Below, in pieces: positions 1-64,000 of a stretch of DNA of 64,000 nt (within the stretch, counting starts at the first letter, position 1; each line of letters starts with the position of its first letter). This DNA comes from a bacterium. Its GTDB lineage: Bacteria; Patescibacteriota; SICC01. Where the stretch lies: positions 18,970 through 82,969 of the forward strand of contig JAUYKS010000022.1 in NCBI GenBank assembly GCA_030699935.1, given 5' to 3'. Position numbers and translations under genes: made by a program. The notes beneath the pieces are model-generated. The model searched no databases. It was not told the DNA's origin and worked only from the letters and a program-made list of their open reading frames with translations.

Positions 1-874
1 CGCCGGAGTCGACGGTATTCTCACCGTAATACTGCGCCAGTTGCTGCTTCACGAAGAAGACGAAGTGCGGCGCGTCGAAGACCTGCTCCTCCTGGGTGTA
101 GGCTAGCTTCTGGGCGTAGGCCTCCTTCGCCTGCGGAGCGCTGATGTAGCCGAGGTCCTGCATCCGGTCCAGCACGTACTTCTGGCGCTGTTTGGCCAGG
201 TCCGCCCGGCCGCCAAGTGGCGAATAGACCGACGGGGCGCTCGGCAGCCCTGCCAGCATCGCGGACTCGCCGAGAGTCAGTTCCTTCACGTCCTTGCCGA
301 AGAACGTCCGGGCCGCGTCGCCGATCCCGTAGCTCTGCTGACCGTAGTAGACCTCGTTGAGGTACCGCTCGAGGATCTCGTCCTTGCTGAACCGATTCTC
401 GAGGATGATCGCGTAGGTCATCTCGCGGAGCTTGCGGCTGGCGGTGCGTTCCGGCGAGAGATACGTGTTCTTGATCAGCTGCTGGGTGATCGTCGATCCG
501 CCCTGCGGTTCCTTGGAGACGTAGGTCTTGTAGAGGGCGCGGCCGAGCGAGTTCGGGTCGATGCCGCGGTGCTCGTAGAAGTCGGCGTCCTCGGAGGCCA
601 GCGTCGCCAGGACCACGCTGCGCGGGACTTCGGAGAGTTTCAGAGGCACCGGCTGGTGGGCGCCGGCGGTCTCGTACAGCTTCTGGCCATGCCGATCGTA
701 GAAGACGGTCTGGGTCGGATGGAAGTTCTCCTTGGTCGGGAGCTTGAACAGCGGCCCGACTGCGTCCGCCAGGCCGGCGAAGGTCAGGATCGGCACCAGG
801 ACGCACATCCCGACGAACGCCAGGATCAGCCAAGCCCGGCCGGTCTTCTTATGGTACGAGACGACTTTGCGCAT
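1..874 (-). CDS. Class A penicillin-binding protein, N-terminal transglycosylase (GT51) domain. The gene is partial: it starts at 874 and runs off the left edge of the window.
   Basis: Reverse-strand translation starts MRKVVSYHKKTGRAWLILAFVGMCVLV (an N-terminal TM anchor). It continues with GT51 motifs: EDADFYEHRGID, GGSTITQQLIKN and RKLREMTYAIILE. No stop codon is reached before position 1. The listed ORF 21..833(-) is a wrong-frame artefact of this gene. Confidence 0.85.
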   Translation of the reverse strand, partial: MRKVVSYHKKTGRAWLILAFVGMCVLVPILTFAGLADAVGPLFKLPTKENFHPTQTVFYDRHGQKLYETAGAHQPVPLKLSEVPRSVVLATLASEDADFYEHRGIDPNSLGRALYKTYVSKEPQGGSTITQQLIKNTYLSPERTASRKLREMTYAIILENRFSKDEILERYLNEVYYGQQSYGIGDAARTFFGKDVKELTLGESAMLAGLPSAPSVYSPLGGRADLAKQRQKYVLDRMQDLGYISAPQAKEAYAQKLAYTQEEQVFDAPHFVFFVKQQLAQYYGENTVDSG

Positions 875-926
875 ACCCGATTATCATACCCGGAACCATC
901 GGGAGATTACTTGTCTTATTGCCTGT

Positions 927-3257
927 TCACGCCGCGGCTTCCACCGGCTCGCCGGTCCAGCCGCACTCGGTGCAAGTCGGGATATGGTCCCGGCCCTTGA
1001 TCACGACCAGCTTGCCGCATTCCTTGCACGGTTCCTTGAGCGGCTTCTGGCCGACCAGGAATTTGCAGTCCGGGTACTTGGTGCAGCCGTAGAACGTCCG
1101 ACCTTGCTTGGACTTTCGTTCGGCCAGCTCGCCCTTGCCGCACTCCGGGCACTGCACACCGGTCGACTTCACGAACGGCTTGGTGCCCTTGCAGTCCGGG
1201 TACTTGGTGCAGCCGAAGAAGACGCCGAACCGGCCGCGCTTGACGGTCATCGGCGATCCGCACTTGTCGCACTTCTCGCCCTTGGCCTGCTCCTCGGCTT
1301 CCTTCGTCTCGGCCTGCTCCTCCTCGAGGGGCGCCGTGAACTTGCACTCCGGATACCGGCTGCAGGCGTAGAATTGCCCGCCGAACCGCGAGAGTTTCTT
1401 CATCAGATGCCCGCCATGCGCCTCGCCGCACTCCGGGCACGGCTTGTCCGTCTTCTCGTGGGCGACGTCGTCTTTCTTGAGCTCCTTGTCCTTCTTGTCG
1501 ACGAGTGCCTTGAACGGGCCCCACCACTGCTTGAGTAGCGGCTCGCGGGCCTCCTTGCCCTCGGCGACCTCGTCGAGCTCGTTCTCCAGTTCGGATGTGA
1601 ACTGGTAGTCAACGTACTTGGAGAAGTGGTTGGTGAGCAGGTCGCTGACGATCATGCCGACCGCTTCCGGGAAGAATCGGCGCTGGTCGACCCGCGCGTA
1701 CTTCCGGTCCTGCAGCGTCGAGATGATGCTGGCGTAGGTGGACGGTCGCCCGATGCCGTATTCCTCGAGCGTCTTCACCAGCGTCGCCTCGGTGAAGCGC
1801 GGCGGCGGTTGGGTCTCGTGCCGTTCGCTGCCGGCCTTGAGCAGTTCCAGCGGATCGCCTTCGGCCAGCGCCGGAAGCAGGTTGTCACCGGATGGGTCGG
1901 CGGAGGCGCCGTTCGCGCCGCTGCCGTTGCCATTGCTGTCGTCGGTCCCTTCTAGGTACAGCTTGATGAATCCCGGGAACTTCACCTGCGATCCGGTCGC
2001 CTTGAGAATCGCCTCGCCGTCTCGGCCCGCCTTGATCCGGGCGGCGGTCTGCAGGAAGATCGCTTCCTCCATTTGCGAGGCCATCGCCCGCTTGTAGATC
2101 AGGCTGTAGAGCTTGAGCTGGTCGGTCGTCAGTTTCGCCTTCAGTCCGTCCGGGGTCCGCGTGAAGCTGGTCGGCCGGATCGCCTCGTGCGCTTCCTGAG
2201 CGCCCTTCGACTTCACCTTGTAACGGCGCGGCTCCGGCGGCAGGTACTCCTCGCCGTAACTGTCCTCGATCACTTTCCGCGCCTCCGCCAGCGCGCTATT
2301 CGCCATGTTCACCGAGTCGGTTCGCATGTAGGTGATCAGACCGGTGCGGTCACCGCCGCCCGTGTCGATGCCTTCGTAGAGCTGCTGGGCGGTGCGCATC
2401 GTGCGCCGGGCCGCGAAGCCGAGCTTGCGCGAGGCCTCCTGCTGGAGCGTCGAGGTCGTGAACGGCGGCGCCGGGCGGCGCTTCCGTTCCTTCTCCTCGA
2501 CCGACTCGACGACGACCGGATGTTGAGGCAGCTGCTCGGCCAGCTCCTTCGCCCGCTCGTCGGTCAGGTCGAACTGCTTGAGTTTTTCGCCGCGGTCCTC
2601 GGCCAGCTGCGCCCCGAACGTCGCCAGCTTCTCGTCCGATTCCTTCGGCTGCTTGAGCTCGACGTCCAGCGTCCAGTACGGCTTCGGCTTGAACGCATCG
2701 ATCTCCCGCTCGCGCTCGACGATCAGCCGCAGCGCCACGGACTGCACGCGCCCCGCGGAAAGTCCGTAGCGGATCTTCCGCCAGAGCAGCGGCGACAGCG
2801 TGAACCCATACAGATAGTCGAGACTCTGGCGCGCTTCCTGCGCGGACACGAGTTGACGGTCGATCTGGCGCGGCTCCTTGATCGCGTCTTGGATCGCGCC
2901 CTTGGTGATCTCGTCGAAGGTGATCCGCCCGACCTCCTTGGCCTTGAGATCCTTGCCAATCAGTTCGGTAAGGTGCCAGGCGATCGACTCCCCTTCGCGG
3001 TCAAGGTCGGTGGCGAGCAGGAGCGCGTCGGAATCCTTGAGCGCCTTCTTGATCGCGGCGACGTGCTTCTTGCTGTCCGGAATCGGCTCGTATTTCGGCT
3101 CGAAGTCGTTATCGACGTCGACGCTGCCGTCCTTGCGCGGGAGTTGGCGGACGTGCCCGTAACTGGCCAGGACTTTATAGCCCGGACCGAGATAGCGCTC
3201 GATGGTGCGAGCTTTGGCCGGCGACTCGACGATGACTAGTGTTTTCGTATTCGGCAT
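927..3257 (-). CDS. topA: DNA topoisomerase I with a C-terminal zinc-ribbon array
   Basis: 776 aa. The N-terminus has a TOPRIM domain (VIVESPAKARTIERYLG). The active-site region reads LITYMRTDS. The C-terminus carries multiple Cys4 zinc ribbons (CPECG...CSRYPEC, CDKCGSPM..., CPECGKG...). Confidence 0.95.
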   Translation of the reverse strand: MPNTKTLVIVESPAKARTIERYLGPGYKVLASYGHVRQLPRKDGSVDVDNDFEPKYEPIPDSKKHVAAIKKALKDSDALLLATDLDREGESIAWHLTELIGKDLKAKEVGRITFDEITKGAIQDAIKEPRQIDRQLVSAQEARQSLDYLYGFTLSPLLWRKIRYGLSAGRVQSVALRLIVEREREIDAFKPKPYWTLDVELKQPKESDEKLATFGAQLAEDRGEKLKQFDLTDERAKELAEQLPQHPVVVESVEEKERKRRPAPPFTTSTLQQEASRKLGFAARRTMRTAQQLYEGIDTGGGDRTGLITYMRTDSVNMANSALAEARKVIEDSYGEEYLPPEPRRYKVKSKGAQEAHEAIRPTSFTRTPDGLKAKLTTDQLKLYSLIYKRAMASQMEEAIFLQTAARIKAGRDGEAILKATGSQVKFPGFIKLYLEGTDDSNGNGSGANGASADPSGDNLLPALAEGDPLELLKAGSERHETQPPPRFTEATLVKTLEEYGIGRPSTYASIISTLQDRKYARVDQRRFFPEAVGMIVSDLLTNHFSKYVDYQFTSELENELDEVAEGKEAREPLLKQWWGPFKALVDKKDKELKKDDVAHEKTDKPCPECGEAHGGHLMKKLSRFGGQFYACSRYPECKFTAPLEEEQAETKEAEEQAKGEKCDKCGSPMTVKRGRFGVFFGCTKYPDCKGTKPFVKSTGVQCPECGKGELAERKSKQGRTFYGCTKYPDCKFLVGQKPLKEPCKECGKLVVIKGRDHIPTCTECGWTGEPVEAAA

Positions 3258-3346
3258 ACGTTGCCTAGGTATACGCTACCGGACGCTGGTTTGTCCAGTA
3301 GGGCGCCAGGCTACCAACATACCAGCAAGCTAGTATACTATTCAAG

Positions 3347-4048
3347 CTATACGACAGACCTGCGAATGCTAGACGAGACGGGTTCGCTATATTGCTCTGC
3401 GAATCGAGCGGCTAGTTTTGCACGAGCTTCGTCACCTGCCGCGGCAAAATCCAGTTCCTCTGGATACAGCACGGTCACGGAAACGACGGATACATCCCCA
3501 AGCGATAGCTCTAAGCGATCGGGTACTGTTTTTGATTTGACTCCAACCAGCGCACCAGATTGGCCCTCGGCGTACTTATAACCAACCGGGGTCCGCACTC
3601 CCCGCTGATCCATGGAGATAAGTGTGAGTTCGTCAAGAAGTTGCCGGAAATCACCGCGATGAGCAGCCTGTTCAGCAACGATACTGAGAGAATCAAATAC
3701 CCAGCTTCGAAAAGGGTTCTCGAAGTCTTCGTCCGTTTCAATATAAAACTCAAGACCAAATCCACTTCCTTCTGTCTTCAATGGGTGTGTGGTCGAAAAA
3801 GGATCGCTCAACCCATCCGTTGCTATGACAGTATTGCCATTAGGTAGCTTTATTTTTCGATATGCTTGTCTCAGATTTGGCCATTCGGGACCTCCTGCGA
3901 GAGTCGGGTTGAGGGCCGGAGCAAAATAATCCGGATCGACATCCCCGACGCCCTGCCAAAATTCAGTACGCAAACGGAAAGATTCCTGGAGTATTTTCTC
4001 CTCGTCGGACGGGACGGGGTCATTTCGATCATTCGGACTATCAATCAT
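3347..4048 (-). CDS. Hypothetical protein in a lower-GC segment, transcribed divergently from lexA
   Basis: 233-aa ORF. The roughly 50% GC island (3260-4250) contrasts with the roughly 65% GC of flanking genes. No family is recognisable with confidence (possibly a SUFU/immunity-like fold). It shares its promoter region with the lexA palindrome. Confidence 0.5.
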   Translation of the reverse strand: MIDSPNDRNDPVPSDEEKILQESFRLRTEFWQGVGDVDPDYFAPALNPTLAGGPEWPNLRQAYRKIKLPNGNTVIATDGLSDPFSTTHPLKTEGSGFGLEFYIETDEDFENPFRSWVFDSLSIVAEQAAHRGDFRQLLDELTLISMDQRGVRTPVGYKYAEGQSGALVGVKSKTVPDRLELSLGDVSVVSVTVLYPEELDFAAAGDEARAKLAARFAEQYSEPVSSSIRRSVV

Positions 4049-4102
4049 AGTGAGACATCATATTCAATAAAATTGCCTTAGTCAAGGACTTTTTTGTTCT
4101 GT

Positions 4103-4130
4103 TGACAACGTGTATACATATGTATACTAT
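4103..4130 (+). promoter_or_regulatory. lexA promoter with a candidate LexA operator: -35 TTGACA at 4103-4108, a perfect 16-bp palindrome GTATACATATGTATAC at 4112-4127, and a -10-like TACTAT at 4125-4130.
   Basis: The palindrome was verified by reverse complement and overlaps the spacer and -10, the classic geometry for LexA autoregulation. Its ACATATGT core is identical to the centre of the Gram-positive Cheo box CGAACATATGTTCG. Confidence 0.55.
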
Positions 4131-4251
4131 CTAACTGCGCTCCCTCCTCCGAGCACCTTGGCAGTCAAAAAAGACACAAACGGCTCCCCTGCCGGCCAGG
4201 GTGCTCGGCGCGCTCCCTCCTCATCATTAGAACTACAACTACATACTCATC

Positions 4252-4884
4252 ATGAGCAACGAAGCACTTTCCCCGCGGCAGAAACAGACGTTCGACATCA
4301 TCCAGAAGCACATCAAGGACCAGGGCCTGCCGCCGACGATCCGCGAGATCATGGCGGCGCTGAAGGTGAACTACCCGCGCGGCGTGCAGCGTCACCTTGA
4401 GGCACTTGAGAAGAAAGGCTACATCACCCGCGACTCCCGCAGTCGCGGCATCACGATCGCGGATAAGTTCCGCCAGGTAGCCGCGGACGTTTCCGACGCC
4501 ATCGCGCGCATTCCGATCCTCGGCCGGATCCCGGCTGGCGGGCCGATGCTGGCCGAAGAGAACATCGAGGAGTGGGTGACTCTCCCGACCGACCTTACCA
4601 AGGGCAAGCGGGACGTATTCATCCTGCGAGCCCAGGGCGACTCGATGATCGGCGCCGGCATCTTCGACGGCGACCTGCTGATCTGCCAGCCGACGGACCA
4701 CGCCGAGAACGGCGACATCGTGGCCGCGTTGATCGGCGACGACGCTACGGTAAAGCGGCTGGTCAAACGGCGCGACGCGACCTACCTGCAGCCGGAGAAC
4801 CCCAAGTACGAGAACATCTACCCGGACCAGGATTGGAAAGTGCAAGGCAAGGTAATGGCGGTCGTCCGCCAACAGGTCCGCTGA
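4252..4884 (+). CDS. lexA: LexA repressor (S24 peptidase)
   Basis: 210 aa. The N-terminus is a winged HTH (PTIREIMAALKV...HLEALEKKGYI). The C-terminus is the S24 domain with the autocleavage region and catalytic Ser-Lys (AQGDSMIGAGI...TVKRL). Confidence 0.95.
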   Translation: MSNEALSPRQKQTFDIIQKHIKDQGLPPTIREIMAALKVNYPRGVQRHLEALEKKGYITRDSRSRGITIADKFRQVAADVSDAIARIPILGRIPAGGPMLAEENIEEWVTLPTDLTKGKRDVFILRAQGDSMIGAGIFDGDLLICQPTDHAENGDIVAALIGDDATVKRLVKRRDATYLQPENPKYENIYPDQDWKVQGKVMAVVRQQVR

Positions 4885-4885
4885 G

Positions 4886-5083
4886 ATGATGCGATCGCAC
4901 ACTCCCCTGCCCGTCCCGATCGACGAACGTGCCGCCCTCGTCGCCAGGCGAAGCCGAAGCCTCGGCGTAGGCGAGCAACGTCCGGCGTATCGCGGCCCGG
5001 CGCGCGAACTCGACACCACCTTGTGGGCGGGCGTGCTGTTCTGGCTGGGCTTCGCGATGCTTGCGGTCGTCGCCGGCTTCTAG
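4886..5083 (+). CDS. Small 65-aa protein with a C-terminal transmembrane helix, translationally coupled to lexA
   Basis: Its ATGATG start lies 1 nt after the lexA TGA stop. GC3 is about 80%, consistent with coding. The C-terminus LWAGVLFWLGFAMLAVVAGF is a predicted TM helix. It ends exactly where the convergent dprA ends. Confidence 0.4.
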   Translation: MMRSHTPLPVPIDERAALVARRSRSLGVGEQRPAYRGPARELDTTLWAGVLFWLGFAMLAVVAGF

Positions 5084-5920
5084 TCAAACGAGCACGTAGT
5101 GCCGGTCACCGACGTCCCGCACCACGCCGGTCAGTTCCAATTTGACGAGTTCCGCTTCCACCTCGGCGGCGGGTTTGCCCGATTTTGAGACGAGCTCATC
5201 GAAATGCACGGCCGTATCGGAAAGCAGACCGATCATGCCCGGCCTCCCTGTTGCCGGACCTTCGGTGCCGTAGCGGTTCAGAAACCCGTCAATGAACCAG
5301 TCGATGGAAACGAGCGGATGGGCAAGCTGGTCGATCAGCCAGTTCGTACCCAGGCTCTGCTCCGAGTCAATCGGTCCGGGAACCGCCCAGACGTCGCGGC
5401 TCTGATCACCAGCGTGACGAGCGGTAATCAATGTGCCCGACGGACGGCTAGCCTCGACGACCACGACCACATCCGCCAGGCCGGAAATCATACGGTTCCG
5501 GGCTTCGTAGTGGTACTTCCGGACCGGAGTCCCCTCAGGGTACTCCGATAGCAGGGCGCCCCGGGACGCGATCCGCAGCGCCAACCGCCGGTTCGTTTGC
5601 GGCGAAAGGTCGTCATCGCCCAGTCCGTCCGGCAGGATCGCGACGCTACGGCCGCCCGCTTCGAGTGCAGCCGTATGTGCGATCGTGTCCACCCCGAAGG
5701 CCAGCCCGGAAACCACCGTCACCCCCGCAGCGCCGAGCCGGCCGGCGATCTGCGTGGCGATCCGGCGACCGTAAGCGGTCGGGCGGCGGCTGCCGACGAT
5801 CGCGACGGCAGCCGCGGTATCCGGCGGCAGGCTGCCCCTTATCCAAAGCTGATCGGGTGGACTCGGAATGTTCCGCAGCCGCTCCGGGATCGGCCGCAGC
5901 ACTCTAACGCTAGCTTGCAT
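5084..5920 (-). CDS. dprA: DNA processing protein DprA/Smf
   Basis: 278 aa. The Rossmann-like DprA core is present (IVGSRRPTAYGRRIA...VVSGLAFGVDTIAH...VVVVEASRPSGTLITA). The C-terminus has a winged-helix-like tail. Confidence 0.9.
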   Translation of the reverse strand: MQASVRVLRPIPERLRNIPSPPDQLWIRGSLPPDTAAAVAIVGSRRPTAYGRRIATQIAGRLGAAGVTVVSGLAFGVDTIAHTAALEAGGRSVAILPDGLGDDDLSPQTNRRLALRIASRGALLSEYPEGTPVRKYHYEARNRMISGLADVVVVVEASRPSGTLITARHAGDQSRDVWAVPGPIDSEQSLGTNWLIDQLAHPLVSIDWFIDGFLNRYGTEGPATGRPGMIGLLSDTAVHFDELVSKSGKPAAEVEAELVKLELTGVVRDVGDRHYVLV

Positions 5921-5952
5921 ACGTTCCAGTATACCAAGCTAGCTTGCTTAAT

Positions 5953-8900
5953 TCACGCGCTGGCGTTGGCGTCCGACGTTTTCGCAGCTTCCTGAGCATC
6001 CGTCGGGGCGGGTGCCTTGAGCTCTTCAACTAACTGCTCGACCGCACCAAGCATCTCGCCGACTTCGAGCGCCCGGCTGAGCCGGTTCACGGACACCTGC
6101 CATCCCAGCTCCTTGGCCTTGGCCACCTGCCAGTCCCGCGGCTGGTGCGCCAGTTCGGCGGCCACTACCTTGGCGCTCCGGTTGGTCCCCGGCAGCGACG
6201 TGTAGCGCAGCGCGATGATCCCCGCCTGCGCGCCGGACAGCCGGATCGCCTGCAGGCGGAACAGGTTATCGACTTCCTCGGGCCAGTTGCCGCCCAATTT
6301 CTGCTTCAGTCGTTCCGCCAGCTCGTCTAGTTCCGCCTGGCTGGCCGCGTTACTGACCGACTGGTAGACCTGGAGTCGCTCGGTCTCGTCCGCCATAACG
6401 TCGGGCGGGACCGAAGCCACCAGCGGCAGGTCGACCTCCGTCTCCAGGAAGCGTTCGCCGCTCTCCAGCTCCTCGACCGCGCGCGACAGCACCTTCGAAT
6501 ACAAAGTCAGGCCGATCGCCCGGACGTTGCCGGACTGTTCCTTGCCGATCACGTTCCCCGCCCCACGGAGCTCGAGGTCGGCCAAGGCGATCTGGAACCC
6601 CGCGCCGAGTTCCTTGGCCTCCTTGAGGCTGCGCAGCCGTTCCCGCGCGATCGCGGACAGCGAACCCGGCTTGTAGAAGAAGAAGGCGCGGCCCTGCCGG
6701 CTGCCCCGCCCGATCCGGCCGCGCAACTGGTAGCTTTGCGCCAGGCCGAGCGTCGAGACGTCGTCCACGATCATCGTGTTGGCGTTCGGCAGGTCCAGGC
6801 CGTTCTCGACGATCGTCGTACTGACCAGGATGTCGATCTCCCCCGCCGCGAACCGGGCCATCACGTCGGCCAGGCCCTCCTCGGTCATCTGGCCGTGGCC
6901 GAAGTCGATCTTCACGCCGGGGTGCCGGGCCTCCAGCTCCTTGCACGCCGCCTTGATCGTCGCGACGCGGTTATGCAGGAAGTACACCTGCCCGCCGCGG
7001 GACAGTTCCTCCTTGACCACTTTGTCGATCAATTGGGGGTTGTACTCGCCGATGGTGGTCTCCACGGCGCGGCGGCCGGATGGCGGGGTTTGGATCGTCG
7101 AGATCTCGCGGAGGCCGGACAGCGCCAGATTGAGCGTCCGCGGAATCGGCGTCGCCGACAGGCTCAGCACGTCGACCTGCGAGCGCAGTTTCTTGAGCTG
7201 CTCTTTGTGCCGCACCCCGAACCGCTGCTCCTCATCGATAACCAAAAGACCCAAGTCCTTGAACTGGACGTCGGGGCTGAGCAGGCGGTGCGTCCCGATC
7301 ACGATATCCACCTTCCCGTCGCTGAGGCCTTTGAGCGTCTGGCTCTGTTCGCGCTGACTCTTGAACCGCGACAGTCCGCCGAGCTTGAATCCGAACTCCT
7401 TGAGCCGCTTGCCGAAGGTCGCCAGGTGCTGCTCGGCCAGGATGGTCGTCGGCGCCAGGACGGCCACTTGCTTGCCGGAGGCGGCCGCCTTGGCCGCGGC
7501 CCGGACGGCCACCTCGGTCTTGCCGAAGCCGACGTCGCCGGAGACCAGCCGGTCCATCGGACGGTTGTCCTCCATGTCCGCGTAGACGTGGCTGATCGCC
7601 CGCTCCTGGTCTTCCGTCTCGTCGTAGTTGAATCCGGCCTGCAGGCGCTGTTCGACGTCCGGCTGCCCCGGGAAGGAGATTCCGGTGACGATCTCGCGGC
7701 GGGCGGAGACGGTCAGCAGCTCGCGGGCCAGCTTCTCGGCCGATTCCTTGACCTTGTCGCGGACGTGCTCCCAGCTTGCCGAGGACAGCCGCGTCAACGT
7801 CACTTCCTTCGGACCGACATAGAGGTCGACCTTGTCGGCTTCCGCTACCGGCACGTAGAGTTTGTCGCCCTTGGCGTACTCCAGGAATAGGTACTCGCGT
7901 TCTACCTCGCCGACCTTCCGCCGGACCAAACCGCGGAACTTACCGATGCCGTGGTCGCGATGGGTGATCAGCTGGCCCGGTTCGAGGCGCAGTCGGAGCT
8001 TGTCGGAATGGCGCTTCTTCGGTTTGGCGACCTGGTGGATGATCTCGGCCGGCGTGAAGACGATCCACTTCATCTCCGGAATCGCGATGCCTTCGGTGAT
8101 CGGTAGCCGTACGTCCTCGACGCCTTCCGGCAGCCCGGTCGGCGGGCTTTCCCAGCGGGCCAGGCCGACATGCCAGCCGTCATTCTGGTACCGCTTGATC
8201 GTGTCGTGCAGTTCGCCTCGGTTGTGCGACACGTCGGCGCGCCGCCACGGCAGCTGCACCACGGATTCCTCACGCTTGAACGAGAACGAGACCTGGGACA
8301 GACCCCGGAGGTCCTCCGCGGCGTCGAGCAGATACTCTTCGCCGGCGATGTAGGCGCCGGCCAGCTTGACGTAGTCCCGGAGCCGGGCCGCCCCTTTCGG
8401 ATCGGTGACGGACGCCGGGAACAGCCGGAGGCTCGGCAGGTCGATGGCGTGCGAAGACTCCTGGCGCTTGATCGACTCGATCGAATCGCCGAACCATTCC
8501 ATTTGGTGCGGGTACCGGTCGCCGACCCCCCATACCTTTACCGTGCCGCCGACGCGATGGAAGGTGCCGGTCCGGTCCAGGTCGGGATCGGGATCGTAGC
8601 CGGCGGTGACCAGGGCTTTGGCCATCTCATCCGGGCTGACATCCTGACCCTTGCTGTACGTCTTGGTCAGGGTGTCGTAACGGCGGACACCGACCAGCGG
8701 TACCGAGAGCAGGTCCGGCGGTACCAAGTGCAAGCCCGACTTGTTGCCGAGGATCTGCGCGACGCCGACGGCCACCTCCAGAGAATCGCCGGATACCTCG
8801 CGGGGCCACGGCACCGCGATCCCCGGCGCGAACAAGTGCTCGGAAGTGATCACCACGAACGGGCGGCCGGCCTTCCGGGCCAGCGCCAAGAGCAGGAACT

Positions 8901-9015
8901 CCCGGACGCCGCGGCTGGTATCCGAGATCCGGAGCTGACCCGCGTCCAGCCGTCGGGCGTACTCTTCGATCTCCGGCAGCTCGAGCGCCTTAGAGAAAAA
9001 ACTGCCGTTAGACAT
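5953..9015 (-). CDS. mfd: Transcription-repair coupling factor
   Basis: 1020 aa. It carries an RNAP-interaction/CarD-like region followed by a superfamily-2 helicase, with motifs GDVGFGKTEVA, DEEQRFGV and QLRGRIGRGS. Confidence 0.95.
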   Translation of the reverse strand: MSNGSFFSKALELPEIEEYARRLDAGQLRISDTSRGVREFLLLALARKAGRPFVVITSEHLFAPGIAVPWPREVSGDSLEVAVGVAQILGNKSGLHLVPPDLLSVPLVGVRRYDTLTKTYSKGQDVSPDEMAKALVTAGYDPDPDLDRTGTFHRVGGTVKVWGVGDRYPHQMEWFGDSIESIKRQESSHAIDLPSLRLFPASVTDPKGAARLRDYVKLAGAYIAGEEYLLDAAEDLRGLSQVSFSFKREESVVQLPWRRADVSHNRGELHDTIKRYQNDGWHVGLARWESPPTGLPEGVEDVRLPITEGIAIPEMKWIVFTPAEIIHQVAKPKKRHSDKLRLRLEPGQLITHRDHGIGKFRGLVRRKVGEVEREYLFLEYAKGDKLYVPVAEADKVDLYVGPKEVTLTRLSSASWEHVRDKVKESAEKLARELLTVSARREIVTGISFPGQPDVEQRLQAGFNYDETEDQERAISHVYADMEDNRPMDRLVSGDVGFGKTEVAVRAAAKAAASGKQVAVLAPTTILAEQHLATFGKRLKEFGFKLGGLSRFKSQREQSQTLKGLSDGKVDIVIGTHRLLSPDVQFKDLGLLVIDEEQRFGVRHKEQLKKLRSQVDVLSLSATPIPRTLNLALSGLREISTIQTPPSGRRAVETTIGEYNPQLIDKVVKEELSRGGQVYFLHNRVATIKAACKELEARHPGVKIDFGHGQMTEEGLADVMARFAAGEIDILVSTTIVENGLDLPNANTMIVDDVSTLGLAQSYQLRGRIGRGSRQGRAFFFYKPGSLSAIARERLRSLKEAKELGAGFQIALADLELRGAGNVIGKEQSGNVRAIGLTLYSKVLSRAVEELESGERFLETEVDLPLVASVPPDVMADETERLQVYQSVSNAASQAELDELAERLKQKLGGNWPEEVDNLFRLQAIRLSGAQAGIIALRYTSLPGTNRSAKVVAAELAHQPRDWQVAKAKELGWQVSVNRLSRALEVGEMLGAVEQLVEELKAPAPTDAQEAAKTSDANASA

Positions 9016-9544
9016 CGAGCCACTCCTTGGCTTTGTCGGACGCCTCGGTCACGATCCGGGCCAGTTCCTTGGTTTCGTCCTTGTCGAACGGCGCCAGTAC
9101 GAAATCGGTGGGGTCCATGCCTTCCGGCGGCCGGCCGATGCCGAGACGCAGGCGGGCGAAGTCGCCGCTTCCGAGTACGTCCATGACGCTGGCGATCCCC
9201 TGGTGTCCGGCGGAGCCGCCGCCAGGCTTGAGCTGCACCGTCCCGAACGGCAGGTCCAGCTCGTCGGCGATGACGAGCAGACGGTCGGTCGGGATCTTGT
9301 AGTAATCCATCACGCGGCGCACTTCCGGCCCCGACGCGTTCATGAAAGTGGTCGGCTTGATCAGGAGGACGTCGCCGCTCCTCCACTGGTCGGATGGCTC
9401 GTTGTCACCGGCTTTCCGCGCCGGCTCCGCGTCGAGCGAGCGAACCAGGGCATCCAAGACCAGCCAACCGAAGTTGTGCCGGGTGCCCTCGTATTTCTTT
9501 CCGGGATTCCCCAACCCCGCGACCAGCGTCCGCGGCGCGCTCAT
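9008..9544 (-). CDS. pth: Peptidyl-tRNA hydrolase
   Basis: 178 aa. LVAGLGNPGKKYEGTRHNFGWLVLD is the canonical Pth N-terminus. It overlaps the mfd start. Confidence 0.95.
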   Translation of the reverse strand: MSAPRTLVAGLGNPGKKYEGTRHNFGWLVLDALVRSLDAEPARKAGDNEPSDQWRSGDVLLIKPTTFMNASGPEVRRVMDYYKIPTDRLLVIADELDLPFGTVQLKPGGGSAGHQGIASVMDVLGSGDFARLRLGIGRPPEGMDPTDFVLAPFDKDETKELARIVTEASDKAKEWLDV

Positions 9545-10896
9545 GCGGCCTCCTTCTTCGGCTTGCCTTCGCTCTTCCGGAATTCCAGCTTGGGGGCGAC
9601 GCCGTACAGTTCGAACTCGTCACGGAGGACGCCGGCCAGATGGCGCCGTTGGTCCTCGCCCCACAGCGTCGGCTGGTTCACGAACACGACGAAGGTCGGC
9701 GGCAGCGTGCTTACCTGGGTGAGGTAATACAGGCGCGCTTTGCGCCGACCGCCCGCGTATTCGCCCAGCCGGGTCCGGACCAGGGTGTTCAGCTGGGCCG
9801 TCCCGACCCTGGTTTCCGCGGCTTCGTAGACGTCCTCGACCGCCCGCAAGATCCGGTCGGCTTTCTCACCGGTCAGCGCCGAAACGAATACGACCGGCGG
9901 TGACGGCAGGAACGGCAGGCGCTTCCGCAACTTCGCGAAGAACCTCTCTTGGACGTCGGGTCCCTTGTCGACCAGGTCCCATTTGTTCACCGCCAATACC
10001 AAGCCGGTCCCGGAGTCCAGGATGTGCGCCGCGATGTGGGCGTCCTGGAGCGTCGGTCCCTCCTCGGCGTCGATCAGCAGGACCGCTACCGCCGAATCGG
10101 CGATCGCCCGCAGCGTCCGCAGCAGGCTCCAGTACGGGATCCCCGAACTGCGTTTGCCGCGCTTGGCCATGCCGGCCGTGTCGATCAACCGCCAGGTCCG
10201 CTGCGGCGTCTTGAGCAAACGCTCCGTGGTATCACGGGTCGTATGCGGTACCTCGCTGGTCAGGGCGGTCCGGCCGTCGCTCAGCCGGTTGACCAGCGTG
10301 GACTTGCCGGCGTTCGGCCGCCCGACGATCGTGAAGGCGGGCGGGCGCCCTTCGCCCGACGCCTTGACCTTGCCGATCTGCGAAGTGATTTCGTCCATCA
10401 GGTCGCCGGTCCCCTTTCCGTGCAATGCCGAGATCGCGATCGACTCGAAGCCGAGGCGGTGGAACTCGTCGGCCGGCTCCGCTCCACCCGGCCCCGTGCC
10501 GTCGTCAACCTTGTTCACCACGAGCAATACCGGACGGGAACGTTTCCGCACCAACGCCGCGGCTTCCCGATCCTCGCCGGTCAGGCCGTCCCGGGCGGAC
10601 ACGACCAGCAGTACCAGGTCGCTTTCCTCGATCGCGTTGACCACCTGCTCTTTGACCGCCTTGCCGAGGTGTCCGTCCTCGCTATCCTTGCCGCCGTCGC
10701 CCGCGGTCAGCCCTCCCGTATCGATCACGGTGAACGCCTGGCCCTGCCACTCCGCTTCGCCGTAGATGCGATCACGGGTAGTGCCGGGCAGGTCGGCAGT
10801 GATCGCCCGGCGTTGGCCGACCAATCGGTTATACAGCGTCGACTTACCGACGTTCGGTCGGCCGACGATAGCTACGATGGGTTGTGATTTAGACAT
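9541..10896 (-). CDS. der: Ribosome-associated GTPase Der/EngA
   Basis: 451 aa with two G-domains (GRPNVGKSTL twice, DTGG/DTAG) and a C-terminal KH-like domain. Confidence 0.95.
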   Translation of the reverse strand: MSKSQPIVAIVGRPNVGKSTLYNRLVGQRRAITADLPGTTRDRIYGEAEWQGQAFTVIDTGGLTAGDGGKDSEDGHLGKAVKEQVVNAIEESDLVLLVVSARDGLTGEDREAAALVRKRSRPVLLVVNKVDDGTGPGGAEPADEFHRLGFESIAISALHGKGTGDLMDEITSQIGKVKASGEGRPPAFTIVGRPNAGKSTLVNRLSDGRTALTSEVPHTTRDTTERLLKTPQRTWRLIDTAGMAKRGKRSSGIPYWSLLRTLRAIADSAVAVLLIDAEEGPTLQDAHIAAHILDSGTGLVLAVNKWDLVDKGPDVQERFFAKLRKRLPFLPSPPVVFVSALTGEKADRILRAVEDVYEAAETRVGTAQLNTLVRTRLGEYAGGRRKARLYYLTQVSTLPPTFVVFVNQPTLWGEDQRRHLAGVLRDEFELYGVAPKLEFRKSEGKPKKEAA

Positions 10897-11038
10897 CGAA
10901 ATACGGACAGGACAGACACATGCCGAGCGAAGCCATGAGCGGCCCGCGAGTATGCACGGTCTGACGCGTCGGGCGGCCTTCCATGCCGTCTGACAGCGTC
11001 ATTTTACGGCCGGATAGTCCCGTAGGCAAGCCGGTTTT

Positions 11039-11968
11039 CTACCAGCGAAAGGACCGCAGGGACCAGTCCAGCATCGCCTTGTTCTCCTGGAACCGGTCCG
11101 GAGAATTCAGCACCACCGCGACCAGGCGGCGCTTGCCGTCATCCAACACGCTGACCAGGGACGGCCCGGCGGCATCGGAAGTTCCCGTTTTCAGGCCGGC
11201 GATCGGCAGGTAGGAGTCCAACAAGAGGTCCGTCGTGAACAAGCGGTACTCGGTCCGTTCCGGGTCCGGATTCTCGGGAGTCGGCTTACGCTTATTGAGG
11301 GCCTTCACCGTGCGCTCCGGATCCTTCGCCAGATTGCGGATCTCGCGTTTCTCCAGGGCGGCGCGGGTCAGGACCACCAGGTCACGGGCCGAACTGACGT
11401 TCTCGCCCTTCCCGTAGCCACTCGCGTTATCGAAGTGGGTATCGCCCATGCCGAGCTCTTCCGCCCGGCGGTTCATCAAGTCCACGAATTTCTTCTCGGA
11501 CCCCGATACCGCGATTGCCAGCGTCTCCGCCGCGTCGTTGCCGGAGACGATCAGCGTCCCGGCTAACAGGTCGACCGCATACACCCGGTCGTCTTCCTCG
11601 AGTCCCATCAGGGATTCCTCAGGGCCGTTGTTTAACTTCGGTACGACGATCTCCCGGTCGGACGGCAGTTCTTCGACCGCCAGCAGTGCCGTCATCAGCT
11701 TGGTGATACTGGCGATCGGACGCTTCGTGGAAGCGTCCTTCTCGAACAGTTCGGCCCCGCTGGCCAGGTCGGTGACCAAGGCGCTCTTGGCCCCGACGAC
11801 CGGCGCCACGGCGGACGACCGCTTCTCAGGGAAAGGATAGACGGGAGGCGCTTCGATGCCCGCGTGTACCGCGTCGACACTCGGGGCGCTCTCGGGAACT
11901 ACTCCCGGCACCACGCTGCCGGCCAGGACCAGGATCGCCAGGACCGCCTGGGTCAGCCAGTCCATCAC
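11039..11968 (-). CDS. D-alanyl-D-alanine carboxypeptidase (S11 family)
   Basis: 309 aa. It has an N-terminal signal/anchor and the S11 motifs SITKLMT (SxxK), SGND (SxN) and KTGT (KTG). Confidence 0.85.
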   Translation of the reverse strand: MMDWLTQAVLAILVLAGSVVPGVVPESAPSVDAVHAGIEAPPVYPFPEKRSSAVAPVVGAKSALVTDLASGAELFEKDASTKRPIASITKLMTALLAVEELPSDREIVVPKLNNGPEESLMGLEEDDRVYAVDLLAGTLIVSGNDAAETLAIAVSGSEKKFVDLMNRRAEELGMGDTHFDNASGYGKGENVSSARDLVVLTRAALEKREIRNLAKDPERTVKALNKRKPTPENPDPERTEYRLFTTDLLLDSYLPIAGLKTGTSDAAGPSLVSVLDDGKRRLVAVVLNSPDRFQENKAMLDWSLRSFRW

Positions 11969-12573
11969 TCCTCCGTCTTGGTCGCGGTCGTCTGGGTCGC
12001 AGCGGCCGGACGGGTCGCGGCGGCCAGACGTTCCTCGAGCTCTTCGGGCACGGCGGGCAGCTCGTCCTTGCCGCCGACCCCGAGGTGCTTGAGCAATTCG
12101 ATCGTGGTGTCGTAGAGGATCGGACGGCCGGGTTCCTGTTTGCGTCCGACTTCCCCGATCAGGCCGCGGATCGCCAGGGTCCGCAGCGGCGCGGTCGATT
12201 GGACGCCGCGGATGGATTCCACTTCGGGACGCGTCACCGGTCCGCGATAGGCGATGATCGCCAGCGTCTCGAGCGCGCCCTTGGACAACCGGCCGCGGAG
12301 CTCCTGCTTGAGGAATCGCCCGACGACTGCTTCCGTCTCGGGAGCCGTTACCAACTGGGCCTCCTGCTCGCCGATCACCAGGCGGATACCGCGGTCGACG
12401 TAAGACGCTTGAATCTCCGCCAGGAGTTTTTTGACTTCCGGTCGCGGCAACTCCACCAGTGACCCGAGATCACTGAGCCGGACCGGTTCGCCGGCGGCGA
12501 AGAGAATGCTCTCGAGTGCTAATCGAGGGTCCACGTCGGGCCGGTTCGATTCGGACTCGTTCACGCCGGACAT
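11965..12573 (-). CDS. scpB: Segregation and condensation protein B
   Basis: The winged-helix ScpB core reads LESILFAAGEPVRLSDL...LAIIAYRGPVTRPEVESIRGV. The likely true start is MSGVNESE (ATG at 12573), which overlaps the scpA 3' end by 13 nt. The longer listed ORF (to 12738) overlaps scpA and is probably an over-extension. Confidence 0.85.
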   Translation of the reverse strand: MSGVNESESNRPDVDPRLALESILFAAGEPVRLSDLGSLVELPRPEVKKLLAEIQASYVDRGIRLVIGEQEAQLVTAPETEAVVGRFLKQELRGRLSKGALETLAIIAYRGPVTRPEVESIRGVQSTAPLRTLAIRGLIGEVGRKQEPGRPILYDTTIELLKHLGVGGKDELPAVPEELEERLAAATRPAAATQTTATKTEE

Positions 12574-13241
12574 AAGGTCAACTCCTTTTCCTGTTTGACG
12601 GTCAACGCGCTCTGCTTGATCAGCTCTAGGATCGCCAGGAAAGTCACGATCATCCGGACGCGGCTGCGTACGTCGGTGAACAGCGACGCGAAGCCGACCG
12701 GTCCTTCCGTCAGCTGGCGGCGGACTTCGCCGATACACTCATCGATGGTGATCTTGTCCTCGAGCGTCTCTTCCGGCAGTTGCTGCGGCTTCGGCAGTTC
12801 CGCCAAGGTGGCTTGGAAGGCGTCGGTCAACGCAGCCAAGGTGACACCGTCGGCGACCATCTCCTGCGGCGGCTCGATCGGGAACGAGGGACCCCCGACG
12901 CTGGTTCCCCGCTCGTCCATATGCTCGCGGAGCCCCGCCGCCAGCTCCTTGTAGAGCTTATACTCGGCCAATCGGGCGGCCAGGTCGTCCGGCTCTTCTT
13001 CCGCTTCCGCCTCGCCCGGCAACAGTGCCCGCGACTTCAGCACTACTAGCCGGGCCGCAATCACGAGGTAATCGGAAATCTCCGTCAGGTTCTCCCGGGT
13101 CAGCTCCCGTACCCGCGCCAGGTATTGGTCGGTCACTTCCGCCAGCGAGATCGTGGTGATCTCAAGTTCGTGCTCCTCGATCAGCTGGAGCAGAAGGTCC
13201 AGCGGCCCTTCGAATTCCTGTTGTTTGATAGTGAAGCTCAT
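12561..13241 (-). CDS. scpA: Segregation and condensation protein A
   Basis: 226 aa. The N-terminus FEGPLDLLLQLIEEHELEITTISLAEVTDQYL is typical ScpA. Confidence 0.9.
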   Translation of the reverse strand: MSFTIKQQEFEGPLDLLLQLIEEHELEITTISLAEVTDQYLARVRELTRENLTEISDYLVIAARLVVLKSRALLPGEAEAEEEPDDLAARLAEYKLYKELAAGLREHMDERGTSVGGPSFPIEPPQEMVADGVTLAALTDAFQATLAELPKPQQLPEETLEDKITIDECIGEVRRQLTEGPVGFASLFTDVRSRVRMIVTFLAILELIKQSALTVKQEKELTLCPA

Positions 13242-13251
13242 GGTGTGATTC

Positions 13252-14586
13252 CTATGGCGTGATCCGGCTGACGGAACGATGCAGGAAAGTAACCTCCCTG
13301 ATGTTGGCGACGTCGAACAGCTTCATCAGGATGCGGCCGGCACCCATGCCCATGCCGCCGTGCGGCGGACAGCCGTACCGGAAGAAGTTCAGGTAGAAGT
13401 CGAGGTGCTTCAGGTCGACCCCGGATTCCTTGGCCTGCTTTTCCAGGACGTCCACCCGGTGTTCACGTTGCGCCCCGGTGACGATCTCGACCCCGTTCCA
13501 GAGCAGGTCGTATCCCTTGGTCAGTTTCGGGTCGTCATCGTGACGCATGTGATAGAACGCGCGGCGCTCGACCGGATAGTCGATCACGAAGACGAACTCG
13601 TGTCCCGTCTCCTGCTTGATGATTTCCGACAGCTTGCGTTCCTCCTCCGGAGTAAGGTCGCCGGGGTGGTCGCTCTTCACCTTGGCGGCGGCCAGTTTTT
13701 GCTTCGCCTCGGCCATCGTGACCTTCGGGAACGGCAGCTTCGGCACCGCCAGCTTGCGTCCGAATTCCCGTTCGATCTCTTTGTCGTACTTCTTGACGAC
13801 GCCCTCGAGCATCGCTACGACCATCCGCTCGTTCTCCGCCATCACGTCGTGATGCGATTCGATGAACGAAAGCTCCGCGTCGAACCCGGTGAACTCGGTG
13901 GCGTGCCGGCTGGTGAATGACGGTTCGGCGCGAAAGACCGGCCCGACTTCAAATACGCGCTCGAATCCGGCGGCCATCGCCATCTGCTTGTAGAACTGCG
14001 GCGATTGCGCCAGGAAGGCCTCGCCATCGAAGTACTCTATCTTGAAGACTTCCGACCCGGACTCGCTGGCCGTGCTGATGATCTTCGGCGAATGGATCTC
14101 GAGGTAGCCGTTCGTGGTCCAGTATTCGCGCAGCGATTCCTCTAGCTCGGTCGCGGCCTTGAAGACCAGCTGATTGTGCGGTTTGCGCAGGTCCAGCCAG
14201 CGCCAGTCCAGGCGCTTCTCCTGGCTGGTCTCCCCCGCTTTCTCGTGTACCGGGATCGCCAGTTCGGGATGCGATGCGGAAAGCACCTCATACGATTGCA
14301 CCTCGATCTCGACCCCGTCCGGCGCCTGTTTGGCCTCCTTCACCAAGCCGGTCACCGAGACGACGGACTCGGGCGTAAGTTCGTTCAGCTTTTCTACCAA
14401 CGCCTTGTCGAAGGCGACGGCCTGCATCGTCCCCGAGATATCGCGCAAGACCAGGAAGACGATCTTGCCCTGGTGGCGGATTACCGCCGCCCAGGCGTCC
14501 AACTGGACGGTCTTGCCGACCTGCCCTTTGGCATCGGCGACCATCGTCCGTGGCAACGGTTTTTGTGTTTTCTCAGCCGAATTCAT
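13252..14586 (-). CDS. aspS: Aspartyl-tRNA synthetase, archaeal/eukaryotic type (class IIb), likely non-discriminating
   Basis: 444 aa with an N-terminal OB fold. Motif 2 is FRAEPSFTSRHATEFTGFDAE. Motif 3 is GCPPHGGMGMGAGRILM...HRSVSRITP. Both match AspRS type 2 rather than AsnRS. Confidence 0.8.
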   Translation of the reverse strand: MNSAEKTQKPLPRTMVADAKGQVGKTVQLDAWAAVIRHQGKIVFLVLRDISGTMQAVAFDKALVEKLNELTPESVVSVTGLVKEAKQAPDGVEIEVQSYEVLSASHPELAIPVHEKAGETSQEKRLDWRWLDLRKPHNQLVFKAATELEESLREYWTTNGYLEIHSPKIISTASESGSEVFKIEYFDGEAFLAQSPQFYKQMAMAAGFERVFEVGPVFRAEPSFTSRHATEFTGFDAELSFIESHHDVMAENERMVVAMLEGVVKKYDKEIEREFGRKLAVPKLPFPKVTMAEAKQKLAAAKVKSDHPGDLTPEEERKLSEIIKQETGHEFVFVIDYPVERRAFYHMRHDDDPKLTKGYDLLWNGVEIVTGAQREHRVDVLEKQAKESGVDLKHLDFYLNFFRYGCPPHGGMGMGAGRILMKLFDVANIREVTFLHRSVSRITP

Positions 14587-14601
14587 TGCTTATATGATAC
14601 C

Positions 14602-15972
14602 TCAGGCGACTAGGCTCTGGGCAGCTTCCAGGCGTGAGACTGCCTCCGCCTGGCCGAGCACCTCGAACACGTCCCAGAGCGGCGGCGTGCGGTCGGCGTC
14701 GGTGACTGCGATCCGCAGCGGCGGGAACAGCTGCTTCGGCTCCAGGTCGAGTTCGTTCCGCAGGTCGGTCAGGAGTTTCTCGATCCGTTCCGCGTTCCAT
14801 TCGTTTTCCGGCAGTTTGATGAGGTCGCGCAGGGTTCGCTCCAGCCAGACGCCGACGGTCTCCGGATTCTCCTTACCGACCAGGCGCTTCGAAGTGACCT
14901 TCGGGGCCTTGTAGAAGTAGCCTTTCCGGATGTCGGCCAACTCGGCCAAGGTCCGGATACGCTCGGTCGCCAGGGCCAGAACCTTCTCGTCGTAGGCCCG
15001 GTCGCCATCCATTTTTTTCGCGGCCTTCTTCCAAAATCCTCCGGCGATCGCCCGGTCCAGCAGCTCGCCGACGTCCAGCGCCTTGATGTGCTCGCCGTTC
15101 AACCAGGCCAGCTTCTCCGGGTCGAACACACCCGGCGACCGCTGGATCCGGTCCAGACCGAACGCCTCAGCCAGTTCATCCAGCGAGCCGAAGAACTCGC
15201 GATCGTCACCTGGGTTCCAACCGATCAGCGCGACGAAGTTCGTGAGCGCCTCGGGAAGGTAGCCCGCCTCCCGATATTCCAGCACATCCTGCGCGCCGTG
15301 CCGCTTCGACAACTTCGTCTTATCCGACCCGAGGATAGGCGGCATGTGGTAGAACCGCGGCATCGCGTCCGCCTTGCCGAGCGCCTGGTACAGCGCGTAG
15401 TACTTGTGCAGGCTCGAGGTGAACTCGTCGCCGCGGATGACGTCCGTCACGCCAGTCTCCAGGTCATCGATTATGTGCGCGAAGTTGTATGTTGGATAAC
15501 CGTCCGACTTGATCAATACGAAATCCTCGAACGCCGATGCGACGGTTTGCGGGTCGACAGTGATCGTTGACCGGCCACTGAACGGCTCGACCGTCACCGG
15601 CTGCTTCGGTTCCGGCCATTTGAAGCGGATCACCTTCCCGGCCTCCTCGTCCGATTCCCGGGCGAAGCCCTTTTCGACGAGATAATCCGCGTACTCCTTG
15701 TAGGTATCCAGCCGCTCCGACTGATGCAGGACCTCGCCGCTCCATTCGAGCCCGAGCCACTGCAGCGACTCCTTGATCTGCGCCTCCGCATCTTCGACCA
15801 GCCGTTTACGGTCCGTATCTTCTATCCGCAGATGGAACTCACCGCCGCTTTTCTGCGCGCAAAGCCAGGCGAACAGCGCCGTGCGGACTCCGCCGACGTG
15901 AAGGTACCCCGTCGGCGACGGCGCGAAACGGGTGATGACTTTTTCCGTCATGCACCCAGTATACGGACTCAA
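14602..15972 (-). CDS. gltX: Glutamyl-tRNA synthetase
   Basis: The HIGH motif reads FAPSPTGYLHVGGVRTALF and the KMSKS motif reads KLSKRHG. The true start may be the internal MTEKVI (ATG about 15951). Confidence 0.92.
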   Translation of the reverse strand: MSPYTGCMTEKVITRFAPSPTGYLHVGGVRTALFAWLCAQKSGGEFHLRIEDTDRKRLVEDAEAQIKESLQWLGLEWSGEVLHQSERLDTYKEYADYLVEKGFARESDEEAGKVIRFKWPEPKQPVTVEPFSGRSTITVDPQTVASAFEDFVLIKSDGYPTYNFAHIIDDLETGVTDVIRGDEFTSSLHKYYALYQALGKADAMPRFYHMPPILGSDKTKLSKRHGAQDVLEYREAGYLPEALTNFVALIGWNPGDDREFFGSLDELAEAFGLDRIQRSPGVFDPEKLAWLNGEHIKALDVGELLDRAIAGGFWKKAAKKMDGDRAYDEKVLALATERIRTLAELADIRKGYFYKAPKVTSKRLVGKENPETVGVWLERTLRDLIKLPENEWNAERIEKLLTDLRNELDLEPKQLFPPLRIAVTDADRTPPLWDVFEVLGQAEAVSRLEAAQSLVA

Positions 15973-16499
15973 GCGGCCGGGGTGTCGTCTTCCCGGACTG
16001 CTTCGAGCGCCTTGGCGAACAGGCCGGGCGCGTCTATCGGACCATGCCGACGGCTGTCATAGATCTCGATACCCCTTTTTTGCCTGTTGAACCTGACCGG
16101 CTCGCCAGTGACCGGATGGACAGGCATGTGCTTTTCCAATTCCTCTGTGATCCGTTCGGCGAGTTCGGGAGTATCAACGTCCGGCAGGAGTAATGCGAAC
16201 TCATCTGCCCCACCACCAAGCCGGTACGCTTCGTTGCCCGGCCGCATGCCTTCGATCATTCCGGCTCCGGCTTCCTTGAGAACTTGATTGCCTCGCTCCT
16301 GACCGAATTTCTGGTTGATGGATTTAAAACCCTCCAGGTCCAGTACGACGATAGCGAACTGTTTCCCCTTGGCCTCACCCACTTTGTCCGGAGAAAGCTC
16401 GTCCGTCTCAAGTAGGTATGCTCGTTCACATTCACGGGCAAGCTTGCTGATTTCTCCGCGCTTGCCGCCGGACCCCAACAACGCCACTTCGTTCTTCAA
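15969..16499 (-). CDS. Stand-alone GGDEF-domain protein (diguanylate-cyclase-like) with a variant active-site motif
   Basis: 176 aa and the GGDEF domain only. VLDLEGFKSINQKFGQERGNQVL corresponds to the conserved D-x-FK-x-IND-x-GH region. The motif reads RLGGGADEF, which has an inserted residue relative to canonical GG[DE]EF. There is no sensor domain. Confidence 0.7.
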   Translation of the reverse strand: MKNEVALLGSGGKRGEISKLARECERAYLLETDELSPDKVGEAKGKQFAIVVLDLEGFKSINQKFGQERGNQVLKEAGAGMIEGMRPGNEAYRLGGGADEFALLLPDVDTPELAERITEELEKHMPVHPVTGEPVRFNRQKRGIEIYDSRRHGPIDAPGLFAKALEAVREDDTPAA

Positions 16500-16726
16500 A
16501 CCGGTTCTCCCATCGACCGCGGAACGGCGTATCAGTTCTTCGAAGGTCGCGGCACCGCGTTCCGGTGCGATCTAGCCGGACTGTACTTTTTCCATAAACG
16601 CCAGGGCGTATTCAGGGTTCTCTTGGCAATAGTCGGCCTCCTCTTCGACGGAGCCGAACTGGGATGCCTCCAGGCCCTGTTCAGTGGGTTCGCTAGCCAT
16701 AATTAGTGGCTAAGTATAGCCTAAAA

Positions 16727-17590
16727 TCAGCGTTTTGTCGAGCCCTGTTTAGCCCGGACCACCGCCCACACGAATGCCGGCAACGCCGACATGATCCGGC
16801 GCCAGCGCGACGGCTGCGTGAAAAGGCGCCAGAGCCACTCGAGACCGTGCCCGCGCACCGCCCGTGGCGGCGGTTTGGCGACTTCCCCGCCGCCGGTTAG
16901 TGAACGCCCCCCACCGAGATAGTCGAGAGTGCCGCCGACGCCGACCGCGATCAGTGGCTTCGGCAACTTCGGCAGATTGCGGCGAATCCATTCCTCCTGG
17001 ACCGGCGCGCCGTAGGCCACCAGTAGGATCTGAGACTTGGACTGCTTGATGCGGCGCCTGACCGCCGCTTCCTGATCCGCCGTCGGGTCGGCCCCGTCCG
17101 CGGTCACTTTCAGTTCGGGAAACCTCTGCCGCAGCTCCGCCGCAGCCGCTTCCGCCACGCCGCGGGCCCCGCCGAGCAGGTACAGTCCGTGGCCGAACTC
17201 CTCGCACATCCCGGCAAGATCGACCGTCAACTCCGATCCCGGCACGGTATCCGGGAGCGTCTTTTTGACCGTGCGCGGCATCAGGAACGCTCCGAATCCG
17301 GTGCGCAACGCGCGCAGATAAAGCCGTGGTGTTTTCAACGGTCCGCGCAGCGGCCGGCTCAGAAAACTGGCGCCCCAGACCACGCCGATCGCATCCGCCA
17401 GTCGCCAGTCCGCCTGATTGATCAGGCGGCGGTGTTCCGGATGCCGGCGCGAGCGCATGATCATTTCCGTCGTCACCGTCACGATTTGCTGACGTTTACC
17501 CGCTTCGATCGCCTGCCGCAGCGCGACCAAAAGCTCTGGCGCGGTCACCGCATCGACTTCCACGCCGAGAACCGAAACCGAATCCTTCAT
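16727..17590 (-). CDS. WecB/TagA/CpsF-family glycosyltransferase (N-acetylmannosaminyltransferase-like)
   Basis: 287 aa. It begins VSVLGVEVDAVTAPELL...QQIVTVTTEM and continues ...LLVAYGAPVQEEW...VGVGGTLDYL, which is typical of the TagA/WecG family. Confidence 0.85.
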   Translation of the reverse strand: MKDSVSVLGVEVDAVTAPELLVALRQAIEAGKRQQIVTVTTEMIMRSRRHPEHRRLINQADWRLADAIGVVWGASFLSRPLRGPLKTPRLYLRALRTGFGAFLMPRTVKKTLPDTVPGSELTVDLAGMCEEFGHGLYLLGGARGVAEAAAAELRQRFPELKVTADGADPTADQEAAVRRRIKQSKSQILLVAYGAPVQEEWIRRNLPKLPKPLIAVGVGGTLDYLGGGRSLTGGGEVAKPPPRAVRGHGLEWLWRLFTQPSRWRRIMSALPAFVWAVVRAKQGSTKR

Positions 17591-17600
17591 GCGATCACCT

Positions 17601-18701
17601 TCATGCTGACAATATCTCCAGGACCGCCCGGGCCGTCTTCGCCCAACCGAACTGTTTGACCCGCTCCCGTCCGGCCGCGGTCAGCCGGTCCGTCAACTTC
17701 CGGTCGGCCAAGATCCGCTCCATGCCGTGGTGGATGGCCGTAACGCTTTCCGGATCGACCAGCAGCGCCGCCCCGCCGGCCACCTCCTTGGTGGCGGCGC
17801 GGTTCGCGGTCACGACCGGAGTTTCCGCCGCGAAGGCTTCAAGAACCGGAATCCCGAACCCTTCGTGCAGCGACGGAAAGACCAGCGCCCGGGCGCCCCG
17901 CAGCAGCGCCGACCGCTCGGCGTCGTCGACGTATCCGGTGTGGACCACGTATTCCGGCGACGGGCGCTTGCCGATCATCCGGCGGATGTCCTCGTAGCCG
18001 GCGCCGGGATTGCCGACCAGTACCAGCTGGCCGCCGAAAAGTCCTGAGTCCCGCAATCGGTAAAACGCTTCGACCACCCGGCTGACGTTCTTCCGCGTCT
18101 CGAGCCGGCCGGTGTAAATCAGGTACGGGTCGTCGATCCGGTACTTCCGCATCACGGCCATCACGCTTTTGGGCGTCAGGCCGGAGAACGGCTTCGGGTC
18201 GAACCCGTTCGGGATGACCTGCATCTTGTTGGCCGGGATGCCGTAGTCCCGGCCGACTTCGAGCGCGACCGCGCGGCTCGGCGTTATCACCGTGCTGGCC
18301 CAGCGGATCGAGAGCTTCGTCCCCAGCAGCAGGCTGAGGTAATGATAGGACGTGTAGTTTTGGCGGAATCGCTTGAACCCGACGTCGTGCACGGTGACGA
18401 CAGTCCGTTTCGGATGGACCGGCGGTACCGTGTGCGACGGCACGAACAAGGCGTCGACCGGATGCTTGCGCAGCTCCCGGCTCAGCGCCCAGTATGTCCA
18501 GAACCGCTTGCCCGGCACGACGACCGACTCGAAGTTCCCCGGCAGTTTCTGCAAGTCCTCGACCAACGGCTCACGGGTATAGAGCCGGTACTCGTTCTTC
18601 CGGTCGATCCGGGCCAGCTCGCGGATGATGTTGTACCCGTATGTCTCGACGCCGGTCCGTTCCGTGATATTGGCGCGCGAGGCGTCTATTCCGATGACCA
18701 T
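17601..18701 (-). CDS. GT4 (group 1) glycosyltransferase
   Basis: 366 aa. The C-terminal E-x7-E region reads ALVFPSLHEGFGIPVLEAFAAETPVV. Confidence 0.9.
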   Translation of the reverse strand: MVIGIDASRANITERTGVETYGYNIIRELARIDRKNEYRLYTREPLVEDLQKLPGNFESVVVPGKRFWTYWALSRELRKHPVDALFVPSHTVPPVHPKRTVVTVHDVGFKRFRQNYTSYHYLSLLLGTKLSIRWASTVITPSRAVALEVGRDYGIPANKMQVIPNGFDPKPFSGLTPKSVMAVMRKYRIDDPYLIYTGRLETRKNVSRVVEAFYRLRDSGLFGGQLVLVGNPGAGYEDIRRMIGKRPSPEYVVHTGYVDDAERSALLRGARALVFPSLHEGFGIPVLEAFAAETPVVTANRAATKEVAGGAALLVDPESVTAIHHGMERILADRKLTDRLTAAGRERVKQFGWAKTARAVLEILSA

Positions 18702-18745
18702 ACTGATAGCCTAGCTGCCTTATGCATTCGGCGCACGGCGGCCGT

Positions 18746-19756
18746 TCAACGGACCGCGACGGCGCGCTTGTACGAATCGAGGTTCTCGACGGCGACGCCG
18801 GTGCCGCGCACCACGCAGAACAGCGGGTCCTCGGCGACATGACAAGGCACGCTTGTCGCGTGCGTGATCACCCGATCGATATTCCGCAGCAGCGATCCGC
18901 CCCCGGCCATCACCATGCCGCGGTCGATCACGTCCGCCGACAGCTCGGGCGGCGTCTGGCGGAGCACGCCCTTGACCGAGTTGATCACTTCGGCCAGCTG
19001 GCTTTGGATCGCCTGGACGACCTCGTTGGTCTTGAGGTTGATCGTCTTCGGCATCTCGGCGACCATGTCGCGGCCGCGCACTTCCATGCTCATCTCCTCG
19101 CCTTCCGGCAGCGCCATGGCGGAGCCTATCTGGATCTTGATCTGCTCGGCCGTGACGTCGCCGATCGCCAGATTGTGCCGGCGTCGGATGAAGGCGGCGA
19201 TCGCTTGGTCGAACTTGTCGCCGCCGACCCGGGCGGATTCCACCGCCACGATCCCGCCGAGCGAGATCACCGCGACTTCGGAGGTGCCGCCGCCGATGTC
19301 GATGACCATGTTTCCCGACGGCGAACCGATCGGGATGTCGGCACCGATCGCGGCCGCCAACGGTTCACGAATGATGTAGGCGTTCTTGGCTCCGGACGCC
19401 GTGGCTGCGTCAATCACCGCGCGTCGCTCGGTCGAGGTGACGCCGGCGGGTACGCAGACCATCACGTCCGGCCGGAAGAAGCGTACGCTGCCGACCGCCT
19501 TGTTGATGAAGTAGCGTAACATCGCTTCGGTGACGCGGTAATCGGCGATCACGCCGTCCGCCAGCGGGCGATGTGCAACGATTTGTTCAGGGGTTCGGCC
19601 GACCATGTCCTTGGCCTCCTGGCCGACCGCCATCACGCGGTTGTCCTCGGTCGAAACCGCCACTACCGACGGTTCGTTGATAACCACGCCCTTATCCTCC
19701 ACATACACGAGGATGTTCGAAGTGCCGAGGTCGATGCCGATGCGTTTACTGAACAA
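18746..19756 (-). CDS. mreB: Rod shape-determining protein MreB
   Basis: 336 aa. The actin fold is present, with IGIDLGTSNILVYV, DIGGGTSEVAV and LAGGGSLLRNIDR. Confidence 0.95.
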   Translation of the reverse strand: MFSKRIGIDLGTSNILVYVEDKGVVINEPSVVAVSTEDNRVMAVGQEAKDMVGRTPEQIVAHRPLADGVIADYRVTEAMLRYFINKAVGSVRFFRPDVMVCVPAGVTSTERRAVIDAATASGAKNAYIIREPLAAAIGADIPIGSPSGNMVIDIGGGTSEVAVISLGGIVAVESARVGGDKFDQAIAAFIRRRHNLAIGDVTAEQIKIQIGSAMALPEGEEMSMEVRGRDMVAEMPKTINLKTNEVVQAIQSQLAEVINSVKGVLRQTPPELSADVIDRGMVMAGGGSLLRNIDRVITHATSVPCHVAEDPLFCVVRGTGVAVENLDSYKRAVAVR

Positions 19757-19865
19757 GATATTTAACTATAAAACCGATGATTTTGCGCAGAATCCCGAAA
19801 GGGAGCGCACCGCTCATGCTACCATGCCGGCTTCGGGTGAGGCTACCGCCCGGGCCGTAGTCGCC

Positions 19866-21116
19866 TTAGCCTACGCGCCGGATCTTGGCACCCAGGGACC
19901 GCAGCCTGCTTTCGATATCCGAATAACCGCGGTCGATCCACTCGGCGTGATCGACTTCCGTCTCGCCTTCGGCGATCATCGCCGCCACGACCATCGTCAT
20001 CCCCGCTCGTAGGTCGGGACTGCCGATCTTCGTACCTCGAAGTTTCGTCGGTCCCGTCACCCGGATGCGGTGCGGGTCTTCTACCTTGATGTTCGCCCCG
20101 AGCGCCTGGAGACCTTTCACGTACCCGAAACGCTCCTCATACATCCAGTCGTGGATCAGGCTGGTTCCCTGCGCCTGGGTGCAGAGTGTCGCGAGTGGCG
20201 CCTGCAGGTCCGACGGAAAAGCCGGCCAGAGGTTCGTCTTTATCTCCACCGCCTTGAGCGCGTGCGGGGGTTTGACCGTGGCCGAATCCCCTTTCGTCAT
20301 GAAGTTGATCCCGGCTTCCCGCAGTTTGATCGGAATCACCGCGAAGTTGTCGGAATCGATCCCTTCGATCGTGAGTTCGCCGCCGGTCACCGCGGCCGCG
20401 ATCATCCAGGTCCCCGCCTCTATCTCGTCGCAGCGGATCGTGTGTTCGGCGCCGCCAAGCTGCTCCACGCCTTCGATGCGGAGGCGGTTCGTCCCCGCGC
20501 CGTCGATCTTCGCGCCCAGCTTGATCAGAAACTCCATAAGGTCGGTGACGTGGAGTTCCGAGGCGGCGTTCCGGATCTCCGTCCGTCCGGACGCGAGTAC
20601 CGCTGCCATCGCCGTGCTTTCCGTACCGGTCACCGAGGCTTCCTCCTGGAAAATTTCCGCGGCGGCGAGTTTCCCGGACAGTTCGTAGTGGCCGTCGTAG
20701 CGCTTCAGCTTCGCGCCGAGCGCTTGGAGGCCGCCGAGGTGGACGTCGATCGGGCGTTTCCCAATGATGTCGCCGCCCGGATGGACCATCCGGACCGTGC
20801 CGAAGCGGGCCAGGACCGGACCGAGCATGGTGATCGATGCCCGCAGCCGGACCGCGAGATCGTCCTCGATTGTCGCCGGCCGGAGCTCGGACGGGTCGAG
20901 CCGGACCGTCCCCGAATCGCCTTCAATCTTCATGCCGAAGCCCCGTAGGATCTCCAGCATCACGGCCACGTCGCTGATCTTCGGCACGTTGTGAAGCGTC
21001 ACCGGTTCGGTGGCCAGGAGGCAGGCCGGCAGAACCGCCAGGACCGCGTTCTTGCTACCTCCGACACGGACCGTTCCGGAAAGCCGCGTCGGTCCGGTGA
21101 TGACGAACTTGCTCAT
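19866..21116 (-). CDS. murA: UDP-N-acetylglucosamine 1-carboxyvinyltransferase
   Basis: 416 aa. The sequence includes GGSKNAVLAVLPACLLA and the EPT fold. Catalytic Cys is replaced by Asp, as seen in some lineages (the EDDLAVRLRASIT region). Confidence 0.93.
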   Translation of the reverse strand: MSKFVITGPTRLSGTVRVGGSKNAVLAVLPACLLATEPVTLHNVPKISDVAVMLEILRGFGMKIEGDSGTVRLDPSELRPATIEDDLAVRLRASITMLGPVLARFGTVRMVHPGGDIIGKRPIDVHLGGLQALGAKLKRYDGHYELSGKLAAAEIFQEEASVTGTESTAMAAVLASGRTEIRNAASELHVTDLMEFLIKLGAKIDGAGTNRLRIEGVEQLGGAEHTIRCDEIEAGTWMIAAAVTGGELTIEGIDSDNFAVIPIKLREAGINFMTKGDSATVKPPHALKAVEIKTNLWPAFPSDLQAPLATLCTQAQGTSLIHDWMYEERFGYVKGLQALGANIKVEDPHRIRVTGPTKLRGTKIGSPDLRAGMTMVVAAMIAEGETEVDHAEWIDRGYSDIESRLRSLGAKIRRVG

Positions 21117-21580
21117 GATCCCGGCGTTTGCGAACGTCCGCCGCGGCCGCGCCGCCGCGTGCCGGCCAGTTCGACCGCCCGCAAACGGGCGAGGTGTTTC
21201 TGGAGTTCCGCTTGCGCCTCGGCCAGTTCCTCGCGCTCGAGCTTGCCGGCCATCGCTTGTTCGGCGCGTTTGCGGGCCTGCTCGGCTCGTTGCCGGTCGA
21301 TGTCGTCCGCCCGTTCGGCCGTATCGGCCAGTACGGAGATCGAATCGCCGGAGACCTTCAGGAATCCGCCGGAGACCGCCAGATGCTGTTCGTCTGCGCC
21401 GTCCTTGCCCGTGCGGATCGTCAGCACGCCCGGCCGGATCACGGAGACCAACGGCACGTGGTCAGGTAGCACGGTGATCTCGCCGTCGGTGGTCGGGATG
21501 GTCACCGACCGCACGGGACCGTCCGCGACCGTGCCGGTCGCCGTCACAACGCTGAGTTCGGTGGTCTTGGCGTCTGCCAT
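21113..21580 (-). CDS. atpC: F1 ATP synthase epsilon subunit
   Basis: 155 aa. The N-terminal beta-sandwich reads LSVVTATGTVADGPVRSVTIPTTDGEITVLPDHVPL. The C-terminus is a helical hairpin. It is translationally coupled to atpD through an ATGA overlap. Confidence 0.9.
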   Translation of the reverse strand: MADAKTTELSVVTATGTVADGPVRSVTIPTTDGEITVLPDHVPLVSVIRPGVLTIRTGKDGADEQHLAVSGGFLKVSGDSISVLADTAERADDIDRQRAEQARKRAEQAMAGKLEREELAEAQAELQKHLARLRAVELAGTRRRGRGGRSQTPGS

Positions 21581-21590
21581 GTCATATATG

Positions 21591-23048
<1,458 letters not shown>

Positions 23049-23087
23049 CTACCGCACCCGATTGTTCCATGCAGTATCCTGTAAGCC

Positions 23088-24371
23088 ATGTCCCCCAAAC
23101 CCCGTAACCGCGATCGTCTCTGGGTCTACCTGCTTTCGATCGGGCTCTTCGTGGGTATCGCGCTGCTCGCCCTGCTCGTAACCCGAGGCTATGCCGTCGA
23201 TTGGGATTCCTTCGCCATCCAGAAGCGCGGCGTGATCGTTCTGAAATCGGATCCCGACGCAGCGGTGATCACCCTCGACGGCAAGCGGCTCGACAAACGC
23301 ACCAACGCGCGGCTGTCGCTGGCCGCTAACACGTACCAAGTCACGGTCCAGGCCCCGGGTCGGATTCCTTGGCAACGGGAAATCGGGCTGGACCCCGGCG
23401 AGGCGGTGATCGAAGAGATCGTCCTCTTCCCCGAATCGCCGCCGCGGACCGCCGTGACCAAGCGTCCCGTCGAGCGGTTCGCCATCTCGCCGGACGGCCA
23501 TCGGGCCGCCGCGGTGGTGCGGGAAAGCAAAGCGCCCCGGCGGCAGTTGCAAATGCTCGACATCGGCGGTAGTGGCAGTGGCAGCGAGCGCTTCGGGATC
23601 CGGCTGAACGCGGTGCCAAGCCGGATCGCCGTCAACGACGAAGGGTTCGTGCTGGCCGAGAACGCGGGCCGGATCGCCGTCTATGCGCCGTCCGGAAAAC
23701 GGGTCGCACGGATCTCCGGCGGCGCCGGCGGCCTGGTCGGCGACAAGCTCGTCTTCCAGCGGAAAAGCCGTGTCATCGAGACGGACCGCTCCGGCGGAAA
23801 CGCCCGGACGCTGGCCTCTTCCCCGCGCCGCTGGACCTCGACCGACCGGCGTACCTACGTACTGGATCGTTCCGGCAAGGTAATCGGTATCGCTCCCGGA
23901 GCAAAGGGCGTGCCGGTCGGCGGAACCGATGCGATTGCCGCGATCACTGCGATCGGACCCGACGTCGTCCAGACGGCCGGGCGTGACGGTTCGTTCGGGA
24001 TTATCCGGGGAGATACGTTCAAATCGATAGCGGCGGAAGGCGGAAGCGGCGTGCGGGCGACCTTGTCGCCGGACGGCGCTTTCGTCGCGTACCGTACCAG
24101 TCGCGAACTGCGCCTGTTCGAGTGGCGGACCGGTGCGGACCGGTTGATTACCAGTCTGACCACACCGCCGGATCGGATCGTCGCCCTGCCCGGCGGGCGC
24201 TATGTGCTTTACCGCCGCGGCGTGGAACTGCACGCCATGGCCCGGGACGGCAGCAATGATCGGACGGTCACGAGCCGGATCGGCAGCGAACCGGCCATGT
24301 TCGCGCTGGACCGCATCTTCGCCAAGGACAGCCGGACCGGACGGTTGGTACGAATCGATCTCGCGAAGTAA
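23088..24371 (+). CDS. Membrane-anchored PEGA-domain / beta-propeller (TolB-like) protein
   Basis: 427 aa. It has an N-terminal TM segment (LWVYLLSIGLFVGIALLALLV). A PEGA-like segment follows (VIVLKSDPDAAVITLDGKRL...YQVTVQAPG). Then come repeated SPDG...A / DRSG motifs typical of WD40/TolB-like propellers. The antisense ORF 23049..24233 is rejected. Confidence 0.7.
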   Translation: MSPKPRNRDRLWVYLLSIGLFVGIALLALLVTRGYAVDWDSFAIQKRGVIVLKSDPDAAVITLDGKRLDKRTNARLSLAANTYQVTVQAPGRIPWQREIGLDPGEAVIEEIVLFPESPPRTAVTKRPVERFAISPDGHRAAAVVRESKAPRRQLQMLDIGGSGSGSERFGIRLNAVPSRIAVNDEGFVLAENAGRIAVYAPSGKRVARISGGAGGLVGDKLVFQRKSRVIETDRSGGNARTLASSPRRWTSTDRRTYVLDRSGKVIGIAPGAKGVPVGGTDAIAAITAIGPDVVQTAGRDGSFGIIRGDTFKSIAAEGGSGVRATLSPDGAFVAYRTSRELRLFEWRTGADRLITSLTTPPDRIVALPGGRYVLYRRGVELHAMARDGSNDRTVTSRIGSEPAMFALDRIFAKDSRTGRLVRIDLAK

Positions 24372-24393
24372 CCGGCTCTACCGGATCCGCGGA

Positions 24394-25203
24394 TTACCGG
24401 ACGCCGGGAATCTTGTCGGGTTCGGCCGCCTGGCCGCTCGTCGGACGGGCGGTGCTCGGATCCGGCCCGGTCTGGAGGGCCTGGACGATCTTCCGGCGGT
24501 AGCTGGTACCGACCGGTACGCAAGTCGACAACGTCAGAGTCGCGACCGGCGTCGGCTTGAGCACCCCGGTCTGGCTGGGAGAGACTTCGAAGATCGCGTG
24601 TACGCGATAGGAGTACTTCCGGCCCTGCGCATAGATGACGATCTCGTCGTTCCGGCGCAGCTGCGGCACCAGCGCAAAGACGTTCCGGAAGTCGGTCTTG
24701 ACCCACCAATAGTACGAGCTGTGTCCGGTCAGGAAGACGTTCCCCCGCTCTCCCGGCTCGGCGGTGCCGGGATACTTGATCACGCCCCTGAGCAACGCGT
24801 CGTTGATGACCGCCTCGGCCGTGGAGCGCGGCCGCACGATCGGTGCCGCTACCCGGATGCGCGGAATATAGAGATAGTCGTCGCAGATCGCACGCGGCCG
24901 TCCTTCGCGGTCGTACGGGATATTGCCCCGGCACGGGACGCTGCCGCCGGCTCCTCCGCCGGCACCGCCGAGCTCGCCGGCCGACCTTACCGTCTCCGGC
25001 AACGTCGCGGTGGAAGCCGTCTGCGGGTTGCTCAGAAGGAAGCTCAGCCGTGTCCATAACGCCGGGAAATTGAATACCAGATACACCGCCACGGCGATCA
25101 GCAGCAGTGGCACCACCCCCATCAGGATCCGCCGAAACAAGCCGCGCGACGGTTCTTCCGCGTACGGCGATGAGGCTTGATAGGTGGTCGGCTGCGAATC
25201 CAT
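24394..25203 (-). CDS. Sortase (transpeptidase)
   Basis: The true start is MDSQPTTYQ (ATG at 25203). The N-terminal TM anchor reads GVVPLLLIAVAVYLVF. The catalytic His is in LTGHSSYYWW and the catalytic Cys in TLSTC, followed by Arg. The listed ORF 24394..25770 over-extends across tRNA-Leu. Confidence 0.85.
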   Translation of the reverse strand: MDSQPTTYQASSPYAEEPSRGLFRRILMGVVPLLLIAVAVYLVFNFPALWTRLSFLLSNPQTASTATLPETVRSAGELGGAGGGAGGSVPCRGNIPYDREGRPRAICDDYLYIPRIRVAAPIVRPRSTAEAVINDALLRGVIKYPGTAEPGERGNVFLTGHSSYYWWVKTDFRNVFALVPQLRRNDEIVIYAQGRKYSYRVHAIFEVSPSQTGVLKPTPVATLTLSTCVPVGTSYRRKIVQALQTGPDPSTARPTSGQAAEPDKIPGVR

Positions 25204-25250
25204 AAGGACGTATGGGCGATTGCTAGGCTTACAGTACCAGGTTAACGCGG

Positions 25251-25334
25251 TGCCGGGGGTGGGATTCGAACCCACAAGCCCTTGCGGGCAACGGATTTTG
25301 AGTCCGTCGCGTATGCCAGTTCCGCCACCCCGGC
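25251..25334 (-). tRNA. tRNA-Leu (anticodon CAA), class II with a long variable arm
   Basis: Manual fold, reading the minus strand 5' to 3'. Acceptor stem is GCCGGGG/CCCCGGC. The D-stem is 3 bp. The anticodon loop is CTCAAAA. The variable arm is TGCCCGCAAGGGCTTG. The T-arm is GTGGG-TTCGAAT-CCCAC. The discriminator is A. Confidence 0.85.
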
Positions 25335-25408
25335 GCACGACCATTATCCCACAGACGACGCACCCGCCTACAGCAGCGCGCGGCGGCCGGCGCTGGTAAA
25401 CTGGTCGC

Positions 25409-26629
25409 GTGACCCTGACAATCGTCTTCGCGTCCGCCTTCCTGATCACGCTGGTCCTGCTGGTCCGTTCGCTGTTCCGGCAAGCCGGTGTCCAGGACGC
25501 AATCAAGCAGACCACCGAGCAGGCGGCCAGCCAGTTGCACCTTTGGGAGGAATTCGGCGAGCACCTCGAGGAAGGCGTGGCGTTGGTCTCTCCCGACGGG
25601 ACGATCCAATACTTGAACCGGGCGTTCGCGGAACTGGCCGGCTGGCAAGGACGCTCGGCGCAGAGCCAGCAATTGGAAGCCGTGCTGGACCTCCGGGACG
25701 GCGATAAACGGGTGACAGCGAACGAAAAGAAGCGGAAAACCACTGTCCGGTCGCGTGACGGCGGCGGCACGCCGGCTTATGTGACGAAGCGTAAACTGCA
25801 CCAGCCGGACGGGTTCGAGGTGGTCATCCTGATCGATGCCACAGCCGAGGAGGCGGAGAAGGCCCTGCGGCGGCGGCTGGGGAACCTTTCCTCTTTCGAA
25901 CTGCGGGCGCCAATCACCGCGATCAAAGGGTACGCCGACCTGCTGCTTTCCGGCGACGCCGGCAAGATCGGCAAGGACGCCTCGTCCAAGGTCCGGACCA
26001 TCTTGGAAAGCTCCGACAAGCTGCTGCGGATAATCGAGAACATGGCCCAGGTGGAAGTGCTGTCGGAAAAGAAATCCACCGTCGCCAAGGAGCGGGTCAA
26101 GATAGCCGTCATGGCCCGGGCCTGCGCCGCTCCGTTGCAAAAAGTGAGCGCCGAATCCGGCCGGAAGTTCGCCCTGGATCCGGCACTCCCCGACGTCGAG
26201 ATCGAAGTGGCCCGGACCGACATCGAGCGGCTGCTCGGCATGGTCGTGAACACGGCCGCCCGGACGGCCAAACCGAAAAGCACGGTCAATATGCGGGTCG
26301 ACGGGGACGGCAGCGAGGTCAACTTCCGGATCGAAAACGAGGGGCCGCCGCTGGCTCGTGACCAGCAGCGCAACATCTTCGATTACGTCGGCGCCCAGGG
26401 ATTCGAGGAAGGCATCGGGTACTACGTCGCCCAACAGATCATCTCCGCGCACCAAGCCCGCTTCTCGATGAGCCAGACCAGCTCGGGCAACGCCTTCGTA
26501 CTCAGCCTGCCCCGGGCCGGCAAGCGCGAGGATACGGGCAAGCCGGCGGCCGCCGCCTCCTCGTCCACCGCCAAGCGCGCGGACGAGCCGAAAAAGCGCG
26601 CCGGCAAGAGAGCCGACATCACGAAGTAA
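25409..26629 (+). CDS. Sensor histidine kinase (PAS + HisKA + HATPase)
   Basis: 406 aa with an N-terminal TM segment. The PAS-like region reads EGVALVSPDGTIQYLNRAFAELAGW. The H-box reads FELRAPITAIKGYADLL. An ATPase lid with N and G boxes follows. Confidence 0.85.
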   Translation: MTLTIVFASAFLITLVLLVRSLFRQAGVQDAIKQTTEQAASQLHLWEEFGEHLEEGVALVSPDGTIQYLNRAFAELAGWQGRSAQSQQLEAVLDLRDGDKRVTANEKKRKTTVRSRDGGGTPAYVTKRKLHQPDGFEVVILIDATAEEAEKALRRRLGNLSSFELRAPITAIKGYADLLLSGDAGKIGKDASSKVRTILESSDKLLRIIENMAQVEVLSEKKSTVAKERVKIAVMARACAAPLQKVSAESGRKFALDPALPDVEIEVARTDIERLLGMVVNTAARTAKPKSTVNMRVDGDGSEVNFRIENEGPPLARDQQRNIFDYVGAQGFEEGIGYYVAQQIISAHQARFSMSQTSSGNAFVLSLPRAGKREDTGKPAAAASSSTAKRADEPKKRAGKRADITK

Positions 26630-26642
26630 CCCGCGGAGCAGC

Positions 26643-28094
26643 TCACTCGCTCAGGACGGCGGTCGGGGTCTTCGGTACCGCGCTTTTCGTAGTGACCCGG
26701 ATTTGCTTGAGCGGCAGACGGAACCCGAACGTGCTTCCCTTGCCTAGCTCGCTTCGCACGATCACCGATCCCTGGTGCTCGTCGATGACCCGCTTGGCGA
26801 CGTACAGTCCCAATCCGGTACCGGACGACAGGACGTCCCGCGCGTTGTCGGCTCGGAAGAACTTGGTGAACATCTTCTTCTGGTCGGCATCGGCGATACC
26901 GATGCCGCGGTCTACGACCTCGAGCATGGCATCCCTATCCTCTTCGCGGACGCTGACCCGGATAGTGCCTCGCTTGCTGTACTTGATCGCGTTGTCGACG
27001 AAGTTCACGACAGCTTGCCTGACCCGCAGCGCGTCGATGTTCAATATGCCGAGCGGCCGCTCCGGCATCTGAAGTTCGATTCGAAGTCCCTTCTTCCGGG
27101 CCAACGACTCGAACTCGCCGACCACGTCCCGCGCGATGTCCTCGAGCCGCGCCACCCCCTTGGTCAGCTCGAACCGTTCCGCGTTGATTCGCGAGACCGA
27201 AAGCATGTCGTTCAGGATGTTGATGACTTCGTTGGTACTTTCCGCGATCTGCTCGACGATCGGCTGCTGCCGCTTCGGCAAGATGCCGAAGTCCTTGTCG
27301 AGCAACATCGCCAGGTAGCCCCGCACCGCGGTAAGCGGACCGCGCAGCTGGTGGGACGCGATCGAGACGAACTCATCTTTGCTGCGATCGGCTTTTCGAA
27401 GGTTCTGATTGGCTTCGCTGAGACGCCGGTTGGTCAAGTCGAGTTCGTCCAGCAGTCCGGCGTTGACCATCGCGACGGCCAGGCCGTCCGTGAGCGCCTG
27501 GAGCGTGTCGCGCTCCGTGTCCGAAAGTTCGTCGTACGGTTTCCGAAGGTAGTACGTCACCACGCCATGGACCTGTTCGTTGGCGATCACGGGATATGCC
27601 ACCAGTCCGGCGATGCCGAGCCGCTTCTGCAGGCGCTTCGCTTCGGCGGCGGCAATCGAGTCCTCGAATTCCTCCAGCGCCCCGCCGGACAGCACCTGTC
27701 GCTGGTTCAACGCTTGGACGATCCGGGGCATTCCCCGGTCCGTCTTCAGGCTCTCCGGCGAAGTGTCCGCCAGGTGGCCCAGGCCCTTGCCGCCGCGGCG
27801 CAGCGCTTCCGAAACCGCCAGCACCGCCAACGACCCGTCCGGCTTGGCTTGGCGGACCGTCCCACCGAGGACCATCTTCTGGTCGGGAATCACGTCGGCG
27901 ATTTCCTGGGCGATGTACCCGAGGGAGAGGTTGGCCAACAGCATCCGGTTAAGCTGCCGGCTGCGGGAAAGGTCGCGATACCTCGCCTCGCAGCGGACGG
28001 ACGCCCGGCGCCTCACCAGGCGGATGCGCATCGACTGGGCCGCCAGCATCACCAGCGACACGGCCAGCAGCGAACTGAGCACGATAACTAACAT
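26643..28094 (-). CDS. Sensor histidine kinase (TM + GAF-like + HisKA + HATPase)
   Basis: 483 aa. The H-box reads FVSIASHQLRGPLTAVRGYLAML. The N-box region reads NFVDNAIKYS. The G-boxes read DRGIGI and GTGLGLYVAK. Confidence 0.85.
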   Translation of the reverse strand: MLVIVLSSLLAVSLVMLAAQSMRIRLVRRRASVRCEARYRDLSRSRQLNRMLLANLSLGYIAQEIADVIPDQKMVLGGTVRQAKPDGSLAVLAVSEALRRGGKGLGHLADTSPESLKTDRGMPRIVQALNQRQVLSGGALEEFEDSIAAAEAKRLQKRLGIAGLVAYPVIANEQVHGVVTYYLRKPYDELSDTERDTLQALTDGLAVAMVNAGLLDELDLTNRRLSEANQNLRKADRSKDEFVSIASHQLRGPLTAVRGYLAMLLDKDFGILPKRQQPIVEQIAESTNEVINILNDMLSVSRINAERFELTKGVARLEDIARDVVGEFESLARKKGLRIELQMPERPLGILNIDALRVRQAVVNFVDNAIKYSKRGTIRVSVREEDRDAMLEVVDRGIGIADADQKKMFTKFFRADNARDVLSSGTGLGLYVAKRVIDEHQGSVIVRSELGKGSTFGFRLPLKQIRVTTKSAVPKTPTAVLSE

Positions 28095-28165
28095 GAAAAT
28101 TGGTTAACCATAGCACTTTTTGCCCGGTTTGTCAACCCGCAGGAAGGCATGGGACAATGTGCCTG

Positions 28166-28549
28166 ATGGCAAAAACAAAGATTATCCTGATCGAAGACGA
28201 CGCCGTACTCGCGGACATGTACGTCCAGAAGTTCACGCGTGACGGTTACGACATCTCGCACGCGCTGGACGGCGACGAAGGCATCCGGCTGGTTCGCCAG
28301 AAGCGCCCGGACCTCGTGCTGCTGGATATCATGATGCCGAAGAAAAGCGGGATCGAGGTGCTCGAGGAACTTCGCCACAGCGAGGAGACCAAGGACCTCA
28401 CCGTGGTACTGCTTTCGAACGTCGGGGATCAAGAATACATCGACAAAGGCATGGCGCTCGGCGCGGCCGGGTATCTCCTGAAATCGAACTACACCCCTAG
28501 CGAGGTCGTCGAGAAAGTCGCCGAGATCCTCGTCGGCAAGAAGGCGTGA
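28166..28549 (+). CDS. Single-domain response regulator (CheY-like receiver)
   Basis: The likely start is MAKTKIILIEDD. The phospho-acceptor Asp is in LVLLDIMMP. The conserved Thr/Ser is in the LLS/LLK region, near the conserved Lys. The listed ORF starts 22 codons earlier, at 28100. Confidence 0.85.
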   Translation: MAKTKIILIEDDAVLADMYVQKFTRDGYDISHALDGDEGIRLVRQKRPDLVLLDIMMPKKSGIEVLEELRHSEETKDLTVVLLSNVGDQEYIDKGMALGAAGYLLKSNYTPSEVVEKVAEILVGKKA

Positions 28550-28552
28550 CGT

Positions 28553-29657
28553 TTACGACCGCGGTTCCGGGCCATCGCGCTTGAGCCGGAGCTCCGCTTC
28601 CACGAAGTCGTCGAGGTCGCCGTCCAGGACGGTGTCCGGATCCTTGCGCTCCACATTGGTGCGGAGGTCCTTCACCTGCTTGTACGGATGCAGAACGTAG
28701 GAACGGATCTGGTGACCCCAGGCCGCGGTGTCCCCTTTCTCCAGCTTGCGCAGGTCCGCTTTGTGCTGGGCTTCCGCCAAGGCGAGCAGCTTCCCGTAGA
28801 GGATCTTCGTGGCGGCAGCCTTGTTCTGGGCCTGGGAGCGCTCGTTCTGGGCCTGGGCGACTAATCCGGTCGGCCGGTGCGTGACGCGAACCGCCGAATC
28901 GGTCTTGTTCACGTGCTGGCCGCCCGCCCCGGACGCACGATAAGTGTCGATGCGCAGTTCCTTCTCGTCGAGCTCCACGTCCTTGTCCGGCAGGTCCGGC
29001 AGGACTTCGACCCGGGCGAACGAAGTCTGGCGCAAGCTCTTTGCATTAAACGGCGATTGCCGCACCAGCCGATGCACCCCGGACTCGCCGCGCAGATATC
29101 CGTAGACGTACGGACCCTCGACCCGGATCGTCACGCTCTTGATGCCGGCTTCCTCCCCGCTCGAACGTTCCTCGATCTCCGTCGGCCAACCGCGCCGTTC
29201 CGCGAACCGCAGGAACATCCGCTCCAGCATCTCCGCCCAGTCCTGGGCGTCGGTGCCGCCGGCGCCGGCTTGGATCGTCAGGTGGGCGCTGCGGGCGTCA
29301 TGCTCGCCGGAAAGCAGCGCTTTCGATTCGTGCTCGGTGAACGTCCGCTCCAGCCGGTCCAGGTTCTCCGACAGCTCCCGGGTGGTAGCATCGTCCTGCG
29401 CCGACAATTCGAGCAATTCCCGCAGGTCGCCGAGATCATGCTCGAACCGCTGCCAGAAGCCGACCTGCTCCTCGAGGCTGCTCAGGCGCTGCAATACCGC
29501 ACGCGCTTCCTCCCGATCTTTCCAGATGTCTTCCCGCTCGGACTGTTTCTTCAGGTCCGCCAGTTCGGTTTCCTTGCCGGCGAGGTCAAAGAAACTCCTT
29601 CACCTGGGCAAAACGCTTCGCCAGGTTGTCGATCCGTTCTTGTAGTTCACGTTCCAT
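28553..29657 (-). CDS. prfB: Peptide chain release factor 2 with a programmed +1 frameshift. Frame 0 runs 29657..29588 and the +1 frame runs 29586..28553.
   Basis: The upstream frame encodes MERELQERIDNLAKRFAQVKEFL and then hits TGA within CTT TGA C. That is the classic RF2 autoregulatory slip site, and it is preceded by an internal SD-like AGGAGT. The +1 frame continues DLAGKETELADLKK...QRLSSLEEQV into the listed 313-aa ORF. That ORF contains the GGQ motif (SGAGGQHVN) and an SPF-containing domain. Confidence 0.9.
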
Positions 29658-29716
29658 GTCGCCATTATACGAGCCGAAGACGCCACGGCGCGAGGACCGC
29701 GCTGACCTAACGCCAA

Positions 29717-29742
29717 ATGAAAAAGGCCCCCTTTCGGGGACC
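29717..29742 (-). terminator. Intrinsic terminator downstream of the LPXTG-protein gene
   Basis: The minus strand reads GGTCCCCGAAAGGGGGCC followed by TTTTTCATTT. Confidence 0.6.
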
Positions 29743-29769
29743 TTTCTCGTTACCGGCAAGCGGGTGGCC

Positions 29770-31488
29770 TTAGCCCTTTACCGATCGGTTACGGATCGTC
29801 TTCTTGAGAGCGTTCCGTTCCCGGCGATACAGGTAGGTGCTACCTGCGATCGCGCTCAGCGCCAGCATCGCGGCGCTCGGGGCACCGGTGACCGGCAGTG
29901 CGCCCTTCACTTGGGCCTGCGGCGGCACCGGCTTCGGCACGACCTTCTTCTGGAACCGCTGGTTGCCGAACTTCAGCACGGCGGTGCCGTCGTCAGTCAC
30001 GTCCGCCTGTTGGACGGTCTGGGTGGTCGGGTTGAATCCGCTCGGAACCTGCTCCTCGGCACGATAGGTGCCGGGATCGAGGTCGCTGAGCAGGATCTCG
30101 CCGTTGTTGTCGGTGGCGTGTTCCGAAGCGGCTCCCGGCCCGGTCGGGCCGTCGCCGTCAACGGATGCCGTGGCGGACGGCTCCGGGGTCGGAGTGTCGT
30201 CGCCGAGGTCCGTTCCCAGGATACCTACGAAGAACGTCACGCCGCCGAGGCGCGGTTCGCCCGCGTCTTCCTGGCCGTTACCGTTCACGTCCTCGAACTT
30301 CACGATCAGGAGGTTACCCTGCTTCGGTCCGGGGGTGGGCGGAGGTGTGGGAGTGGGGGTCGGAGTGGGAGTTGGCGTGGGGGTCGGAGGCGGGGTCGCC
30401 TGGCAGACCAGGTCGGTCCGCACTGAGTCGAAGAATTCCGAACCCTCGGTCTGGTCGGACTTCACCAAGGCGAAGTTCTTGAACCAGTGCGGGCAGGTGG
30501 TCAGCCCGGAACTGATCTGGGCGTTGAAGTAGACCTGCACCCAGGCACCTGCTCCGAAGCTCGGATAGGACAGACCGCCGTTAACGAAGTTGTCCGTCCC
30601 CGGCTGCAGGGTCGGGTTGGCGGATGTCCGCACTTGGACGGATCCCGGGATCAGCGTCACGTTCGCCGGAAGCGCGTCCCGCAGGATCACGTTCGTGGCA
30701 TTCGCCTGGCTGATGTTCTTCAGCTCGACGAAGTACTGCAGTTTCTTGCCTGCCTCGGCCTGGTTGGCGTCGACGAAGTTCGTCTGGCCCGTCATGCGGA
30801 CCTTCTTCTCGAGTTGCAGCTGGGGTCCGGGTACCTCGCCGGTGACGTCCACCAGATAGGTGACCTTGAACGCTTCGCAGAAGCTCGGCTTCAGCGAGTC
30901 CGTGCCGTACGGATCGACCGTAACGACGAACTGGTTGGCCTGCTCTTGGACGGTGTAGCGGCTGGCCGCAAGTTCGGTCGGAGCCTTCCAGTCCAGCGTG
31001 GGCTCGTTACATTTGTCGTTGGCCAGGTTGTTCCGGTACAGCTGGAAGAAACGCGGCCGGTTCAGCGTCAGCGAGGAACCGTCCTTGGAGTTGATCGTGG
31101 ACGTGTCCATGGTCCGGAAGATCGGATTGGACTGGGCGTTCGTAGCGCTGACCTCGGCCTTGTTCTGCAGGCTGGTCGACGGTCCCTTCGGGATCGTCAG
31201 GCGCAGCTTGAAGTTCTGGGCGTTCGGCCCGGTGTACGCGTCCTCGGTGTTGTGGACGATCGTGGAAACCTGGGCTACGTTGCCGTGTCCGGCAGCGACT
31301 TGGTTCATGTAGGCGGTCGGTGAATCCGGTCCGCCGACCAGTCGGAGTTGTTGGTCAACGTCGAGGTTGACCGGTTCGGCCGCAACGGCCTGGAATATGG
31401 TTGCGCCGGCCATCAGGAATGCCAGGGCGACTGAAAAGGTCGCCACCAGCTTCCGGCGGCGGAAGCGCAATCCGAAGATATTCTTCAT
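29770..31488 (-). CDS. LPXTG-anchored surface protein (sortase substrate)
   Basis: 572 aa. The signal peptide reads MKNIFGLRFRRRKLVATFSVALAFLMAGATIFQAVAAEP. The linker reads PPPTPTPTPTPTPTPTPPPTPGP. The C-terminal sorting signal is LPVTG followed by a hydrophobic stretch and an RRER tail. Confidence 0.8.
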   Translation of the reverse strand: MKNIFGLRFRRRKLVATFSVALAFLMAGATIFQAVAAEPVNLDVDQQLRLVGGPDSPTAYMNQVAAGHGNVAQVSTIVHNTEDAYTGPNAQNFKLRLTIPKGPSTSLQNKAEVSATNAQSNPIFRTMDTSTINSKDGSSLTLNRPRFFQLYRNNLANDKCNEPTLDWKAPTELAASRYTVQEQANQFVVTVDPYGTDSLKPSFCEAFKVTYLVDVTGEVPGPQLQLEKKVRMTGQTNFVDANQAEAGKKLQYFVELKNISQANATNVILRDALPANVTLIPGSVQVRTSANPTLQPGTDNFVNGGLSYPSFGAGAWVQVYFNAQISSGLTTCPHWFKNFALVKSDQTEGSEFFDSVRTDLVCQATPPPTPTPTPTPTPTPTPPPTPGPKQGNLLIVKFEDVNGNGQEDAGEPRLGGVTFFVGILGTDLGDDTPTPEPSATASVDGDGPTGPGAASEHATDNNGEILLSDLDPGTYRAEEQVPSGFNPTTQTVQQADVTDDGTAVLKFGNQRFQKKVVPKPVPPQAQVKGALPVTGAPSAAMLALSAIAGSTYLYRRERNALKKTIRNRSVKG

Positions 31489-31820
31489 ATAGATACCTCC
31501 TTCTTATGGTTTAAAAAGTTGAGTGAGATTAGAGTGTGTAAATCCAACACGTGGAGCCTGGTTGTGAATGTGCGAACCTGACCGATCAACCGTCATCGAA
31601 GTGTGGGGGCAGGAGTGAAAGAAATCGGTCGGTGTTCGGATGAACATGATGAAATCTTCCACTCCCGCGAGCCACCATCGTTAGAAGGTTTGTGGATGTA
31701 ATGAGCGTGAGCGGACCAGCCGGTCCGGCGAATAAAAATTGCCGGACCGGCTGAATCTGCTCTGGAGCGACCCAAGGTACTGCGTATTGCGTTCCTAGCG
31801 GCGAACCGCTAAGTCTTGGG

Positions 31821-32918
31821 TCATCCGGGTGGGGGTGGTGCTCCCTGCTCGGGCGGTGGGGGCGGTGACGTGCTTGGCGGCAACGACGGCTGTGGCGTCG
31901 GCGGTGCCGTCGGTTGCGTTACCGTCCCTCCCGCACTGTCGTTCTGCGGAGGCGAGCTTCCCGGTGGGATTTTGCCTCCCGTCCCTGGTGGAGTGACGAC
32001 CGGCGGATTGGCCGGCACGTGCCGGGGCGGCGGTCCCTGGTAATCCGACTCCGATTTCGGAGGCAGATCCGCTCCATGGCCCGCACTATGCGGGTCATCG
32101 AACGACCAGATCGGCACCTGGGGCTTGCCCGGTACCTCCTTTTCCGTAGGAGGATGCCGGGTGATGCCGGGCGGCGGTACCGTCACCGGCGGAGCCGGGG
32201 GTCCCGACACGGGGACCGGAACCGCTCCCCCGTTGCCACACTGGCAGCGAGTGTTGCCCATTTCCCTAACTTCAGAGACAGGCTCCGTCCGTCCGTTCTC
32301 GAGCTTCCGCTCGACCGGCTTGCTCGTGTAAAGAAACACGATGTCGCCAGCCTCGACTGAACGGTCCGCTGTCGTGGCTACCACGCGTCCCTCCGTGAAA
32401 TACGAGTTCTTCGTATACTCGGACGGGACGAGCAGCTGCACTCGGACGAACCCTTCGCCGCGCCGGACTCGATCGTAATCGACCTCCGGCAGGTTTTCCT
32501 TGGCGTACTGGAGATAGGCCTTGGCCCGCTCCGATCCGCTTTGTATCCAGCGCTTGAGCTTCGCTACCGTGCATACTGGCTCTTCCGAGACAGATGCCGC
32601 ACCGCGATCCGTATTCATCGGCTTCTCGACCGTGAACGAGAACTGGCCCACTTGGTAGCCCTTCTCAATCAGGTAATTCGTTGCCGCCGTGCGCTCTGTC
32701 TGAGTGCCCGACGGTTCGTCTGATCCGGGGACGTCGCCGGGCTGGATAGCCTGGCTTTCCTCTCCGGTCACGCTGGCCTCGATAGCCTCACCTCCGCCGT
32801 TGACGGCGAAGATGGCGGCGATCAGCAGGACCACGACCAGCAGGGCGGACCCTGCGATCACGTACTTGCGCATGTCGCTGTGTGACTTTCCTCCTTTCGG
32901 AGGTTCACCTTTTGGCAT
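31821..32918 (-). CDS. Membrane-anchored proline-rich protein
   Basis: 365 aa. The N-terminal TM reads YVIAGSALLVVVLLIAAIFAV. The central domain is globular. The C-terminal third is Pro-rich low complexity (PPTPQPSLPPSTSPPPPPEQGAPPPPG). Confidence 0.6.
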   Translation of the reverse strand: MPKGEPPKGGKSHSDMRKYVIAGSALLVVVLLIAAIFAVNGGGEAIEASVTGEESQAIQPGDVPGSDEPSGTQTERTAATNYLIEKGYQVGQFSFTVEKPMNTDRGAASVSEEPVCTVAKLKRWIQSGSERAKAYLQYAKENLPEVDYDRVRRGEGFVRVQLLVPSEYTKNSYFTEGRVVATTADRSVEAGDIVFLYTSKPVERKLENGRTEPVSEVREMGNTRCQCGNGGAVPVPVSGPPAPPVTVPPPGITRHPPTEKEVPGKPQVPIWSFDDPHSAGHGADLPPKSESDYQGPPPRHVPANPPVVTPPGTGGKIPPGSSPPQNDSAGGTVTQPTAPPTPQPSLPPSTSPPPPPEQGAPPPPG

Positions 32919-33280
32919 TTACATCACTACTCCTTGGGTCGCTTCCCATACGGGACCATCCCGTGCGGGGGTCCTGCCCACGAACGAATCATGCGCACGA
33001 TCCCCACACCGGATAAACAAAAAACCAACTTAACGGCACCGAAGTGCGTTTTGGTTGGTTTGTATTCGTTTTTCGACCAAGGAGGTATAAACCTTCTTGC
33101 AATGATGGTTGATCAGTCAGGTTGTTAACGTACTGCCCCGATTCGCTCGAAGCCTGCTACCATATACCGAAAAGATAGCTCTGTCAAGCGCTTTTTTCAC
33201 TATCGGCGACCTGCCGCGCTACGGCGGCAGGGATTCATAGTAACAAGCTTTCGAGCATACACAATGACAGATGGAACGGA

Positions 33281-33307
33281 TAAAAAGACAAGCCCGAGAG
33301 GGGCTTG
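33281..33307 (-). terminator. Intrinsic terminator after rplL
   Basis: The minus strand reads CAAGCCCCTCTCGGGCTTG followed by TCTTTTTA. Confidence 0.6.
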
Positions 33308-33334
33308 TCTTTACGTTAGCGCCTGCGCCTGAAT

Positions 33335-33889
33335 CTACTTCAGTTCGACGGTCGCGCCGGCGGCCTCGAGCTTCTTCTTGGCCTCTTCGGCCTCGTCCTT
33401 CGGAACGTCGGCCTTGACGTCCTTCGGGGCGCCTTCGACCAGGTCCTTGGCCTCGCCGAGGCCGAGGTCGGTCACCTCACGGACGGCCTTGATCACGTCG
33501 ATCTTCTTGTCGCCCATCGCGGCCAGGTGGACGGTGTATGAAGACTTCTCGTCTTCCCCGCCGTCACCGCCTTCGCCGCCCGCGGCCGGCGCGGCGCCGG
33601 CTACGGCCACCGGAGCGGCCGAGACGCCGAACTTGTCTTCGATCGCGGAGACCAGGTCGGCCACCTCGAGTACGGTCATCTTTTCGACCTGTTCGACGAT
33701 CTTGGTCACTTCCTTCGAGTACTCCTTGGAGGGCTTGTCGGCCTTTTCCTCGGGCTTGTCGCCCTCGGCCGGCTTCTCGTCCTTCTTCTCCTCGGCCGGA
33801 GCCTCGGGAGCTTCTTTCTTCTCTTCAGCAGCGTCGCCCTGCTGGTTGTTCTGGTCCTTCTGTTCGTCCTTGGCTTGTTCGTCTGCCAT
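33335..33889 (-). CDS. rplL: 50S ribosomal protein L7/L12 with an extended Lys/Glu/Pro-rich N-terminal tail
   Basis: The C-terminal domain reads [57 protein letters not shown] roughly 70-aa low-complexity charged extension is unusual. Confidence 0.93.
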
Positions 33890-33960
33890 GTGAACCTCCT
33901 TGGTTAATTCGTTGGTAATTCCTCACGGGTCCCGGCGAAGCGGGGCGCCTGAGCAAGTAC

Positions 33961-34476
33961 CTACGCCTTCTTCTCCTTTACCGCGGTCAAGGCGTACACC
34001 AGGTTGCGCGACACTCCCGACAGCCCGCTGGCCAGGTTACGCACCGGCGCGCTGATGCTGCCCATCAGCTTGGCGAGCAGTTCGTCGCGGCTCGGCAGGC
34101 TGGCCAGCTTGTCAATCACGCTGACCTCGACCGCTTCCCCGTCCACGAACCCGCCGGTCACCTCCAGCGCCTCGTGGTCTTTGGCGAAGGTGTGCACCGC
34201 CTTGGCGACGGCGACCGGATCCTCGAAGCCGAACGCCACCGCGACCGGACCGGTCGGCCGGTCCAGCTTCAGGCCCGCCTCGTTCGCGGCCTTGGTGAAC
34301 AGCGTGTTCTTCACGACCTCGAACCGCATGCCGGATTCCCGTAGGCTCCCCTGCAGTTCTTGCTGTTCGCGCACGCCCAGCCCCTGGTAGTCGGCGAAGA
34401 CGACCGCCTTCGCGTCCTGCAGTGCCTCGGTGAGCGCCTTGAGTACGACTTCCTTCTGTTCACGTGTCTTGGGCAT
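33961..34476 (-). CDS. rplJ: 50S ribosomal protein L10
   Basis: 171 aa. The sequence includes KEVVLKALTEALQDAKAVVFADYQGLGVREQQEL. Confidence 0.95.
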   Translation of the reverse strand: MPKTREQKEVVLKALTEALQDAKAVVFADYQGLGVREQQELQGSLRESGMRFEVVKNTLFTKAANEAGLKLDRPTGPVAVAFGFEDPVAVAKAVHTFAKDHEALEVTGGFVDGEAVEVSVIDKLASLPSRDELLAKLMGSISAPVRNLASGLSGVSRNLVYALTAVKEKKA

Positions 34477-34620
34477 ATATCGTGGGTCTAAAAAATCCTT
34501 CGGTCGTCACCGAAGGCATACGTCAACACGAAGTGTTTCAGTATCTCCTGCGCAGCGCTTATTGGCGTTGGCCACGGTCTTCGGCGACAAGATTCAGTCT
34601 ACGGAGCGATCGGGGCGCCG

Positions 34621-35127
34621 TCAACGCTCAGCGATCCGTTCGTAATCGACGTATTTGATCTTGTGGCCACCATCCTCGGCCGCTTCCGAGCGGACTTCCC
34701 TGAACGCGTCCTCGAACTCCGGGAAGAACGTGTCTGCGTCATGCGTGCCGGAGACTTGGGTCATGAGGATCCGGTCGGCGGACGGCAATACCAGCCCGTA
34801 AATCTCCGCCCCGCCGATGACGTAGGCTTCCGTGTCACGCTTGGCGGCCTCGGCGAGCGCTTCCTCGAGCGTCCCGACCACCACGGCGCCCTCGGCCCGG
34901 TAACCGTCCTGCCGCGTGATCACGATGCTCGTCCGACCGGGCAGCGGTATCCCGATCGACTCCCAGGTCTTGCGACCCATTACGATCGGGTGCTCTATCG
35001 TCAAAGCTTTGAACCGCTTGAGATCGGCCGGGACATGCCAAGGAATATTCCCTTCCTTGCCGATGCCGCGACCTTCGTCCATGGCCACGATCAGGTTGAC
35101 GGTCAGGTTGTCGGGTTTGGCGATCAA
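34621..35127 (-). CDS. folA: Dihydrofolate reductase
   Basis: 168 aa. The sequence reads LIVAMDEGRGIGKEGNIPWHVPADLKRFKALT...VIGGAEIY. It overlaps thyA through an ATGA junction. Confidence 0.9.
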   Translation of the reverse strand: MIAKPDNLTVNLIVAMDEGRGIGKEGNIPWHVPADLKRFKALTIEHPIVMGRKTWESIGIPLPGRTSIVITRQDGYRAEGAVVVGTLEEALAEAAKRDTEAYVIGGAEIYGLVLPSADRILMTQVSGTHDADTFFPEFEDAFREVRSEAAEDGGHKIKYVDYERIAER

Positions 35128-36137
35128 GACTTCTTCGCGAACTGACGTCGGTCCTTTTCTTGGAAGCCGCCGGCGACGGTCAGCTCGCCTTTAATGATCG
35201 GATGCGGATCGTAGCCTTCCAGCGTGAAGTGTTCGGCCTTGACGTCGTCGAGTTCCTTGAGCTTCGGGTCGATTTCCAGACGCGGGAATGCCCGCGGTTT
35301 CCGCGACAGTTGCTCCTTCACCTGATCGACGTGATTCGAGTAGACGTGCGCATCACCGAAGGTATGGATGAAATCGCCCGGCTCGAGCCCGGCCAGGTGT
35401 GCCATCACTTGCGTGAGCATCGCGTAGCTGGCGATGTTGAACGGCACGCCGAGAAACATGTCGGCGCTGCGTTGGTAGAGCTGGCAGGACAACTTACCGT
35501 CCGCCACGTTGAAGTGGAAGAAGATGTGGCAGAGCGGGAAGCTGAGCGCCTCGCCCGGCAATGCCATCGAGTATAGATGTTCCGGATTCCAGACGGTGAT
35601 CACCGAGTGCTTGCGCTGCGGAAAGTTGCGGATGTTGTCGAGCGCCCAGGCGATCTGGTCGATCGAACCGCCCCCCTTGCCATCGGGTCGTTGGCGCGGC
35701 CAGCGCCGCCACTGCTGACCGTAGATGTGCGGCAGCTCGCCGTACTTCTCGGCAAACTTGGCGTCGTCCGCGATCTTCTGGATGAAATCTTCCTTGTTGA
35801 GTTCCGGGACCTTCCCCGCTTCGGACAACTTCACGTAATCCTTGTACGGATAGTCGTCCCAGATGTGGACTTTGTTGTCGACCAGGTACTTGATGTTCGA
35901 CTGGCCGGTCAGGAACCAGACCAGCTCGTGCAGGACGCCGTTCCAGTAGACCTTCTTGGTGGTCAGCAGCGGAAACCCCTCGCTGAGATCGAACCGGATC
36001 TGCCGCCCGAACACGCTGGTCAGGCCGGTGCCGGTGTTGTGGTCCTTCTTTTCCGAGCCGTTCTGCAGGATATCCTTCAGGAGATCCAGATACTGGTATT
36101 CGGGATGACGCAGGTTTTGGATACTTCCTTTGGCCAT
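35124..36137 (-). CDS. thyA: Thymidylate synthase (ThyA type)
   Basis: 337 aa. The sequence includes RTGTGLTSVFG-like DHNTGTGLTSVFGRQIRFDL, the catalytic Cys in ALPPCHIFFHF, and the DHQ-like motif. Confidence 0.97.
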   Translation of the reverse strand: MAKGSIQNLRHPEYQYLDLLKDILQNGSEKKDHNTGTGLTSVFGRQIRFDLSEGFPLLTTKKVYWNGVLHELVWFLTGQSNIKYLVDNKVHIWDDYPYKDYVKLSEAGKVPELNKEDFIQKIADDAKFAEKYGELPHIYGQQWRRWPRQRPDGKGGGSIDQIAWALDNIRNFPQRKHSVITVWNPEHLYSMALPGEALSFPLCHIFFHFNVADGKLSCQLYQRSADMFLGVPFNIASYAMLTQVMAHLAGLEPGDFIHTFGDAHVYSNHVDQVKEQLSRKPRAFPRLEIDPKLKELDDVKAEHFTLEGYDPHPIIKGELTVAGGFQEKDRRQFAKKS

Positions 36138-36266
36138 GGCTGGTTACCCGAGTGAGCCGACCAATAGATACGCGCCGAAGCCAACCGCCAAAAAGACGAT
36201 GAGCTTGATGATCGTCTGATGCTGTTTCGGTAAGTCATTGAATGACTTCATGAGGTGCCTTTCCTT

Positions 36267-36956
36267 TTATTCGATCGTGAACGTCTTCTCAGTTCGATAA
36301 TACTCCGGCCAATGTTCGTTGTAATACTCGAACATCCGGCCGACGCGCTCCTGGGAGAGCTCCTCCATGCCGAGCTTTTCCAGCTCCGCGACGATCGCTT
36401 TCCGCGCCTGCGTCGCCTGGTCTGAATCGGGCACGAGCTTCTCGATCTCCGCGACGTACCCGTAGCCAGCGTTCCGGTCGATGCAGACGGTGTAACCCTT
36501 GTAGGCGTACTCCACGCGTTCGCGCGACCACTTGGAGAGGAAGCCGTACCCTGCGGAACGGATCGCTTCGTCCAGTGTGTCGATGTCGGGAGCGGTAGTC
36601 TCGTACTCGCCCTCCAGGCGCTCGAGGGCGTGCTGGTCATCACCGTCGCCCTTGGCCGCCTTGATCACGAGCAGGATCCGGCCGTCCGCGTCGCGGGTCC
36701 GGAGTGCGTACGATTGGGTTTGGTCAAGGATCTGCTTGAACGCGGCCAAGTCGCCGTCGCTCAGGAATCCGCTCACGGCATCCGTGACCTTGTCCGGGTC
36801 CGCGTCCGAGTCGAAATAGTGGTTGAGCTGGTTCGACCGCGCCGTCTCCTTGAATTTGGCGTCCGCCCGTCGCAGCTTGGCGACGAAACCCTCGGCCGCG
36901 TCCTTGCTGCCCAGCAGCGTCTTCACCTCGACCTCGAAGAGGTTCGCGGTCGGCAT
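36267..36956 (-). CDS. CYTH-domain protein (triphosphate tunnel metalloenzyme-like)
   Basis: 229 aa. The N-terminus FEVEVKTLLG carries the EXEXK signature. The protein is charged and rich in beta-strands. Confidence 0.65.
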   Translation of the reverse strand: MPTANLFEVEVKTLLGSKDAAEGFVAKLRRADAKFKETARSNQLNHYFDSDADPDKVTDAVSGFLSDGDLAAFKQILDQTQSYALRTRDADGRILLVIKAAKGDGDDQHALERLEGEYETTAPDIDTLDEAIRSAGYGFLSKWSRERVEYAYKGYTVCIDRNAGYGYVAEIEKLVPDSDQATQARKAIVAELEKLGMEELSQERVGRMFEYYNEHWPEYYRTEKTFTIE

Positions 36957-37645
36957 CAGCGCAAGGTCGCTTTCTTGGGTTTGCGGGTCGCGAGTTTCTT
37001 CAGGCCTTTCTTGGCGGCCTTCGGTGCGACGGTCTCCATGTCCCGTCCAATCTGGCTTCCCTTTGGTTCTCGCTGCCGGACGTACTTCGCGCTGGCCTTA
37101 CGGCTGTACTCGACTTCCACGGCGCTCGAGACCTTCTCGAACACCATCTGGCAGAACCGCATCCCAGGATAGAGGAGAATCGGGATCACGCCGATGTTGG
37201 TGATCTCCAGCACGACGTTGCCTTGGAAGCCGGGGTCGAAGTGTCCGGCCGTGGAGTGGATCACGATGCCGAGGCGGCCCAGCGAGGAGCGTCCCTCGAG
37301 CCGGCCGGCGATGTCATCCGGCAGCTCGATGTATTCCTCCGTGACGCCAAGCACGAATTCGCCCGGATGGAGCACGAAACCGCGGGGCCCGTTCGGTGAG
37401 TGCGGCAGGAGCGGTTGCTGCTCCTCCTTCGAGTTGAGGTCCACGACGGTGGTGTGCGTATTCTGGGTCTTCGGGTCCTGAGGGTCGATGAACGGCGTCG
37501 ACGTCGGCTTGAAAACGCGGAACTGGGCACCGAGCTTCAGGTCCAGGCTGGTCGATCCGAGCTGGACGTCGAAATCCGGTTCGGGCTTCACCGTGATCCG
37601 ACCGTCTGCGAGCTGCTTCTTGATGTCTCGGTCGGAGAGGATCAT
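36956..37645 (-). CDS. dcd: dCTP deaminase (dUTPase-superfamily) with a Lys-rich C-terminal tail
   Basis: 229 aa. The N-terminus MILSDRDIKKQLADGRITV is canonical Dcd. The C-terminal 30 aa are basic (KAAKKGLKKLATRKPKKATLR). Confidence 0.9.
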   Translation of the reverse strand: MILSDRDIKKQLADGRITVKPEPDFDVQLGSTSLDLKLGAQFRVFKPTSTPFIDPQDPKTQNTHTTVVDLNSKEEQQPLLPHSPNGPRGFVLHPGEFVLGVTEEYIELPDDIAGRLEGRSSLGRLGIVIHSTAGHFDPGFQGNVVLEITNIGVIPILLYPGMRFCQMVFEKVSSAVEVEYSRKASAKYVRQREPKGSQIGRDMETVAPKAAKKGLKKLATRKPKKATLR

Positions 37646-37658
37646 TGCGCCGCTTCCC

Positions 37659-38513
37659 CTACGCCGCCGCGGTTATCGTGTCGGGATTCACCCGCACCCC
37701 CGGCCCCATCGTCGAGGCCAGGGTGACGCTACGGATGTACGTGCCTTTGGCGTCGGACGGCTTGGCGTCCCGGACGGCTCCGAAATAGGTCGCGACGTTC
37801 TTGGCGAGGTCCTCGGCCTTGAACGAGGTCTTCCCGACGCCGGCGTGGATGGTCGCGTCCTTGGCGACCCGGAACTCGATGCTGCCGGCCTTCACTTTCT
37901 TGATCGCACCCTCGACGTCTTCGGCCACGGTGCCGCTCTTCGGGTTCGGCATCAGGCCCTTCGGCCCGAGTACCTTGCCGAGCTTGCCGACCTCGGCCAT
38001 CTGGTCCGGCGACGCCACGGCAACGTCGAACCCGGTCCAGCCGTCCTTGAGCTTCTTGAGGGTATCTTCGTCCGAGACGAAATCGGCGCCGGCCTTCTTC
38101 GCCGCGGCGGCCTTGGCGGACGCCACGAACGCCATCACCTTGAGCTTCTTGCCGGTGCCGGCCGGTAGCTGCACGGTGCCGCGGACACTCTGCTCCGCTT
38201 CCCGCGCGTCGATGCCGAGCCGGATGTGTATCTCGACCGTGCCGTCGAACTTGGTCGTGCTGGTCTTCTGGACGAGCGCGACCGCCTCGTCGAGACCGTA
38301 TTGCTTGCCGTCCTCGACCTGCTCGGCGGCGGCGCGGTACCGCTTGCCGCGGAACTGCTCACCGGGATGGCGGGCGGGGGCGGCCACGGCCTGGGTGGCC
38401 GCTGTCTTGGCCGGTGCGCTCTTGGCAACCGGATTCTTCGGCGCAGCCTTGGGAGCCGCGGCCTTCGTTGCAGCCGGCTTCGCCGCTGCGGATGTCTTCT
38501 TTGCTTCTGCCAT
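37659..38513 (-). CDS. rplA: 50S ribosomal protein L1 with an Ala/Lys/Pro-rich N-terminal extension
   Basis: The core reads KFDGTVEIHIRLGID...KVLGPKGLMPNPKSGTV. It is preceded by a roughly 50-aa AKP-repeat tail (AAKPAATKAAAPKAAPK). Confidence 0.95.
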   Translation of the reverse strand: MAEAKKTSAAAKPAATKAAAPKAAPKNPVAKSAPAKTAATQAVAAPARHPGEQFRGKRYRAAAEQVEDGKQYGLDEAVALVQKTSTTKFDGTVEIHIRLGIDAREAEQSVRGTVQLPAGTGKKLKVMAFVASAKAAAAKKAGADFVSDEDTLKKLKDGWTGFDVAVASPDQMAEVGKLGKVLGPKGLMPNPKSGTVAEDVEGAIKKVKAGSIEFRVAKDATIHAGVGKTSFKAEDLAKNVATYFGAVRDAKPSDAKGTYIRSVTLASTMGPGVRVNPDTITAAA

Positions 38514-38610
38514 GATGATTTGCGGTGCCAGCGCCCCTGCTGCGGAGCTCCCGCGATTACTTATTCAGTCTACCCGAATCCGGCGCCCGGGTTCTCCTCA
38601 GCTGGGGATG

Positions 38611-39036
38611 CTACTTCTCGACCGTCACGCCCATCGAACGGGCGGTACCGGCGATGATCTTCTTGGCCGCCTCGAGATCGTTCGCCGAGAGGTCTTCCAT
38701 CTTCTCCTTGGCGATTTCCTCGAGCTGCGACTCCTTGATCTTGGCGACCTTGTTCTTGAGCGCGTTATCGCTGCCCTTGCCGAGCCCGATCGCCTTCTTG
38801 ATCAGGATCGCGGCCGGCGGCGTCTTGGTGATGAACGTAAACGTCCGGTCCTCGAAGATGGTCATCTCGACCGGGACGATCGTGTCGCCCATCTGCTTAG
38901 TCTGTTCGTTGAACGCCTTGCAGAAATCCATGATCTGGATGCCGTGCGGCCCCAGGGCGGTACCGACCGGCGGGGCGGGATTCGCCTTCCCGGCCGGGAT
39001 CTGCAACTTAACGACGGTCATTACTTTCTTAGCCAT
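38611..39036 (-). CDS. rplK: 50S ribosomal protein L11
   Basis: 141 aa. The sequence reads [43 protein letters not shown]. Confidence 0.97.
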
Positions 39037-39041
39037 ATCTC

Positions 39042-39308
39042 TTACTTACCTTTCAAAGTCACTTCAAGTTTAGCGATTTCCGAGTCACGCAATACTTTCA
39101 AAGGATTTTCTCCGTCATCAATCCGACGCGAAAGTTCTTCTAATGTCGATTCCGGCATCGAACCAATCAAGGTTTTCAAGGCTTCCCGATCTTCTTCGGG
39201 AAACTCGACGCCATACCGATTCGTCACCTCCTCATAGGCCTCAACGGCGCGTGCGGCCATCAGCTCTACGGCCATTTGTTGACCGGCAGTACGAGTCTCG
39301 GCACTCAT
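39042..39308 (-). CDS. Small acidic hypothetical protein (88 aa), third gene of the nusG-rplK cassette
   Basis: Its ATG overlaps the upstream stop (TAATG). It is lower-GC than its surroundings and begins [44 protein letters not shown]. No known family is recognised. Confidence 0.5.
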
Positions 39309-39607
39309 TAGAAATTCCTCGCTTCCGAGCTATAGTCTACGCCGGGTCCCATGCCTCGGAATTCGTCATCCACGGACGTTCGAGATGCTTCACGGATCCG
39401 ATGCGGCGGATCGACCGGTTCGCCTGCCGCGATGGCACGGGCTCGTTCCAAGCGTTCCCCTTGCGGGCCAGCCAGCGCTTCATCTAGATCCGCCTGATGC
39501 AGGACCGGAACTTCGGTGGCCTCCTGCCCGCGGCGCACCTCGGCCCGGGCCTCTTCCATTGTGACCCGCAGCAGCGTGTCATCCATATGCCGATCCATGT
39601 CGTTCAT
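39308..39607 (-). CDS. Small acidic hypothetical protein (99 aa), second gene of the nusG-rplK cassette
   Basis: It begins MNDMDRHMDDTLLRVTMEEARAEVRRGQE. Its start is preceded by the 19-bp repeat GCAAGTGAGGAAGATATGA, which supplies the RBS (GAGGAAG) and the ATG. Confidence 0.5.
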   Translation of the reverse strand: MNDMDRHMDDTLLRVTMEEARAEVRRGQEATEVPVLHQADLDEALAGPQGERLERARAIAAGEPVDPPHRIREASRTSVDDEFRGMGPGVDYSSEARNF

Positions 39608-39622
39608 ATCTTCCTCACTTGC

Positions 39623-39829
39623 TTAGCCATCAGTGCCTCCTCCTGACTGTTTCATACGTCCTTCTGCAGGATCGTAGCCGTACCGTTCTTGCCAAGACTT
39701 GCGCGACCTCTGAATCAACTGCTGGATTTTGGGATCGGCTGACGCGCGCTCATAGTCACCTCTATCGATAACGCCAACAAATCTAGGCTCAGACGCCTCA
39801 TGACCAATTCGCTTGTCAATCTCGCTCAT
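39623..39829 (-). CDS. Small hypothetical protein (68 aa), first gene of the nusG-rplK cassette
   Basis: It begins MSEIDKRIGHEASEPRFVGVIDRGDYERASADPKIQQLIQRS. Its ATG overlaps the nusG TGA stop (ATGA). The start context is the other copy of the 19-bp repeat. Confidence 0.5.
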   Translation of the reverse strand: MSEIDKRIGHEASEPRFVGVIDRGDYERASADPKIQQLIQRSRKSWQERYGYDPAEGRMKQSGGGTDG

Positions 39830-40368
39830 ATCTTCCTCACTTGCAGGAAGTCGAGCTCGACCGGAGTCTCGCGGCCGAACATGTTCACGAGTACCTTGAT
39901 CTTGCCCTTCGACTTGTCGACCTCGTCCACCTGTCCGTCGAAGTCCTTGAACGGCCCGTCGACGATGTTCACCGCCTCGCCCTTCTCCAAGTCGACCTCG
40001 TAGGTCGGCTCCTCGACGCCCATCCGTTGCTTGATCGTCTTGACCTCATCGTCACTCATCGGAGTCGGCGTGGTGCCGGTGCCGATGAAGCCGGTCACGT
40101 TCGGCGTGTTCCGGACCACGAACCAGGAATCCTCGGTGACGATCATGTCGACCAGGACGTAGCCCGGGAAGATCTTCTTGTCGACCGTCTTGCGTTTGCC
40201 GTGCTTGATCTCGATCTGCTTCTCGGTCGGCACGATCACGTCGAAGATCTTGTCGGCCATGTCCATCGACTCGATCCGCTGGCGGAGGTTTTCCGCCACC
40301 CGGTCTTCGTAACCGGAGTAAGTGTGGATCGCGTACCAGGATCGGTCTGTGGCTGGTTGTCTGGGCAT
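39826..40368 (-). CDS. nusG: Transcription termination/antitermination factor NusG
   Basis: The sequence reads MPRQPATDRSWYAIHTYSGYEDRVAENL (NGN domain) and, at the C-terminus, EAVNIVDGPFKDFDGQVDEVD (KOW domain). The start is chosen at the ATG 2 nt after the secE stop. The longer listed ORF (to 40452) overlaps secE. Confidence 0.9.
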   Translation of the reverse strand: MPRQPATDRSWYAIHTYSGYEDRVAENLRQRIESMDMADKIFDVIVPTEKQIEIKHGKRKTVDKKIFPGYVLVDMIVTEDSWFVVRNTPNVTGFIGTGTTPTPMSDDEVKTIKQRMGVEEPTYEVDLEKGEAVNIVDGPFKDFDGQVDEVDKSKGKIKVLVNMFGRETPVELDFLQVRKI

Positions 40369-40369
40369 G

Positions 40370-40639
40370 TTATTTCGTAGGTTGGGGTACTTGTACGGGT
40401 TGCTCGCCGGGCGGGATCTGGGCCGGCGGGACGTTCTGGGCGCCGCCGCCATCGGTCGCGTCCAGCACGGACTCGAGGCCTTGGTTGAGGCCGTAGTCCA
40501 CCACTCCCATGAACGCTCCGAACAGGATCGTCACGATCACGACGACCGTGGTGAGCCGGACCGTCCGGCGCCGCGTGGGCCAGACGACTTTGCTAAGCTC
40601 TACCCGCGCTTCTTTAAGAAACGAAAAAATCTTTCGCAC
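40370..40639 (-). CDS. secE: Preprotein translocase subunit SecE, with a C-terminal Pro/Gln-rich extension
   Basis: 89 aa. The sequence reads FLKEARVELSKVVWPTRRRTVRLTTVVVIVTILFGAFMGVVD. Confidence 0.85.
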   Translation of the reverse strand: MRKIFSFLKEARVELSKVVWPTRRRTVRLTTVVVIVTILFGAFMGVVDYGLNQGLESVLDATDGGGAQNVPPAQIPPGEQPVQVPQPTK

Positions 40640-40706
40640 GGGCTAATCATACCCCATTGTTCCGCGGCTTCGCCAGGGTTTCGGCCGGGGCTGGTACGAT
40701 GTCGGC

Positions 40707-41405
40707 GTGACGCCGTACGACGAAATCTCATTCGGGAGCCATCCCGACCGGCCGTATACGTTCATCAACATGGTGGCGACGGTCGATGGCAAGGCGGTCG
40801 ATCCCGGCACGCGGCAAGCGCCGTCCGGCGGACCGCACGACCGGCAGGCATTCCTGGCTTTGCGCGCCCATGCCGACGTGCTGATCTACGGCGCGACCAC
40901 CGGCAAGGACGTGCCGCCGGAAGAGTTCTTGGACGCCGACTTCCAAGCCGCGCGGAAGAAGGCGGGCCGGGATCCTCTGATGAAGTTCGTCCTGCTCTCG
41001 CACGGTGGACACCTTTCGACCGCCGACAAGATCTTCGGCAATCCGGACTTCACGCCGATCGTCTACGTACCCGAAGGCGTCGAGCTGGAACTGAAGAACG
41101 CGGACGTCCGGCACGCCGGACGCGGTGGCGGGCTCGACGTCGCCGCCATTGTGCAAGAGCTCAAACGGGACGGAGCCGACATCGCGATCTGCGAAGGTGG
41201 CCCGACCACCAACGAACCGTTCCTGCGGGACGGCCTGATCGACGAGTTCTTCCTGACCGTCTCACCGCGGATCCTCGGCGGCAACGCGGTCCTGACCGCG
41301 GTGGAAGGCGAGGTGCTCCCGCCGGAACGCGGCAAGCTGGAACTGGTTTCCGCGGAGCCCGCGGGTGACGAAGTATTTCTGCGGTACCGCGTGAGCGTTA
41401 AATGA
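40707..41405 (+). CDS. RibD C-terminal domain / DHFR-like reductase family protein
   Basis: 232 aa. The sequence reads YTFINMVATVDGKAVDPGT...ADVLIYGATT...IAICEGGPTTNEPFLRDGLIDEFFLTVSPRILGG. Confidence 0.75.
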   Translation: MTPYDEISFGSHPDRPYTFINMVATVDGKAVDPGTRQAPSGGPHDRQAFLALRAHADVLIYGATTGKDVPPEEFLDADFQAARKKAGRDPLMKFVLLSHGGHLSTADKIFGNPDFTPIVYVPEGVELELKNADVRHAGRGGGLDVAAIVQELKRDGADIAICEGGPTTNEPFLRDGLIDEFFLTVSPRILGGNAVLTAVEGEVLPPERGKLELVSAEPAGDEVFLRYRVSVK

Positions 41406-41416
41406 CGATGAGTTTT

Positions 41417-42178
41417 TTAACTGCGCTCTGGAAGGGATCGATCCGTCAGAGTGTCACTGATTCGCAACAGTAGGGCTTCCTTTTTTTCTCCATCAGGAAG
41501 ACTTTGGGTCCTCCTTAGGGCCTGGCCAAGTAAATCAAGGTTGCCCGTGCGAGCTGCGTCTTCGACAAATAAATCGACTGATGTCTTGCCCTGGATTTGC
41601 GCGGCTTCTCGAGCACTGACAGCAAGCGCTCTATTCACGGGCTCGACTGCATCCGCAAATTGCTGCAGACGAGTGCGTCTACCACGAACATCCATTTGCA
41701 GGATTAAAGACAGCGATTCTTCTAGCGCTTCCTCTGAACCGGAACTAATTCCCGCTTTCCTCAAGGCGACAGAGCGACAGCCGTGAGATTCTATTTGCCA
41801 AGCTGTCTCAAGGGCGAATTCGGGTACGACAGGTGCAGACACTCCCACCAATCGGCATAAACGGGCTTGCTGATTTGATCGATCAGAATGCTCGTTGATG
41901 GTTTCACGGATCCCTTCAAAGAACTCAATCCTACCGCTGGCGGTTGCGACTTCGAGTGCAAGATCAAGTTTCTGAGAAAATGCCTCTTCTTGCGACCCCT
42001 GCCCTAAAGGAAGTTCTTTAATGAGGTCGAACGCCTTGTCGGCGTCAACCTCGGCAAACCCACGAATGAGTTCACGGGCACTATTGGGGCCTGCACCCTC
42101 GAGCTCCTTTCTCCAGGCACCTGGTCCTTCCGTGTCGAGCTCGATAAACTTTCTACCCATAACAAAGAAGAGTAGCAA
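41417..42178 (-). CDS. Hypothetical protein in a lower-GC segment
   Basis: 253 aa, helical and acidic. No family is recognised. The GC drop relative to neighbours suggests horizontal acquisition. Confidence 0.5.
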   Translation of the reverse strand: MLLFFVMGRKFIELDTEGPGAWRKELEGAGPNSARELIRGFAEVDADKAFDLIKELPLGQGSQEEAFSQKLDLALEVATASGRIEFFEGIRETINEHSDRSNQQARLCRLVGVSAPVVPEFALETAWQIESHGCRSVALRKAGISSGSEEALEESLSLILQMDVRGRRTRLQQFADAVEPVNRALAVSAREAAQIQGKTSVDLFVEDAARTGNLDLLGQALRRTQSLPDGEKKEALLLRISDTLTDRSLPERS

Positions 42179-42207
42179 AAAGTAACTTAGTCACGCAACT
42201 TTTCTTT

Positions 42208-43104
42208 CTAGAAGTCCCCGACGAAACTGATCTCCGGCTCCAGCGCGTAGCCGGTCTTTTCCTTCACGACCTTCTGGACATGTTCGATCAGCTTCCGGAC
42301 GTCCTCAGCCGTGGCGTTCTCGACGTTGAGGATGTAGTTGGCGTGGTGGTCCGAGACCTCCGCCCCGCCGATCCGGTGCCCCTTCAGGCCGCATTGGTCG
42401 ATCAGCCGTCCGGCCCCGACCCCCTTGATCTTCCGGAAGATGCTGCCGGCGCTCATCTGAACCGCGTTCGCCGGATGGACGCGCCTCCGCCAGGCCAGGT
42501 TCTCGACGGCGACCTCTTCGACGTCCTCCGGCGTGGACTCCTCGAGCGTGAACGTCACTTCCAACACGATGTGGTCGTTGTCGTGCAGGACGCTGGTGTC
42601 GTACCCGAACCGGAAGTACTCCTTGGTGACGTGACGCCGCTCGCCGTCGGCCAGGATCGTCGCGCCCTCGACGATTTCCGAGATAAAGCGGGTCTGCTCG
42701 TGAGGATATGAGAGGAAGTGCAGGTTCTGCCACATCGCGCCGCCGACGGTGCTCGGGATGCCTTTGTAGTGCTCGAGTCCGGAAAGGCCGCGCTTGGTGG
42801 TGGCGTCGATCAGCTCCGCGATCGTCGCGCCGGACTCCGCTTTGAGCAGACGCTCCTTGAACTCGAAATGCTTCGCCTCGTTCTTGATCACTACGCCGCG
42901 GAACCCGCCGTCGCCGAACAGGATGTTCGCTCCGCTGCCGAGCACGAACCACTCGTAATCCTCGGACTCGGCCCACTCGATCGCCTGCTGCAGCTCGTTC
43001 GCCGACTTCGGCACGACGAAGTAGTCCGCCGAGCCGCCGATCCCGAAGGTCGTGAACCGGGCCAGGTTGACATCGCGTTGGACTTTCGGTGTTTCTTCCA
43101 TCAA
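42208..43104 (-). CDS. murB: UDP-N-acetylenolpyruvoylglucosamine reductase
   Basis: 298 aa. The FAD-binding region reads FTTFGIGGSADYFVVPKSANELQQAIEWAE...FVLGSGANILF. The C-terminal MurB domain is present. Confidence 0.9.
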   Translation of the reverse strand: MMEETPKVQRDVNLARFTTFGIGGSADYFVVPKSANELQQAIEWAESEDYEWFVLGSGANILFGDGGFRGVVIKNEAKHFEFKERLLKAESGATIAELIDATTKRGLSGLEHYKGIPSTVGGAMWQNLHFLSYPHEQTRFISEIVEGATILADGERRHVTKEYFRFGYDTSVLHDNDHIVLEVTFTLEESTPEDVEEVAVENLAWRRRVHPANAVQMSAGSIFRKIKGVGAGRLIDQCGLKGHRIGGAEVSDHHANYILNVENATAEDVRKLIEHVQKVVKEKTGYALEPEISFVGDF

Positions 43105-43119
43105 CTAGATGGTACCGGA

Positions 43120-43815
43120 CTATGCTTGCTCGAGCAGGAACGAGACCAGGAAACCCAGCGTCGTCGCGAAGGCAACCCAGCGGCCGCCGTCCTCATATGC
43201 CTGCGGCAACATGTTGTCCACCACCAACCCGAGCACCGCTCCGGCGGCAAAAGATTGGATCGCGGCCAGCGTGGCCGGGTTCATGTCTCCCAGCGCCGCC
43301 CCCAGCGGTACGAACCATACCAACCCTGCGGCGACCGCCAACCAGGTAAGGAAGATCCGTTTGCTCGACTCCTTTCCCTGCCGCAAGTCCTCGGATCCCA
43401 CCAGGGCTTCCGGGAAGTTCGAGATCATGATCGCCAGCAAAAGCGGCGCGGAGGCGGTGCCGAGCGCCAAGGTCGTGCCGAGGGCGACGTTCTCGGGGAC
43501 GCCGTCGATCGCGGCGCCGGCCAGCAACAAGGTCCCTCCCCTCCGTCCGCGCTGCCGGACTTCCCGGAAGACCAGTTGGTTGAGCAAGATGTACCCTGCC
43601 GCCCCGAGCAACATCCCGATGGACGCGGCGGCGGCTCCGCCGTATTCGAACGCCGTGCCGAACAGGTCGAAGGTCAGGGCGGCGATGAACGTCCCGGCCG
43701 CGAAGGCCAGGATCGCTGCGGTGGTCCGCTTATGCAGACGTACCCTGGTGCCGATCAACGGAGCGATCACCAAAGGCGCGACCGCCGCGACGCCTAGTAA
43801 TATTGCTTTTTCCAT
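43120..43815 (-). CDS. ZIP-family metal transporter
   Basis: 231 aa and polytopic. The sequences ISNFPEALVGSEDL and HN-like motifs match ZupT/GufA-type ZIP transporters. Confidence 0.8.
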   Translation of the reverse strand: MEKAILLGVAAVAPLVIAPLIGTRVRLHKRTTAAILAFAAGTFIAALTFDLFGTAFEYGGAAAASIGMLLGAAGYILLNQLVFREVRQRGRRGGTLLLAGAAIDGVPENVALGTTLALGTASAPLLLAIMISNFPEALVGSEDLRQGKESSKRIFLTWLAVAAGLVWFVPLGAALGDMNPATLAAIQSFAAGAVLGLVVDNMLPQAYEDGGRWVAFATTLGFLVSFLLEQA

Positions 43816-43820
43816 GCCCG

Positions 43821-44588
43821 CTACTCCGCGATCTGTCCGCCGTCCACGACGAGGATCGCGCCGTTGACGAAGTCGGACTCATCTGCAGCCAGGTAGGTCG
43901 CGGCATAGGCGATGTCGTCCGGCTCGCCGAGCCGCGGGTACGGAATCGCCGCCTTGAACTGCGCGGTGGCCTTGGGATCTTTCAGGAACGGGTCGGTCAT
44001 CTTGGTCTTGATCACGCCGGGCGCGATCGCGTTGACGTTGATCCGCTTGGGCGCATACTCTAACGCCGCTTCCTTGGTCAGCGTCACCACGCCGCCCTTG
44101 GCCGCACAGTACGCCGCGATCTGCGGGAAGCCGATGATGCCGGCGATCGAGGTGATGTTGATCACCTTGCCCTGGCTCTTGTCTTTGCCCTTGCCGGCCT
44201 TTTCCATTTCCGGGATCGCGTACTTCATGCCGAGGAACGTCCCCTTGAGGTCGACCGCCAGCACCTGGTCCCACTGCGCTTCGGTCATCTCCTCCAGCGG
44301 ATGCATCTCGACCACGCCGGCGTTGTTGACGAGGATGTCGAGCTGGCCGAATTTCTTGACCGTCTCGGCGACCATCCGCTTGTTGTCGGCGGCGCTGCTG
44401 ACGTCGGCTTGGATCGCCAGTGCCTTGCCGCCATCCTTCTCGATCTCCTTCACGGTCTCCTCGCAGCTCTCGACGTGATGCCCCGCGCAAACCACGGCGG
44501 CGCCTTCCTTCGCGTACATCTTGGCGATCGCTTTGCCGATGCCGCTGCCGGCTCCGGTGACGATCGCTACTTTGTCTTTCAGTCTCAT
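43821..44588 (-). CDS. SDR-family oxidoreductase (FabG-like)
   Basis: 255 aa. The cofactor motif reads [16 protein letters not shown] is present. The YxxxK motif lies in AYCAAKGG. Confidence 0.9.
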
Positions 44589-44618
44589 TTCAACCTCATG
44601 GTGTATTTCCGTTAGATG

Positions 44619-45242
44619 CTACCGTGCAGATTCTGTGATGTTCTTCACGATCTGTTCGAAGTCCCCCGAGACCTTGTCGTACGCCCGCGCGTCCGTCTGA
44701 AAGTCGAGCGTATACGTGTGGTCGGGAGTCGGAACGACGACATGGAGGTTTTCAAAGACAGCGGCACCCGGCTCGCCTTGCTCGGTATAGCGGATCTTCA
44801 CGACGTCGTATCCGCCAACCTTGGCAATCTCCTGTTTTACGAGCTTGAATCCGACGATCTTCTTTCGATAGGCGGCGATGATCGGCTTAGACAACGTCTT
44901 GATGTCGAAGTCCTTGACGAGCTTGCCTTCGAGCACGGTTACCACCACTCGCGCACTGGGATCGTCCCGTTTGGCCCGCAGGACGAAGCTCGGCGCACGG
45001 AGGTCGTTCTGGAACGTCTGTCGTTGCCATCCCTCGGGAAGCGACAGGTCTTCCCGAACCTGCTGCACGTCGGAAGAAATCGTTACTTGTTCGGGCTGCG
45101 CGACCGAATCGCCACCAGTACCGTCGCGGCCAAACAGCATGAATATGCCGGTCGCCAATAGCAACCCGATCGCCACGGCAACCAGATATCGGAATACCGG
45201 ACTCTGGAAAACGGATGTGGAGTGTGAGTTTGGCATGGTCAA
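44619..45242 (-). CDS. Membrane-anchored hypothetical protein
   Basis: 207 aa. The N-terminal TM reads YLVAVAIGLLLATGIFMLF. The ectodomain is a beta-rich region of about 170 aa. Confidence 0.55.
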   Translation of the reverse strand: MTMPNSHSTSVFQSPVFRYLVAVAIGLLLATGIFMLFGRDGTGGDSVAQPEQVTISSDVQQVREDLSLPEGWQRQTFQNDLRAPSFVLRAKRDDPSARVVVTVLEGKLVKDFDIKTLSKPIIAAYRKKIVGFKLVKQEIAKVGGYDVVKIRYTEQGEPGAAVFENLHVVVPTPDHTYTLDFQTDARAYDKVSGDFEQIVKNITESAR

Positions 45243-45841
45243 TCGAACGGCCTCAGCGTAAGCGAAGAAAAGAAAACCGTAAAGTTTTCCTGATAGTCCG
45301 CCAGCCGATCCCGCGGCGCATCACAAAACGCAAAAGTTGTCGCGGTATCCGTCGTTACCACGAGTTCGGATCGGGCGATGACCTGTTGTTGCTCCTGGTA
45401 GCTGATGTCCATCAGCACTCCCTGGTGATCCACTTCGACCTCGACGGTTTCCGAGCCGATCAGTTTGGCGTCGGGATTATTCCGCCTAATGGCCTTCATC
45501 GTGCCTTCTTCCAGATATTCCGTCGCGACTTGGCCGCCGGTGGTCCGTGGCGTCTGTGAAATATAGCATCCGCTAGAGGTATCGCCGGCCGGCCGATATC
45601 CGTATATGAAGCTCGGGTTCTGGCGGGCCAGTTCGCTGCGCCCAATCGGGACGAACCGCTTGTCGATATCGAAGGAGATGCCAAGTGATTCGTCCTGGAC
45701 ATGGTTGACCGAATCGTCGCGCAGTACCAGGTACAGCACGACGGCCACCACCAACAATCCGGCCACTCCGGCGGTGATCAGTAATCTGGTGCGGATGCGG
45801 TTGCGGTTTCGCTGCTGAGCGGCCATGTCCCCATTGTGCAC
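45239..45841 (-). CDS. Membrane-anchored hypothetical protein (same architecture as the upstream neighbour)
   Basis: 200 aa. A basic N-terminus is followed by the TM LLITAGVAGLLVVAVVLYLV and an ectodomain of about 150 aa. It overlaps its neighbour through an ATGA junction. Confidence 0.55.
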   Translation of the reverse strand: MHNGDMAAQQRNRNRIRTRLLITAGVAGLLVVAVVLYLVLRDDSVNHVQDESLGISFDIDKRFVPIGRSELARQNPSFIYGYRPAGDTSSGCYISQTPRTTGGQVATEYLEEGTMKAIRRNNPDAKLIGSETVEVEVDHQGVLMDISYQEQQQVIARSELVVTTDTATTFAFCDAPRDRLADYQENFTVFFSSLTLRPFD

Positions 45842-45918
45842 AAAAAACCAACCAATACTAAAACTAAAGCACCTCCCGCGAGGGAGGCACCTTAGACTAC
45901 TTTCCGGTGGAGTACGGA

Positions 45919-46845
45919 TTAGTTGTTGAGCTGCTGCCAGTCCGTGCCGTCACAACCGAAGAAGTTGTTCGCGACATCGATCCGCAGGTCGCCCTTGTTG
46001 CTCGCGCTGCAGGTACCGCTGGCGTCCGCGCCGTCTACCAGCGTGGAACCGTGGGCCGGAGCCTGCAAGCTTGTCGCTCCCGAGAAGTCGACGTCGCCGA
46101 TCACGGTAAGGTTCTTACCGCTGGCCAGAGTGAGGCCGGTGCTGGCAATCGTACCCACCAGGGCGTCCGTCTCGGCCGCACCGCCGACGTGGAACTGAAT
46201 CTGGTCCTCAGCCGCCAAACGGATGCGTCCCGTGCCGACATTGCTGTCGACAGCCGTGATCCGGATGTGGTTGGAGCCTTGGAATTCCAAGTCCATATCC
46301 TCATTGGAGCCCCAAATCGCGCGGGTCGTTTTGGCACCCGTGCCGCCGGTATCGTCGAAGACGGCATTGTAGAAGACGCCGGCATACGACTCGGATGTCG
46401 AATCCGCCGTGCCGTCGCCGGTGGTGTCAGACGGACCACGCAGTCGGAACGACGTGGCGTTATCCTTGATCGCCCGAATGACGCCGTTTACGTCGAGACC
46501 AGCCATCGTGAAGCTATCGGTGTTGCGAAGCTCCGAGTCAGAAACGGCGTTGGCGCCGATGTCAATCGAGCCGATGGACTGATCAGAGATTTCCGAAGTG
46601 CCAACCGCGTTGGCCCCGATGTCGATCTTTTGGATCGATTGGTCACGGATCTCCGAAGTACCGACCGCCTGTGCGGCGATATCAATCGATTGGATCGACT
46701 GATTAACGATCTTGGCGCTGTTAACCGTGTTGTTATAAAGGTGGGCTGGGTGGTTAGCGTGGCCATAAGCGGAAGGTACGGCCACGACCGCTGCCGCCGC
46801 CAGACCCAAGCCCACGCTTGCTCCTAGTTTTTTAATACTTTTCAT
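45919..46845 (-). CDS. Secreted protein with a 20-aa tandem-repeat array (tail-fibre/adhesin-like)
   Basis: 308 aa. The signal peptide reads MKSIKKLGASVGLGLAAAAVVAVPSAYG. Three tandem repeats of the form IDIGANAVGTSEI-DQSI-- are encoded by a 60-bp DNA tandem repeat at about 46520-46710. The C-terminus reads FFGCDGTDWQQLNN. Confidence 0.65.
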   Translation of the reverse strand: MKSIKKLGASVGLGLAAAAVVAVPSAYGHANHPAHLYNNTVNSAKIVNQSIQSIDIAAQAVGTSEIRDQSIQKIDIGANAVGTSEISDQSIGSIDIGANAVSDSELRNTDSFTMAGLDVNGVIRAIKDNATSFRLRGPSDTTGDGTADSTSESYAGVFYNAVFDDTGGTGAKTTRAIWGSNEDMDLEFQGSNHIRITAVDSNVGTGRIRLAAEDQIQFHVGGAAETDALVGTIASTGLTLASGKNLTVIGDVDFSGATSLQAPAHGSTLVDGADASGTCSASNKGDLRIDVANNFFGCDGTDWQQLNN

Positions 46846-47041
46846 CTATATATCACCCCCTTCCTGTTGAAATTGTCAGATAAATAAAGCAACTAGGGCA
46901 GCCCAACATCACCACGTTAACCGGCCGTTGCGTCATTCCAATGATCCTGCGTCCGCGCGATTCGATCCGAGTGACATTACTTTTTCGAACTGAATCTTAC
47001 CCCACTCGATGGTTAGTAGCTTGATGAGTGAATCATACGTC

Positions 47042-47091
47042 ACATTTGTTTATGTTGTAAACAAATGTATAGCCATACGGTTAGCGTATGG
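47042..47091 (+). promoter_or_regulatory. Two inverted-repeat operator candidates upstream of, and overlapping, the XRE regulator start. The first is ACATTTGTTTA-N5-TAAACAAATGT (47042-47068). The second is CCATACG-N5-CGTATGG (47073-47091).
   Basis: Both inverted repeats were verified by reverse complement. The second includes the ATG of the XRE gene. Both lie in an AT-rich 240-bp divergent intergenic region. Confidence 0.55.
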
Positions 47092-47312
47092 CTATCGATG
47101 AAGAGCGGTTCTTCAATGAATTAAGTCGGCGCATAGCGAAAGCTCGCAAGAGCCAATCGCTTTCCCAGGAGGCCCTTGAAGCCAAGTCTAACGTAGACAG
47201 GGTCGCGATAGCCTACATCGAGCAAGGGCACCGCAAGCCGACCGTCACGACCGTCTATCGGCTGTCAAAGGGGTTAGGCATCAAGCTCGAGAACCTTTTC
47301 AAAGGCTACTGA
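47088..47312 (+). CDS. XRE-family HTH transcriptional regulator
   Basis: 74 aa. The Cro/C1-type HTH reads LSQEALEAKSNVDRVAIAYIEQGHRKPTVTTVYRLSKGLGIKLENLF. Confidence 0.8.
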   Translation: MAIDEERFFNELSRRIAKARKSQSLSQEALEAKSNVDRVAIAYIEQGHRKPTVTTVYRLSKGLGIKLENLFKGY

Positions 47313-47707
47313 AGATTATGTTGCAGGGGCGTCACCACGACCTCGCGTTCGCGCGGTCCGCTGAACTCGAACAGGACGACCCGCTGCCACGTCCCGAGCT
47401 GGAGTTTGCCCCGGGCGACCGGCACCGTCACCGACGGCCCGACCAGCGAAGCGAGGATGTGGTCCGGCATATGCGACGGATCGTGCGGGTGGCGGAAATC
47501 GAGCCGCGGCACCATCTGTGTCAGCGCGTCGAGGTAATCAAGGTCGGTGCCGCCCGGGTCGAGATCGGCGGTACTGAGCCCGACCGTCGTGTGCTTCACG
47601 AACGCGTGCACCGTGCCGGCATGACCTTTGGGAATTTCTGCAGCCAACCGATCGGTAATGTCGATCACTTGCTTCGATTCCTGACTGGAAATCTTGAATA
47701 AACTCAT
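47306..47707 (-). CDS. YjbQ/UPF0047 family protein (secondary thiamin-phosphate synthase-like)
   Basis: The N-terminus MSLFKISSQESKQVIDITD and the motifs HTTVGL and DFRHPHD are typical of the family. The start is chosen at the internal ATG; the listed ORF extends to 47797. Confidence 0.8.
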   Translation of the reverse strand: MSLFKISSQESKQVIDITDRLAAEIPKGHAGTVHAFVKHTTVGLSTADLDPGGTDLDYLDALTQMVPRLDFRHPHDPSHMPDHILASLVGPSVTVPVARGKLQLGTWQRVVLFEFSGPREREVVVTPLQHNLQ

Positions 47708-47824
47708 TGGAGAAGATTGCATCGGTAGTATACGACTTACCCCCGCTTCCTTTTTGGAGATTTGCACGAATCGCCGGCAGCGGCTGGCGAGTACCATGCG
47801 GACACTTAAGCCAAGGGGGCGTAC

Positions 47825-48217
47825 ATGTTCAAAGACTCAAAAGCGTTCAGCAGTTTCTCGGTAAACGACCTGGCCAAAGCCGAGGAATTTTACGGGAAGA
47901 CGCTCGGCCTAAACGTCAGCAAAGACGACAAGATGGGAATTCTCAACCTGAACTTCCCGGGCGGTGGACAGACGGTGATTTATCCCAAGGGCGACCACGC
48001 CCCGGCGACGTTTACGGTGCTCAACTTTCCGGTCGGTGACATCGAAAAAACGATCGATGAGCTCGCCGCCAAGGGCGTGCAGCTCGAGCATTACGACGAG
48101 GGTCCGGCTAAGACTAATCAGAAAGGGATTGCCGGCGGCGACGAGGGGTTCGGCCCGAAAATCGCCTGGTTCAAAGACCCGGCCGGGAATATCCTGGCGG
48201 TAATGACCGAAGGCTGA
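47825..48217 (+). CDS. VOC (glyoxalase/bleomycin-resistance) family protein
   Basis: 130 aa with paired beta-alpha-beta-beta-beta modules. The sequence includes [16 protein letters not shown]. Confidence 0.8.
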
Positions 48218-48235
48218 TTCAAATCGCGGGATGAC

Positions 48236-48874
48236 ATGCGATTCCGGGACCGAATCGACGCCGGAAAGCAGCTCAGCGCAAAGCTCACGCAGAAGCTGAA
48301 AAGTTACGCCGGGCAGCCGGTGGTGGTCTACGCGCTGCCGCGCGGCGGTGTGCCGGTGGCGGCGGAAGTGGCGCGGGCACTCAGCGCGCCGCTCGACTTG
48401 GTGATCCCGCGGAAGGTCGGCCACCCGCTGTCGCCGGAGTATGCGATCGCGGCGGTCACCGAAGCCGGCAAGGCAATCGAAAACGAGTCGGAAGTGGCGA
48501 TGATCGATCCGGTCTGGTACCGAAGGGCGGTTCGGAACGAACGCGCCGAGGCGAAGCGCCGGCGCGAGGCGTATCTCGGGAAACGGAAGCCGGTGTCGCC
48601 GCGAGGCAAGGTGGCGATTCTGGTCGATGACGGGATCGCGACCAGCCTGACGATGCGCGCCGCGGTCGCGGATTTGCAGACCCGCGGTCCGAACGCGATC
48701 GTAATCGCGGTGCCGGTCGCGCCGGCCGATGCGGTCGCCAATCTCGCCGCCGCGGTTCAGGACGTAGTGGTCTGCGAGCAGCCGATCCAATTCCTCGGTT
48801 CAATCGGCGCATACTATGACAAATTCGACCAGACTACGGACAAGGAAGTCGTTCGGTTGCTTACCCCAACTTGA
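48236..48874 (+). CDS. Phosphoribosyltransferase-family protein
   Basis: 212 aa. The PRPP-binding loop reads VAILVDDGIATSLTMRAA. The N-terminus FRDRIDAGKQL...VVYALPRGGVPVA is typical. Confidence 0.8.
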   Translation: MRFRDRIDAGKQLSAKLTQKLKSYAGQPVVVYALPRGGVPVAAEVARALSAPLDLVIPRKVGHPLSPEYAIAAVTEAGKAIENESEVAMIDPVWYRRAVRNERAEAKRRREAYLGKRKPVSPRGKVAILVDDGIATSLTMRAAVADLQTRGPNAIVIAVPVAPADAVANLAAAVQDVVVCEQPIQFLGSIGAYYDKFDQTTDKEVVRLLTPT

Positions 48875-50081
48875 CCGTCTCGCCTTCGAGCAATTCCTTG
48901 GCATCGTTGACGCCGTCCTTCTGTATTACCAGATCGACCTCGACCCCGTCGACTTGCGCCAATTCCGCGATCGCGTTCTGCAAACCGATTTGGCCGCTTT
49001 TGATCCGCTGCTGGGTCTCGCGAAGTTCCTCCTCGAGCTGCCAGCGCGCCCGCTCCAACGGTGACGGCTCCTCGATCAACGACATGAAGTTTTCGAGTGA
49101 TTTCTGCTCTGTCGGATCTTCTTCAAACACCGACCGGAACCCTTTGACCCGCACCCGGATTTCCTGCCTGGCCGCAGTCCGGTGTTGCTTCCGCAAGTAG
49201 CAAGTCGCCAACCGCAAGAGTTCGGTCCTGACTAACTCATCCGCGTTGTCCGGATCCACAACCTTGGCATACTTTTTGACGGGCGTGATCGCCCGGCCGA
49301 CTTCCTTGGCCACGCTGAACGGCAAAAGCTGATCATCCGTGAGTTCCCGAATTTCAACCGGCAGGTCAACGAAATTCAGAGCATCGCGTAACGCATCCAC
49401 GCCGATACAATGTTTGCTCGCGAATTCTTTCCGGGACATTCGCGGCACCGTGCCTTTCGCTTCCTCCTCTTTCTGCCAAAACCAGGCCTCGGCCATTAAT
49501 ATCGCGGTGTTTTGTGGCGCGGGCGCGGCGTGAAGATTCTCTTCGGTCTGGCGCGTAACAATTTCGTCGACCGTCGTGACTCCGTCAAGAATGCGCGCCC
49601 ACTCGTAGTAATTGCTCGGTTTACAACCGATGCTTTCGGCATCGGCCTGGCAAGCCTTAAGACGTGAATGTCCGGCAACCAGCAGCGCGAACATTTCGCC
49701 GGACTCGCCGGACTCGTCCACTGGTACGAACTCATCGATACGGGCCCCGCTTCGCCAGGCCCGGTTCGTGAAGTCGATGTAGTCTTGGATTTGCTCCCGC
49801 GTCAGGATCGTGACCAGCAAGGCGTTGTCCAAGCTGCGTCGGGAGATGGAAGCGTTGAGTTCCCGCTGGACCGGATTGGACCCGTTCCGATGTTGGGCGC
49901 AAATGTTGATTTTGTCGACCGGTAGCTGGACGACATGATAATCGTCCGGGCGGTAGATGAACTCCGGTGCTTCCTCGGCCGAATCGTCGGCACTTTCGTG
50001 TAAACCCTCACCGCCGTTGAAGTCGAAATCATAAAAATCACCGATTCCTTCCCCCTGATCGACTTGTCTGTCCTGTTTCAT
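48861..50081 (-). CDS. ParB/Srx-like nuclease-domain protein in a lower-GC segment
   Basis: 406 aa. After an acidic N-terminus, VVQLPVDKINICAQHRNGSNPVQRELNASISRRSLDNALLVTI fits the ParB N-terminal domain pattern. It lies adjacent to tRNA-Trp. Confidence 0.45.
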   Translation of the reverse strand: MKQDRQVDQGEGIGDFYDFDFNGGEGLHESADDSAEEAPEFIYRPDDYHVVQLPVDKINICAQHRNGSNPVQRELNASISRRSLDNALLVTILTREQIQDYIDFTNRAWRSGARIDEFVPVDESGESGEMFALLVAGHSRLKACQADAESIGCKPSNYYEWARILDGVTTVDEIVTRQTEENLHAAPAPQNTAILMAEAWFWQKEEEAKGTVPRMSRKEFASKHCIGVDALRDALNFVDLPVEIRELTDDQLLPFSVAKEVGRAITPVKKYAKVVDPDNADELVRTELLRLATCYLRKQHRTAARQEIRVRVKGFRSVFEEDPTEQKSLENFMSLIEEPSPLERARWQLEEELRETQQRIKSGQIGLQNAIAELAQVDGVEVDLVIQKDGVNDAKELLEGETVKLG

Positions 50082-50186
50082 CTGGTTGTTGGTATCCGCG
50101 GTTTACCTGTTCTGAATATAACAGGATGCGAACCCACCGGTTTTCCCGATGTGGATACGTGGGTTTTATCTTGTTGTCTGCCTTTG

Positions 50187-50260
50187 CAGGGGCGGAGGGA
50201 TTCGAACCCCCGACACCGGGTTTTGGAGACCCGTGCTCTGCCAGACTGAGCTACGCCCCT
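50187..50260 (-). tRNA. tRNA-Trp (anticodon CCA)
   Basis: Manual fold of AGGGGCG-TA-GCTC-AGTCTGGCA-GAGC-A-CGGGT-CTCCAAA-ACCCG-GTGTC-GGGGG-TTCGAAT-CCCTC-CGCCCCT-G. CCA is not encoded. Confidence 0.9.
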
Positions 50261-50374
50261 AGGAGTGAGGGAAATGCAAAGTTTACTTTAGCATTTCCGA
50301 GCGACGACGGAGCGTATGCAATACGCCCCTGGGTACTCAAATAATACAGGCTGCGCGGCCGGACTGCCGAGCAG

Positions 50375-50536
50375 CTACTTCGTCTCTTTGTGCAGCATGT
50401 GCTTCTTGCAGCGCTTGCAGAACTTCTTGATCTCCAAGCGCTCCTGCGTGTTCCGCCGGTTCTTGGTGGTGTGATAGTTGTGCTCCTTGCACTCCGTGCA
50501 TTCGAGCGTGATCACCGGTCTGATGTCCTTAGCCAT
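50375..50536 (-). CDS. rpmG: 50S ribosomal protein L33
   Basis: Not in the ORF track because it is shorter than 60 aa. The reverse translation reads [53 protein letters not shown], a 53-aa protein with a Cys4 zinc ribbon. Confidence 0.9.
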
Positions 50537-50596
50537 ACCGAATTACGATATCATGAATCCGCGTCATCCCGCGCCCTTAGGACGCCGGACGGCCAA

Positions 50597-50670
50597 GCCG
50601 CCTTAGCTCAGCTGGCCAGAGCAACTGTTTTGTAAACAGTAGGTCCTCGGTTCGAATCCGAGAGGCGGCT
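50597..50670 (+). tRNA. tRNA-Thr (anticodon TGT)
   Basis: Manual fold of GCCGCCT-TA-GCTC-AGCTGGCCA-GAGC-A-ACTGT-TTTGTAA-ACAGT-AGGTC-CTCGG-TTCGAAT-CCGAG-AGGCGGC-T. Confidence 0.9.
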
Positions 50671-50673
50671 CAT

Positions 50674-51201
50674 TCAGCCGTAGAATTGCTCCGGATCAAT
50701 ACCGGCTTCTCTCATCTTTTCGGCAGCTTCTTCAAGCAGGGGATTCAGTCGATCCCATACGTGGTACTCAACTGCCATCAACCCAAGCGGATGTCCCGTA
50801 GCTTCGTCCAGGAGATCGGCGGCTGCGCCGCTTCGATCTACCTTGAGTAAACGAACGTACTCACGGTTCAGTGGCCCTACTTGATCCTTCTCAGCCAGAG
50901 CCTCTTTAATCTGTCCAACGAACTCTTCATTATCATCCAAGAACTTCACCCACACATCGCCAAGATCTTCAGCCTTCCCTAAGTAAACTTCGTAGAATTC
51001 GTTCCTTTCGCCGCCCACTTCTAGATGCCGCAGTTGCGAAAACAACAAATAGAAGTTGTTTCCGAACTGGATGGTACGCTCCCGGGTTTCCACTCGCGGA
51101 TCATCCATTGGAACTTTAGGAGCGTTCGCCGCTAACTCCCGCATTTCCGCGGAGGGTTCCAGCGGCTCGGCTCCGTCATGACCAGATTCAGGCGCATGCA
51201 T
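50674..51201 (-). CDS. Hypothetical protein in a lower-GC segment within the tRNA cluster
   Basis: 175 aa. No recognisable family. GC is lower than the flanking tRNAs and genes. Confidence 0.5.
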   Translation of the reverse strand: MHAPESGHDGAEPLEPSAEMRELAANAPKVPMDDPRVETRERTIQFGNNFYLLFSQLRHLEVGGERNEFYEVYLGKAEDLGDVWVKFLDDNEEFVGQIKEALAEKDQVGPLNREYVRLLKVDRSGAAADLLDEATGHPLGLMAVEYHVWDRLNPLLEEAAEKMREAGIDPEQFYG

Positions 51202-51243
51202 AGCTAGTAACTTTACCGTAATAAAGCCATTTTTTCAAGATTG

Positions 51244-51326
51244 TGCTGGGAGAGGGATTCGAACCCCCGAAGACATAAGTCGCCTGGTTTACAGCCAGGT
51301 GCGTTTGGCCGCTTCGCTATCCCAGC
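51244..51326 (-). tRNA. tRNA-Tyr (anticodon GTA), long variable arm
   Basis: Manual fold of GCTGGGA-TA-GCGAAGCGGCCAAACGC-A-CCTGG-CTGTAAA-CCAGG-CGACTTATGTCTTC-GGGGG-TTCGAAT-CCCTC-TCCCAGC-A. Confidence 0.9.
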
Positions 51327-51346
51327 GTGTTGTTAATACTACCCTG

Positions 51347-51420
51347 AGCCGAGAGGCGGATTCGAACCGCCGGCCTCCCGCTTACCATGCGGACGCTCTA
51401 ACCAACTGAGCTACCTCGGC
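51347..51420 (-). tRNA. tRNA-Thr (anticodon GGT)
   Basis: Manual fold of GCCGAGG-TA-GCTC-AGTTGGTTA-GAGC-G-TCCGC-ATGGTAA-GCGGG-AGGCC-GGCGG-TTCGAAT-CCGCC-TCTCGGC-T. Confidence 0.9.
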
Positions 51421-51992
51421 AATTGCTTCAGAATCCATTGTTGCAGATTACGGTTGAAATAGTACACACTCAGAACTCCGTATAAGCACCTTCTTTTGTA
51501 AGTGCCGGTGGATTGGGATGGCGAAACACGCGGGGGATAGAACTGCTCAGGCTTCATTCCTAGTTCATTAACCCAATATGAAAGCGCTACGTCTGGATCA
51601 AGGTCATTGAAAATCTGGATATTGAAGCATAAGTCGTCCGGGTTAACACCACAGATCCTAGTGAGAAACTTGAGAAATACCCGAATCAAGTAGGGGTCAG
51701 TATTTCCTAAGCGAACTTGGTTTTTGCTAGCCTTGTTTCCTTCACCCCAATACAGCCCGACCCCTAAACCATACAATCGCCACTCTTCCTTGGTCCGTGG
51801 CATCTTGACAGTAAATGGGTCTCCGTTCGGGTTATTTTTAAGATAAATCGCGTCGCTGATGGAACGCCGCTTGATGCCATACTTGTCCATCCAGTAGACG
51901 ACCTTATGTTCCGAGCATCCCAAAGCCAGCGATATATCGCGCATCGACGCCCCTCCTCTGTAGCGCTCCCGAAGGTCCTTTTCGGGAAGCAT
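51411..51992 (-). CDS. HTH + LAGLIDADG-like (homing-endonuclease-like) protein. It lies in a lower-GC segment, and its 3' end overlaps tRNA-Thr(GGT) by 10 nt.
   Basis: 193 aa. The N-terminal HTH reads RGGASMRDISLALGCSEHKVVYWMDKYGI. LYGLGVGLYWGEGNK...VRLGNTDPYLIRVFLKFL fits the LAGLIDADG helix pattern with Glu substituted for Asp. GC is about 50% versus about 65% for neighbours. Confidence 0.4.
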   Translation of the reverse strand: MLPEKDLRERYRGGASMRDISLALGCSEHKVVYWMDKYGIKRRSISDAIYLKNNPNGDPFTVKMPRTKEEWRLYGLGVGLYWGEGNKASKNQVRLGNTDPYLIRVFLKFLTRICGVNPDDLCFNIQIFNDLDPDVALSYWVNELGMKPEQFYPPRVSPSQSTGTYKRRCLYGVLSVYYFNRNLQQWILKQLPR

Positions 51993-52036
51993 ACAAGCAT
52001 TATATCACAAGCAGGCTAGTTTTGCGTGCGAGTGTT

Positions 52037-52339
52037 TTACTCGATCCCAAACCGCGCGCTCAACGCCCGGTACTCCTCGCCGTATCTGCCGGCCAGCGCG
52101 TTACAAAGATCCATCCGGCAACGCACGACTTCCCGCAAGGTTTCGTCCTCCGGTATGGATTCCGGATCAAGGCCCGCTGTTCTCTGATCGATATATTTTT
52201 CAAGAATGCGCCGCTGCATCTCCAGCTCTTCTCGCGATTCCGGCAAATGCCCTTCCTGAGCCATCACGAATTCCGCGGCCCGCTCTAACTTCTGGGGATC
52301 CAAATCCCCAAGCACGGACTCGAAGTATCGCTCCGACAT
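52037..52339 (-). CDS. Hypothetical protein
   Basis: 100 aa, helical. It is coupled to the upstream TPR gene; the stop/start junction is at 52339. Confidence 0.45.
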   Translation of the reverse strand: MSERYFESVLGDLDPQKLERAAEFVMAQEGHLPESREELEMQRRILEKYIDQRTAGLDPESIPEDETLREVVRCRMDLCNALAGRYGEEYRALSARFGIE

Positions 52340-53226
52340 TACTTCTTCAGGACTTTGTTGAGCTGGGTCCGGCCCTTTTTGTCGGACAGCAGCCGTTCGA
52401 CCTCGGTCAGCCGGTTGAGGACGAAGAAGTTCCGCGGGTCGAGCTTCTTGGCGGCCTCGAACGCCTCCTTGGCGTCGTCGAGCTGGCCGAGCTGCTGGTA
52501 GACCTGGCCGATCCGCGTCATGTACTTGATGTTCTTCGGCTGCTGGACGAGGATCTTCAGGCAGGCTTCCTCGCAGCGCTCGTATTCGCGGTCCCGCCAG
52601 GCCTGGTCGGCCTCGGAGGAAAGTTGCTCGAACGTGCCGGACTGGTGCCGGGTGGCGTCGACGTAAGCCGGCTGGCTCGGCCGGGCCGGGACGCTGGTGA
52701 CCCGTTCGCCGGGCGCGCGGACCGCGGCCGGTTGGGCCGACCGGGCCGGCGTTTCGTCCGGCTGGGACGGCGCGGCTTCGGCTCCGATTTCGGCTCCGGT
52801 GTCGGAATCGACGTCGGTATCGGTGCCGGCAGCGTCGCCTTGCGCCGCGTCGCCCGCGAAGATCGGACTGTCGTCTTCTTCGTCCCCTCCGCCGGTGTCC
52901 GCCACCGTCGGCTCGTCGGAAATCGGTTTCTTCTTGAACAGGCCGCCGGCCATCTCGGTCACGCGGCCCACGGTCCGGTCGGCCACCCGGCCGGCGTTGC
53001 GCGCGTGTTCTTTGACGCTTTCGGCCGTACTGCTCGCGGGACTGGTCGCCGCGTCAGCCGCATCGGATTTCGCAGTTCCGGACTGGGCCGGGGTCGGTTC
53101 CGCCGTCTCGGACTTCGGGACGTCGACCTTGTCCACGCCGAACAGCCGCGCCTCGACATCAGGCCAGCGCCGGGCGGCATACACGATGCCGGCGACGAAG
53201 GCGATGAGGATTAGGGCGGTAAGCAT
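52339..53226 (-). CDS. Membrane-anchored TPR-repeat protein
   Basis: 295 aa. The N-terminal TM reads LTALILIAFVAGIVYAA. A low-complexity acidic linker follows. The C-terminal TPR repeats read YERCEEACLKILVQQPKNIKYMTRIGQVYQQLGQLDDAKEAFEAAKKLDP. Confidence 0.65.
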   Translation of the reverse strand: MLTALILIAFVAGIVYAARRWPDVEARLFGVDKVDVPKSETAEPTPAQSGTAKSDAADAATSPASSTAESVKEHARNAGRVADRTVGRVTEMAGGLFKKKPISDEPTVADTGGGDEEDDSPIFAGDAAQGDAAGTDTDVDSDTGAEIGAEAAPSQPDETPARSAQPAAVRAPGERVTSVPARPSQPAYVDATRHQSGTFEQLSSEADQAWRDREYERCEEACLKILVQQPKNIKYMTRIGQVYQQLGQLDDAKEAFEAAKKLDPRNFFVLNRLTEVERLLSDKKGRTQLNKVLKK

Positions 53227-54201
53227 CTAAGTGCCGAGGTTGAGGAATAATTGCTCCAGAAGAAGCTGAGTGTTGGGATTGTAGCGCAGCTTCCTGCGGG
53301 CAGCAAATAAACGTACCAGACTATCTATGCGTTTGGCTAGTGGTACGGCCTCGGCCAGGCGTTCCGCGGTATGCCCCTGTCCCGCTCCGCCTCGGGCTCC
53401 GCCCGGGGTCCCGCCTCGGAGCGAGTCACGATAGAGGCCGATCCAAGTGTCCAAGCGTTCCGGCAGCGCGTCCGGCTCGTCCGCCAAACGTTTGGCCAGC
53501 GCCAGACGCTGCGGCACCGGCTCCCTGACGATATCCAGCAACGCCGATTCGGTTTCCCGGATCGCGGCGTCCGCCGCCGGATCGTCCGCCAGCCGGATCG
53601 CCGTGCCGGGCCGTTGCCCGGCCCGTGCCCCGATCCCCTCGGCATCCTCGACCCCCCGCTGCGCCAGCGCCTTGGTCAGCTCACCGGCCGGGACCGGTCC
53701 CAGCGGCACTCGTTGGCAGCGCGAGACCGTCGTCGGCAGGAGGCTCGCCGGAGATTGCGCCGTCAGGATCAGGATCGCGCGGCGCGGCGGCTCCTCGAGC
53801 AGCTTGAGCAGCGCATTCTGGGCGGGTATGCCGAGCCGGTGGGCGTCCGGGATCAGGCCGACCTGGTGACGCGCGGAATGCGGAGCCAACGTGAGCGCTC
53901 GGGACAAATCCCGGACTTGGGCGATCGTCAGGTTTCCTTCGTCGGGCAGCCGATGGTAGTCCGGATGGTTCCCCGCTTCCCTCAAAAGGCAGGAGGTGCA
54001 GGTTCCGCACGGACCGTCCGGTTTCTCGCAGAGCAGCGCCGCCGCGAACCGTTCGGACAGCGTGTGCTTGCCGATGCCGGACGGACCGGTCAGGAGATAT
54101 GCATGACCGCCGCCGCCTTGCCCGGCCGCTCGTTTGGACAACCGCGCCGCCGCCGCCGCGTTCCCGATGAACCCGTTCCCGATCAATTCCTTAGCTTCCA
54201 T
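53227..54201 (-). CDS. holB: DNA polymerase III delta-prime subunit
   Basis: 324 aa. The AAA+ region has HAYLLTGPSGIGKHTL and a zinc-module CxxC, plus ILILTAQS and SRCQ. Confidence 0.85.
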   Translation of the reverse strand: MEAKELIGNGFIGNAAAAARLSKRAAGQGGGGHAYLLTGPSGIGKHTLSERFAAALLCEKPDGPCGTCTSCLLREAGNHPDYHRLPDEGNLTIAQVRDLSRALTLAPHSARHQVGLIPDAHRLGIPAQNALLKLLEEPPRRAILILTAQSPASLLPTTVSRCQRVPLGPVPAGELTKALAQRGVEDAEGIGARAGQRPGTAIRLADDPAADAAIRETESALLDIVREPVPQRLALAKRLADEPDALPERLDTWIGLYRDSLRGGTPGGARGGAGQGHTAERLAEAVPLAKRIDSLVRLFAARRKLRYNPNTQLLLEQLFLNLGT

Positions 54202-54279
54202 TCCGTTACATTGTAGACCAAGCGGCAGACCAGGCGTTCCCGGCCACGGAGTTTTTACCCTTGGTTATCGATAAAACCA

Positions 54280-54630
54280 TTGATTCCGCGGGCGATCCGT
54301 GCTAAAATCCGGTCGATGATTGAAGTGAAGGACCACCAGCTCGAATGCACCAAATGCGGCAACGCGTTCGTCTTCGCGGCGAAGGAGGCGGCGCGTTTCA
54401 ACGAGAAAGGGCTGACCAACATCCCGAAGAAGTGCCCGGATTGCCGCGCCAAAGAACGCGCCAAGCAGGAACAGAAGCTGCGCGTCGCGGTGAATTGCGC
54501 CGAGTGCGGCGTCGCCTTCGAGATCCCCTTCGAGCCCGCCCGCAACGCCGACGGTACGCTGGCCCGCCCGGTGTACTGTGTCGAGCACTTCGAGCGGCCC
54601 GATTCTCCCGCTACTCCCGCTACTTCTTGA
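54280..54630 (+). CDS. Zinc-ribbon domain protein
   Basis: The Cys pairs are CTKCGN...CPDCR...CAECG...CVEH. The likely start is the internal MIEVKD (ATG at 54316). Confidence 0.55.
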   Translation: MIPRAIRAKIRSMIEVKDHQLECTKCGNAFVFAAKEAARFNEKGLTNIPKKCPDCRAKERAKQEQKLRVAVNCAECGVAFEIPFEPARNADGTLARPVYCVEHFERPDSPATPATS

Positions 54631-55150
54631 ACGCCGTCAGGATCCGCTCCGCGACTTCCTTGGCGGGCACTTTCGTGGTGTCGATGACCAGGTCCTGGGT
54701 GCCGAGATCCGACAAGGATATTGAGTAGAGCGCCTTGTAGCGTTCGCTTTCGAGCCGTTCGCGCGTCTTGATGTCCTCGGTCGTGCCCGGTTCCCGCTCG
54801 CGGATGCGGCGCAGACGTTCGTCTTCGGCGCAGGTCAGCCAGACTTTGAAGCCCGGGGTGCCGGGCGGCAGGATCCAGGCCAGGACCCGGCTTTCGACGA
54901 TGACGTTTCCCTGCCGGGCCCGCTCGACCAGGCCGTCGTCGACCTTCCGCTCCAGTTCCGGATGCCGTTTGAGCGTCTCGTTGTACTGCTCGATCGTCTC
55001 GCCGGACGCGGCCGCATGTTCGCGGAAAATGCCGCCGGCGTAGACATGTTCAAGCCCGAGCTGTTCCGCGACCAGCCGGCTGGCAGTCGTGGATCCGGTT
55101 CCGGAGAGACCGCCGATGATCAGGACCGGTCCCGTCGGACGGTCAGGCAC
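54620..55150 (-). CDS. cmk: Cytidylate kinase (short/archaeal-like form)
   Basis: 176 aa. The P-loop reads IGGLSGTGSTTASRL. The sequence includes NVIVESRVLAWIL. Confidence 0.8.
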   Translation of the reverse strand: MPDRPTGPVLIIGGLSGTGSTTASRLVAEQLGLEHVYAGGIFREHAAASGETIEQYNETLKRHPELERKVDDGLVERARQGNVIVESRVLAWILPPGTPGFKVWLTCAEDERLRRIREREPGTTEDIKTRERLESERYKALYSISLSDLGTQDLVIDTTKVPAKEVAERILTAFKK

Positions 55151-55826
55151 CGCGGGCCTCCCCGGATCGGATCTTTTCGAGGAACCGTCGCAGGTCGTCC
55201 GGCAGCAGCGACTCCACCGTGACGGACTTGCCCGTCCGCGGATGTACGAACTTCAGTTTCGCGGCGTGCAGGAACTGCCGGCCGGGACTGCGCTCCGTGG
55301 ATCCATACGTCGCATCCCCGACGATCGGATTGCCGAGCGCGGACAGGTGGACGCGGATCTGGTGCGTCCGGCCGGTCTTCGGCCGGACCTCGAGCAGGGC
55401 GTATCCCGGCAGCGACTCGATTACTTTGTACCGGGTCACCGACGCCTTGCCGTCCGGCCGGACCGCGAACTTCTTGCGGTCGGCGTGGTGCCGCGCGATC
55501 GGCGCGTCCAACTCGGCCTCGGGTTCCGTCGGATTGCCGCGGACCAATGCCAGGTAGGTCTTCGTCACGGTCCGGTCCTTGAATTGCTTCGACAGCACGG
55601 CGGCGGCTTCCGCGGTCTTCGCGGCCAGCAGGACGCCGGACGTATCCTTGTCTAACCGGTGCACCAGACCGTGGCGTTCCAGCTTGCCGGTCTCGGGAAC
55701 GTTCGCTGCCAACCAGTCCAGCAAGGTGCCGTCGCTGCGGCCGGCGCCGGGGTGTACGGCCAAGCCGGCCGGCTTGTCGACGGCCACGAAATCGGAATCG
55801 TCCAGCAACACGGCCGGTTCAGTCAT
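55143..55826 (-). CDS. RluA-family pseudouridine synthase
   Basis: 227 aa. The catalytic Asp is in HRLDKDTSGVLL. No S4 domain is present. Confidence 0.9.
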   Translation of the reverse strand: MTEPAVLLDDSDFVAVDKPAGLAVHPGAGRSDGTLLDWLAANVPETGKLERHGLVHRLDKDTSGVLLAAKTAEAAAVLSKQFKDRTVTKTYLALVRGNPTEPEAELDAPIARHHADRKKFAVRPDGKASVTRYKVIESLPGYALLEVRPKTGRTHQIRVHLSALGNPIVGDATYGSTERSPGRQFLHAAKLKFVHPRTGKSVTVESLLPDDLRRFLEKIRSGEARGA

Positions 55827-56292
55827 CCTGTCCCCGCCGCCAGAGGATCGTGACCAGGATTCCCGCCCCGGTGATGATCGCCAGGTCGGCCACGTTGAAG
55901 TGGGCCGTCGGGCCGATTGCCACGATATCGAGTACGCCGTCGTACTGGATGCGGTCGAGCGTGTTGGACGCGGCGCCGGCCAGCAGCAGCCAGAACCCGG
56001 CCCGGACCTCGGGACGGAAGCTCCGCGTCAGCCAGTAGCCCAGGCACGCGGAGATCGTGACGCCGGCGATCAACAGGATGCCGTTGTCGATCGGCAGGCC
56101 CAGCACGCCCTCGCGGTTGTAGACGGCGCCGATCCGGAGCGGTCCCGCGGTCAGGATCGTGCCGCCGTTCACGACGAGCCACTTCGTCAGCTGGTCGACC
56201 AGGACGATGCCAAGGGCGACCACGCCGAATCCGCGCGGCGGGTTCAAACGCGGCGGACTGAAGCGGAACGTACTGAAACGCGACAGGTTCAC
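55819..56292 (-). CDS. lspA: Lipoprotein signal peptidase II
   Basis: The sequence reads LTKWLVVN...YNREGVLGLPIDNG...ASNTLDRIQYDGVLDIVA...FNVADLAI. The start is approximated at the GTG (VNLSRF) just after the lgt stop. The listed ORF (to 56415) overlaps lgt. Confidence 0.85.
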   Translation of the reverse strand: MNLSRFSTFRFSPPRLNPPRGFGVVALGIVLVDQLTKWLVVNGGTILTAGPLRIGAVYNREGVLGLPIDNGILLIAGVTISACLGYWLTRSFRPEVRAGFWLLLAGAASNTLDRIQYDGVLDIVAIGPTAHFNVADLAIITGAGILVTILWRRGQDD

Positions 56293-57098
56293 TTCGCCAG
56301 CCCCACCCGGTATCGGCGGACCAGTACGTACAAGCTGATTCCCATCAATATCAGGCCGGTGGCCACGGCGGCCCGGATCCCTCCCACGAAGAGCGCTTCC
56401 TCGGACTGATGCCACGCCTCCAGGGTTACCTGCACGATCCCGAGCAGGAAGACGGTCACCCAGAAGACCAATCCCGGCTTGGCTTTACCGGCGGCGCCGA
56501 GTTTCCAAAGCCGGTAACCGTAGACGGCGATCGCGGCGTAGAGCACGGCGGCGTAGAGTGCCAGCGGATGGACGCGCACGCCCTCCACCAACGACGCCAA
56601 CTGATCCGCGTAACCGATCGACCAAGGCAATGACGTCTGCGTGCCGAGGAAGTCGCCGTTGAGAAGGCTGCCGATCCGGCCGGCCGCCAGTCCGGCCAAC
56701 GCGGCGATCGCGGCGATGTCCAGCCAACGCCAAGTGGAGCCGGTCCGATCGCCCGTGCCCTGGACGCCCCGTTGCCAGCGGATCACCGCCAGCAGTCCGG
56801 CCAATCCCCCGGCGACCCCGCCGGCCAACGCCAGCCGCCCGCCGCCGATCGCGAACCAGTTCCAGAACGAACCGGCGTCTTCCGGCCGGAGCGCCAGGTA
56901 CCACAGCCGCGCCCCGAGCAATCCGCCGAAGGCGGTCGCCAGCAAGTAGTCACTGATCCGCCGGCTCGGCAATCCGGCCTGCTTGGCCAGAAGGTACGCT
57001 ACCGCCGCCGCGACCCCGAATCCGAACACCACGAAGACACCGTAACTGTAGACGGTCAGGGGTCCGAGCTCGAAGAGGATCGGCTGCATGCCCTTCAT
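56289..57098 (-). CDS. lgt: Prolipoprotein diacylglyceryl transferase
   Basis: 269 aa, polytopic. The sequence reads ILFELGPLTVYSYGVFVVFGF...GGLLGARLWY and carries the Lgt signature in the GG...G region. Confidence 0.9.
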   Translation of the reverse strand: MKGMQPILFELGPLTVYSYGVFVVFGFGVAAAVAYLLAKQAGLPSRRISDYLLATAFGGLLGARLWYLALRPEDAGSFWNWFAIGGGRLALAGGVAGGLAGLLAVIRWQRGVQGTGDRTGSTWRWLDIAAIAALAGLAAGRIGSLLNGDFLGTQTSLPWSIGYADQLASLVEGVRVHPLALYAAVLYAAIAVYGYRLWKLGAAGKAKPGLVFWVTVFLLGIVQVTLEAWHQSEEALFVGGIRAAVATGLILMGISLYVLVRRYRVGLAK

Positions 57099-58110
57099 TG
57101 TATGGTCGGCCCGCGTGAAAATGAAAAAGGCGCCGAACTAAGGCCACCCGTAATGAATTAACTTGGTGCTTGCCGGCGCCGATTTCCTAAAAAAGGTTTG
57201 GGGCTCCCCGAGCGATCCGGGAGCCCCGGCCCGTGCCATCTTGGGATGTGCCGGGCAGCAGGCTTGGCGCCACCGGTCTGAGTCTGACCTAGTCGAGCAT
57301 TTGTTTTGATTTTTTCTCGCAGGGAGACTCAGAACGGTGAAGCTAAGGGTTGCTGCCCGGCACGGGTAGGGACAAACGTGAATGGTCTTGAAACGTTGTG
57401 TTTCGGTTTTGGGAGGGTTGAGGGCGCACCGTGATGCGGCCTCTTTGGTTTTTGTTTGTCCGTTCGTCCGCTGTGGGTGGGTGGGATCGGCACCCGCTCG
57501 AACAGCAGGGCGGCGAGCACCTTCTGGCTAGCGATATGCGGTCATGAAGGTGTTGTTTCTTTTTGATTTTCCTTCGCAGAGGACGCTGCGTCTTAAGGGA
57601 AAGTGCTCGACTCCCCGCCGTTCGGCTGCGGTTCCGGCTTGGAACCGTGCGTGGCATGGGCCTTATTTTGAATGTGCTTGGGGGACTAAAAACCCCGATG
57701 TCGCGGGCCTTTTGCGGCCACCGCTCAATCGGGATTAAGTCAACGTAGCACCGTGAACAAGACTTGTCAACACTTATGCATAATATTTGTTCAATCAGGC
57801 ACGGTAAGGCATGGGCCAGGCACAAATAAACATGATTTAGGCAAAAACAGTTACGAAGAAAGCAGCGGATTTGGGTTTGAAACCCGCTGCTTGTGTGTCG
57901 GTCCATACCTTTGAATCCATACCCTTGGATCATCTTCTGTAAAGCCTCGTCAAATGCCTGACGGCACCTCCCCTGACGAGACCTCGGACGGATGGCGGGG
58001 AGCCGGATGCGGCGCATCCGGAGATAGATGGATCACCTCCTCAGTCGTCGACGCCGATCAGGACGGCAGGCGCAGGCAAATTACATCACCACCTTTCGAC
58101 AACTTGGAGG
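57099..58110. other. About 1.0 kb of non-coding, highly structured sequence upstream of lgt. It is a candidate for one or more structured ncRNAs or leader elements.
   Basis: No credible ORF is present; the listed 57343..58017(-) ORF is Arg/Cys/Ser-rich garbage. Several hairpins are perfect: GGGGCTCCC-N10-GGGAGCCCC at 57200-57227; a 13-bp long-range pairing of GTGCCGGGCAGCA at 57248-57260 with TGCTGCCCGGCAC at 57351-57363; CGGTTCCGGCTTGGAACCG; and GGGGGACTAAAAACCCC. A tandem-duplicated T-rich motif TTTTGATTTTyCyTCGCAGrGGA sits at about 57303 and 57561. Confidence 0.5.
57868..57896 (-). terminator. Intrinsic terminator-like hairpin
   Basis: The minus strand reads GCAGCGG-GTTTCAAACCCAAAT-CCGCTGC followed by TTTCTTCGTAACTGTTTTTGCC. 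Confidence 0.5.
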
Positions 58111-58533
58111 TTAGCGGACCATCGCCACGCGCGGCGCGAGACGAGGCGGGCGCAAGGCGCTTCGCCGGGACCGCTTCCGCGTGCGCGCGGGTCTTTCCGA
58201 GAGGGCCGTAACGGGCTCGTCGGTCGGAACTACATAGGGCGGATGGAGTAACGTCTTCTCCCTCAGTCCCTCTTGTTGCAACTCCTCGCACATCTGGCAT
58301 TCGCCGCGCAGGTGCCGGTGGTGATCCTCATCCATGATCTCGTACGAGGGCATGGAGGGCGGATCGCCATGGTTGATCAGCTTGTGCTGCTCGATCGGCA
58401 TCCGCACTTTCCGGCACGGACGGTTCCGGAAGGCCCTGGTGATCTCCTGATCCATTCCGGATCGCGGAAACTTATACCAAGGCTCCGGAAATACCTCGTG
58501 ATGAACGTTGGTACCATCTCTGTCGCGAGCCAA
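58111..58533 (-). CDS. Hypothetical His/Cys-containing protein
   Basis: 140 aa. GC3 is about 75%, which supports coding. The sequence includes NHGDPP...DEDHHRHLRGECQMCEE. It may be metal-binding or HNH-like, but the family is not resolved. Confidence 0.4.
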   Translation of the reverse strand: MARDRDGTNVHHEVFPEPWYKFPRSGMDQEITRAFRNRPCRKVRMPIEQHKLINHGDPPSMPSYEIMDEDHHRHLRGECQMCEELQQEGLREKTLLHPPYVVPTDEPVTALSERPARTRKRSRRSALRPPRLAPRVAMVR

Positions 58534-58585
58534 CAGATACGTCCCTTCGTCGTCGGTTTGCAGGTATGGATTGTGTTTTTGAGGT

Positions 58586-58609
58586 ACGAAAAAACCGCCC
58601 TAGAGCGGT
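58586..58609 (-). terminator. Intrinsic terminator after rmuC
   Basis: The minus strand reads ACCGCTCTAGGGCGGT followed by TTTTTTCGT. Confidence 0.6.
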
Positions 58610-58696
58610 CGCGAAAGAAGCCCTTGTCCTTCGCTTTTGTTTTGACGGCCTGAATGAACCATCGCTCTTAATTGTACGGCCTGCGCGAGGCACCCG

Positions 58697-59779
58697 CTAG
58701 GACTTCTTGGATGGGGATGGGGATTGGGATGAGGATGGGGACGGCGTCTCGGTCACCGGCTCCTCCGGCAGCTCTGTGAACTGCTCCAGCTTCTCCGCGA
58801 CCTTCGCTTGCGTGCCGGTCAGGGCGCCCGCCTTCTCGATCTTCCCTTTCATGTGGTCGTAATCTTTCTCCACCGACGGCACCGTCTTCTGCGCGTTGCC
58901 GAGGTGCTTGAACAGCAGCTCCAAACTCCCTCCAAGCTTTCCGGAATCCTGCTGGATCGCGCGAAGCTCGTTGAGCACTTCTTTCGCCCGCACCTCGATC
59001 TGCTCTCCTTCGAAGCTCTTCAGGACCAGCTGAAGGAACAGGTAGAAGTTGTTCGGCGAGACCAGGATCACGTGCTTGTCCGCCGCGAAGTCGAACAGGT
59101 TGGTGTCGTTGTAAATCTCCTGGAAGACCGCCTCGCCCGGCACGTACATGAAGGCGTAGTCGACCGTGTCCTCGCCCGGCAGGATGTACTTCTTGGCGAT
59201 GTCGGTGACGTGCTTCTTCACCTGCTGATGGAAGTCGCGGAGCAGCGCGGTCCGCTCGGTTTCGCCCTTCACCTTCTGCGCCGCCAGCCACTTCTCCAGC
59301 GGGAACTTCGAATCGATCGGGATCATGCCGCTCGAGGTCAGCACGACCGCGTCCACCTTCTCACCGCTCTTGAACGTATGTTGCAGCTTGAACTTGGCCT
59401 TCGGCAGGCATTCGGAAAGGATGTCCTTCATCAGCGACTCACCGATGTTGCCGCGGAGCTTCGGTGAACGGAAGACCTCGCGCATCTCTTCGATCGATTG
59501 GCCCATCTTCTGGATCCGCCCGACTTCCTTGTTGAGCTCGGCGATCACCCCGGCCGCCTTGTCGAGGCGCTGCCCGATCTCCTTGCTGGTCTCCTGCGAG
59601 CTCCGGCTGGCATGACGTTGGTCTTCCTTGAAGTCCTTTAGCCACTGCATCAGGGCCGAGTCGTCGTCGCCGGCCTGCTCGGCCAGCTCCCGCGCCTTCC
59701 GCTGCTTGAGCAGCTCGTAGTAGACGGCGGCGATCATCACGATCAGCACGACGGCGGCGATTACCAAGATAGTAGTCAT
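58697..59779 (-). CDS. rmuC: DNA recombination protein RmuC
   Basis: 360 aa. It has an N-terminal TM and coiled coil. The C-terminal RmuC nuclease-like domain reads VDYAFMYVPGEAVFQEI...VILVSPNNFYLFLQLV. Confidence 0.85.
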   Translation of the reverse strand: MTTILVIAAVVLIVMIAAVYYELLKQRKARELAEQAGDDDSALMQWLKDFKEDQRHASRSSQETSKEIGQRLDKAAGVIAELNKEVGRIQKMGQSIEEMREVFRSPKLRGNIGESLMKDILSECLPKAKFKLQHTFKSGEKVDAVVLTSSGMIPIDSKFPLEKWLAAQKVKGETERTALLRDFHQQVKKHVTDIAKKYILPGEDTVDYAFMYVPGEAVFQEIYNDTNLFDFAADKHVILVSPNNFYLFLQLVLKSFEGEQIEVRAKEVLNELRAIQQDSGKLGGSLELLFKHLGNAQKTVPSVEKDYDHMKGKIEKAGALTGTQAKVAEKLEQFTELPEEPVTETPSPSSSQSPSPSKKS

Positions 59780-59788
59780 ATATCCACT

Positions 59789-60550
59789 CTACAGCACGTC
59801 GTCCGGCGAGCCGATGATCCGCGGTTCGGAGAGGTCGTACACGACGTCCTTACGCTCCAGCACCACCCGCCAGCCGGCCTCCTTTGCCTTGGTCAGCAGC
59901 CGCTGGTTCGGATTGAACGCGATCGGGTTCTCGATCATCTCAAGGAAACCGATATCGCCTTCCGTGTCGCCGATCCCGACGGACCCGTCCAACGTCACCT
60001 CGGCGTGCTCGGCCAGGAAATACTTCACGACTTTTTCCTTGCCGTCCATCGGATGCAACCCCGCCGGCTTGCCGGTGAACTTCCCGCCTTTGACCTCCTG
60101 TTCCCAGCCGAAGACGTAATCGAACTTCAGGAACCGGTTGTACTTCTTGAGCGCGCCTTGCAGCATGCCGGAGACCGCCATCAGGACGTAGCCTTTCTGC
60201 TGGAGCCGCTCCAATAGCTCGTGCGTGAACCGGTACTGCCGGTTCTTCAATTCGCCGATCACCGCTTCCGCGAAGTGGTTGAATTCCCGCTCGTTGATAC
60301 CGGTAAAGTGCCGTTCGATCACCCGGACTAATTGCTCGTTATATTCCTCGAAGCTCCCCTGACGGTCCTTCCACGCGTTCTTGGCGGCCACCAGGTCGGC
60401 GTAGGCGGATTCCGGAATCATCTTCACCGCGATCATCCGGTCGACGATCTCGATCATCACCGCGGAGCGGAACAGGGTGCCGTCGATGTCGAAGACGGCC
60501 AGCGGCTTGGTGTCGTGCGTGTGTTCCTTCACCGCCAAACCCTTGCGCAT
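59789..60550 (-). CDS. HAD-superfamily hydrolase (subfamily IB-like)
   Basis: 253 aa. Motif I reads AVFDIDGTLF, followed by a cap domain. Motif IV reads GIGDTEGD. Confidence 0.85.
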   Translation of the reverse strand: MRKGLAVKEHTHDTKPLAVFDIDGTLFRSAVMIEIVDRMIAVKMIPESAYADLVAAKNAWKDRQGSFEEYNEQLVRVIERHFTGINEREFNHFAEAVIGELKNRQYRFTHELLERLQQKGYVLMAVSGMLQGALKKYNRFLKFDYVFGWEQEVKGGKFTGKPAGLHPMDGKEKVVKYFLAEHAEVTLDGSVGIGDTEGDIGFLEMIENPIAFNPNQRLLTKAKEAGWRVVLERKDVVYDLSEPRIIGSPDDVL

Positions 60551-60781
60551 CTACTTGCTGCGTAGCGTGTTAATCAGCCAGACAACCTCGACGACTATCG
60601 CTATGGCTCCAGCAATGAGGTAATTCACCGGAGTAAAGATCACGGATTCGCTTCCCCACGCCATCGCAACGTCTGTCGACCAAGCCAGTCCAAGCGATAA
60701 CGCAGCCGTCAAAGGCAATGCCAGCAAGATTAGAATTGCTTTGGTGGTCTTGCTAATGCCATTGGATGATTGCTGGGTCAC
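60551..60781 (-). CDS. Small two-TM membrane protein
   Basis: 76 aa. The two TM segments are AILILLALPLTAALSLGLAW and LIAGAIAIVVEVVWLI. Confidence 0.45.
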   Translation of the reverse strand: MTQQSSNGISKTTKAILILLALPLTAALSLGLAWSTDVAMAWGSESVIFTPVNYLIAGAIAIVVEVVWLINTLRSK

Positions 60782-60819
60782 GGCTCCAGTGTACCGCGAT
60801 GCGACGTACCAGGACCGAC

Positions 60820-63753
60820 CTACTGCGTACGATGTTTAGGCATATCGCCCGGGCAATCCGCGAACGGGCTGCACTGGTGCGGCGCGGGGTTCGGCGCGAA
60901 GTTGCCGGCCCGGATCGCTTCCGCCGTCTCGACGATCTTCTCGCGCATGTTCTTGAGTTGCCGGTCGGTCGGCGACGCGGCCGCGGACACCCCCGTCTCC
61001 ACGAAGTTAAGGACGATCCGCTCCGGCCGTTGTCCGGTCTCCTCTTCGTACGCCAGCGCGTAGATCTGGAGCTGTTTCGACTGGTCGCTCTCCTTGATCT
61101 TCTTCTCCGCCTGCGCCGCGGTGCCGACCGACTCGGTGGTCTTGTAATCGACGATGGTCGGCTTGCCGTGGTAGGTGTCGATCCGGTCGAGCCGCCCTAT
61201 CACCAGGCAGCCGTCCAGCGACATCTTGAACTGATGCTCGACCTTGGTCGGCGCCGGGCGCTTGGCCTCCTCGGCCAGGAACCGCTTGATCGTCGCCGGG
61301 CCGCGCTGGCGGGCGGCGGCGATCTGGCCGGCGCGTTCCTCGGGCAGCGTCCTGACTCCCCGTTCGAACCAGTCCAGCGCTTCCTTCAGCTTCGGTTCGC
61401 GGCCTTCCAGCTTGTCGCGGTTGATCCGTTCGATCACGCGGTGCATCAGGTTGCCGTATTCGGTGACGAACCGCCGCTCCTCCGGGAACCGGGCGACGTG
61501 CTTCCAGTAGTAGCGGAGCGGGCAGGTCCAGTAGTCGCTGAGTCGCGAGTACGACAATCGGATGATCTCGTCGGGCGGCCGGGCCGCGGCGGCGGCTTGC
61601 ATCGGCATCGACTGCTTGAGGATCCGCCAAGCGTCCTTGGCCGCGTTTTCGTCGACCGGCAGCGTGGTGGCGACGTCCGGCCCCAGCGCTTCCGCCACGA
61701 ACTGGCTCGGCCGCCAGATCTTCTTCGACTGGTAGTCGCTGGAGGCGGACAGGTAGCAGAACCGTTTGGCCCGGGTCAGCGCCACGTAACAGAGCCGCCG
61801 TTCCTCGCGGAGATGGGCGGCGGTGTCGGCCGGGTTCCCCACCACCGGATCGATCGAGAGCTGGTTGCCGCGGCGTGACTGCGGGAATTTGTTCTGGACC
61901 AGGCCGGCCACCGCGACCACGTCGAACTCTAGTCCCTTGGCACCGTGGGCGGTGAGGATCCGGACGGCGTCGTGCTCGGTGTCGAATTCCGCCGCCACCG
62001 GCTCGTCGGAGAGCGCCACGATATCGCGGTAATGCTTCGCCCAACCGCTGACGCTGGGGTCCTCGGCGGTGGCGGCGTATTGTCGGAGCCGCGCGAAGAG
62101 GCGGCCCAGGTTCTCGACGGGCTGCTCCTCGCCGGACTGCCGGAGCCGGTCGGCGTAGCCGGCTTCCGCCAGCCATTCGTAGAGCAGTTCGTCGACCGGT
62201 TTCTGCCGGGCACGTTTGGCATATTCGCGGATGTCGTCCTGAAGACGCTTGATGCGCTCGTCGCTGTCGGCGCGCTTTGTAATGCCGGGCAGTTCCTTCG
62301 ACGGATCCGACTTGCTCCAACTCAGCACTTCCCAGAGCGGCTTATGGTAGCGCTTCATCTTGCTGGCCGCGTCGAACAACGAATCCATCGGCACGGCGTA
62401 GTGTTCGCTGGCCGCCAAGTGCTTGAGCGATGGCGAATCGTGCGGATCGGCCACGGTCAGCAGGAAGCTCACGCAAAGCTTCACCTCGGGCTGATCGTAG
62501 AGCCGGCCGCTGCCTTCGGCCAGAAACGGAATGCCGGCGGCGGACAGCGCCCGGGTGAAGTGGTCCCCGAGCTTCCGCTGCCGGACCAAGATCGCCATGT
62601 CCTGCCACGGGATGCCGTGTTCCTTGTGATGGTGCTTGAGCTTTGCGGCGATGCCGTCGGCCTCATCTGAGACCGTCGCGAACGTCAGGAATTGCGGCGG
62701 CGATTCCTCCTTCACCACTTCCGCGACCAGACGCTTATCGAACTTGTCCTTGGCCTCCAGCCGGTCGGGGTTCTTCTCGATCAGCCGGTGCGCGGCGTCG
62801 AGGATCGGCTGCGAGCTGCGGTAGTTCTTGGTGAGCACGACTCGCGCCGGCTTCTGGTACGTCTCCTCGAACTTCTGGATGTTCTCGATCGACGCGCCTT
62901 GGAAGGCGTAGATGCTCTGGTCGTCGTCGCCGACCACGGTCAGGTTGCCGGACTTGCCGGCGGCCTCGCGGACCAGCGCCGCCTGGGCCGCGTTGGTGTC
63001 CTGGTATTCGTCGACCAGTACCCATTTGAAAGTCTTCCGGAGGCGGGCCGCGATGTCCGGCTTCTCGCGGAGCAGCCGCAGCGGCTTCTGGATCTGGTCG
63101 CCGTAATCTATGTAGTAGTGCTGGTCCTTGAGCCGCTCGTACGCCGCGTACGCGCCGGCGACTTCCTCGTGGCGCTTCAGCTGGCGCTGCGCCTCGGCCT
63201 TCTCGTCCGGGTCGGTCAGCGCCTTCACGCGCGCGGCCTCGGCCTTGGTCCACTTCTGATAATCCTCCGGCCGCAGGTCGAACGCCTTGGCTTTGTTGAT
63301 CGCGTCGCGGATCTCGGAGAGGAACCGGGCCGGCCGGCCCTTCGGCTTGAGCACGTCCAACGGCAACTCGTCGAGATGGTCCTCGAGGAAGATCACCTGC
63401 TCGGCGTCGGCCAGGAGTTGGTAGGTCGGCGGCAGCCCGACCTCGAACGAGTATTCGCGCAGCAGCTCGTCGCCGAACGCGTGGAAGGTCTGGATGTGTT
63501 CGGGCAGCGCCGAAAGCCCGAGTCCGATCAGCCGATCGAGCATCTCGCCGGCCGCCTTCTCGGTGAACGTGATCGCCAGGATCTCGGACGCCGGCACCTT
63601 TTGCTCCTCGATCAGGTGCGCGATCCGCCGCGTGATCACGCTGGTCTTGCCCGTCCCCGCCCCGGCGACGATCAGCAGCGGCCCGTCGCCGTGGGTCACG
63701 GCCGCGGTCTGCTCGCCGTTCAGGTCGGCGGTGAATTTCGACTTCGGAGCCAC
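60820..63753 (-). CDS. UvrD/PcrA-family ATP-dependent DNA helicase fused to a C-terminal PD-(D/E)xK (RecB/Cas4-like) nuclease with a Cys cluster
   Basis: 977 aa. The Walker A reads AGAGTGKTSVITRR. Other motifs are VDEYQDTN and a VLTKNYRSSQ-like region. The C-terminal nuclease domain reads YSRLSDYWTCPLRYYW...IVDYKT and ends with C...CSPFADCPG. Confidence 0.9.
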   Translation of the reverse strand: MAPKSKFTADLNGEQTAAVTHGDGPLLIVAGAGTGKTSVITRRIAHLIEEQKVPASEILAITFTEKAAGEMLDRLIGLGLSALPEHIQTFHAFGDELLREYSFEVGLPPTYQLLADAEQVIFLEDHLDELPLDVLKPKGRPARFLSEIRDAINKAKAFDLRPEDYQKWTKAEAARVKALTDPDEKAEAQRQLKRHEEVAGAYAAYERLKDQHYYIDYGDQIQKPLRLLREKPDIAARLRKTFKWVLVDEYQDTNAAQAALVREAAGKSGNLTVVGDDDQSIYAFQGASIENIQKFEETYQKPARVVLTKNYRSSQPILDAAHRLIEKNPDRLEAKDKFDKRLVAEVVKEESPPQFLTFATVSDEADGIAAKLKHHHKEHGIPWQDMAILVRQRKLGDHFTRALSAAGIPFLAEGSGRLYDQPEVKLCVSFLLTVADPHDSPSLKHLAASEHYAVPMDSLFDAASKMKRYHKPLWEVLSWSKSDPSKELPGITKRADSDERIKRLQDDIREYAKRARQKPVDELLYEWLAEAGYADRLRQSGEEQPVENLGRLFARLRQYAATAEDPSVSGWAKHYRDIVALSDEPVAAEFDTEHDAVRILTAHGAKGLEFDVVAVAGLVQNKFPQSRRGNQLSIDPVVGNPADTAAHLREERRLCYVALTRAKRFCYLSASSDYQSKKIWRPSQFVAEALGPDVATTLPVDENAAKDAWRILKQSMPMQAAAAARPPDEIIRLSYSRLSDYWTCPLRYYWKHVARFPEERRFVTEYGNLMHRVIERINRDKLEGREPKLKEALDWFERGVRTLPEERAGQIAAARQRGPATIKRFLAEEAKRPAPTKVEHQFKMSLDGCLVIGRLDRIDTYHGKPTIVDYKTTESVGTAAQAEKKIKESDQSKQLQIYALAYEEETGQRPERIVLNFVETGVSAAASPTDRQLKNMREKIVETAEAIRAGNFAPNPAPHQCSPFADCPGDMPKHRTQ

Positions 63754-63813
63754 GGATCCATTGTACCGTGCTGCAGTAGGTTGAACCCCTGTGGGCTTAT
63801 GCTCTATTCATTT

Positions 63814-64000
63814 TCAGCGCGATGGCTTTTTTTGATTAAGAGGCAACCCAGCTTCGGTCAGTGCGTTATTATATGTACCGAAAAGTTTTTGCAGCGCGGT
63901 TACCGGAGGACCTTCTCCTCTGCGATACGCTGCTGTTACTTCCTCAATGGTAGGTGTTTTGCCGATGACGCCCCGGAACCTACGAAGATACTCTAGAACT
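63814..64000 (-). CDS. C-terminal fragment of a homing-endonuclease-associated (HNH-repeat-like) protein in a lower-GC segment. The gene continues beyond the right edge of the window.
   Basis: The reverse translation reads ...GKTPTIEEVTAAYRRGEGPPVTALQKLFGTYNNALTEAGLPLNQKKPSR*. This matches the recurring ...fGsWnnAl.eAGL repeat found C-terminal to HNH/homing endonucleases. Confidence 0.4.
   Translation of the reverse strand, partial: VLEYLRRFRGVIGKTPTIEEVTAAYRRGEGPPVTALQKLFGTYNNALTEAGLPLNQKKPSR

Follow-up and report, generated by a model that had tools for sequence, protein, structure and literature searches.

LexA is unusual among regulators for the many changes that its binding motif has undergone across bacteria. 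The Cheo box, recognized by the Gram-positive LexA/DinR repressors of Bacillus subtilis and the Actinobacteria, consists of two half-sites around four variable bases, with an inner AC...GT, and is located in lexA and recA promoters. The cyanobacterial LexA box, RGTAC-N3-DGTWCB, derives from the Gram-positive type. The repressors of the BlaI/MecI/CopY family bind the box TACAnnTGTA. The SOS regulon of Patescibacteria was reportedly described in 2017 by Sanchez-Osuna, Barbe and Erill in Environ Microbiol (doi 10.1111/1462-2920.13826). A 2020 paper (PMC7739468) lists that study among the cases of direct-repeat recognition by LexA.

The element described here is a palindrome in the lexA promoters of a high-GC Patescibacteria/Saccharibacteria-like clade. 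It shares with the Cheo box the two half-sites with four variable bases between them, the inner AC...GT, the location in lexA and recA promoters, and a LexA of the same two-domain build. It differs in the half-site, which is TATAC instead of CGAAC (three of five positions differ), and in that GTATAC is itself palindromic. Strictly defined, a Cheo box has GAAC/GTTC half-sites, whereas the 20 clade sites have ATAC/GTAT (with one base changed in locus L003); by these half-sites the clade box is not a Cheo box, although it appears to work like one. With the cyanobacterial box it shares a TAC...GTA core and differs in spacing, outer bases and phylum. The 2017 study of Patescibacteria concerned the same superphylum and the same regulator, with the same comparative-genomics logic. 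In the literature on LexA in Patescibacteria, Saccharibacteria and the Candidate Phyla Radiation, no description of a GTATAC motif was found, the motif of the 2017 study lying outside this comparison; if that motif consists of GTATAC repeats, the clade box would be a further member rather than a new motif.

The window, that is, the whole 64,000-nt stretch of DNA that was analysed, carries lexA behind a promoter that contains a perfect 16-bp palindrome, GTATACATATGTATAC. The stretch with promoter and palindrome, read directly from the window, is tgTTGACAacgtGTATACATATGTATACTATctaactgcgctccc. The elements are as follows.

4102..4107, + strand: lexA promoter -35 hexamer TTGACA (promoter scan; invariant in all relatives)
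4112..4127, no strand assigned: candidate LexA operator (SOS box) GTATAC-ATAT-GTATAC (direct reading, conservation)
4125..4130, + strand: lexA promoter -10 hexamer TACTAT (promoter scan), sharing the last 3 bases of the box

An earlier note on this DNA had proposed the palindrome at 4112–4127 as a lineage-specific LexA operator between these two hexamers. Direct reading bears out its sequence and coordinates, and the promoter consensus scan finds the flanking hexamers 17 nt apart, agreeing with a sigma-70-type promoter at 10 of 12 positions. The palindrome thus lies between -35 and -10, where an SOS box of lexA is expected, and overlaps the -10 by 3 bp.

Such a perfect palindrome is expected 0.01 times per window (100 shuffles of the window). 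If up to two of the 12 outer bases may mismatch at a spacing of 4, only two sites in the window qualify, 4112–4127 and 47057–47072. The second (GTAAACAAATGTATAG) was rejected as a further box and is better explained by a different palindrome, ACATTTGTTTA-N5-TAAACAAATGT, before a gene for an XRE-type regulator. Single GTATAC hexamers occur 10 times against 7.8 expected and, because this count is near chance, isolated copies carry no meaning. This applies to the two on the topA side, which the earlier note had placed at 3266 and 3328 and which actually stand at 3269 and 3333. A relaxed search of the window found no box at its DNA-metabolism genes mfd, dprA, topA, rmuC, the UvrD-nuclease gene and holB. 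Among the 44 Pfam-annotated proteins of the window there is no RecA, UvrA or DinB, and dnaX is likewise not in the window. An Rfam search of the window returned tRNAs only.

The region around the rejected site has features of its own. The inverted repeats ACATTTGTTTA-N5-TAAACAAATGT and ATAGCCATACG-N5-CGTATGGCTAT stand just before the gene for a 74-aa XRE-type regulator (47091–47315; repeats and gene together 47035–47315), and the first of them contains the window's only partial site of the GTATAC type. The surrounding region, at 45–52 kb of the window, has a lower GC content and four tRNA genes (50187–51420), which may mark an island.

The gene behind the palindrome codes for a LexA of ordinary build.

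4252..4884, + strand: lexA, 210 aa, winged helix-turn-helix plus S24 peptidase (Pfam and alignment to E. coli LexA structures)

Both domains are present (PF01726 LexA_DNA_bind, 3.6e-20; PF00717 Peptidase_S24, 7.1e-32), and the PDB entries closest in sequence are full-length LexA repressors. The cleavage site A95-G96 aligns with A84-G85 of E. coli LexA, and the catalytic pair is in place: S131, in the motif GDSM (the GxSM serine), aligns with S119 and K168, in TVKR, with K156. To judge from its domains and its cleavage and catalytic residues, the window LexA is a complete, intact repressor. The closest lexA genes in species-representative genomes of Patescibacteria and Candidatus Saccharibacteria are 92, 80, 78 and 69% identical, in DNA of 51–64% GC. 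In a large protein collection the window LexA belongs to a tight clade (P0001–P0047, 63–100% identical), after which identity drops to about 51%; the group beyond includes Candidatus Doudnabacteria.

We read 11 distinct lexA promoters of this clade (window, L001/L201, L002, L003, L004, L204/L211, L206, L264, L278, L279). The arrangement TTGACA-N4-GTATAC-N4-GTATAC-TAT is kept in all 11, with LexA proteins 63–100% identical, and the box is perfect in 10; the sole deviation is GTCTAC (C for A) in L003. The -35 is always 4 nt from the box, and GTATAC-TAT recurs in most recA promoters. The bases between and around these blocks vary, and so does the upstream gene. Spacer bases would have no cause to remain constant over such LexA distances if nothing read them. 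What is constant is the set of 12 outer bases, the one change in L003 excepted, while the centre may be ATAT, ATTT, GCAT, ACCT, ATTA, ATCT, AGAT, TTTT, AAAT, AAAA or TAAT. The earlier note had laid weight on the centre ACATATGT, which equals the core of the Cheo box; this emphasis is misplaced, as the GTATAC hexamers are kept and the centre is not. Because the four central bases vary, the match of the window's centre to the optimal Bacillus box is not meaningful.

Because recA and dnaX lie outside the window, the regulon is described from relatives and not from the window's own genome. A perfect box occupies the recA promoter slot at seven distinct loci (L328, L329, L334, L335, L243, L326 and L225). 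A search for RecA homologues paired P0150 and P0146 with two of the clade LexAs by the length of their longest contigs, and the loci fetched for them are L328 and L329. The recA of L328 shares a 681-kb JGI contig (Ga0373472_0000001) with the lexA locus L201, and the recA of L329 shares a 639-kb NCBI contig with the lexA locus L003. Four of the promoters read:

L328, recA promoter: TTGACAtagGTATACATTAGTATACTAT
L329, recA promoter: TTGACAgataGTATACATCTGTATACTAT
L334, recA promoter: TTGACAcgagtaGTATACATTTGTATACttt
L335, recA promoter: TTGACAcataGTATACAGATGTATACTAT

The earlier note had named the absence of the palindrome from other SOS genes and from the lexA of relatives as evidence against its reading; the 11 lexA promoters and the seven recA loci speak for it instead.

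A third target is dnaX. A second perfect box stands at the edge of L206, in the layout TTGACAgataGTATACAAAAGTATACTAT, and the gene beyond is dnaX, followed by dnaB. In L336, L337 and L338 a perfect box lies about 220–250 nt upstream of the start codon of dnaX(-dnaB). The leaders from box to dnaX are as follows.

L337, 1466–1685: box-to-dnaX leader
L338, 10619–10838: box-to-dnaX leader
L336, 10581–10830: box-to-dnaX leader

L338 is on the 681-kb JGI contig, so in that one genome lexA, recA and dnaX are all preceded by the box. In relatives, then, the element precedes lexA and, in the same genomes, also recA and dnaX. The dnaX leader is well conserved between L337 and L338, and no Rfam match was found in the leaders of L336, L337 and L338; it could be a structured leader or an unrecognized small RNA. 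The dnaX target is less secure than lexA and recA, because a -35 is recognizable at only one of the three boxes and Rfam has no counterpart for the long leader. As for the window's own genome, the protein P0317, which adjoins dnaX in L337, and the window LexA (P0001) are both listed with a longest contig of 96,777 bp. This suggests that they share a contig, and in the window's genome a dnaX box probably lies some kilobases beyond the left end of the window.

Clade DNA totalling 266 kb (loci partly overlapping) has sites with at most one mismatch only at lexA, recA and dnaX, and about 0.004 perfect sites are expected there by chance (mononucleotide model). These data bear on the reading that no repressor is involved and that the element reflects chance or the build of the promoter alone, its AT-rich spacer containing -10-like TATAC motifs. 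TATACT does resemble a -10 hexamer, and the box always lies within the core promoter. Spacers normally vary, however, yet here 12 bases stay constant, with one change, across LexAs 63% identical while the adjacent bases vary. The same 12 bases recur at recA and dnaX at 3, 4 or 6 nt from the -35, other promoters of the window are without a box, and the chance expectation is far below the number of sites seen. We consider an explanation without a repressor extremely unlikely.

The pattern TTGACA-N4-GTATAC-N4-GTATAC was also sought in metagenomes, where it has at least 120 loci; we used the identity of the hits and not their frequencies. Among the matches listed, the first downstream gene is lexA in six cases, recA in three (with the gene order RodZ-like/recA/recX), an imuA-imuB-dnaE2 cassette in one and recQ in one, and most of the matches listed are unrelated promoters. 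In unrelated genomes the same palindrome precedes non-SOS genes, namely those for small His-rich proteins, HigB-like toxins, TetR regulators and recombinases. Because such genes carry it elsewhere, the sequence of the palindrome alone does not identify LexA.

Several of these matches deserve separate mention. The imuA-imuB-dnaE2 cassette (L216, 1432–6210, on a freshwater contig of 60% GC) has the promoter TTGACAtataGTATACATATGTATAC, and the recQ of L291 has Planctomycete-like neighbours on its contig. From the genes concerned, a GTATAC-type SOS box may also serve outside the studied clade in L216, and L291 is a similar case. On low-GC contigs (33–45%), genes for a family of small His-rich proteins (..HHRGPKTFRRGRAIAFLEMMNLKRATIKQQLE.., without a Pfam match) have a pair of GTATAC-N4-GTATAC boxes in front of them, the first within the promoter spacer and the second about 30 nt downstream; loci of this family among the matches listed are L217, L221, L226, L227, L233, L235, L246–L249 and about 35 more. 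This looks like a different, uncharacterized regulator acting on the same palindrome. Outside this metagenome scan, the viral contigs L104 and L107 carry GTATACANNTGTATAC four and five times, respectively, over a few kilobases; a phage repressor may use these copies as repeated operators.

Could another repressor of lexA, recA and dnaX, a BlaI/MecI/CopY-type winged-helix protein or one of the XRE/HigA type, own the clade sites? Part of the window site, TACATATGTA, matches the cop/bla box, though the likeness is one of sequence only and the regulator family is unrelated to LexA. The palindrome also precedes many non-SOS genes in other bacteria, and the match in L270 adjoins a BlaI/BlaR1 pair. 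In the clade, however, the centres TTTT, AAAA, TAAT, ATTA and GCAT break TACAnnTGTA while the outer hexamers are kept, and no such regulator was seen beside the lexA, recA and dnaX genes. A target set of lexA plus recA is moreover the universal core of LexA, the slot is occupied by a GAAC-type box at the lexA of the sister group, and the box covaries with the recognition helix of LexA (both described below). An operator of some other repressor is accordingly very unlikely.

We regard the palindrome as very probably the SOS box (LexA operator) of the clade, in a diverged form of the Gram-positive GAAC-N4-GTTC. The conservation at lexA and recA and the box of the sister group in the same slot support what the earlier note had put at its centre, a lineage-specific LexA operator of Gram-positive descent. 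The sister LexAs P0055 and P0050 (Doudnabacteria and related; 48–49% identical) have GTGAACGAGCGTTTAC (GTGAAC-N4-GTTTAC) in the identical promoter slot, with the layout TTGACA-N4-(16-bp box) followed by TAT or cat. It is because of this box that the clade element looks like a diverged GAAC-N4-GTTC. The half-sites of the sister boxes (P0050, P0055) are GTGAAC and GTAAAC against GTATAC in the clade; their LexA helix has Asn and not Arg at the position equivalent to E. coli Asn41, and dinB adjoins lexA there. Two loci that fall in the sister group by sequence, L209 and L321, already carry GTATAC-GATC-GTATAC. L209, 77% identical to P0063, has Arg at the Asn41-equivalent position.

The recognition helix of the window LexA reads PRGVQRHLEALE, against SSTVHGHLARLE in the LexAs with a Cheo box. 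LexAs with an SSSTVH helix have CGAAC-N4-GTTCG upstream, the compared LexAs of Firmicutes and Actinobacteria have the same box, and some Armatimonadota-like LexAs have CGTAC-N4-GTTCG. At the position that is Asn41 in E. coli, both users of GTATAC (helices PRGVQRHL and SKRAAAKHL) have Arg, whereas users of GAAC have Asn or Ser. The comparison of helices for which the earlier note had called thus shows the type of box changing together with this residue. Arg43 is a candidate specificity residue, and the boxes can be arranged in a plausible path GTGAAC -> GTAAAC -> GTATAC with one base change per step. The nearest LexAs outside Patescibacteria (KSB1, Ignavibacteriales and a Bacteroidetes-labelled MAG; L005–L008, L007/L010) have GTTCAC...GTGAAC with a 10–17-nt gap in their lexA promoters, and these long-gap repeats differ from the GAAC-N4-GTTC and GTATAC types alike.

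The self-complementary hexamer leaves room for a second geometry, in which LexA reads a direct (tandem) GTATAC repeat with a 10-bp period rather than an inverted repeat. Both readings fit the sequence, and the flanks are asymmetric, with a 3' T at 19 of 20 sites against a 5' mix of T, A and G; PMC7739468, cited above, adds a precedent by counting the 2017 Patescibacteria study among the direct-repeat cases. The 3' T is, however, explained by the -10 element TACTAT, and the related GAAC-N4-GTTC boxes are inverted repeats. The E. coli LexA-DNA complexes (3jso and related) are, in addition, symmetric dimers on inverted half-sites. Tandem recognition seems to us very improbable, and it would alter the geometry of binding and not the identity of the element.

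Taking the box as an inverted LexA operator, we infer the following course of binding, repression and induction. A LexA dimer would bind the two GTATAC hexamers, which are spaced 10 bp centre to centre. As the hexamers occupy the spacer between the -35 and -10 of lexA and overlap the -10 by those three bases, bound LexA would exclude RNA polymerase, and lexA would repress itself. Upon DNA damage, RecA filaments would trigger self-cleavage of LexA at A95-G96 by means of S131 and K168. The promoter would then open for transcription of lexA and of the downstream ORF that codes for the small membrane protein. Repression would also be lifted from recA-recX, and probably from dnaX-dnaB, in the same genomes. 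The change of half-site from TGAAC to TATAC would have accompanied the arrival of Arg at the Asn41 position of the recognition helix.

The surroundings of lexA comprise three further features.

4131..4251, + strand: lexA leader, with conserved TGCGCTCCCT at 4137–4146, a hairpin at about 4159–4208 and the repeat GCGCTCCCTCCTC at 4138–4150 and 4210–4222
4886..5083, + strand: small ORF of 65 aa with a C-terminal membrane helix, starting 1 nt after the lexA stop (ORF list)
3347–4048, - strand: SUFU-like gene (Pfam SUFU, 21 bits, below cut-off; GC 0.53)

The palindrome had been called the only one upstream of lexA, but the leader also has a strong hairpin, with the stem CCGAGCACCTTGGC...GCCAGGGTGCTCGG. 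Among relatives the leader begins with a conserved TGCG(C/T)TCCCT, followed by a GC-rich hairpin and then a CU-rich block. A hairpin of about 8–17 bp is found at the same place in every relative, with quite different stem sequences, and in the window the CU-rich block is an exact repeat of GCGCTCCCTCCTC. The window lexA has no obvious Shine-Dalgarno sequence.

The peptide of the small ORF, MMR..PVPIDER...LWAGxLFWxGFAxLAVIAG, is conserved behind lexA in L001, L002, L003 and L201 and more weakly in L206, and gene calls in relatives include the ORF; in L004 and L204 its place is taken by another ORF, small, basic and common to the two. The 65-aa ORF is probably co-transcribed with lexA and hence under the same candidate operator, and could be an SOS-induced small membrane protein, for example a division inhibitor or a toxin.

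On the other side, the divergent SUFU-like gene had been thought to be SOS-regulated as well. This finds no support, and the gene was rejected as a second target of the box: its own predicted promoter (4085–4057, promoter scan) is clear of the box, and the gene is a variable insertion, present between topA and lexA only in the window and L001, replaced by a different gene in L201 and missing from five other relatives. In most relatives topA is directly divergent from lexA, and the gap between them looks like a hot spot for insertions. In relatives with topA next to lexA, only 43–60 nt separate the box from the topA start, and the box could touch the topA promoter.

Each new LexA motif adds a step to the history of motif change, and the boxes of the clade and its sister group give a nearly stepwise path. 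The GTATAC box is an inverted and a direct repeat at once, and for this reason it is possibly an intermediate between palindromic and tandem LexA motifs. We propose this tentatively, as part of a broader picture in which the SOS network of the clade would have shrunk to about three operons (lexA with the small membrane protein, recA-recX, and dnaX-dnaB behind its conserved leader of ~230 nt), with LexA directly throttling replisome genes, those for a clamp-loader subunit and for the replicative helicase, in place of translesion polymerases. The link to dnaX-dnaB, if true, would be an unusual SOS output. For the uncultured Patescibacteria with their very small genomes, GTATAC-N4-GTATAC offers a pattern with which the damage response can be searched for, and the box may be used as a completeness check on metagenome-assembled genomes.

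Follow-up and report, generated by a model that had tools for sequence, protein, structure and literature searches.

The interval between nusG and rplK in a high-GC lineage of Saccharimonadia, which are tiny CPR bacteria, is, in our judgement, probably a strain-variable slot, which houses a lineage-restricted locus of orphan small proteins and turns over by recombination. In the window, that is, the whole stretch of 64,000 nucleotides that was analysed, the slot measures 795 nt and contains three ORFs, g1, g2 and g3. The genes lie on the minus strand in the order secE, nusG, g1 (39623..39829, 68 aa, pI 6.6), g2 (39308..39607, 99 aa, pI 4.7), g3 (39042..39308, 88 aa, pI 4.6), rplK and rplA, as the original prediction had it, coordinates included. 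The two flanks are conserved: upstream nusG (39826..40368, 180 aa; Pfam NusG at 2.5e-30, plus KOW), and downstream rplK, encoding L11 (38611..39036, 141 aa; L11 domains at 1e-27 and 7e-26) and followed by rplA (37659..38513). At 90% clustering, NusG and L11 each stand alone in their cluster. Products of the neighbourhood are SecE, NusG, L11, L1, dCTP deaminase, CYTH, RibD_C and MurB. The three ORFs had been described as acidic, which holds for g2 and g3 but not for g1, and as lower in GC than the ribosomal genes. In total GC, g2 (0.62) does not fall below rplK (0.60), whereas the contrast is real at the third codon position: GC3 is 0.49, 0.64 and 0.48 for g1, g2 and g3, against 0.88-0.89 for nusG, rplK and rplA and 0.83-0.91 for host genes. 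The NCBI annotation of the record lacks g1, which is flagged here as an overlooked gene.

The last codons of nusG (QVRKI*) hold the SD and ATG that serve the first slot gene, the g1 ATG lying on the nusG TGA stop (ATGA overlap). Between g1 and g2 there is a gap of 15 nt, with GAGGAAG preceding the g2 ATG; g2 and g3 overlap by one base (TAATG), and 5 nt separate the g3 stop from the rplK start. The coupling by overlaps that had been proposed at the first and third of these four junctions is thus present. No promoter-like or terminator-like site was found on the strand of g1 to g3, and the ORFs appear chained to the operon by these overlapping or close stops and starts. The three genes, with neither promoter nor terminator to themselves, would ride on the secE-nusG-rplKA message, and ribosomes would be handed over from nusG to g1 at the ATGA, to g2 across the short gap with its SD, to g3 at the TAATG, and finally to rplK; translation of g1 to g3 is what we infer from this arrangement. 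A search of positions 38300-40800 on both strands (E <= 1) found no structured RNA motif, for example an L1-binding leader site, among the motifs contained in Rfam.

Nine genomes sample the lineage. In the outgroup, L003, the slot is empty, the nusG-rplK spacer being 1 nt (nusG nucleotide identity 75-79%), so that the ORFs of the window are indeed extra relative to it. In the ingroup the slot is filled in 8 genomes out of 8, with different content in each. Seven of these versions carry a single ORF: 93 aa in L001, 90 aa in L002 (beginning with MSD), 78 aa in L004, 92 aa in L081, 60 aa in L082 (a hydrophobic ORF, of the small membrane peptide type), 84 aa in L162 (in a slot of 249 nt; it begins with MSE, as g1 does) and 90 aa in L167, where a g2-type ORF directly follows nusG. 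The L081 and L082 ORFs have no detectable relationship to the others. All seven span the whole gap (per-version shuffle p 0.014-0.23).

The closest comparison is with L162. Its NusG and L11 proteins are identical to those of the window, and the flanks differ by a dS of 0.10-0.16; its slot ORF nevertheless has no alignable similarity to g1, g2 or g3 except at the ends. NusG identity is 89-94% in L001-L004, and L11 is also identical over the 75 codons available for L167. Because content differs between strains with near-identical flanks, recombination that uses the highly conserved flanks as anchors must replace versions or rearrange them. Turnover of the slot between strains is shown by this comparison of genomes. 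It does not agree with the single three-gene cassette inserted into a pristine junction that had been proposed: every ingroup slot is filled, g2-like and g3-like sequences occur singly elsewhere, and the recombination scar described below lies between g1 and g2. Around a second strain-specific insertion, a 253-aa ORF, no flanking duplication was found.

The scar is built on a 19-mer, GCAAGTGAGGAAGATATGA, which occurs exactly twice in the 64-kb window, even with up to 3 mismatches allowed (any match in shuffled sequences, 0/100). Copy 1 (39826-39844, minus strand) is the end of nusG with the g1 ATG. Copy 2 (39604-39622, minus strand) is a perfect duplicate of it and the source of the SD and ATG of g2, as had been noted. 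The 12-nt RBS core of the repeat is also confined to these two sites within the window, and the 19-mer is therefore not a general ribosome-binding site; the view of it as a recombination footprint rather than shared RBS usage holds up. The repeat reaches 29 nt at 90% identity (first 29 nt of g1 against those of g2), and beyond this point the DNA is not alignable. Elsewhere in the lineage, the same 19-mer terminates nusG in L001, L002 and L162, and L082 retains its final 18 nt.

Directly before copy 2, and having one G in common with it, stands ATGGCTAAG (39622-39630, minus strand), the first 9 nt of rplK, which the original prediction did not mention. The window contains this 9-mer 3 times where 0.17 occurrences would be expected, and the real rplK start is the other occurrence of relevance. 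A strong SD (GGAGGAGG) lies ahead of the remnant. The g1 stop falls inside the remnant, within ATGGCTAA, just as the stop of the L162 ORF falls inside the real rplK start, and in L004 the cassette is flanked by duplicated ATGGCTAAG. The junction at 39604-39630 (minus strand), ATGGCTAAG + CAAGTGAGG, thus reads as rplK start followed by nusG end, which indicates that two versions of the interval were joined end to end. What is novel at this junction is that the downstream end of a unit, the rplK start, is attached to an upstream end, the terminal 18-19 nt of nusG.

A version consisting of nusG end, g1 and rplK start would then have been joined to another consisting of nusG end, g2, possibly g3, and rplK. 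The join would be illegitimate, connecting rplK codon 3 to the final 18-19 nt of nusG over a microhomology of 1 nt, and either a short-junction unequal crossover or homology-facilitated illegitimate recombination of incoming DNA may have produced it. Since the nusG end carries an SD and an ATG, every gene would remain translatable after the join. This sequence of events is reconstructed from the scar, and versions with g1 only or with g2 and g3 only, the presumed parents, were not found among the nine genomes.

The second route, as defined in PMC3240628, is matched by the seamless end in rplK and by the illegitimate join with 1-nt microhomology at the other end; an unequal crossover between sister chromosomes, however, would leave the same scar. 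Natural competence has been shown for cultivated Saccharibacteria (PMC10633639), not for the lineage of the window.

Alternatively, g1, g2 and g3 may all be paralogues of one resident slot gene, tandemly duplicated in place and then diverged, with no foreign version involved. Tandem duplication of the interval would yield exactly such an rplK-start/nusG-end junction, and there is a precedent: at the S. aureus sigH-nusG-rplK locus, short-junction tandem duplications fuse rplK or nusG codons to the upstream gene (PMC3486894). The two cases have in common the neighbourhood, fusion at early codons with homology that is very short or absent, and reuse of the RBS and ATG of the downstream gene (PMC3486894). 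In S. aureus, however, the duplicated units are identical and unstable and yield a chimeric SigH (PMC3486894), whereas in the window the units differ, the 15-nt spacer that contains the junction is non-coding, and four assemblies share the fixed arrangement. The 90% likeness of the first 29 nt of g1 and g2 and a weak similarity of their proteins (shuffle-test z 3.7) also speak for duplication in place, yet the units are not copies of each other beyond those 29 nt, and an identity of 19/19 with nothing alignable further on is hard to obtain under uniform divergence. Moreover, g2 and g3 are not each other's best relatives: each is closest to a version from another genome that consists of one gene (z 19.8 for g2 with the L167 ORF and 6.3 for g3 with the L002 ORF). 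We therefore consider this scenario unlikely, and prefer the joining of two versions.

A trivial origin of the array would be a chimera, assembled from two strain variants present side by side. The starts of two Logan contigs, 20-35 nt upstream of the first 19-mer, hint that the assembly graph branches close to the slot. On the other side, the junction requires reads that pass from 9 nt of rplK into the nusG end, usual assembly k-mers are longer than a 19-nt repeat, and the same array was obtained from four independent assemblies: besides that of the window, GCA_034375485.1, Logan SRR13727534 and Logan SRR26726065 all contain it, with an identity of 100% or 99.9%. A chimera is thus extremely improbable.

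The statement that the ORFs belong to no recognisable family proved correct as far as curated families go: Pfam profiles searched with g1-g3 and six other slot ORFs, NCBIfam and PHROGs profiles searched with g1-g3, and PADLOC profiles searched with eight ORFs all returned only noise. In a word-indexed search of 5.8 billion proteins, g2 and g3 retrieved only themselves and g1 had no match. An exhaustive HMMER search of 1.84 billion representatives with g2 gave one true relative, which is encoded in the same slot; its spurious matches were three long repeat proteins, two WD40-like. No match came from scans of IMG/VR with g2 and g3, from tblastn of g3 against phage genomes, or from a search of PDB sequences with a profile built on g2, P0003 and the L004 ORF.

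Relatives of g1-g3 do exist; in other genomes they occupy this slot and no other place, and the pattern of relationships is mosaic. Apart from the values given above, shuffle-test z was 12 for g2 and the L004 ORF, 8.3 for the L001 and L004 ORFs, 5.3 for g1 and the L004 ORF, and 3.2 for g1 and the L001 ORF. The identity of g2 is 51-56% with the L167 ORF and 69%, over 26 aa, with the module at the N-terminus of the L004 ORF, while g3 has an 18-aa module in common with the L002 ORF (61% identity). The g3 ATG occupies the position that the rplK ATG has in the g2-only version, L167. The slot thus appears to hold a mosaic family that diverges fast and whose members, small proteins of 60-99 aa, are for the most part acidic and helical; the L081 and L082 ORFs fall outside it. 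From single sequences, AF2 predicted confident helices in g2 and g3: residues 2-30, 38-45 and 48-60 of g2, followed by a disordered tail (model pTM 0.27), and a four-helix protein for g3. No informative fold was found for the slot proteins.

Are these peptides of any consequence to the cell? The ORFs could be junk DNA constrained solely to stay open from nusG to rplK, in which case the peptides would be irrelevant. That every version fills the distance from nusG stop to rplK start is as expected under this hypothesis, and so are the unrelated sequences among versions, one of them a small membrane-type peptide, the codon usage that is not adapted to the host (GC3 of slot ORFs 0.32-0.74, against 0.69-0.91 in their own nusG genes), and the lack of annotation of g1. 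Constraint on the amino acid sequence argues in the opposite direction. In the g2/L004 module, 18 of 26 residues are kept, 15 of these with different codons, and differences number 11, 4 and 21 at the first, second and third codon positions; residues kept despite codon change imply that the peptide is under selection. The modules of L001 and L004 likewise combine amino acid conservation with near-saturated synonymous change. Between g2 and the L167 ORF, dN/dS is 0.42. Codon-position composition is coding-like as well, with GC1 > GC2 in 9/9 slot ORFs and GC1 > GC3 > GC2 in 6/9, and the confident helices predicted from single sequences also count against junk. A coding signal is thus present, and we give the hypothesis of mere spacers a small probability; the slot peptides would rather be under some purifying selection while free to diversify. 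The dS between g2 and the L167 ORF is 1.1, against 0.25-0.27 in the flanks, a gap that the strong codon bias of nusG and rplK could partly explain. We had considered this high dS as proof that the alleles are older than their flanks, and downgraded it, as codon bias depresses dS in nusG and rplK.

As for what the peptides do, the slot most likely encodes cytoplasmic proteins of an accessory, non-essential kind. More specific roles can be envisaged. One is a polymorphic neutraliser or immunity locus, in which acidic proteins block strain-specific phage factors or toxins, perhaps targeted at transcription-translation, and cassettes are stacked. Polymorphic toxin systems (CDI, Rhs) include orphan cassette arrays, in which a short 3' fragment of the upstream conserved gene precedes the downstream cassette. 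In the window, too, a fragment of the upstream gene precedes the second cassette, and the small proteins, acidic in most cases, are mosaic and specific to strains. However, there is no toxin gene or domain, the upstream gene is nusG, the repeat is merely 19 nt, one version is a hydrophobic peptide, and PADLOC, Pfam, PHROGs and the phage and viral searches gave no match, which makes this role quite unlikely.

A second possibility is that g2 and g3 form a type II toxin-antitoxin system or another two-gene addiction or defence module, given their one-base overlap and typical sizes. Both proteins are acidic, though, nothing beyond noise was matched at E <= 1 in Pfam, NCBIfam, PHROGs or PADLOC, and the genes do not travel together, g2-like sequence standing alone in L167 and the g3-like module lying in a single ORF in L002; such a module is very improbable.

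Small promoterless ORFs stacked in the same orientation, expressed from upstream and variable in content between strains, are also reminiscent of integron cassette arrays. In the window, by contrast, what is repeated, in direct orientation, is the end of a housekeeping gene. A scan of 38500-40700 for attC-like inverted repeats found no arm pair within the slot, and the neighbouring genes include no intI tyrosine recombinase or integrase.

The strain-variable slot that we favour resembles more general patterns of bacterial genome diversity. Recombination hotspots bring accessory genes between conserved core genes (flexible genomic islets), and ORFan genes are short, AT-richer than their host and fast-evolving. 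Like these, the slot combines near-identical core flanks with differing content, has received several unrelated gene types at one site, and contains short ORFs (60-99 aa) of atypical, low GC3 that have no homologues outside a narrow lineage. It differs from them in lying at a junction inside an essential, coupled operon, 1 nt wide in the outgroup, and in that its versions are promoterless, fit exactly from nusG stop to rplK start, and belong mostly to a slot-specific mosaic family. The adjacency of nusG and rplK, which had been presented as one of the most conserved in bacteria, is not inviolable in CPR, the gap being at least 200 nt in 18 of 153 loci. Six Parcubacteria loci have a conserved ORF of ~180 aa between nusG and rplK (the one scanned is CarS-like, 1e-29), and L095 has a 23S_rRNA_IVP protein there (2e-21). 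These inserts interrupt the same junction, but they are conserved, recognisable families with spacers of ~10-130 nt, whereas the slot ORFs described here are variable orphans fitted codon to codon.

A more ambitious proposal would be a dedicated diversifying locus, more than a site that tolerates insertions, kept filled throughout the ingroup because its proteins, whose synthesis keeps pace with that of NusG and L11, act on the transcription-translation machinery or shield it from strain-specific antagonists, for instance phage or host factors; the essential, coupled junction would be a deletion-proof harbour, and the nusG-end repeat would let cassettes stack and be shed. We hold this to be a speculative idea of low probability.

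Relative to the original prediction, the rplK-start/nusG-end scar, the strain variability of the slot, the mosaic relatives confined to it and the apparent selection on the g2 module are new, all of them read from sequence comparisons. One of the tightest core-operon junctions, 1 nt in the outgroup, hosts a polymorphic orphan-gene locus with translational coupling unbroken, and its unusually legible recombination scar gives a view of how such arrays grow. In CPR, much of the proteome is unannotated, and strain differences may govern interactions with hosts and phages; the slot would offer a small, delimited set of variable CPR proteins, presumably highly made, for testing.

On the minus strand of the window, secE (40639-40370) and nusG (40368-39826) are followed by three small ORFs, g1 (39829-39623, 68 aa), g2 (39607-39308, 99 aa) and g3 (39308-39042, 88 aa), then by rplK (39036-38611) and rplA (38513-37659). 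The observation of three small ORFs between nusG and rplK is confirmed, and their order and coordinates hold. We call this interval the slot, and its content in a given genome a slot version. The nusG stop overlaps the g1 start (ATGA), 15 nt separate the g1 stop from the g2 start, whose ATG is preceded by GAGGAAG, g2 and g3 overlap by TAATG, and 5 nt lie between the g3 stop and the rplK start. No promoter-like or terminator-like site was found on the coding (minus) strand inside the interval, and the slot region gave no Rfam match. For nusG, an alternative in-frame ATG 84 nt upstream would yield a 208-aa NusG overlapping secE (39826-40452); the 180-aa start is the one used in relatives and in the NCBI record. 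The L1 protein (rplA) carries an Ala/Lys-rich N-terminal extension of about 55 aa, and a uL1 N-terminal insertion of 40 to 130 aa has been described for Saccharibacteria (PMC9297842).

The 19-mer GCAAGTGAGGAAGATATGA, reported in the original prediction to occur twice, indeed has exactly two copies in the 64-kb window with up to three mismatches tolerated (39826-39844, at the nusG end, and 39604-39622), and no match in shuffles. Its 12-nt RBS core is confined to the same two sites of the window, and the 19-mer is therefore not a common RBS. The repeat continues to 29 nt at 90% identity. Directly before the second copy stand the initial 9 nt of rplK, ATGGCTAAG, with one G common to both; this remnant of the rplK start had been overlooked. 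The composite thus consists of an SD and the rplK start, joined to the 18-19 nt that end nusG and to the ATG of g2, and we refer to this junction between g1 and g2 as the scar.

An assembly chimera was considered and rejected: it would require reads containing the rplK/nusG junction, and three other assemblies (MAG GCA_034375485.1 and two Logan assemblies) contain the three-ORF array as well, with 100% or 99.9% identity. The array is real. Two short Logan contigs (L163 and L165) begin within the nusG end, 20-35 nt upstream of the first 19-mer, a possible sign that different slot versions co-exist in those samples and made the assembly graph branch. In the NCBI record, g2 and g3 are hypothetical proteins and g1 is unannotated, since accession numbering runs without a gap from L11 (MDP4000502) through the two hypothetical proteins (presumably 503 and 504) to NusG (505). 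g1 is likewise absent from a collection of 15 billion proteins, and is likely a missed small gene.

The nusG-rplK adjacency, assumed at first to be strongly fixed, is less so in CPR bacteria, as wide gaps and inserted ORFs indicate. Among 153 CPR loci holding both genes, the median gap is 67 nt; it reaches at least 200 nt in 18 loci and at least 500 nt in 7. Six Parcubacteria loci (L021, L025, L035, L049, L061 and L064) contain a conserved ORF of about 180 aa, the one in L021, the sole one of the six scanned, being CarS-like (CDP-archaeol synthase family, 1e-29). Locus L095 has a 23S_rRNA_IVP four-helix-bundle protein at this place, and the 1.1-kb gap of L067 holds a 154-aa ORF that belongs to no known family.

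NusG places the window within Saccharimonadia (CPR/Patescibacteria), and its own lineage comprises nine genomes with nusG nucleotide identities of 75-97%. Next to the three ORFs of the window, a single slot ORF is found in L162 (84 aa), L167 (90 aa), L001 (93 aa), L002 (90 aa), L081 (92 aa), L004 (78 aa) and L082 (60 aa, hydrophobic), and the slot of the most distant genome, L003, is empty (nusG TGA, one T, rplK ATG). The first slot ORF starts on the nusG stop via ATGA in seven of the eight occupied genomes, the exception being L004, where it starts at TGATG, on rplK start codons; the last one ends on the rplK ATG or a few nucleotides ahead of it. Between the window and L162, the NusG and L11 proteins are identical and the flanking DNA is 96-97% identical (dS 0.10-0.16), whereas the L162 ORF aligns with g1-g3 only over some 20 nt following the ATG and over a few codons at its end; homology is lost at those edges and comes back exactly at the rplK ATG. 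Point divergence is therefore insufficient as an explanation, which has to include recombination that replaced or rearranged the slot content.

Shuffle-calibrated local alignments relate g2 to the L167 ORF (z 19.8) and the L004 ORF (z 12), L001 to L004 (z 8.3), g3 to L002 (z 6.3), g1 to L004 (z 5.3) and g1 to g2 (z 3.7). The pattern is mosaic: the L004 ORF is made of a g2-like module followed by one resembling g1 and the L001 ORF, and the g3 module is present in the L002 ORF. Neither the rest of the window nor the flanks of the compared loci contain a paralogue of the slot ORFs. A word-indexed protein search returned self-matches only, and Pfam, NCBIfam, PHROGs, PADLOC, IMG/VR, phage genomes and PDB sequences gave no relatives; the one true match among 1.84 billion representatives, P0003 (56% identity), is the slot gene of L167. 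Judged by sequence, the slot ORFs appear related to one another and, in the searches made, to nothing outside the slot.

Several observations indicate that the slot ORFs encode proteins. g2 and the L004 ORF share a module of 26 codons, of whose residues 18 are identical, 15 of them with different codons, and differences at codon positions 1, 2 and 3 number 11, 4 and 21. The L001/L004 module has 14 of 28 residues identical (12 with different codons), and dN/dS between g2 and the L167 ORF is 0.42. In each of the seven single-ORF versions the gap is taken up by an ORF; in this GC-rich DNA the shuffle p per version is only 0.014-0.23, such that the weight is joint, not single. GC3 is 0.49, 0.64 and 0.48 for g1, g2 and g3, versus 0.83-0.91 in neighbouring host genes, which points to unadapted codon usage, and this deficit is repeated in every relative. 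Single-sequence AF2 predicts three helices and a disordered tail for g2 (pLDDT 70, pTM 0.27), and a four-helix protein for g3 (pLDDT 77, pTM 0.59).

How could such an array be generated? The g1 stop falls inside ATGGCTAA, just as the L162 ORF stops inside the real rplK start, and their C-termini are alike (GGTDG and GGAHG before the stop), so that g1 and its 3' end together resemble an entire slot version, reaching as far as rplK codon 3. Next come the final 18-19 nt of nusG and, after them, g2, the same beginning as in L167, where the g2-type gene is the sole slot gene. This succession suggests that the scar is the place where two versions would have been joined end to end, with 1 nt of microhomology. 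Two routes could have produced the join: a short-junction unequal crossover, for which the S. aureus sigH-nusG-rplK locus offers a documented case (PMC3486894), or homology-facilitated illegitimate recombination (PMC3240628), in which incoming DNA would have been anchored in rplK; natural competence is described for Saccharibacteria (PMC10633639). In L167 the rplK ATG stands where the window has the g3 ATG, and the g2 3' ends are homologous as far as that ATG, so g3 may, more speculatively, be the product of a comparable join made at the ATG itself. L004 (4540-4800) bears a third such footprint: there the 78-aa ORF opens with ATGGCTAAG (MAK), the start codons of rplK, placed directly on the nusG stop, and a second ATGGCTAAG begins the real rplK. 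This 9-nt direct repeat flanking the cassette is the rplK-side counterpart of the nusG-end repeat of the window. The dS between g2 and the L167 ORF (1.1) exceeds that of the flanks (0.25-0.27), but is not taken as proof that the versions are older, because strong codon bias lowers dS in nusG and rplK. The original prediction of a cassette inserted by duplication or recombination is partly supported, and would be sharpened to a join between slot versions.

The window has other probable accessory genes. A 253-aa ORF on the minus strand (41417-42178; GC 0.52, GC3 0.47), without a Pfam match, sits between murB and a RibD_C gene, which abut in L167 with nothing between. It is a second strain-specific insertion, no more than 3 kb away from the slot; a flanking duplication was looked for around it and none was found. 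Locus L169 has a 247-aa ORF at this position. ORFs with GC3 of 0.45-0.6 also occur at 3347-4048, 50126-51992, 57343-58017 and 60551-60781, together with several of 57-76 aa, core genes of this genome being above 0.8. These are probably other accessory or orphan genes, and show no similarity to the slot ORFs.

As to function, the toxin-antitoxin, integron, polymorphic-toxin and leader-RNA readings were each rejected, at least one defining feature having been tested and failed. The hydrophobic L082 version and the unrelated L081 version speak against one common function linked to NusG or L11, and occupation of the slot in all eight ingroup genomes, with peptides under selection, argues against pure junk. 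Our confidence in any specific cellular role of the slot proteins is low. In its anatomy and origin, we consider it somewhat probable that the slot is a promoterless, translationally coupled, lineage-restricted locus of orphan small proteins, turned over by recombination in its conserved flanks. It would thus be of the same kind as variable accessory hotspots with orphan genes, but differs from the usual ones in lying codon-to-codon inside a core operon junction, and in having kept a readable scar.

What the first reader, a model, noticed from the sequence alone, without database searches (positions are those of the whole stretch)
50674..51992. Low-GC ORFs interleaved with the tRNA-Thr/Tyr/Thr cluster, including a LAGLIDADG-like gene overlapping tRNA-Thr(GGT)
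In most bacteria this tRNA cluster (Thr-Tyr-(Gly)-Thr) directly precedes tuf and rpmG. Here tuf is absent. A low-GC hypothetical (50674-51201) sits between the tRNAs. A 193-aa HTH plus LAGLIDADG-like ORF (51411-51992, about 50% GC) terminates 10 nt inside tRNA-Thr(GGT). The second tRNA-Thr (TGT) is on the opposite strand. Homing-endonuclease-like genes tend to invade tRNA and rRNA loci. Together with the HNH-repeat fragment at 63814+ and the ParB-like gene, this points to repeated selfish-element activity around tRNAs.
Basis: partly seen in the sequence, partly recalled or inferred. Interest (0 to 1): 0.55.

Follow-up and report, generated by a model that had tools for sequence, protein, structure and literature searches.

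The report
Selfish-looking gene abutting tRNA-Thr gene
The 193-aa gene belongs to a large, unnamed family from ultrasmall (CPR/Patescibacteria) bacteria that always sits directly in front of the tRNA-Thr(GGU) gene, uses three tRNA bases as its stop codon, and behaves like a homing-endonuclease-type selfish gene, although its LAGLIDADG identity could not be proven.

Summary
ORF193 (51411-51992, minus) ends 10 nt inside an intact tRNA-Thr(GGU). ORF193 and ORF175 have GC3 of 0.57 and 0.53 against a host median of 0.81. tRNA-Thr(UGU) lies on the other strand, and tuf is absent.

ORF193 is not a one-off invasion. More than 1,200 homologs (~50% identity) occur across Patescibacteria. In 81 of 81 evaluable loci the gene lies 5' of tRNA-Thr(GGU), and in 47 the overlap is exactly 10 nt (stop = tRNA U8-A9-G10). 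A sister family abuts tRNA-Tyr in the same way.

The gene is patchy. CPR-type loci without it exist, one relative carries an internally deleted copy, and dN/dS is 0.04-0.15. [quoted passage not shown]

LAGLIDADG membership is unproven. Pfam LAGLIDADG_3 and I-DmoI matches are sub-threshold but share one register (E84 aligns with the catalytic E117). Foldseek on two high-confidence models finds no LAGLIDADG fold.

Absence of tuf is normal for this lineage.

Best reading (~0.5): a free-standing, homing-endonuclease-like gene targeted to the tRNA's 5' boundary, long resident in this lineage. ORF175 is an unrelated rare accessory gene.

The parts
51411..51992 (-). ORF193: HTH plus 'YWGEG' alpha/beta-domain protein, member of a Patescibacteria-wide family that abuts tRNA-Thr(GGU)
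   Evidence: ORF list; 1220 homologs; alignment A1 with 29 invariant columns; dN/dS 0.04-0.15; AF2 model pLDDT 89.6
51828..51992 (-). N-terminal helix-turn-helix DNA-binding module (about residues 1-55)
   Evidence: HTH_23/HTH_28 sub-threshold hits in 18/32 and 12/32 family members; PHROG HNH-endonuclease families, E 2e-4; haloviral HNH endonuclease N-termini, E 2e-3; PDB HTH hits with profile A3
51414..51809 (-). C-terminal alpha/beta domain (residues 62-193) with LAGLIDADG-like helix; fold not matched to any solved structure
   Evidence: Domain model pLDDT 92.9, pTM 0.86; Foldseek PDB best E 4e-3, OmpA-like/IspF, no LAGLIDADG entry in top 50; LAGLIDADG_3 sub-threshold, residues 80-117 to profile 9-48; hhalign to I-DmoI 109-144, E 0.005
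51738..51758 (-). Motif G-L-Y-W-G-E-G (residues 79-85); W82, E84, G85 invariant in 83 sequences; E84 aligns with the catalytic E117 of I-DmoI
51411..51420 (-). 10-nt overlap of the ORF193 3' end with the tRNA-Thr(GGU) 5' end; the stop codon TAG is tRNA positions 8-10
   Evidence: same offset in 47 loci
51999..52007 (-). Extended -10-like box TGATATAAT ending 6 nt before the ORF193 ATG (suggests own promoter and a leaderless or near-leaderless mRNA)
   Evidence: sequence; TAnnnT box 5-10 nt upstream of the start in 42/54 family loci against 9% at random positions; function is inferred
51346..51420 (-). tRNA-Thr(GGU), intact and intron-less
   Evidence: ARAGORN; Rfam tRNA 66.3 bits
51243..51326 (-). 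tRNA-Tyr(GUA)
50674..51201 (-). ORF175: rare accessory gene of unknown function, GC3 0.53, inserted between tRNA-Tyr and tRNA-Thr(UGU); absent from the closest relative L081
   Evidence: only 6 homologs; homologs lie in variable regions beside AbiEii, XRE-HTH and HNH genes; no Pfam/NCBIfam/PHROG hit; L081 gene order
50597..50671 (+). tRNA-Thr(UGU), opposite strand, convergent with ORF175 (2-nt gap)
50375..50536 (-). rpmG (ribosomal protein L33), the usual downstream neighbour of tRNA-Thr(GGU) in this lineage
   Evidence: Pfam Ribosomal_L33 E 5e-23; NCBIfam; found in 52/82 loci
50186..50260 (-). tRNA-Trp(CCA)
52037..52339 (-). ORF100: uncharacterised 100-aa ORF between the TPR gene and ORF193; absent at this position in L081

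Best explanation
ORF193 is an intact copy of a free-standing, homing-endonuclease-like selfish gene specific to the tRNA-Thr(GGU) locus of Patescibacteria. The protein joins an N-terminal HTH, of the kind found on phage homing endonucleases, to an alpha/beta domain. That domain begins with a LAGLIDADG-like helix ending in an invariant Gly-Glu-Gly. The cassette (own -10 box, leaderless-type start, ~580-nt ORF) sits exactly at the 5' boundary of the tRNA. The ORF has no stop of its own and terminates on U8-A9-G10 of the tRNA, leaving the tRNA intact. Inferred mechanism: the protein recognises and cuts the conserved tRNA-Thr(GGU) region in genomes that lack the cassette, and repair from a carrier copies the cassette in. 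[quoted passage not shown] After insertion the gene is inherited mostly vertically, stays under strong purifying selection, and is sometimes lost or decays. Shown here: family, position, overlap, patchiness, decay, selection, and intron structure and linkage. Inferred: nuclease activity, cleavage site, homing, and co-transcription with the tRNA. ORF175 and ORF100 are separate accessory insertions in the same rearrangement-prone tRNA cluster.
For: Fixed site: tRNA-Thr(GGU) lies within 116 nt downstream of the ORF in all 81 evaluable loci. The overlap is exactly 10 nt in 47, other overlaps occur in 11 or more, and a spacer of 60 nt or less in 15 or more. Upstream neighbours vary. Empty sites: at least 8 CPR-type loci (tRNA-Thr(GGU) directly followed by rpmG) lack the ORF and have tRNA-Tyr or tRNA-Thr(UGU) 2-197 nt upstream (2-45 nt where the tRNAs are tightly packed). 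L089 (ORF-) is syntenic with ORF+ Saccharibacteria. Decay: L150 keeps both flanks, the tRNA and the intron, but about 607 nt of the ORF is replaced by about 110 nt, leaving the C-terminal remnant '...NTKLRDTIVNAITELQNNKLPT*'. Duplicated tRNA 5'-end remnants lie at the ORF end in L030, L033, L042 and L079. Paralogous family B (198 or more proteins, YWAEG motif) abuts tRNA-Tyr: -10 in L148, and -6, +4 and +5 in L205, L206 and L204. Many superfamily C-termini are translated tRNA 5' halves. Intron linkage: 42 of 83 ORF+ loci carry a 179-221-nt group I intron at position 36/37. In an ORF-blind metagenome sample, 4 of 5 intron loci have the ORF or its remnant, against 1 of 51 intron-less loci. Nuclease-like features: W82, E84 and G85 are invariant in 83 sequences. 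The LAGLIDADG_3 and I-DmoI alignments share one register, with E84 on the catalytic E117. BFVD structural neighbours include phage LAGLIDADG and endonuclease proteins (E 3e-3 to 0.07). The HTH is shared with phage HNH endonucleases. The ORF is 7 GC points below its host across 60 loci. The L035 ORF is discordant with its flanking host genes.
Against: No significant nuclease or LAGLIDADG profile hit. Foldseek on two high-confidence models finds no LAGLIDADG fold. hhalign to I-CreI is negative, and the probability for I-DmoI is only 5-7%. Long vertical residence: ORF GC tracks host GC (r = 0.90), the tree shows coherent Saccharibacteria, Peribacteria and Moranbacteria clades, ORF identity correlates with flanking genes (r about 0.4-0.6), and no pair shows clearly recent transfer. 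Conservation (mean 54% identity) equals or exceeds RpsB, Tsf and HolB, which is unusual for a purely selfish gene. If the target were the intron insertion site, L038 and L073 (ORF+, intron-less, with the same exon sequence as intron-bearing alleles) would cut themselves. The 80 genome loci are the best tblastn hits and so are biased towards intact copies. The ORF-blind sample holds only 5 intron loci.
Confidence: 0.5

Rival explanations
1. Domesticated DNA-binding protein, analogous to WhiA (a LAGLIDADG-derived transcription factor with an HTH). ORF193 would no longer be mobile and would act as a site-specific regulator or organiser of the tRNA-Thr(GGU)-rpmG-tRNA-Trp transcription unit that it is co-transcribed with.
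For: Strong purifying selection (dN/dS 0.04-0.15). Conservation equal to or above ribosomal protein S2 and EF-Ts in the same loci. GC ameliorated to the host (r = 0.90). Clade-coherent tree. Clear HTH. No nuclease fold recognised. Conserved own promoter-like box and read-through into the tRNA.
Against: Absent from many CPR-type loci with near-identical tRNAs. An internally deleted copy in L150 coexists with an intact tRNA and intron. A paralogous family sits at a second tRNA with the same junction. The invariant acidic residue lies in the position of the LAGLIDADG catalytic residue, whereas WhiA has lost these residues (my own knowledge, not tested here).
Confidence: 0.2
2. Splicing cofactor (maturase) for the group I intron of tRNA-Thr(GGU), encoded outside the intron. 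Copies next to intron-less tRNAs, as in this window, would be leftovers.
For: In the ORF-blind sample the intron occurs almost only where the ORF or its remnant is present. 42 of 83 carriers have the intron. LAGLIDADG maturases are a known class (established knowledge).
Against: At least 31 of 73 classified carrier loci, including the window and its relatives L081 and L082, have no intron yet keep an intact, selected ORF. L150 keeps the intron with a destroyed ORF. Family B abuts an intron-less tRNA-Tyr. The intron has a complete, compact P1-P9 core.
Confidence: 0.1
3. An RNA-directed enzyme acting on the adjacent pre-tRNA (5' processing or modification), encoded next to its substrate.
For: Strict linkage to tRNA 5' ends in two families. 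Very weak Foldseek similarity to RNase P protein subunits 6agb_C and 6k0a_I (E 0.02-0.07, prob 0.2-0.6).
Against: The distribution is patchy while the tRNAs are universal. The structural hits are far from significant (TM 0.18-0.30). The HTH is a typical DNA-binding type.
Confidence: 0.05

Closest known systems
Free-standing homing endonucleases that act with ORF-less group I introns (F-CphI beside cyanophage psbA; T4 MobE beside nrdB): 'collaborative' or trans homing (PMC3984707, PMC2790892, PMC6083498)
   Same: [quoted passage not shown] Gene and intron co-occur. Carrier genomes hold either the intron or a diverged allele.
   Different: Those cases are phage genes with HNH or Endo VII-type nucleases and demonstrated cleavage. 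Here the setting is a bacterial chromosome, the host gene is a tRNA, the ORF fuses to the tRNA's 5' end, the fold is unassigned, cleavage is untested, and two carriers (L038, L073) have an intron-less allele identical to the presumed homing site.
LAGLIDADG homing endonucleases (I-DmoI 2VS7/1B24, I-CreI; LAGLIDADG enzymes in rRNA insertions of CPR bacteria, cited in PMC11809585 and PMC8172020)
   Same: A motif helix ending in Gly-Glu-Gly, followed by strand, strand and helix elements, aligns with the second LAGLIDADG motif of I-DmoI (E84 on E117). The protein is small and single-motif with an extra DNA-binding module. It occurs in the same phylum that is rich in LAGLIDADG genes.
   Different: All profile matches are below threshold. 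Foldseek finds no LAGLIDADG structure. A helix (residues 133-144) and a long loop lie between the third and fourth strands. The gene is not inside an intron or intein.
[quoted passage not shown]
   Same: A mobile-element nuclease associated with a bacterial tRNA gene that carries a group I intron in the anticodon loop.
   Different: That enzyme is encoded inside the intron. ORF193 is upstream of the 5' exon, and the introns here are ORF-less.
WhiA/DUF199 (domesticated LAGLIDADG scaffold plus HTH transcription factor; own knowledge)
   Same: It combines a LAGLIDADG-type domain with an HTH and shows strong conservation within a bacterial lineage.
   Different: WhiA has two degenerate LAGLIDADG domains, a C-terminal HTH and near-universal presence in its lineages. 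ORF193 has one domain, an N-terminal HTH and an invariant acidic residue, and is patchy. No WhiA Pfam hit was found.
Bacterial tRNA group I introns (cyanobacterial tRNA-Leu(UAA) and tRNA-fMet, Azoarcus tRNA-Ile; PMC3984707); group I introns in CPR tRNAs noted in passing (PMC8172020)
   Same: The introns in related loci are small (179-221 nt), ORF-less and sit in the anticodon loop. They have U.G at the 5' splice site, a terminal G and a P1-P9 core.
   Different: The host is tRNA-Thr(GGU) and the insertion is between positions 36 and 37. Rfam release 15 does not detect them. They are linked to an external ORF. The window's own tRNA has no intron.

Membership tests
LAGLIDADG homing endonuclease | Significant match to a LAGLIDADG sequence profile (Pfam LAGLIDADG_1/2/3, WhiA-type) | tested here: not met
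   ORF193 itself has no hit. 6 of 32 family members hit PF14528 at E 0.025 or weaker, 12-15 bits against a cut-off of 22.5. Profiles A1 and A3 find no LAGLIDADG chain in the PDB.
LAGLIDADG homing endonuclease | LAGLIDADG helix ending in a conserved acidic residue (metal ligand) followed by a beta-hairpin | tested here: inconclusive
   GLGxGLYWGEG with W82, E84 and G85 invariant in 83 sequences. hhalign places residues 76-112 on I-DmoI 109-144 with E84 on E117, E 0.005-0.007 but probability 5-7% (I-DmoI sequence verified). The Pfam sub-threshold matches use the same register. I-CreI comparison is negative.
LAGLIDADG homing endonuclease | alpha-beta-beta-alpha-beta-beta-alpha fold similar to solved LAGLIDADG structures | tested here: not met
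LAGLIDADG homing endonuclease | Site-specific double-strand DNA cleavage | not testable with these tools
   Requires biochemistry.
Free-standing homing endonuclease gene (behavioural class) | Fixed insertion site next to a conserved target, with variable sequence on the far flank | tested here: met
   81 of 81 evaluable loci lie 5' of tRNA-Thr(GGU), 47 with exactly 10 nt of overlap. Upstream neighbours differ between loci.
Free-standing homing endonuclease gene (behavioural class) | Presence/absence polymorphism among related genomes, and degenerate copies | tested here: met
   At least 8 CPR-type loci lack the ORF; L089 is syntenic with carriers; L150 has an internally deleted copy.
Free-standing homing endonuclease gene (behavioural class) | Horizontal spread (gene tree discordant with the host tree) | tested here: inconclusive
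   The tree is star-like but clade-coherent. Correlation with flanking genes is r = 0.4-0.6, with L035 discordant and no clear recent transfer. GC tracks the host.
Group I intron (in related loci only; none in the window) | U.G pair at the 5' splice site, terminal G, and P1-P9 with a P3/P7 pseudoknot supported by covariation | tested here: met
   In 40 introns, 93.1% of cells are paired against 33-46% for slid controls, 31 pairs change on both sides, and 0 of 500 shuffles reach the observed value. U12.G32 is invariant and all introns end in G.
Group I intron (in related loci only; none in the window) | Match to Rfam Intron_gpI | tested here: not met
   No hit at the gathering threshold in 16 loci, nor at E 1 or better in L051 4450-4880.
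Universal housekeeping gene of the lineage | Present in essentially all members, never decayed | tested here: not met
   ORF-less CPR-type loci and the deleted copy in L150. 314 of 185,579 species genomes carry it, as a pattern-limited lower bound.

The most novel reading that the evidence does not exclude
A previously unrecognised superfamily of endonuclease-like proteins, roughly 200-300 clusters at 50% identity and confined to Patescibacteria, homes to the 5' boundary of specific tRNA genes: family A to tRNA-Thr(GGU), family B to tRNA-Tyr(GUA). Members borrow the tRNA's U8-A9-G10 as their stop codon. [quoted passage not shown] That would be collaborative homing operating in cellular chromosomes across a whole phylum, possibly with a catalytic domain so diverged from LAGLIDADG that it amounts to a new nuclease family.
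Probability: 0.3. Interest if true: 0.75.

Novelty: new variant of a known kind. Interest (0 to 1): 0.6.

Why it matters
If ORF193 is an active endonuclease, it would be a chromosomal, phylum-wide example of a free-standing homing gene that parks at the 5' edge of a tRNA gene and carries an ORF-less intron with it. So far that arrangement has been shown only in a few phages.

It would also help explain why CPR genomes, despite being tiny, are unusually rich in introns and homing genes. It would give a compact HTH-plus-nuclease scaffold with a natural tRNA-gene target. It would flag a class of tRNA-Thr genes that standard tRNA finders and Rfam miss, which affects tRNA-complement and completeness estimates for CPR genomes.

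If the protein turns out to be a domesticated regulator, it would be a second WhiA-like case of endonuclease domestication.

For this window specifically, the result is more modest: an intact, long-resident family member next to a normal tRNA, plus unrelated accessory ORFs.

Tried and rejected
**Direct annotation**
- Pfam, NCBIfam, PHROGs and PDB phmmer on ORF193 gave no family, only HTH-level hits.
- PDB searches with profiles A1 and A3 returned only HTH proteins.

**Structure**
- Foldseek against the PDB with the full-length and the domain-only models gave no significant match. The OmpA-like, IspF and RNase P subunit hits have TM 0.41 or lower and were set aside as generic alpha/beta sandwiches.
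- hhalign to I-CreI and I-SceI was negative or weak.

**Rfam**
- The tRNA insert in related loci gave no hit, so the group I assignment rests on my own pairing model and covariation counts.

**'Recent foreign DNA' reading of the low GC**
- Rejected as the main explanation. Across 60 loci the ORF's GC follows the host with a constant deficit of about 7 points, although the window's GC3 deficit (0.25) is at the large end.

**'tuf should be here'**
- Rejected.

**'ParB-like' neighbour as supporting evidence**
- No profile support.
- The HNH fragment at 63814+ runs off the window and was not evaluated.

**Chance ORF**
- Rejected on dN/dS and more than 1,200 homologs.

**Maturase as the sole function**
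- Disfavoured, because many carriers are intron-less and L150 keeps the intron without the ORF.

**Search for clear recent HGT pairs**
- None found.

**Promoter and terminator scan**
- Not above shuffle expectation.
Full report
**1. What is in the window**

On the minus strand the gene order is as follows:

| Feature | Coordinates |
|---|---|
| holB-like | 53227-54201 |
| TPR protein | 52339-53226 |
| ORF100 | 52037-52339 |
| ORF193 | 51411-51992 |
| tRNA-Thr(GGU) | 51346-51420 |
| tRNA-Tyr(GUA) | 51243-51326 |
| ORF175 | 50674-51201 |
| tRNA-Thr(UGU), plus strand | 50597-50671 |
| rpmG | 50375-50536 |
| tRNA-Trp | 50186-50260 |
| 406-aa ORF | 48861-50081 |

- ORF193 ends ...TTG CCG AGG TAG. 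The last 10 nt are tRNA positions 1-10, so the stop codon is U8-A9-G10 of the tRNA.
- The window has 62% GC and a median GC3 of 0.81 for long ORFs. ORF193 has GC 0.479 and GC3 0.567. ORF175 has GC 0.525 and GC3 0.528.
- All four tRNAs score 60-70 bits against the Rfam tRNA model.

**2. ORF193 belongs to a large, unannotated family**

- It has no Pfam, NCBIfam or PDB sequence hit of its own.
- A database search returned 1,220 homologs. These are mostly ~194 aa and about 50% identical, and all are 'hypothetical'. They come from Saccharibacteria, Paceibacteria/Parcubacteria, Peribacteria, Daviesbacteria and other Patescibacteria.
- A pattern-limited scan of species-representative genomes found 314 carriers. 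I analysed 80 of them, plus two close relatives of the window: L081 (73% identity) and L082 (64%).
- An identical ORF175 protein places the window in an NCBI MAG labelled 'bacterium'.
- Shared upstream genes (rluD-like, holB, TPR) place the window with Saccharibacteria-type loci.
- The protein is under strong purifying selection. dN/dS is 0.04-0.15 in unsaturated pairs, and W82, E84, G85, W140, G172 and N180 are invariant in 83 sequences.
- Its mean pairwise identity (0.54) equals or exceeds that of RpsB (0.38), Tsf (0.52) and HolB (0.31) encoded in the same loci.

**3. The position is the striking feature**

- In every evaluable locus (81 of 81) the ORF is followed by tRNA-Thr(GGU).
- The regex count gives exactly 10 nt of overlap in 47 loci, other overlaps in 11, a spacer of 60 nt or less in 15, and 116 nt in one. 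In the 'other overlap' cases a frame shift makes the ORF read further into, or right through, the tRNA. ARAGORN resolves the remaining loci in the same way.
- The conserved C-terminal 'LP[RMLK]*' is simply tRNA positions 2-10 translated.
- Upstream neighbours vary: tRNA-Thr(UGU) and tRNA-Tyr on either strand, tRNA-Leu, -Phe or -Glu, or protein genes.
- Several loci keep a decayed copy of the tRNA's first 10-12 nt at the ORF end, then a short spacer, then the real tRNA (L030, L033, L042, L079).
- A TAnnnT box ends 5-10 nt before the start codon in 42 of 54 loci, against 9% at random positions. In the window it is TGATATAAT at 51999-52007. I infer that the cassette brings its own promoter, makes a leaderless-type mRNA and reads into the tRNA. 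No promoter-like site separates ORF and tRNA. RNase P cleavage would then remove the stop codon from the mRNA; this too is inference.

**4. The gene is not universal and it decays**

I scanned metagenome contigs with a tRNA-Thr(GGU) exon pattern that is blind to the ORF and analysed the hits.

- Fifty evaluable loci had neither the ORF nor an intron. Many of these are non-CPR.
- At least eight have the CPR-type order, with tRNA-Thr(GGU) followed directly by rpmG. In them tRNA-Tyr or tRNA-Thr(UGU) lies upstream, 2-45 nt away where the tRNAs are tightly packed.
- L089 lacks the ORF yet is syntenic with ORF-bearing Saccharibacteria.
- L150 shares both flanks, the tRNA and the intron with the ORF-bearing L091. 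About 607 nt of the ORF is replaced by about 110 nt, leaving the remnant '...NTKLRDTIVNAITELQNNKLPT*'.

The gene is therefore an insertion relative to the packed Thr-Tyr-Thr tRNA cluster, and it is dispensable.

**5. A sister family does the same at another tRNA**

- L148 carries a 29%-identical paralog whose stop codon is again U8-A9-G10, this time of tRNA-Tyr.
- Its family has at least 198 proteins and a 'YWAEG' motif.
- In three of four further contexts it lies -6, +4 or +5 nt from tRNA-Tyr.
- A profile search of 1.84 billion representatives found 310 clusters at E 1e-30 or better.
- Many C-termini are recognisable translations of tRNA 5' halves. Examples are '...AQW*' from GCTCAGTGGTAG, and tails that stop at the tRNA-Tyr anticodon loop CTGTAA.

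**6. Link to a group I intron (in related loci, not in the window)**

- In 42 of 83 ORF-bearing loci ARAGORN misses tRNA-Thr(GGU). The cause is an insertion of 179-221 nt between positions 36 and 37.
- Rfam does not recognise the insert.
- A P1-P9 model with a P3/P7 pseudoknot fits 40 aligned copies. The exon U pairs with an invariant G, P4 is ACGGU/ACCGU, P7 is GACUG/CAGUC, the J8/7-P7 stretch AAGAUACAGUCUA is conserved, and every copy ends in G.
- On that model 93.1% of cells are paired, against 33-46% for slid controls. Thirty-one pairs change on both sides, and 0 of 500 shuffles reach the observed values.
- The intron carries no ORF.
- Intron status flips between close ORF relatives (L053/L073, L039/L063).
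- In the ORF-blind sample, 4 of 5 intron loci carry the ORF or its remnant. The fifth, L115, has a duplicated 36-nt 5' exon that ends at the intron site. Only 1 of 51 intron-less loci has the ORF. Phylogeny confounds this contrast and the numbers are small.
- Group I introns in CPR tRNAs have been mentioned only in passing in the literature (PMC8172020). I found no paper linking them to an external ORF.

**7. Is it a LAGLIDADG enzyme?**

This remains unproven.

*For:*
- The helix ending GLYWGEG.
- Consistent sub-threshold Pfam LAGLIDADG_3 matches that place residues 80-117 on profile positions 9-48.
- hhalign of the family against I-DmoI (sequence verified) puts residues 76-112 on I-DmoI 109-144, with E84 on the catalytic E117, at E 0.005-0.007 but only 5-7% probability.
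- Weak BFVD neighbours include phage LAGLIDADG and endonuclease proteins.
- The N-terminal HTH matches phage and haloviral HNH endonuclease N-termini.

*Against:*
- No significant profile hit anywhere.
- I-CreI and I-SceI comparisons are negative or weak.
- Foldseek against the PDB with two confident models (pLDDT 89.6 and 92.9) returns only generic alpha/beta sandwiches at E 4e-3 or weaker, with no LAGLIDADG entry in the top 50.

**8. Vertical or horizontal?**

- Across 60 loci the ORF's GC follows host GC (r = 0.90) with a constant deficit of about 7 points.
- The NJ tree is star-like, but Saccharibacteria, Peribacteria and Moranbacteria copies group together.
- ORF identity correlates moderately with flanking genes (r = 0.4-0.6). 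One locus, L035, is discordant, and no pair shows obviously recent transfer.
- The window's relatives L081 and L082 carry the gene in the same TPR-ORF-tRNA-Thr(GGU) setting.

In this lineage the gene is therefore an old resident, not a fresh arrival.

**9. Interpretation**

- The combination of features fits a free-standing homing-endonuclease-type gene best. Those features are a fixed site at a highly conserved target, patchy presence, decay, a paralog at a second tRNA, a hitch-hiking ORF-less intron, a phage-endonuclease-like HTH, and an invariant acidic residue in a LAGLIDADG-like motif.
- The closest precedents are F-CphI beside psbA and MobE beside nrdB (PMC3984707, PMC2790892, PMC6083498).
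- The cleavage site is unknown.
- Two carriers, L038 and L073, have intron-less alleles identical to intron-bearing exons. This argues against simple targeting of the intron insertion site. The insertion point at the tRNA's 5' boundary is the alternative.
- The high conservation and vertical signal keep a domesticated-regulator reading alive (about 0.2).
- A maturase reading (about 0.1) is weakened by the many intron-less carriers and by L150.

**10. The other elements of the finding**

- ORF175 has only six homologs (34-62% identity plus one identical) and no domain hit. Its homologs lie in variable regions beside AbiEii, XRE-HTH, HNH and NUDIX genes. It is absent from L081.
- In L081 tRNA-Thr(UGU) sits upstream of the ORF, and rpmG directly follows tRNA-Tyr. 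ORF175 and ORF100 are thus lineage-specific accessory insertions in a cluster that has also been rearranged.
- tuf is absent from the window, from all 82 ORF-bearing loci and from all 80 metagenomic tRNA-Thr(GGU) loci, whereas rpmG commonly follows. Its absence carries no signal.
- NusG and L11 lie about 10 kb further along the same strand.
- The 'ParB-like' label for the 406-aa ORF has no profile support.

**Verdict**

The object is a new variant of a known kind: a free-standing homing-type gene, here fused to the 5' end of a tRNA gene and spread across a phylum. Its nuclease family membership is unresolved.

Noticed in passing
related loci, e.g. L051:4564-4757, L011:3362-3574, L044:1549-1747 (not in the window): [quoted passage not shown] ARAGORN then misses the tRNA, and Rfam 15 does not detect the intron. 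A P1-P9 model is strongly supported by covariation.
   Followed up: yes
L148 (metagenome contig Ga0210057_1003180), L204:2501-3109, L205:2501-3118, L206:2501-3121: A sister family (about 205 aa, YWAEG motif, 25-30% identity to ORF193, 198 or more members) sits immediately 5' of tRNA-Tyr(GUA). In L148 its stop codon is again tRNA U8-A9-G10.
   Followed up: partly
window 51999-52007 (minus strand): An extended -10-like TGATATAAT ends 6 nt before the ORF193 ATG. A similar TAnnnT box is present in 42 of 54 family loci against 9% at random positions, suggesting a leaderless-type transcript that reads into the tRNA.
   Followed up: partly
L150:706-1208 versus L091:6-1007: A relative retains both flanks, the tRNA-Thr(GGU) and its intron, but the ORF is internally deleted (about 607 nt replaced by about 110 nt). 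This is direct evidence that the gene is dispensable and decays.
   Followed up: yes
L115:1436-1471 and 1597-1870: A 36-nt copy of the tRNA-Thr(GGU) 5' exon, ending exactly at the intron insertion site, lies 161 nt upstream of the real intron-bearing tRNA. It may be the footprint of a break or repair event at that site.
   Followed up: no
L036, about 4540-4670: Downstream of the ORF, short hairpin elements built from the tRNA acceptor sequence (GCCAATGTATCGGACC...CATTGGC) occur twice before the real tRNA. They look like degenerate tRNA-derived repeats.
   Followed up: no
window 52037-52339 (minus strand): ORF100, a 100-aa acidic ORF with no family hit, overlaps the TPR gene's stop by 1 nt. It occupies the position where the close relative L081 has tRNA-Thr(UGU).
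   Followed up: partly
Its GC3 of 0.70 is below the host median.
   Followed up: partly
window 38617-40353 and 40400-48800: NusG (39832-40353) and L11 (38617-39036) lie about 10 kb downstream of rpmG and tRNA-Trp on the same strand. The interval holds several ORFs, some with low GC3 and no Pfam hit (for example 41417-42178, GC3 0.47), so the usual rpmG-tRNA-Trp-secE-nusG neighbourhood appears to have been split by inserted genes.
   Followed up: no
window 3347-4048 and 57343-58017 (minus strand): Two further ORFs have atypically low GC3 (0.45 and 0.58). The first has only a weak SUFU-like hit and the second has none. They are possibly additional accessory or foreign genes.
   Followed up: no
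representative proteins P0247, P0250, P0263, P0392 and others: Proteins of 500-1,100 aa contain 7-15 tandem copies of an HTH module similar to the ORF193 N-terminus. They inflate the low-stringency hit counts and were not examined further.
   Followed up: no
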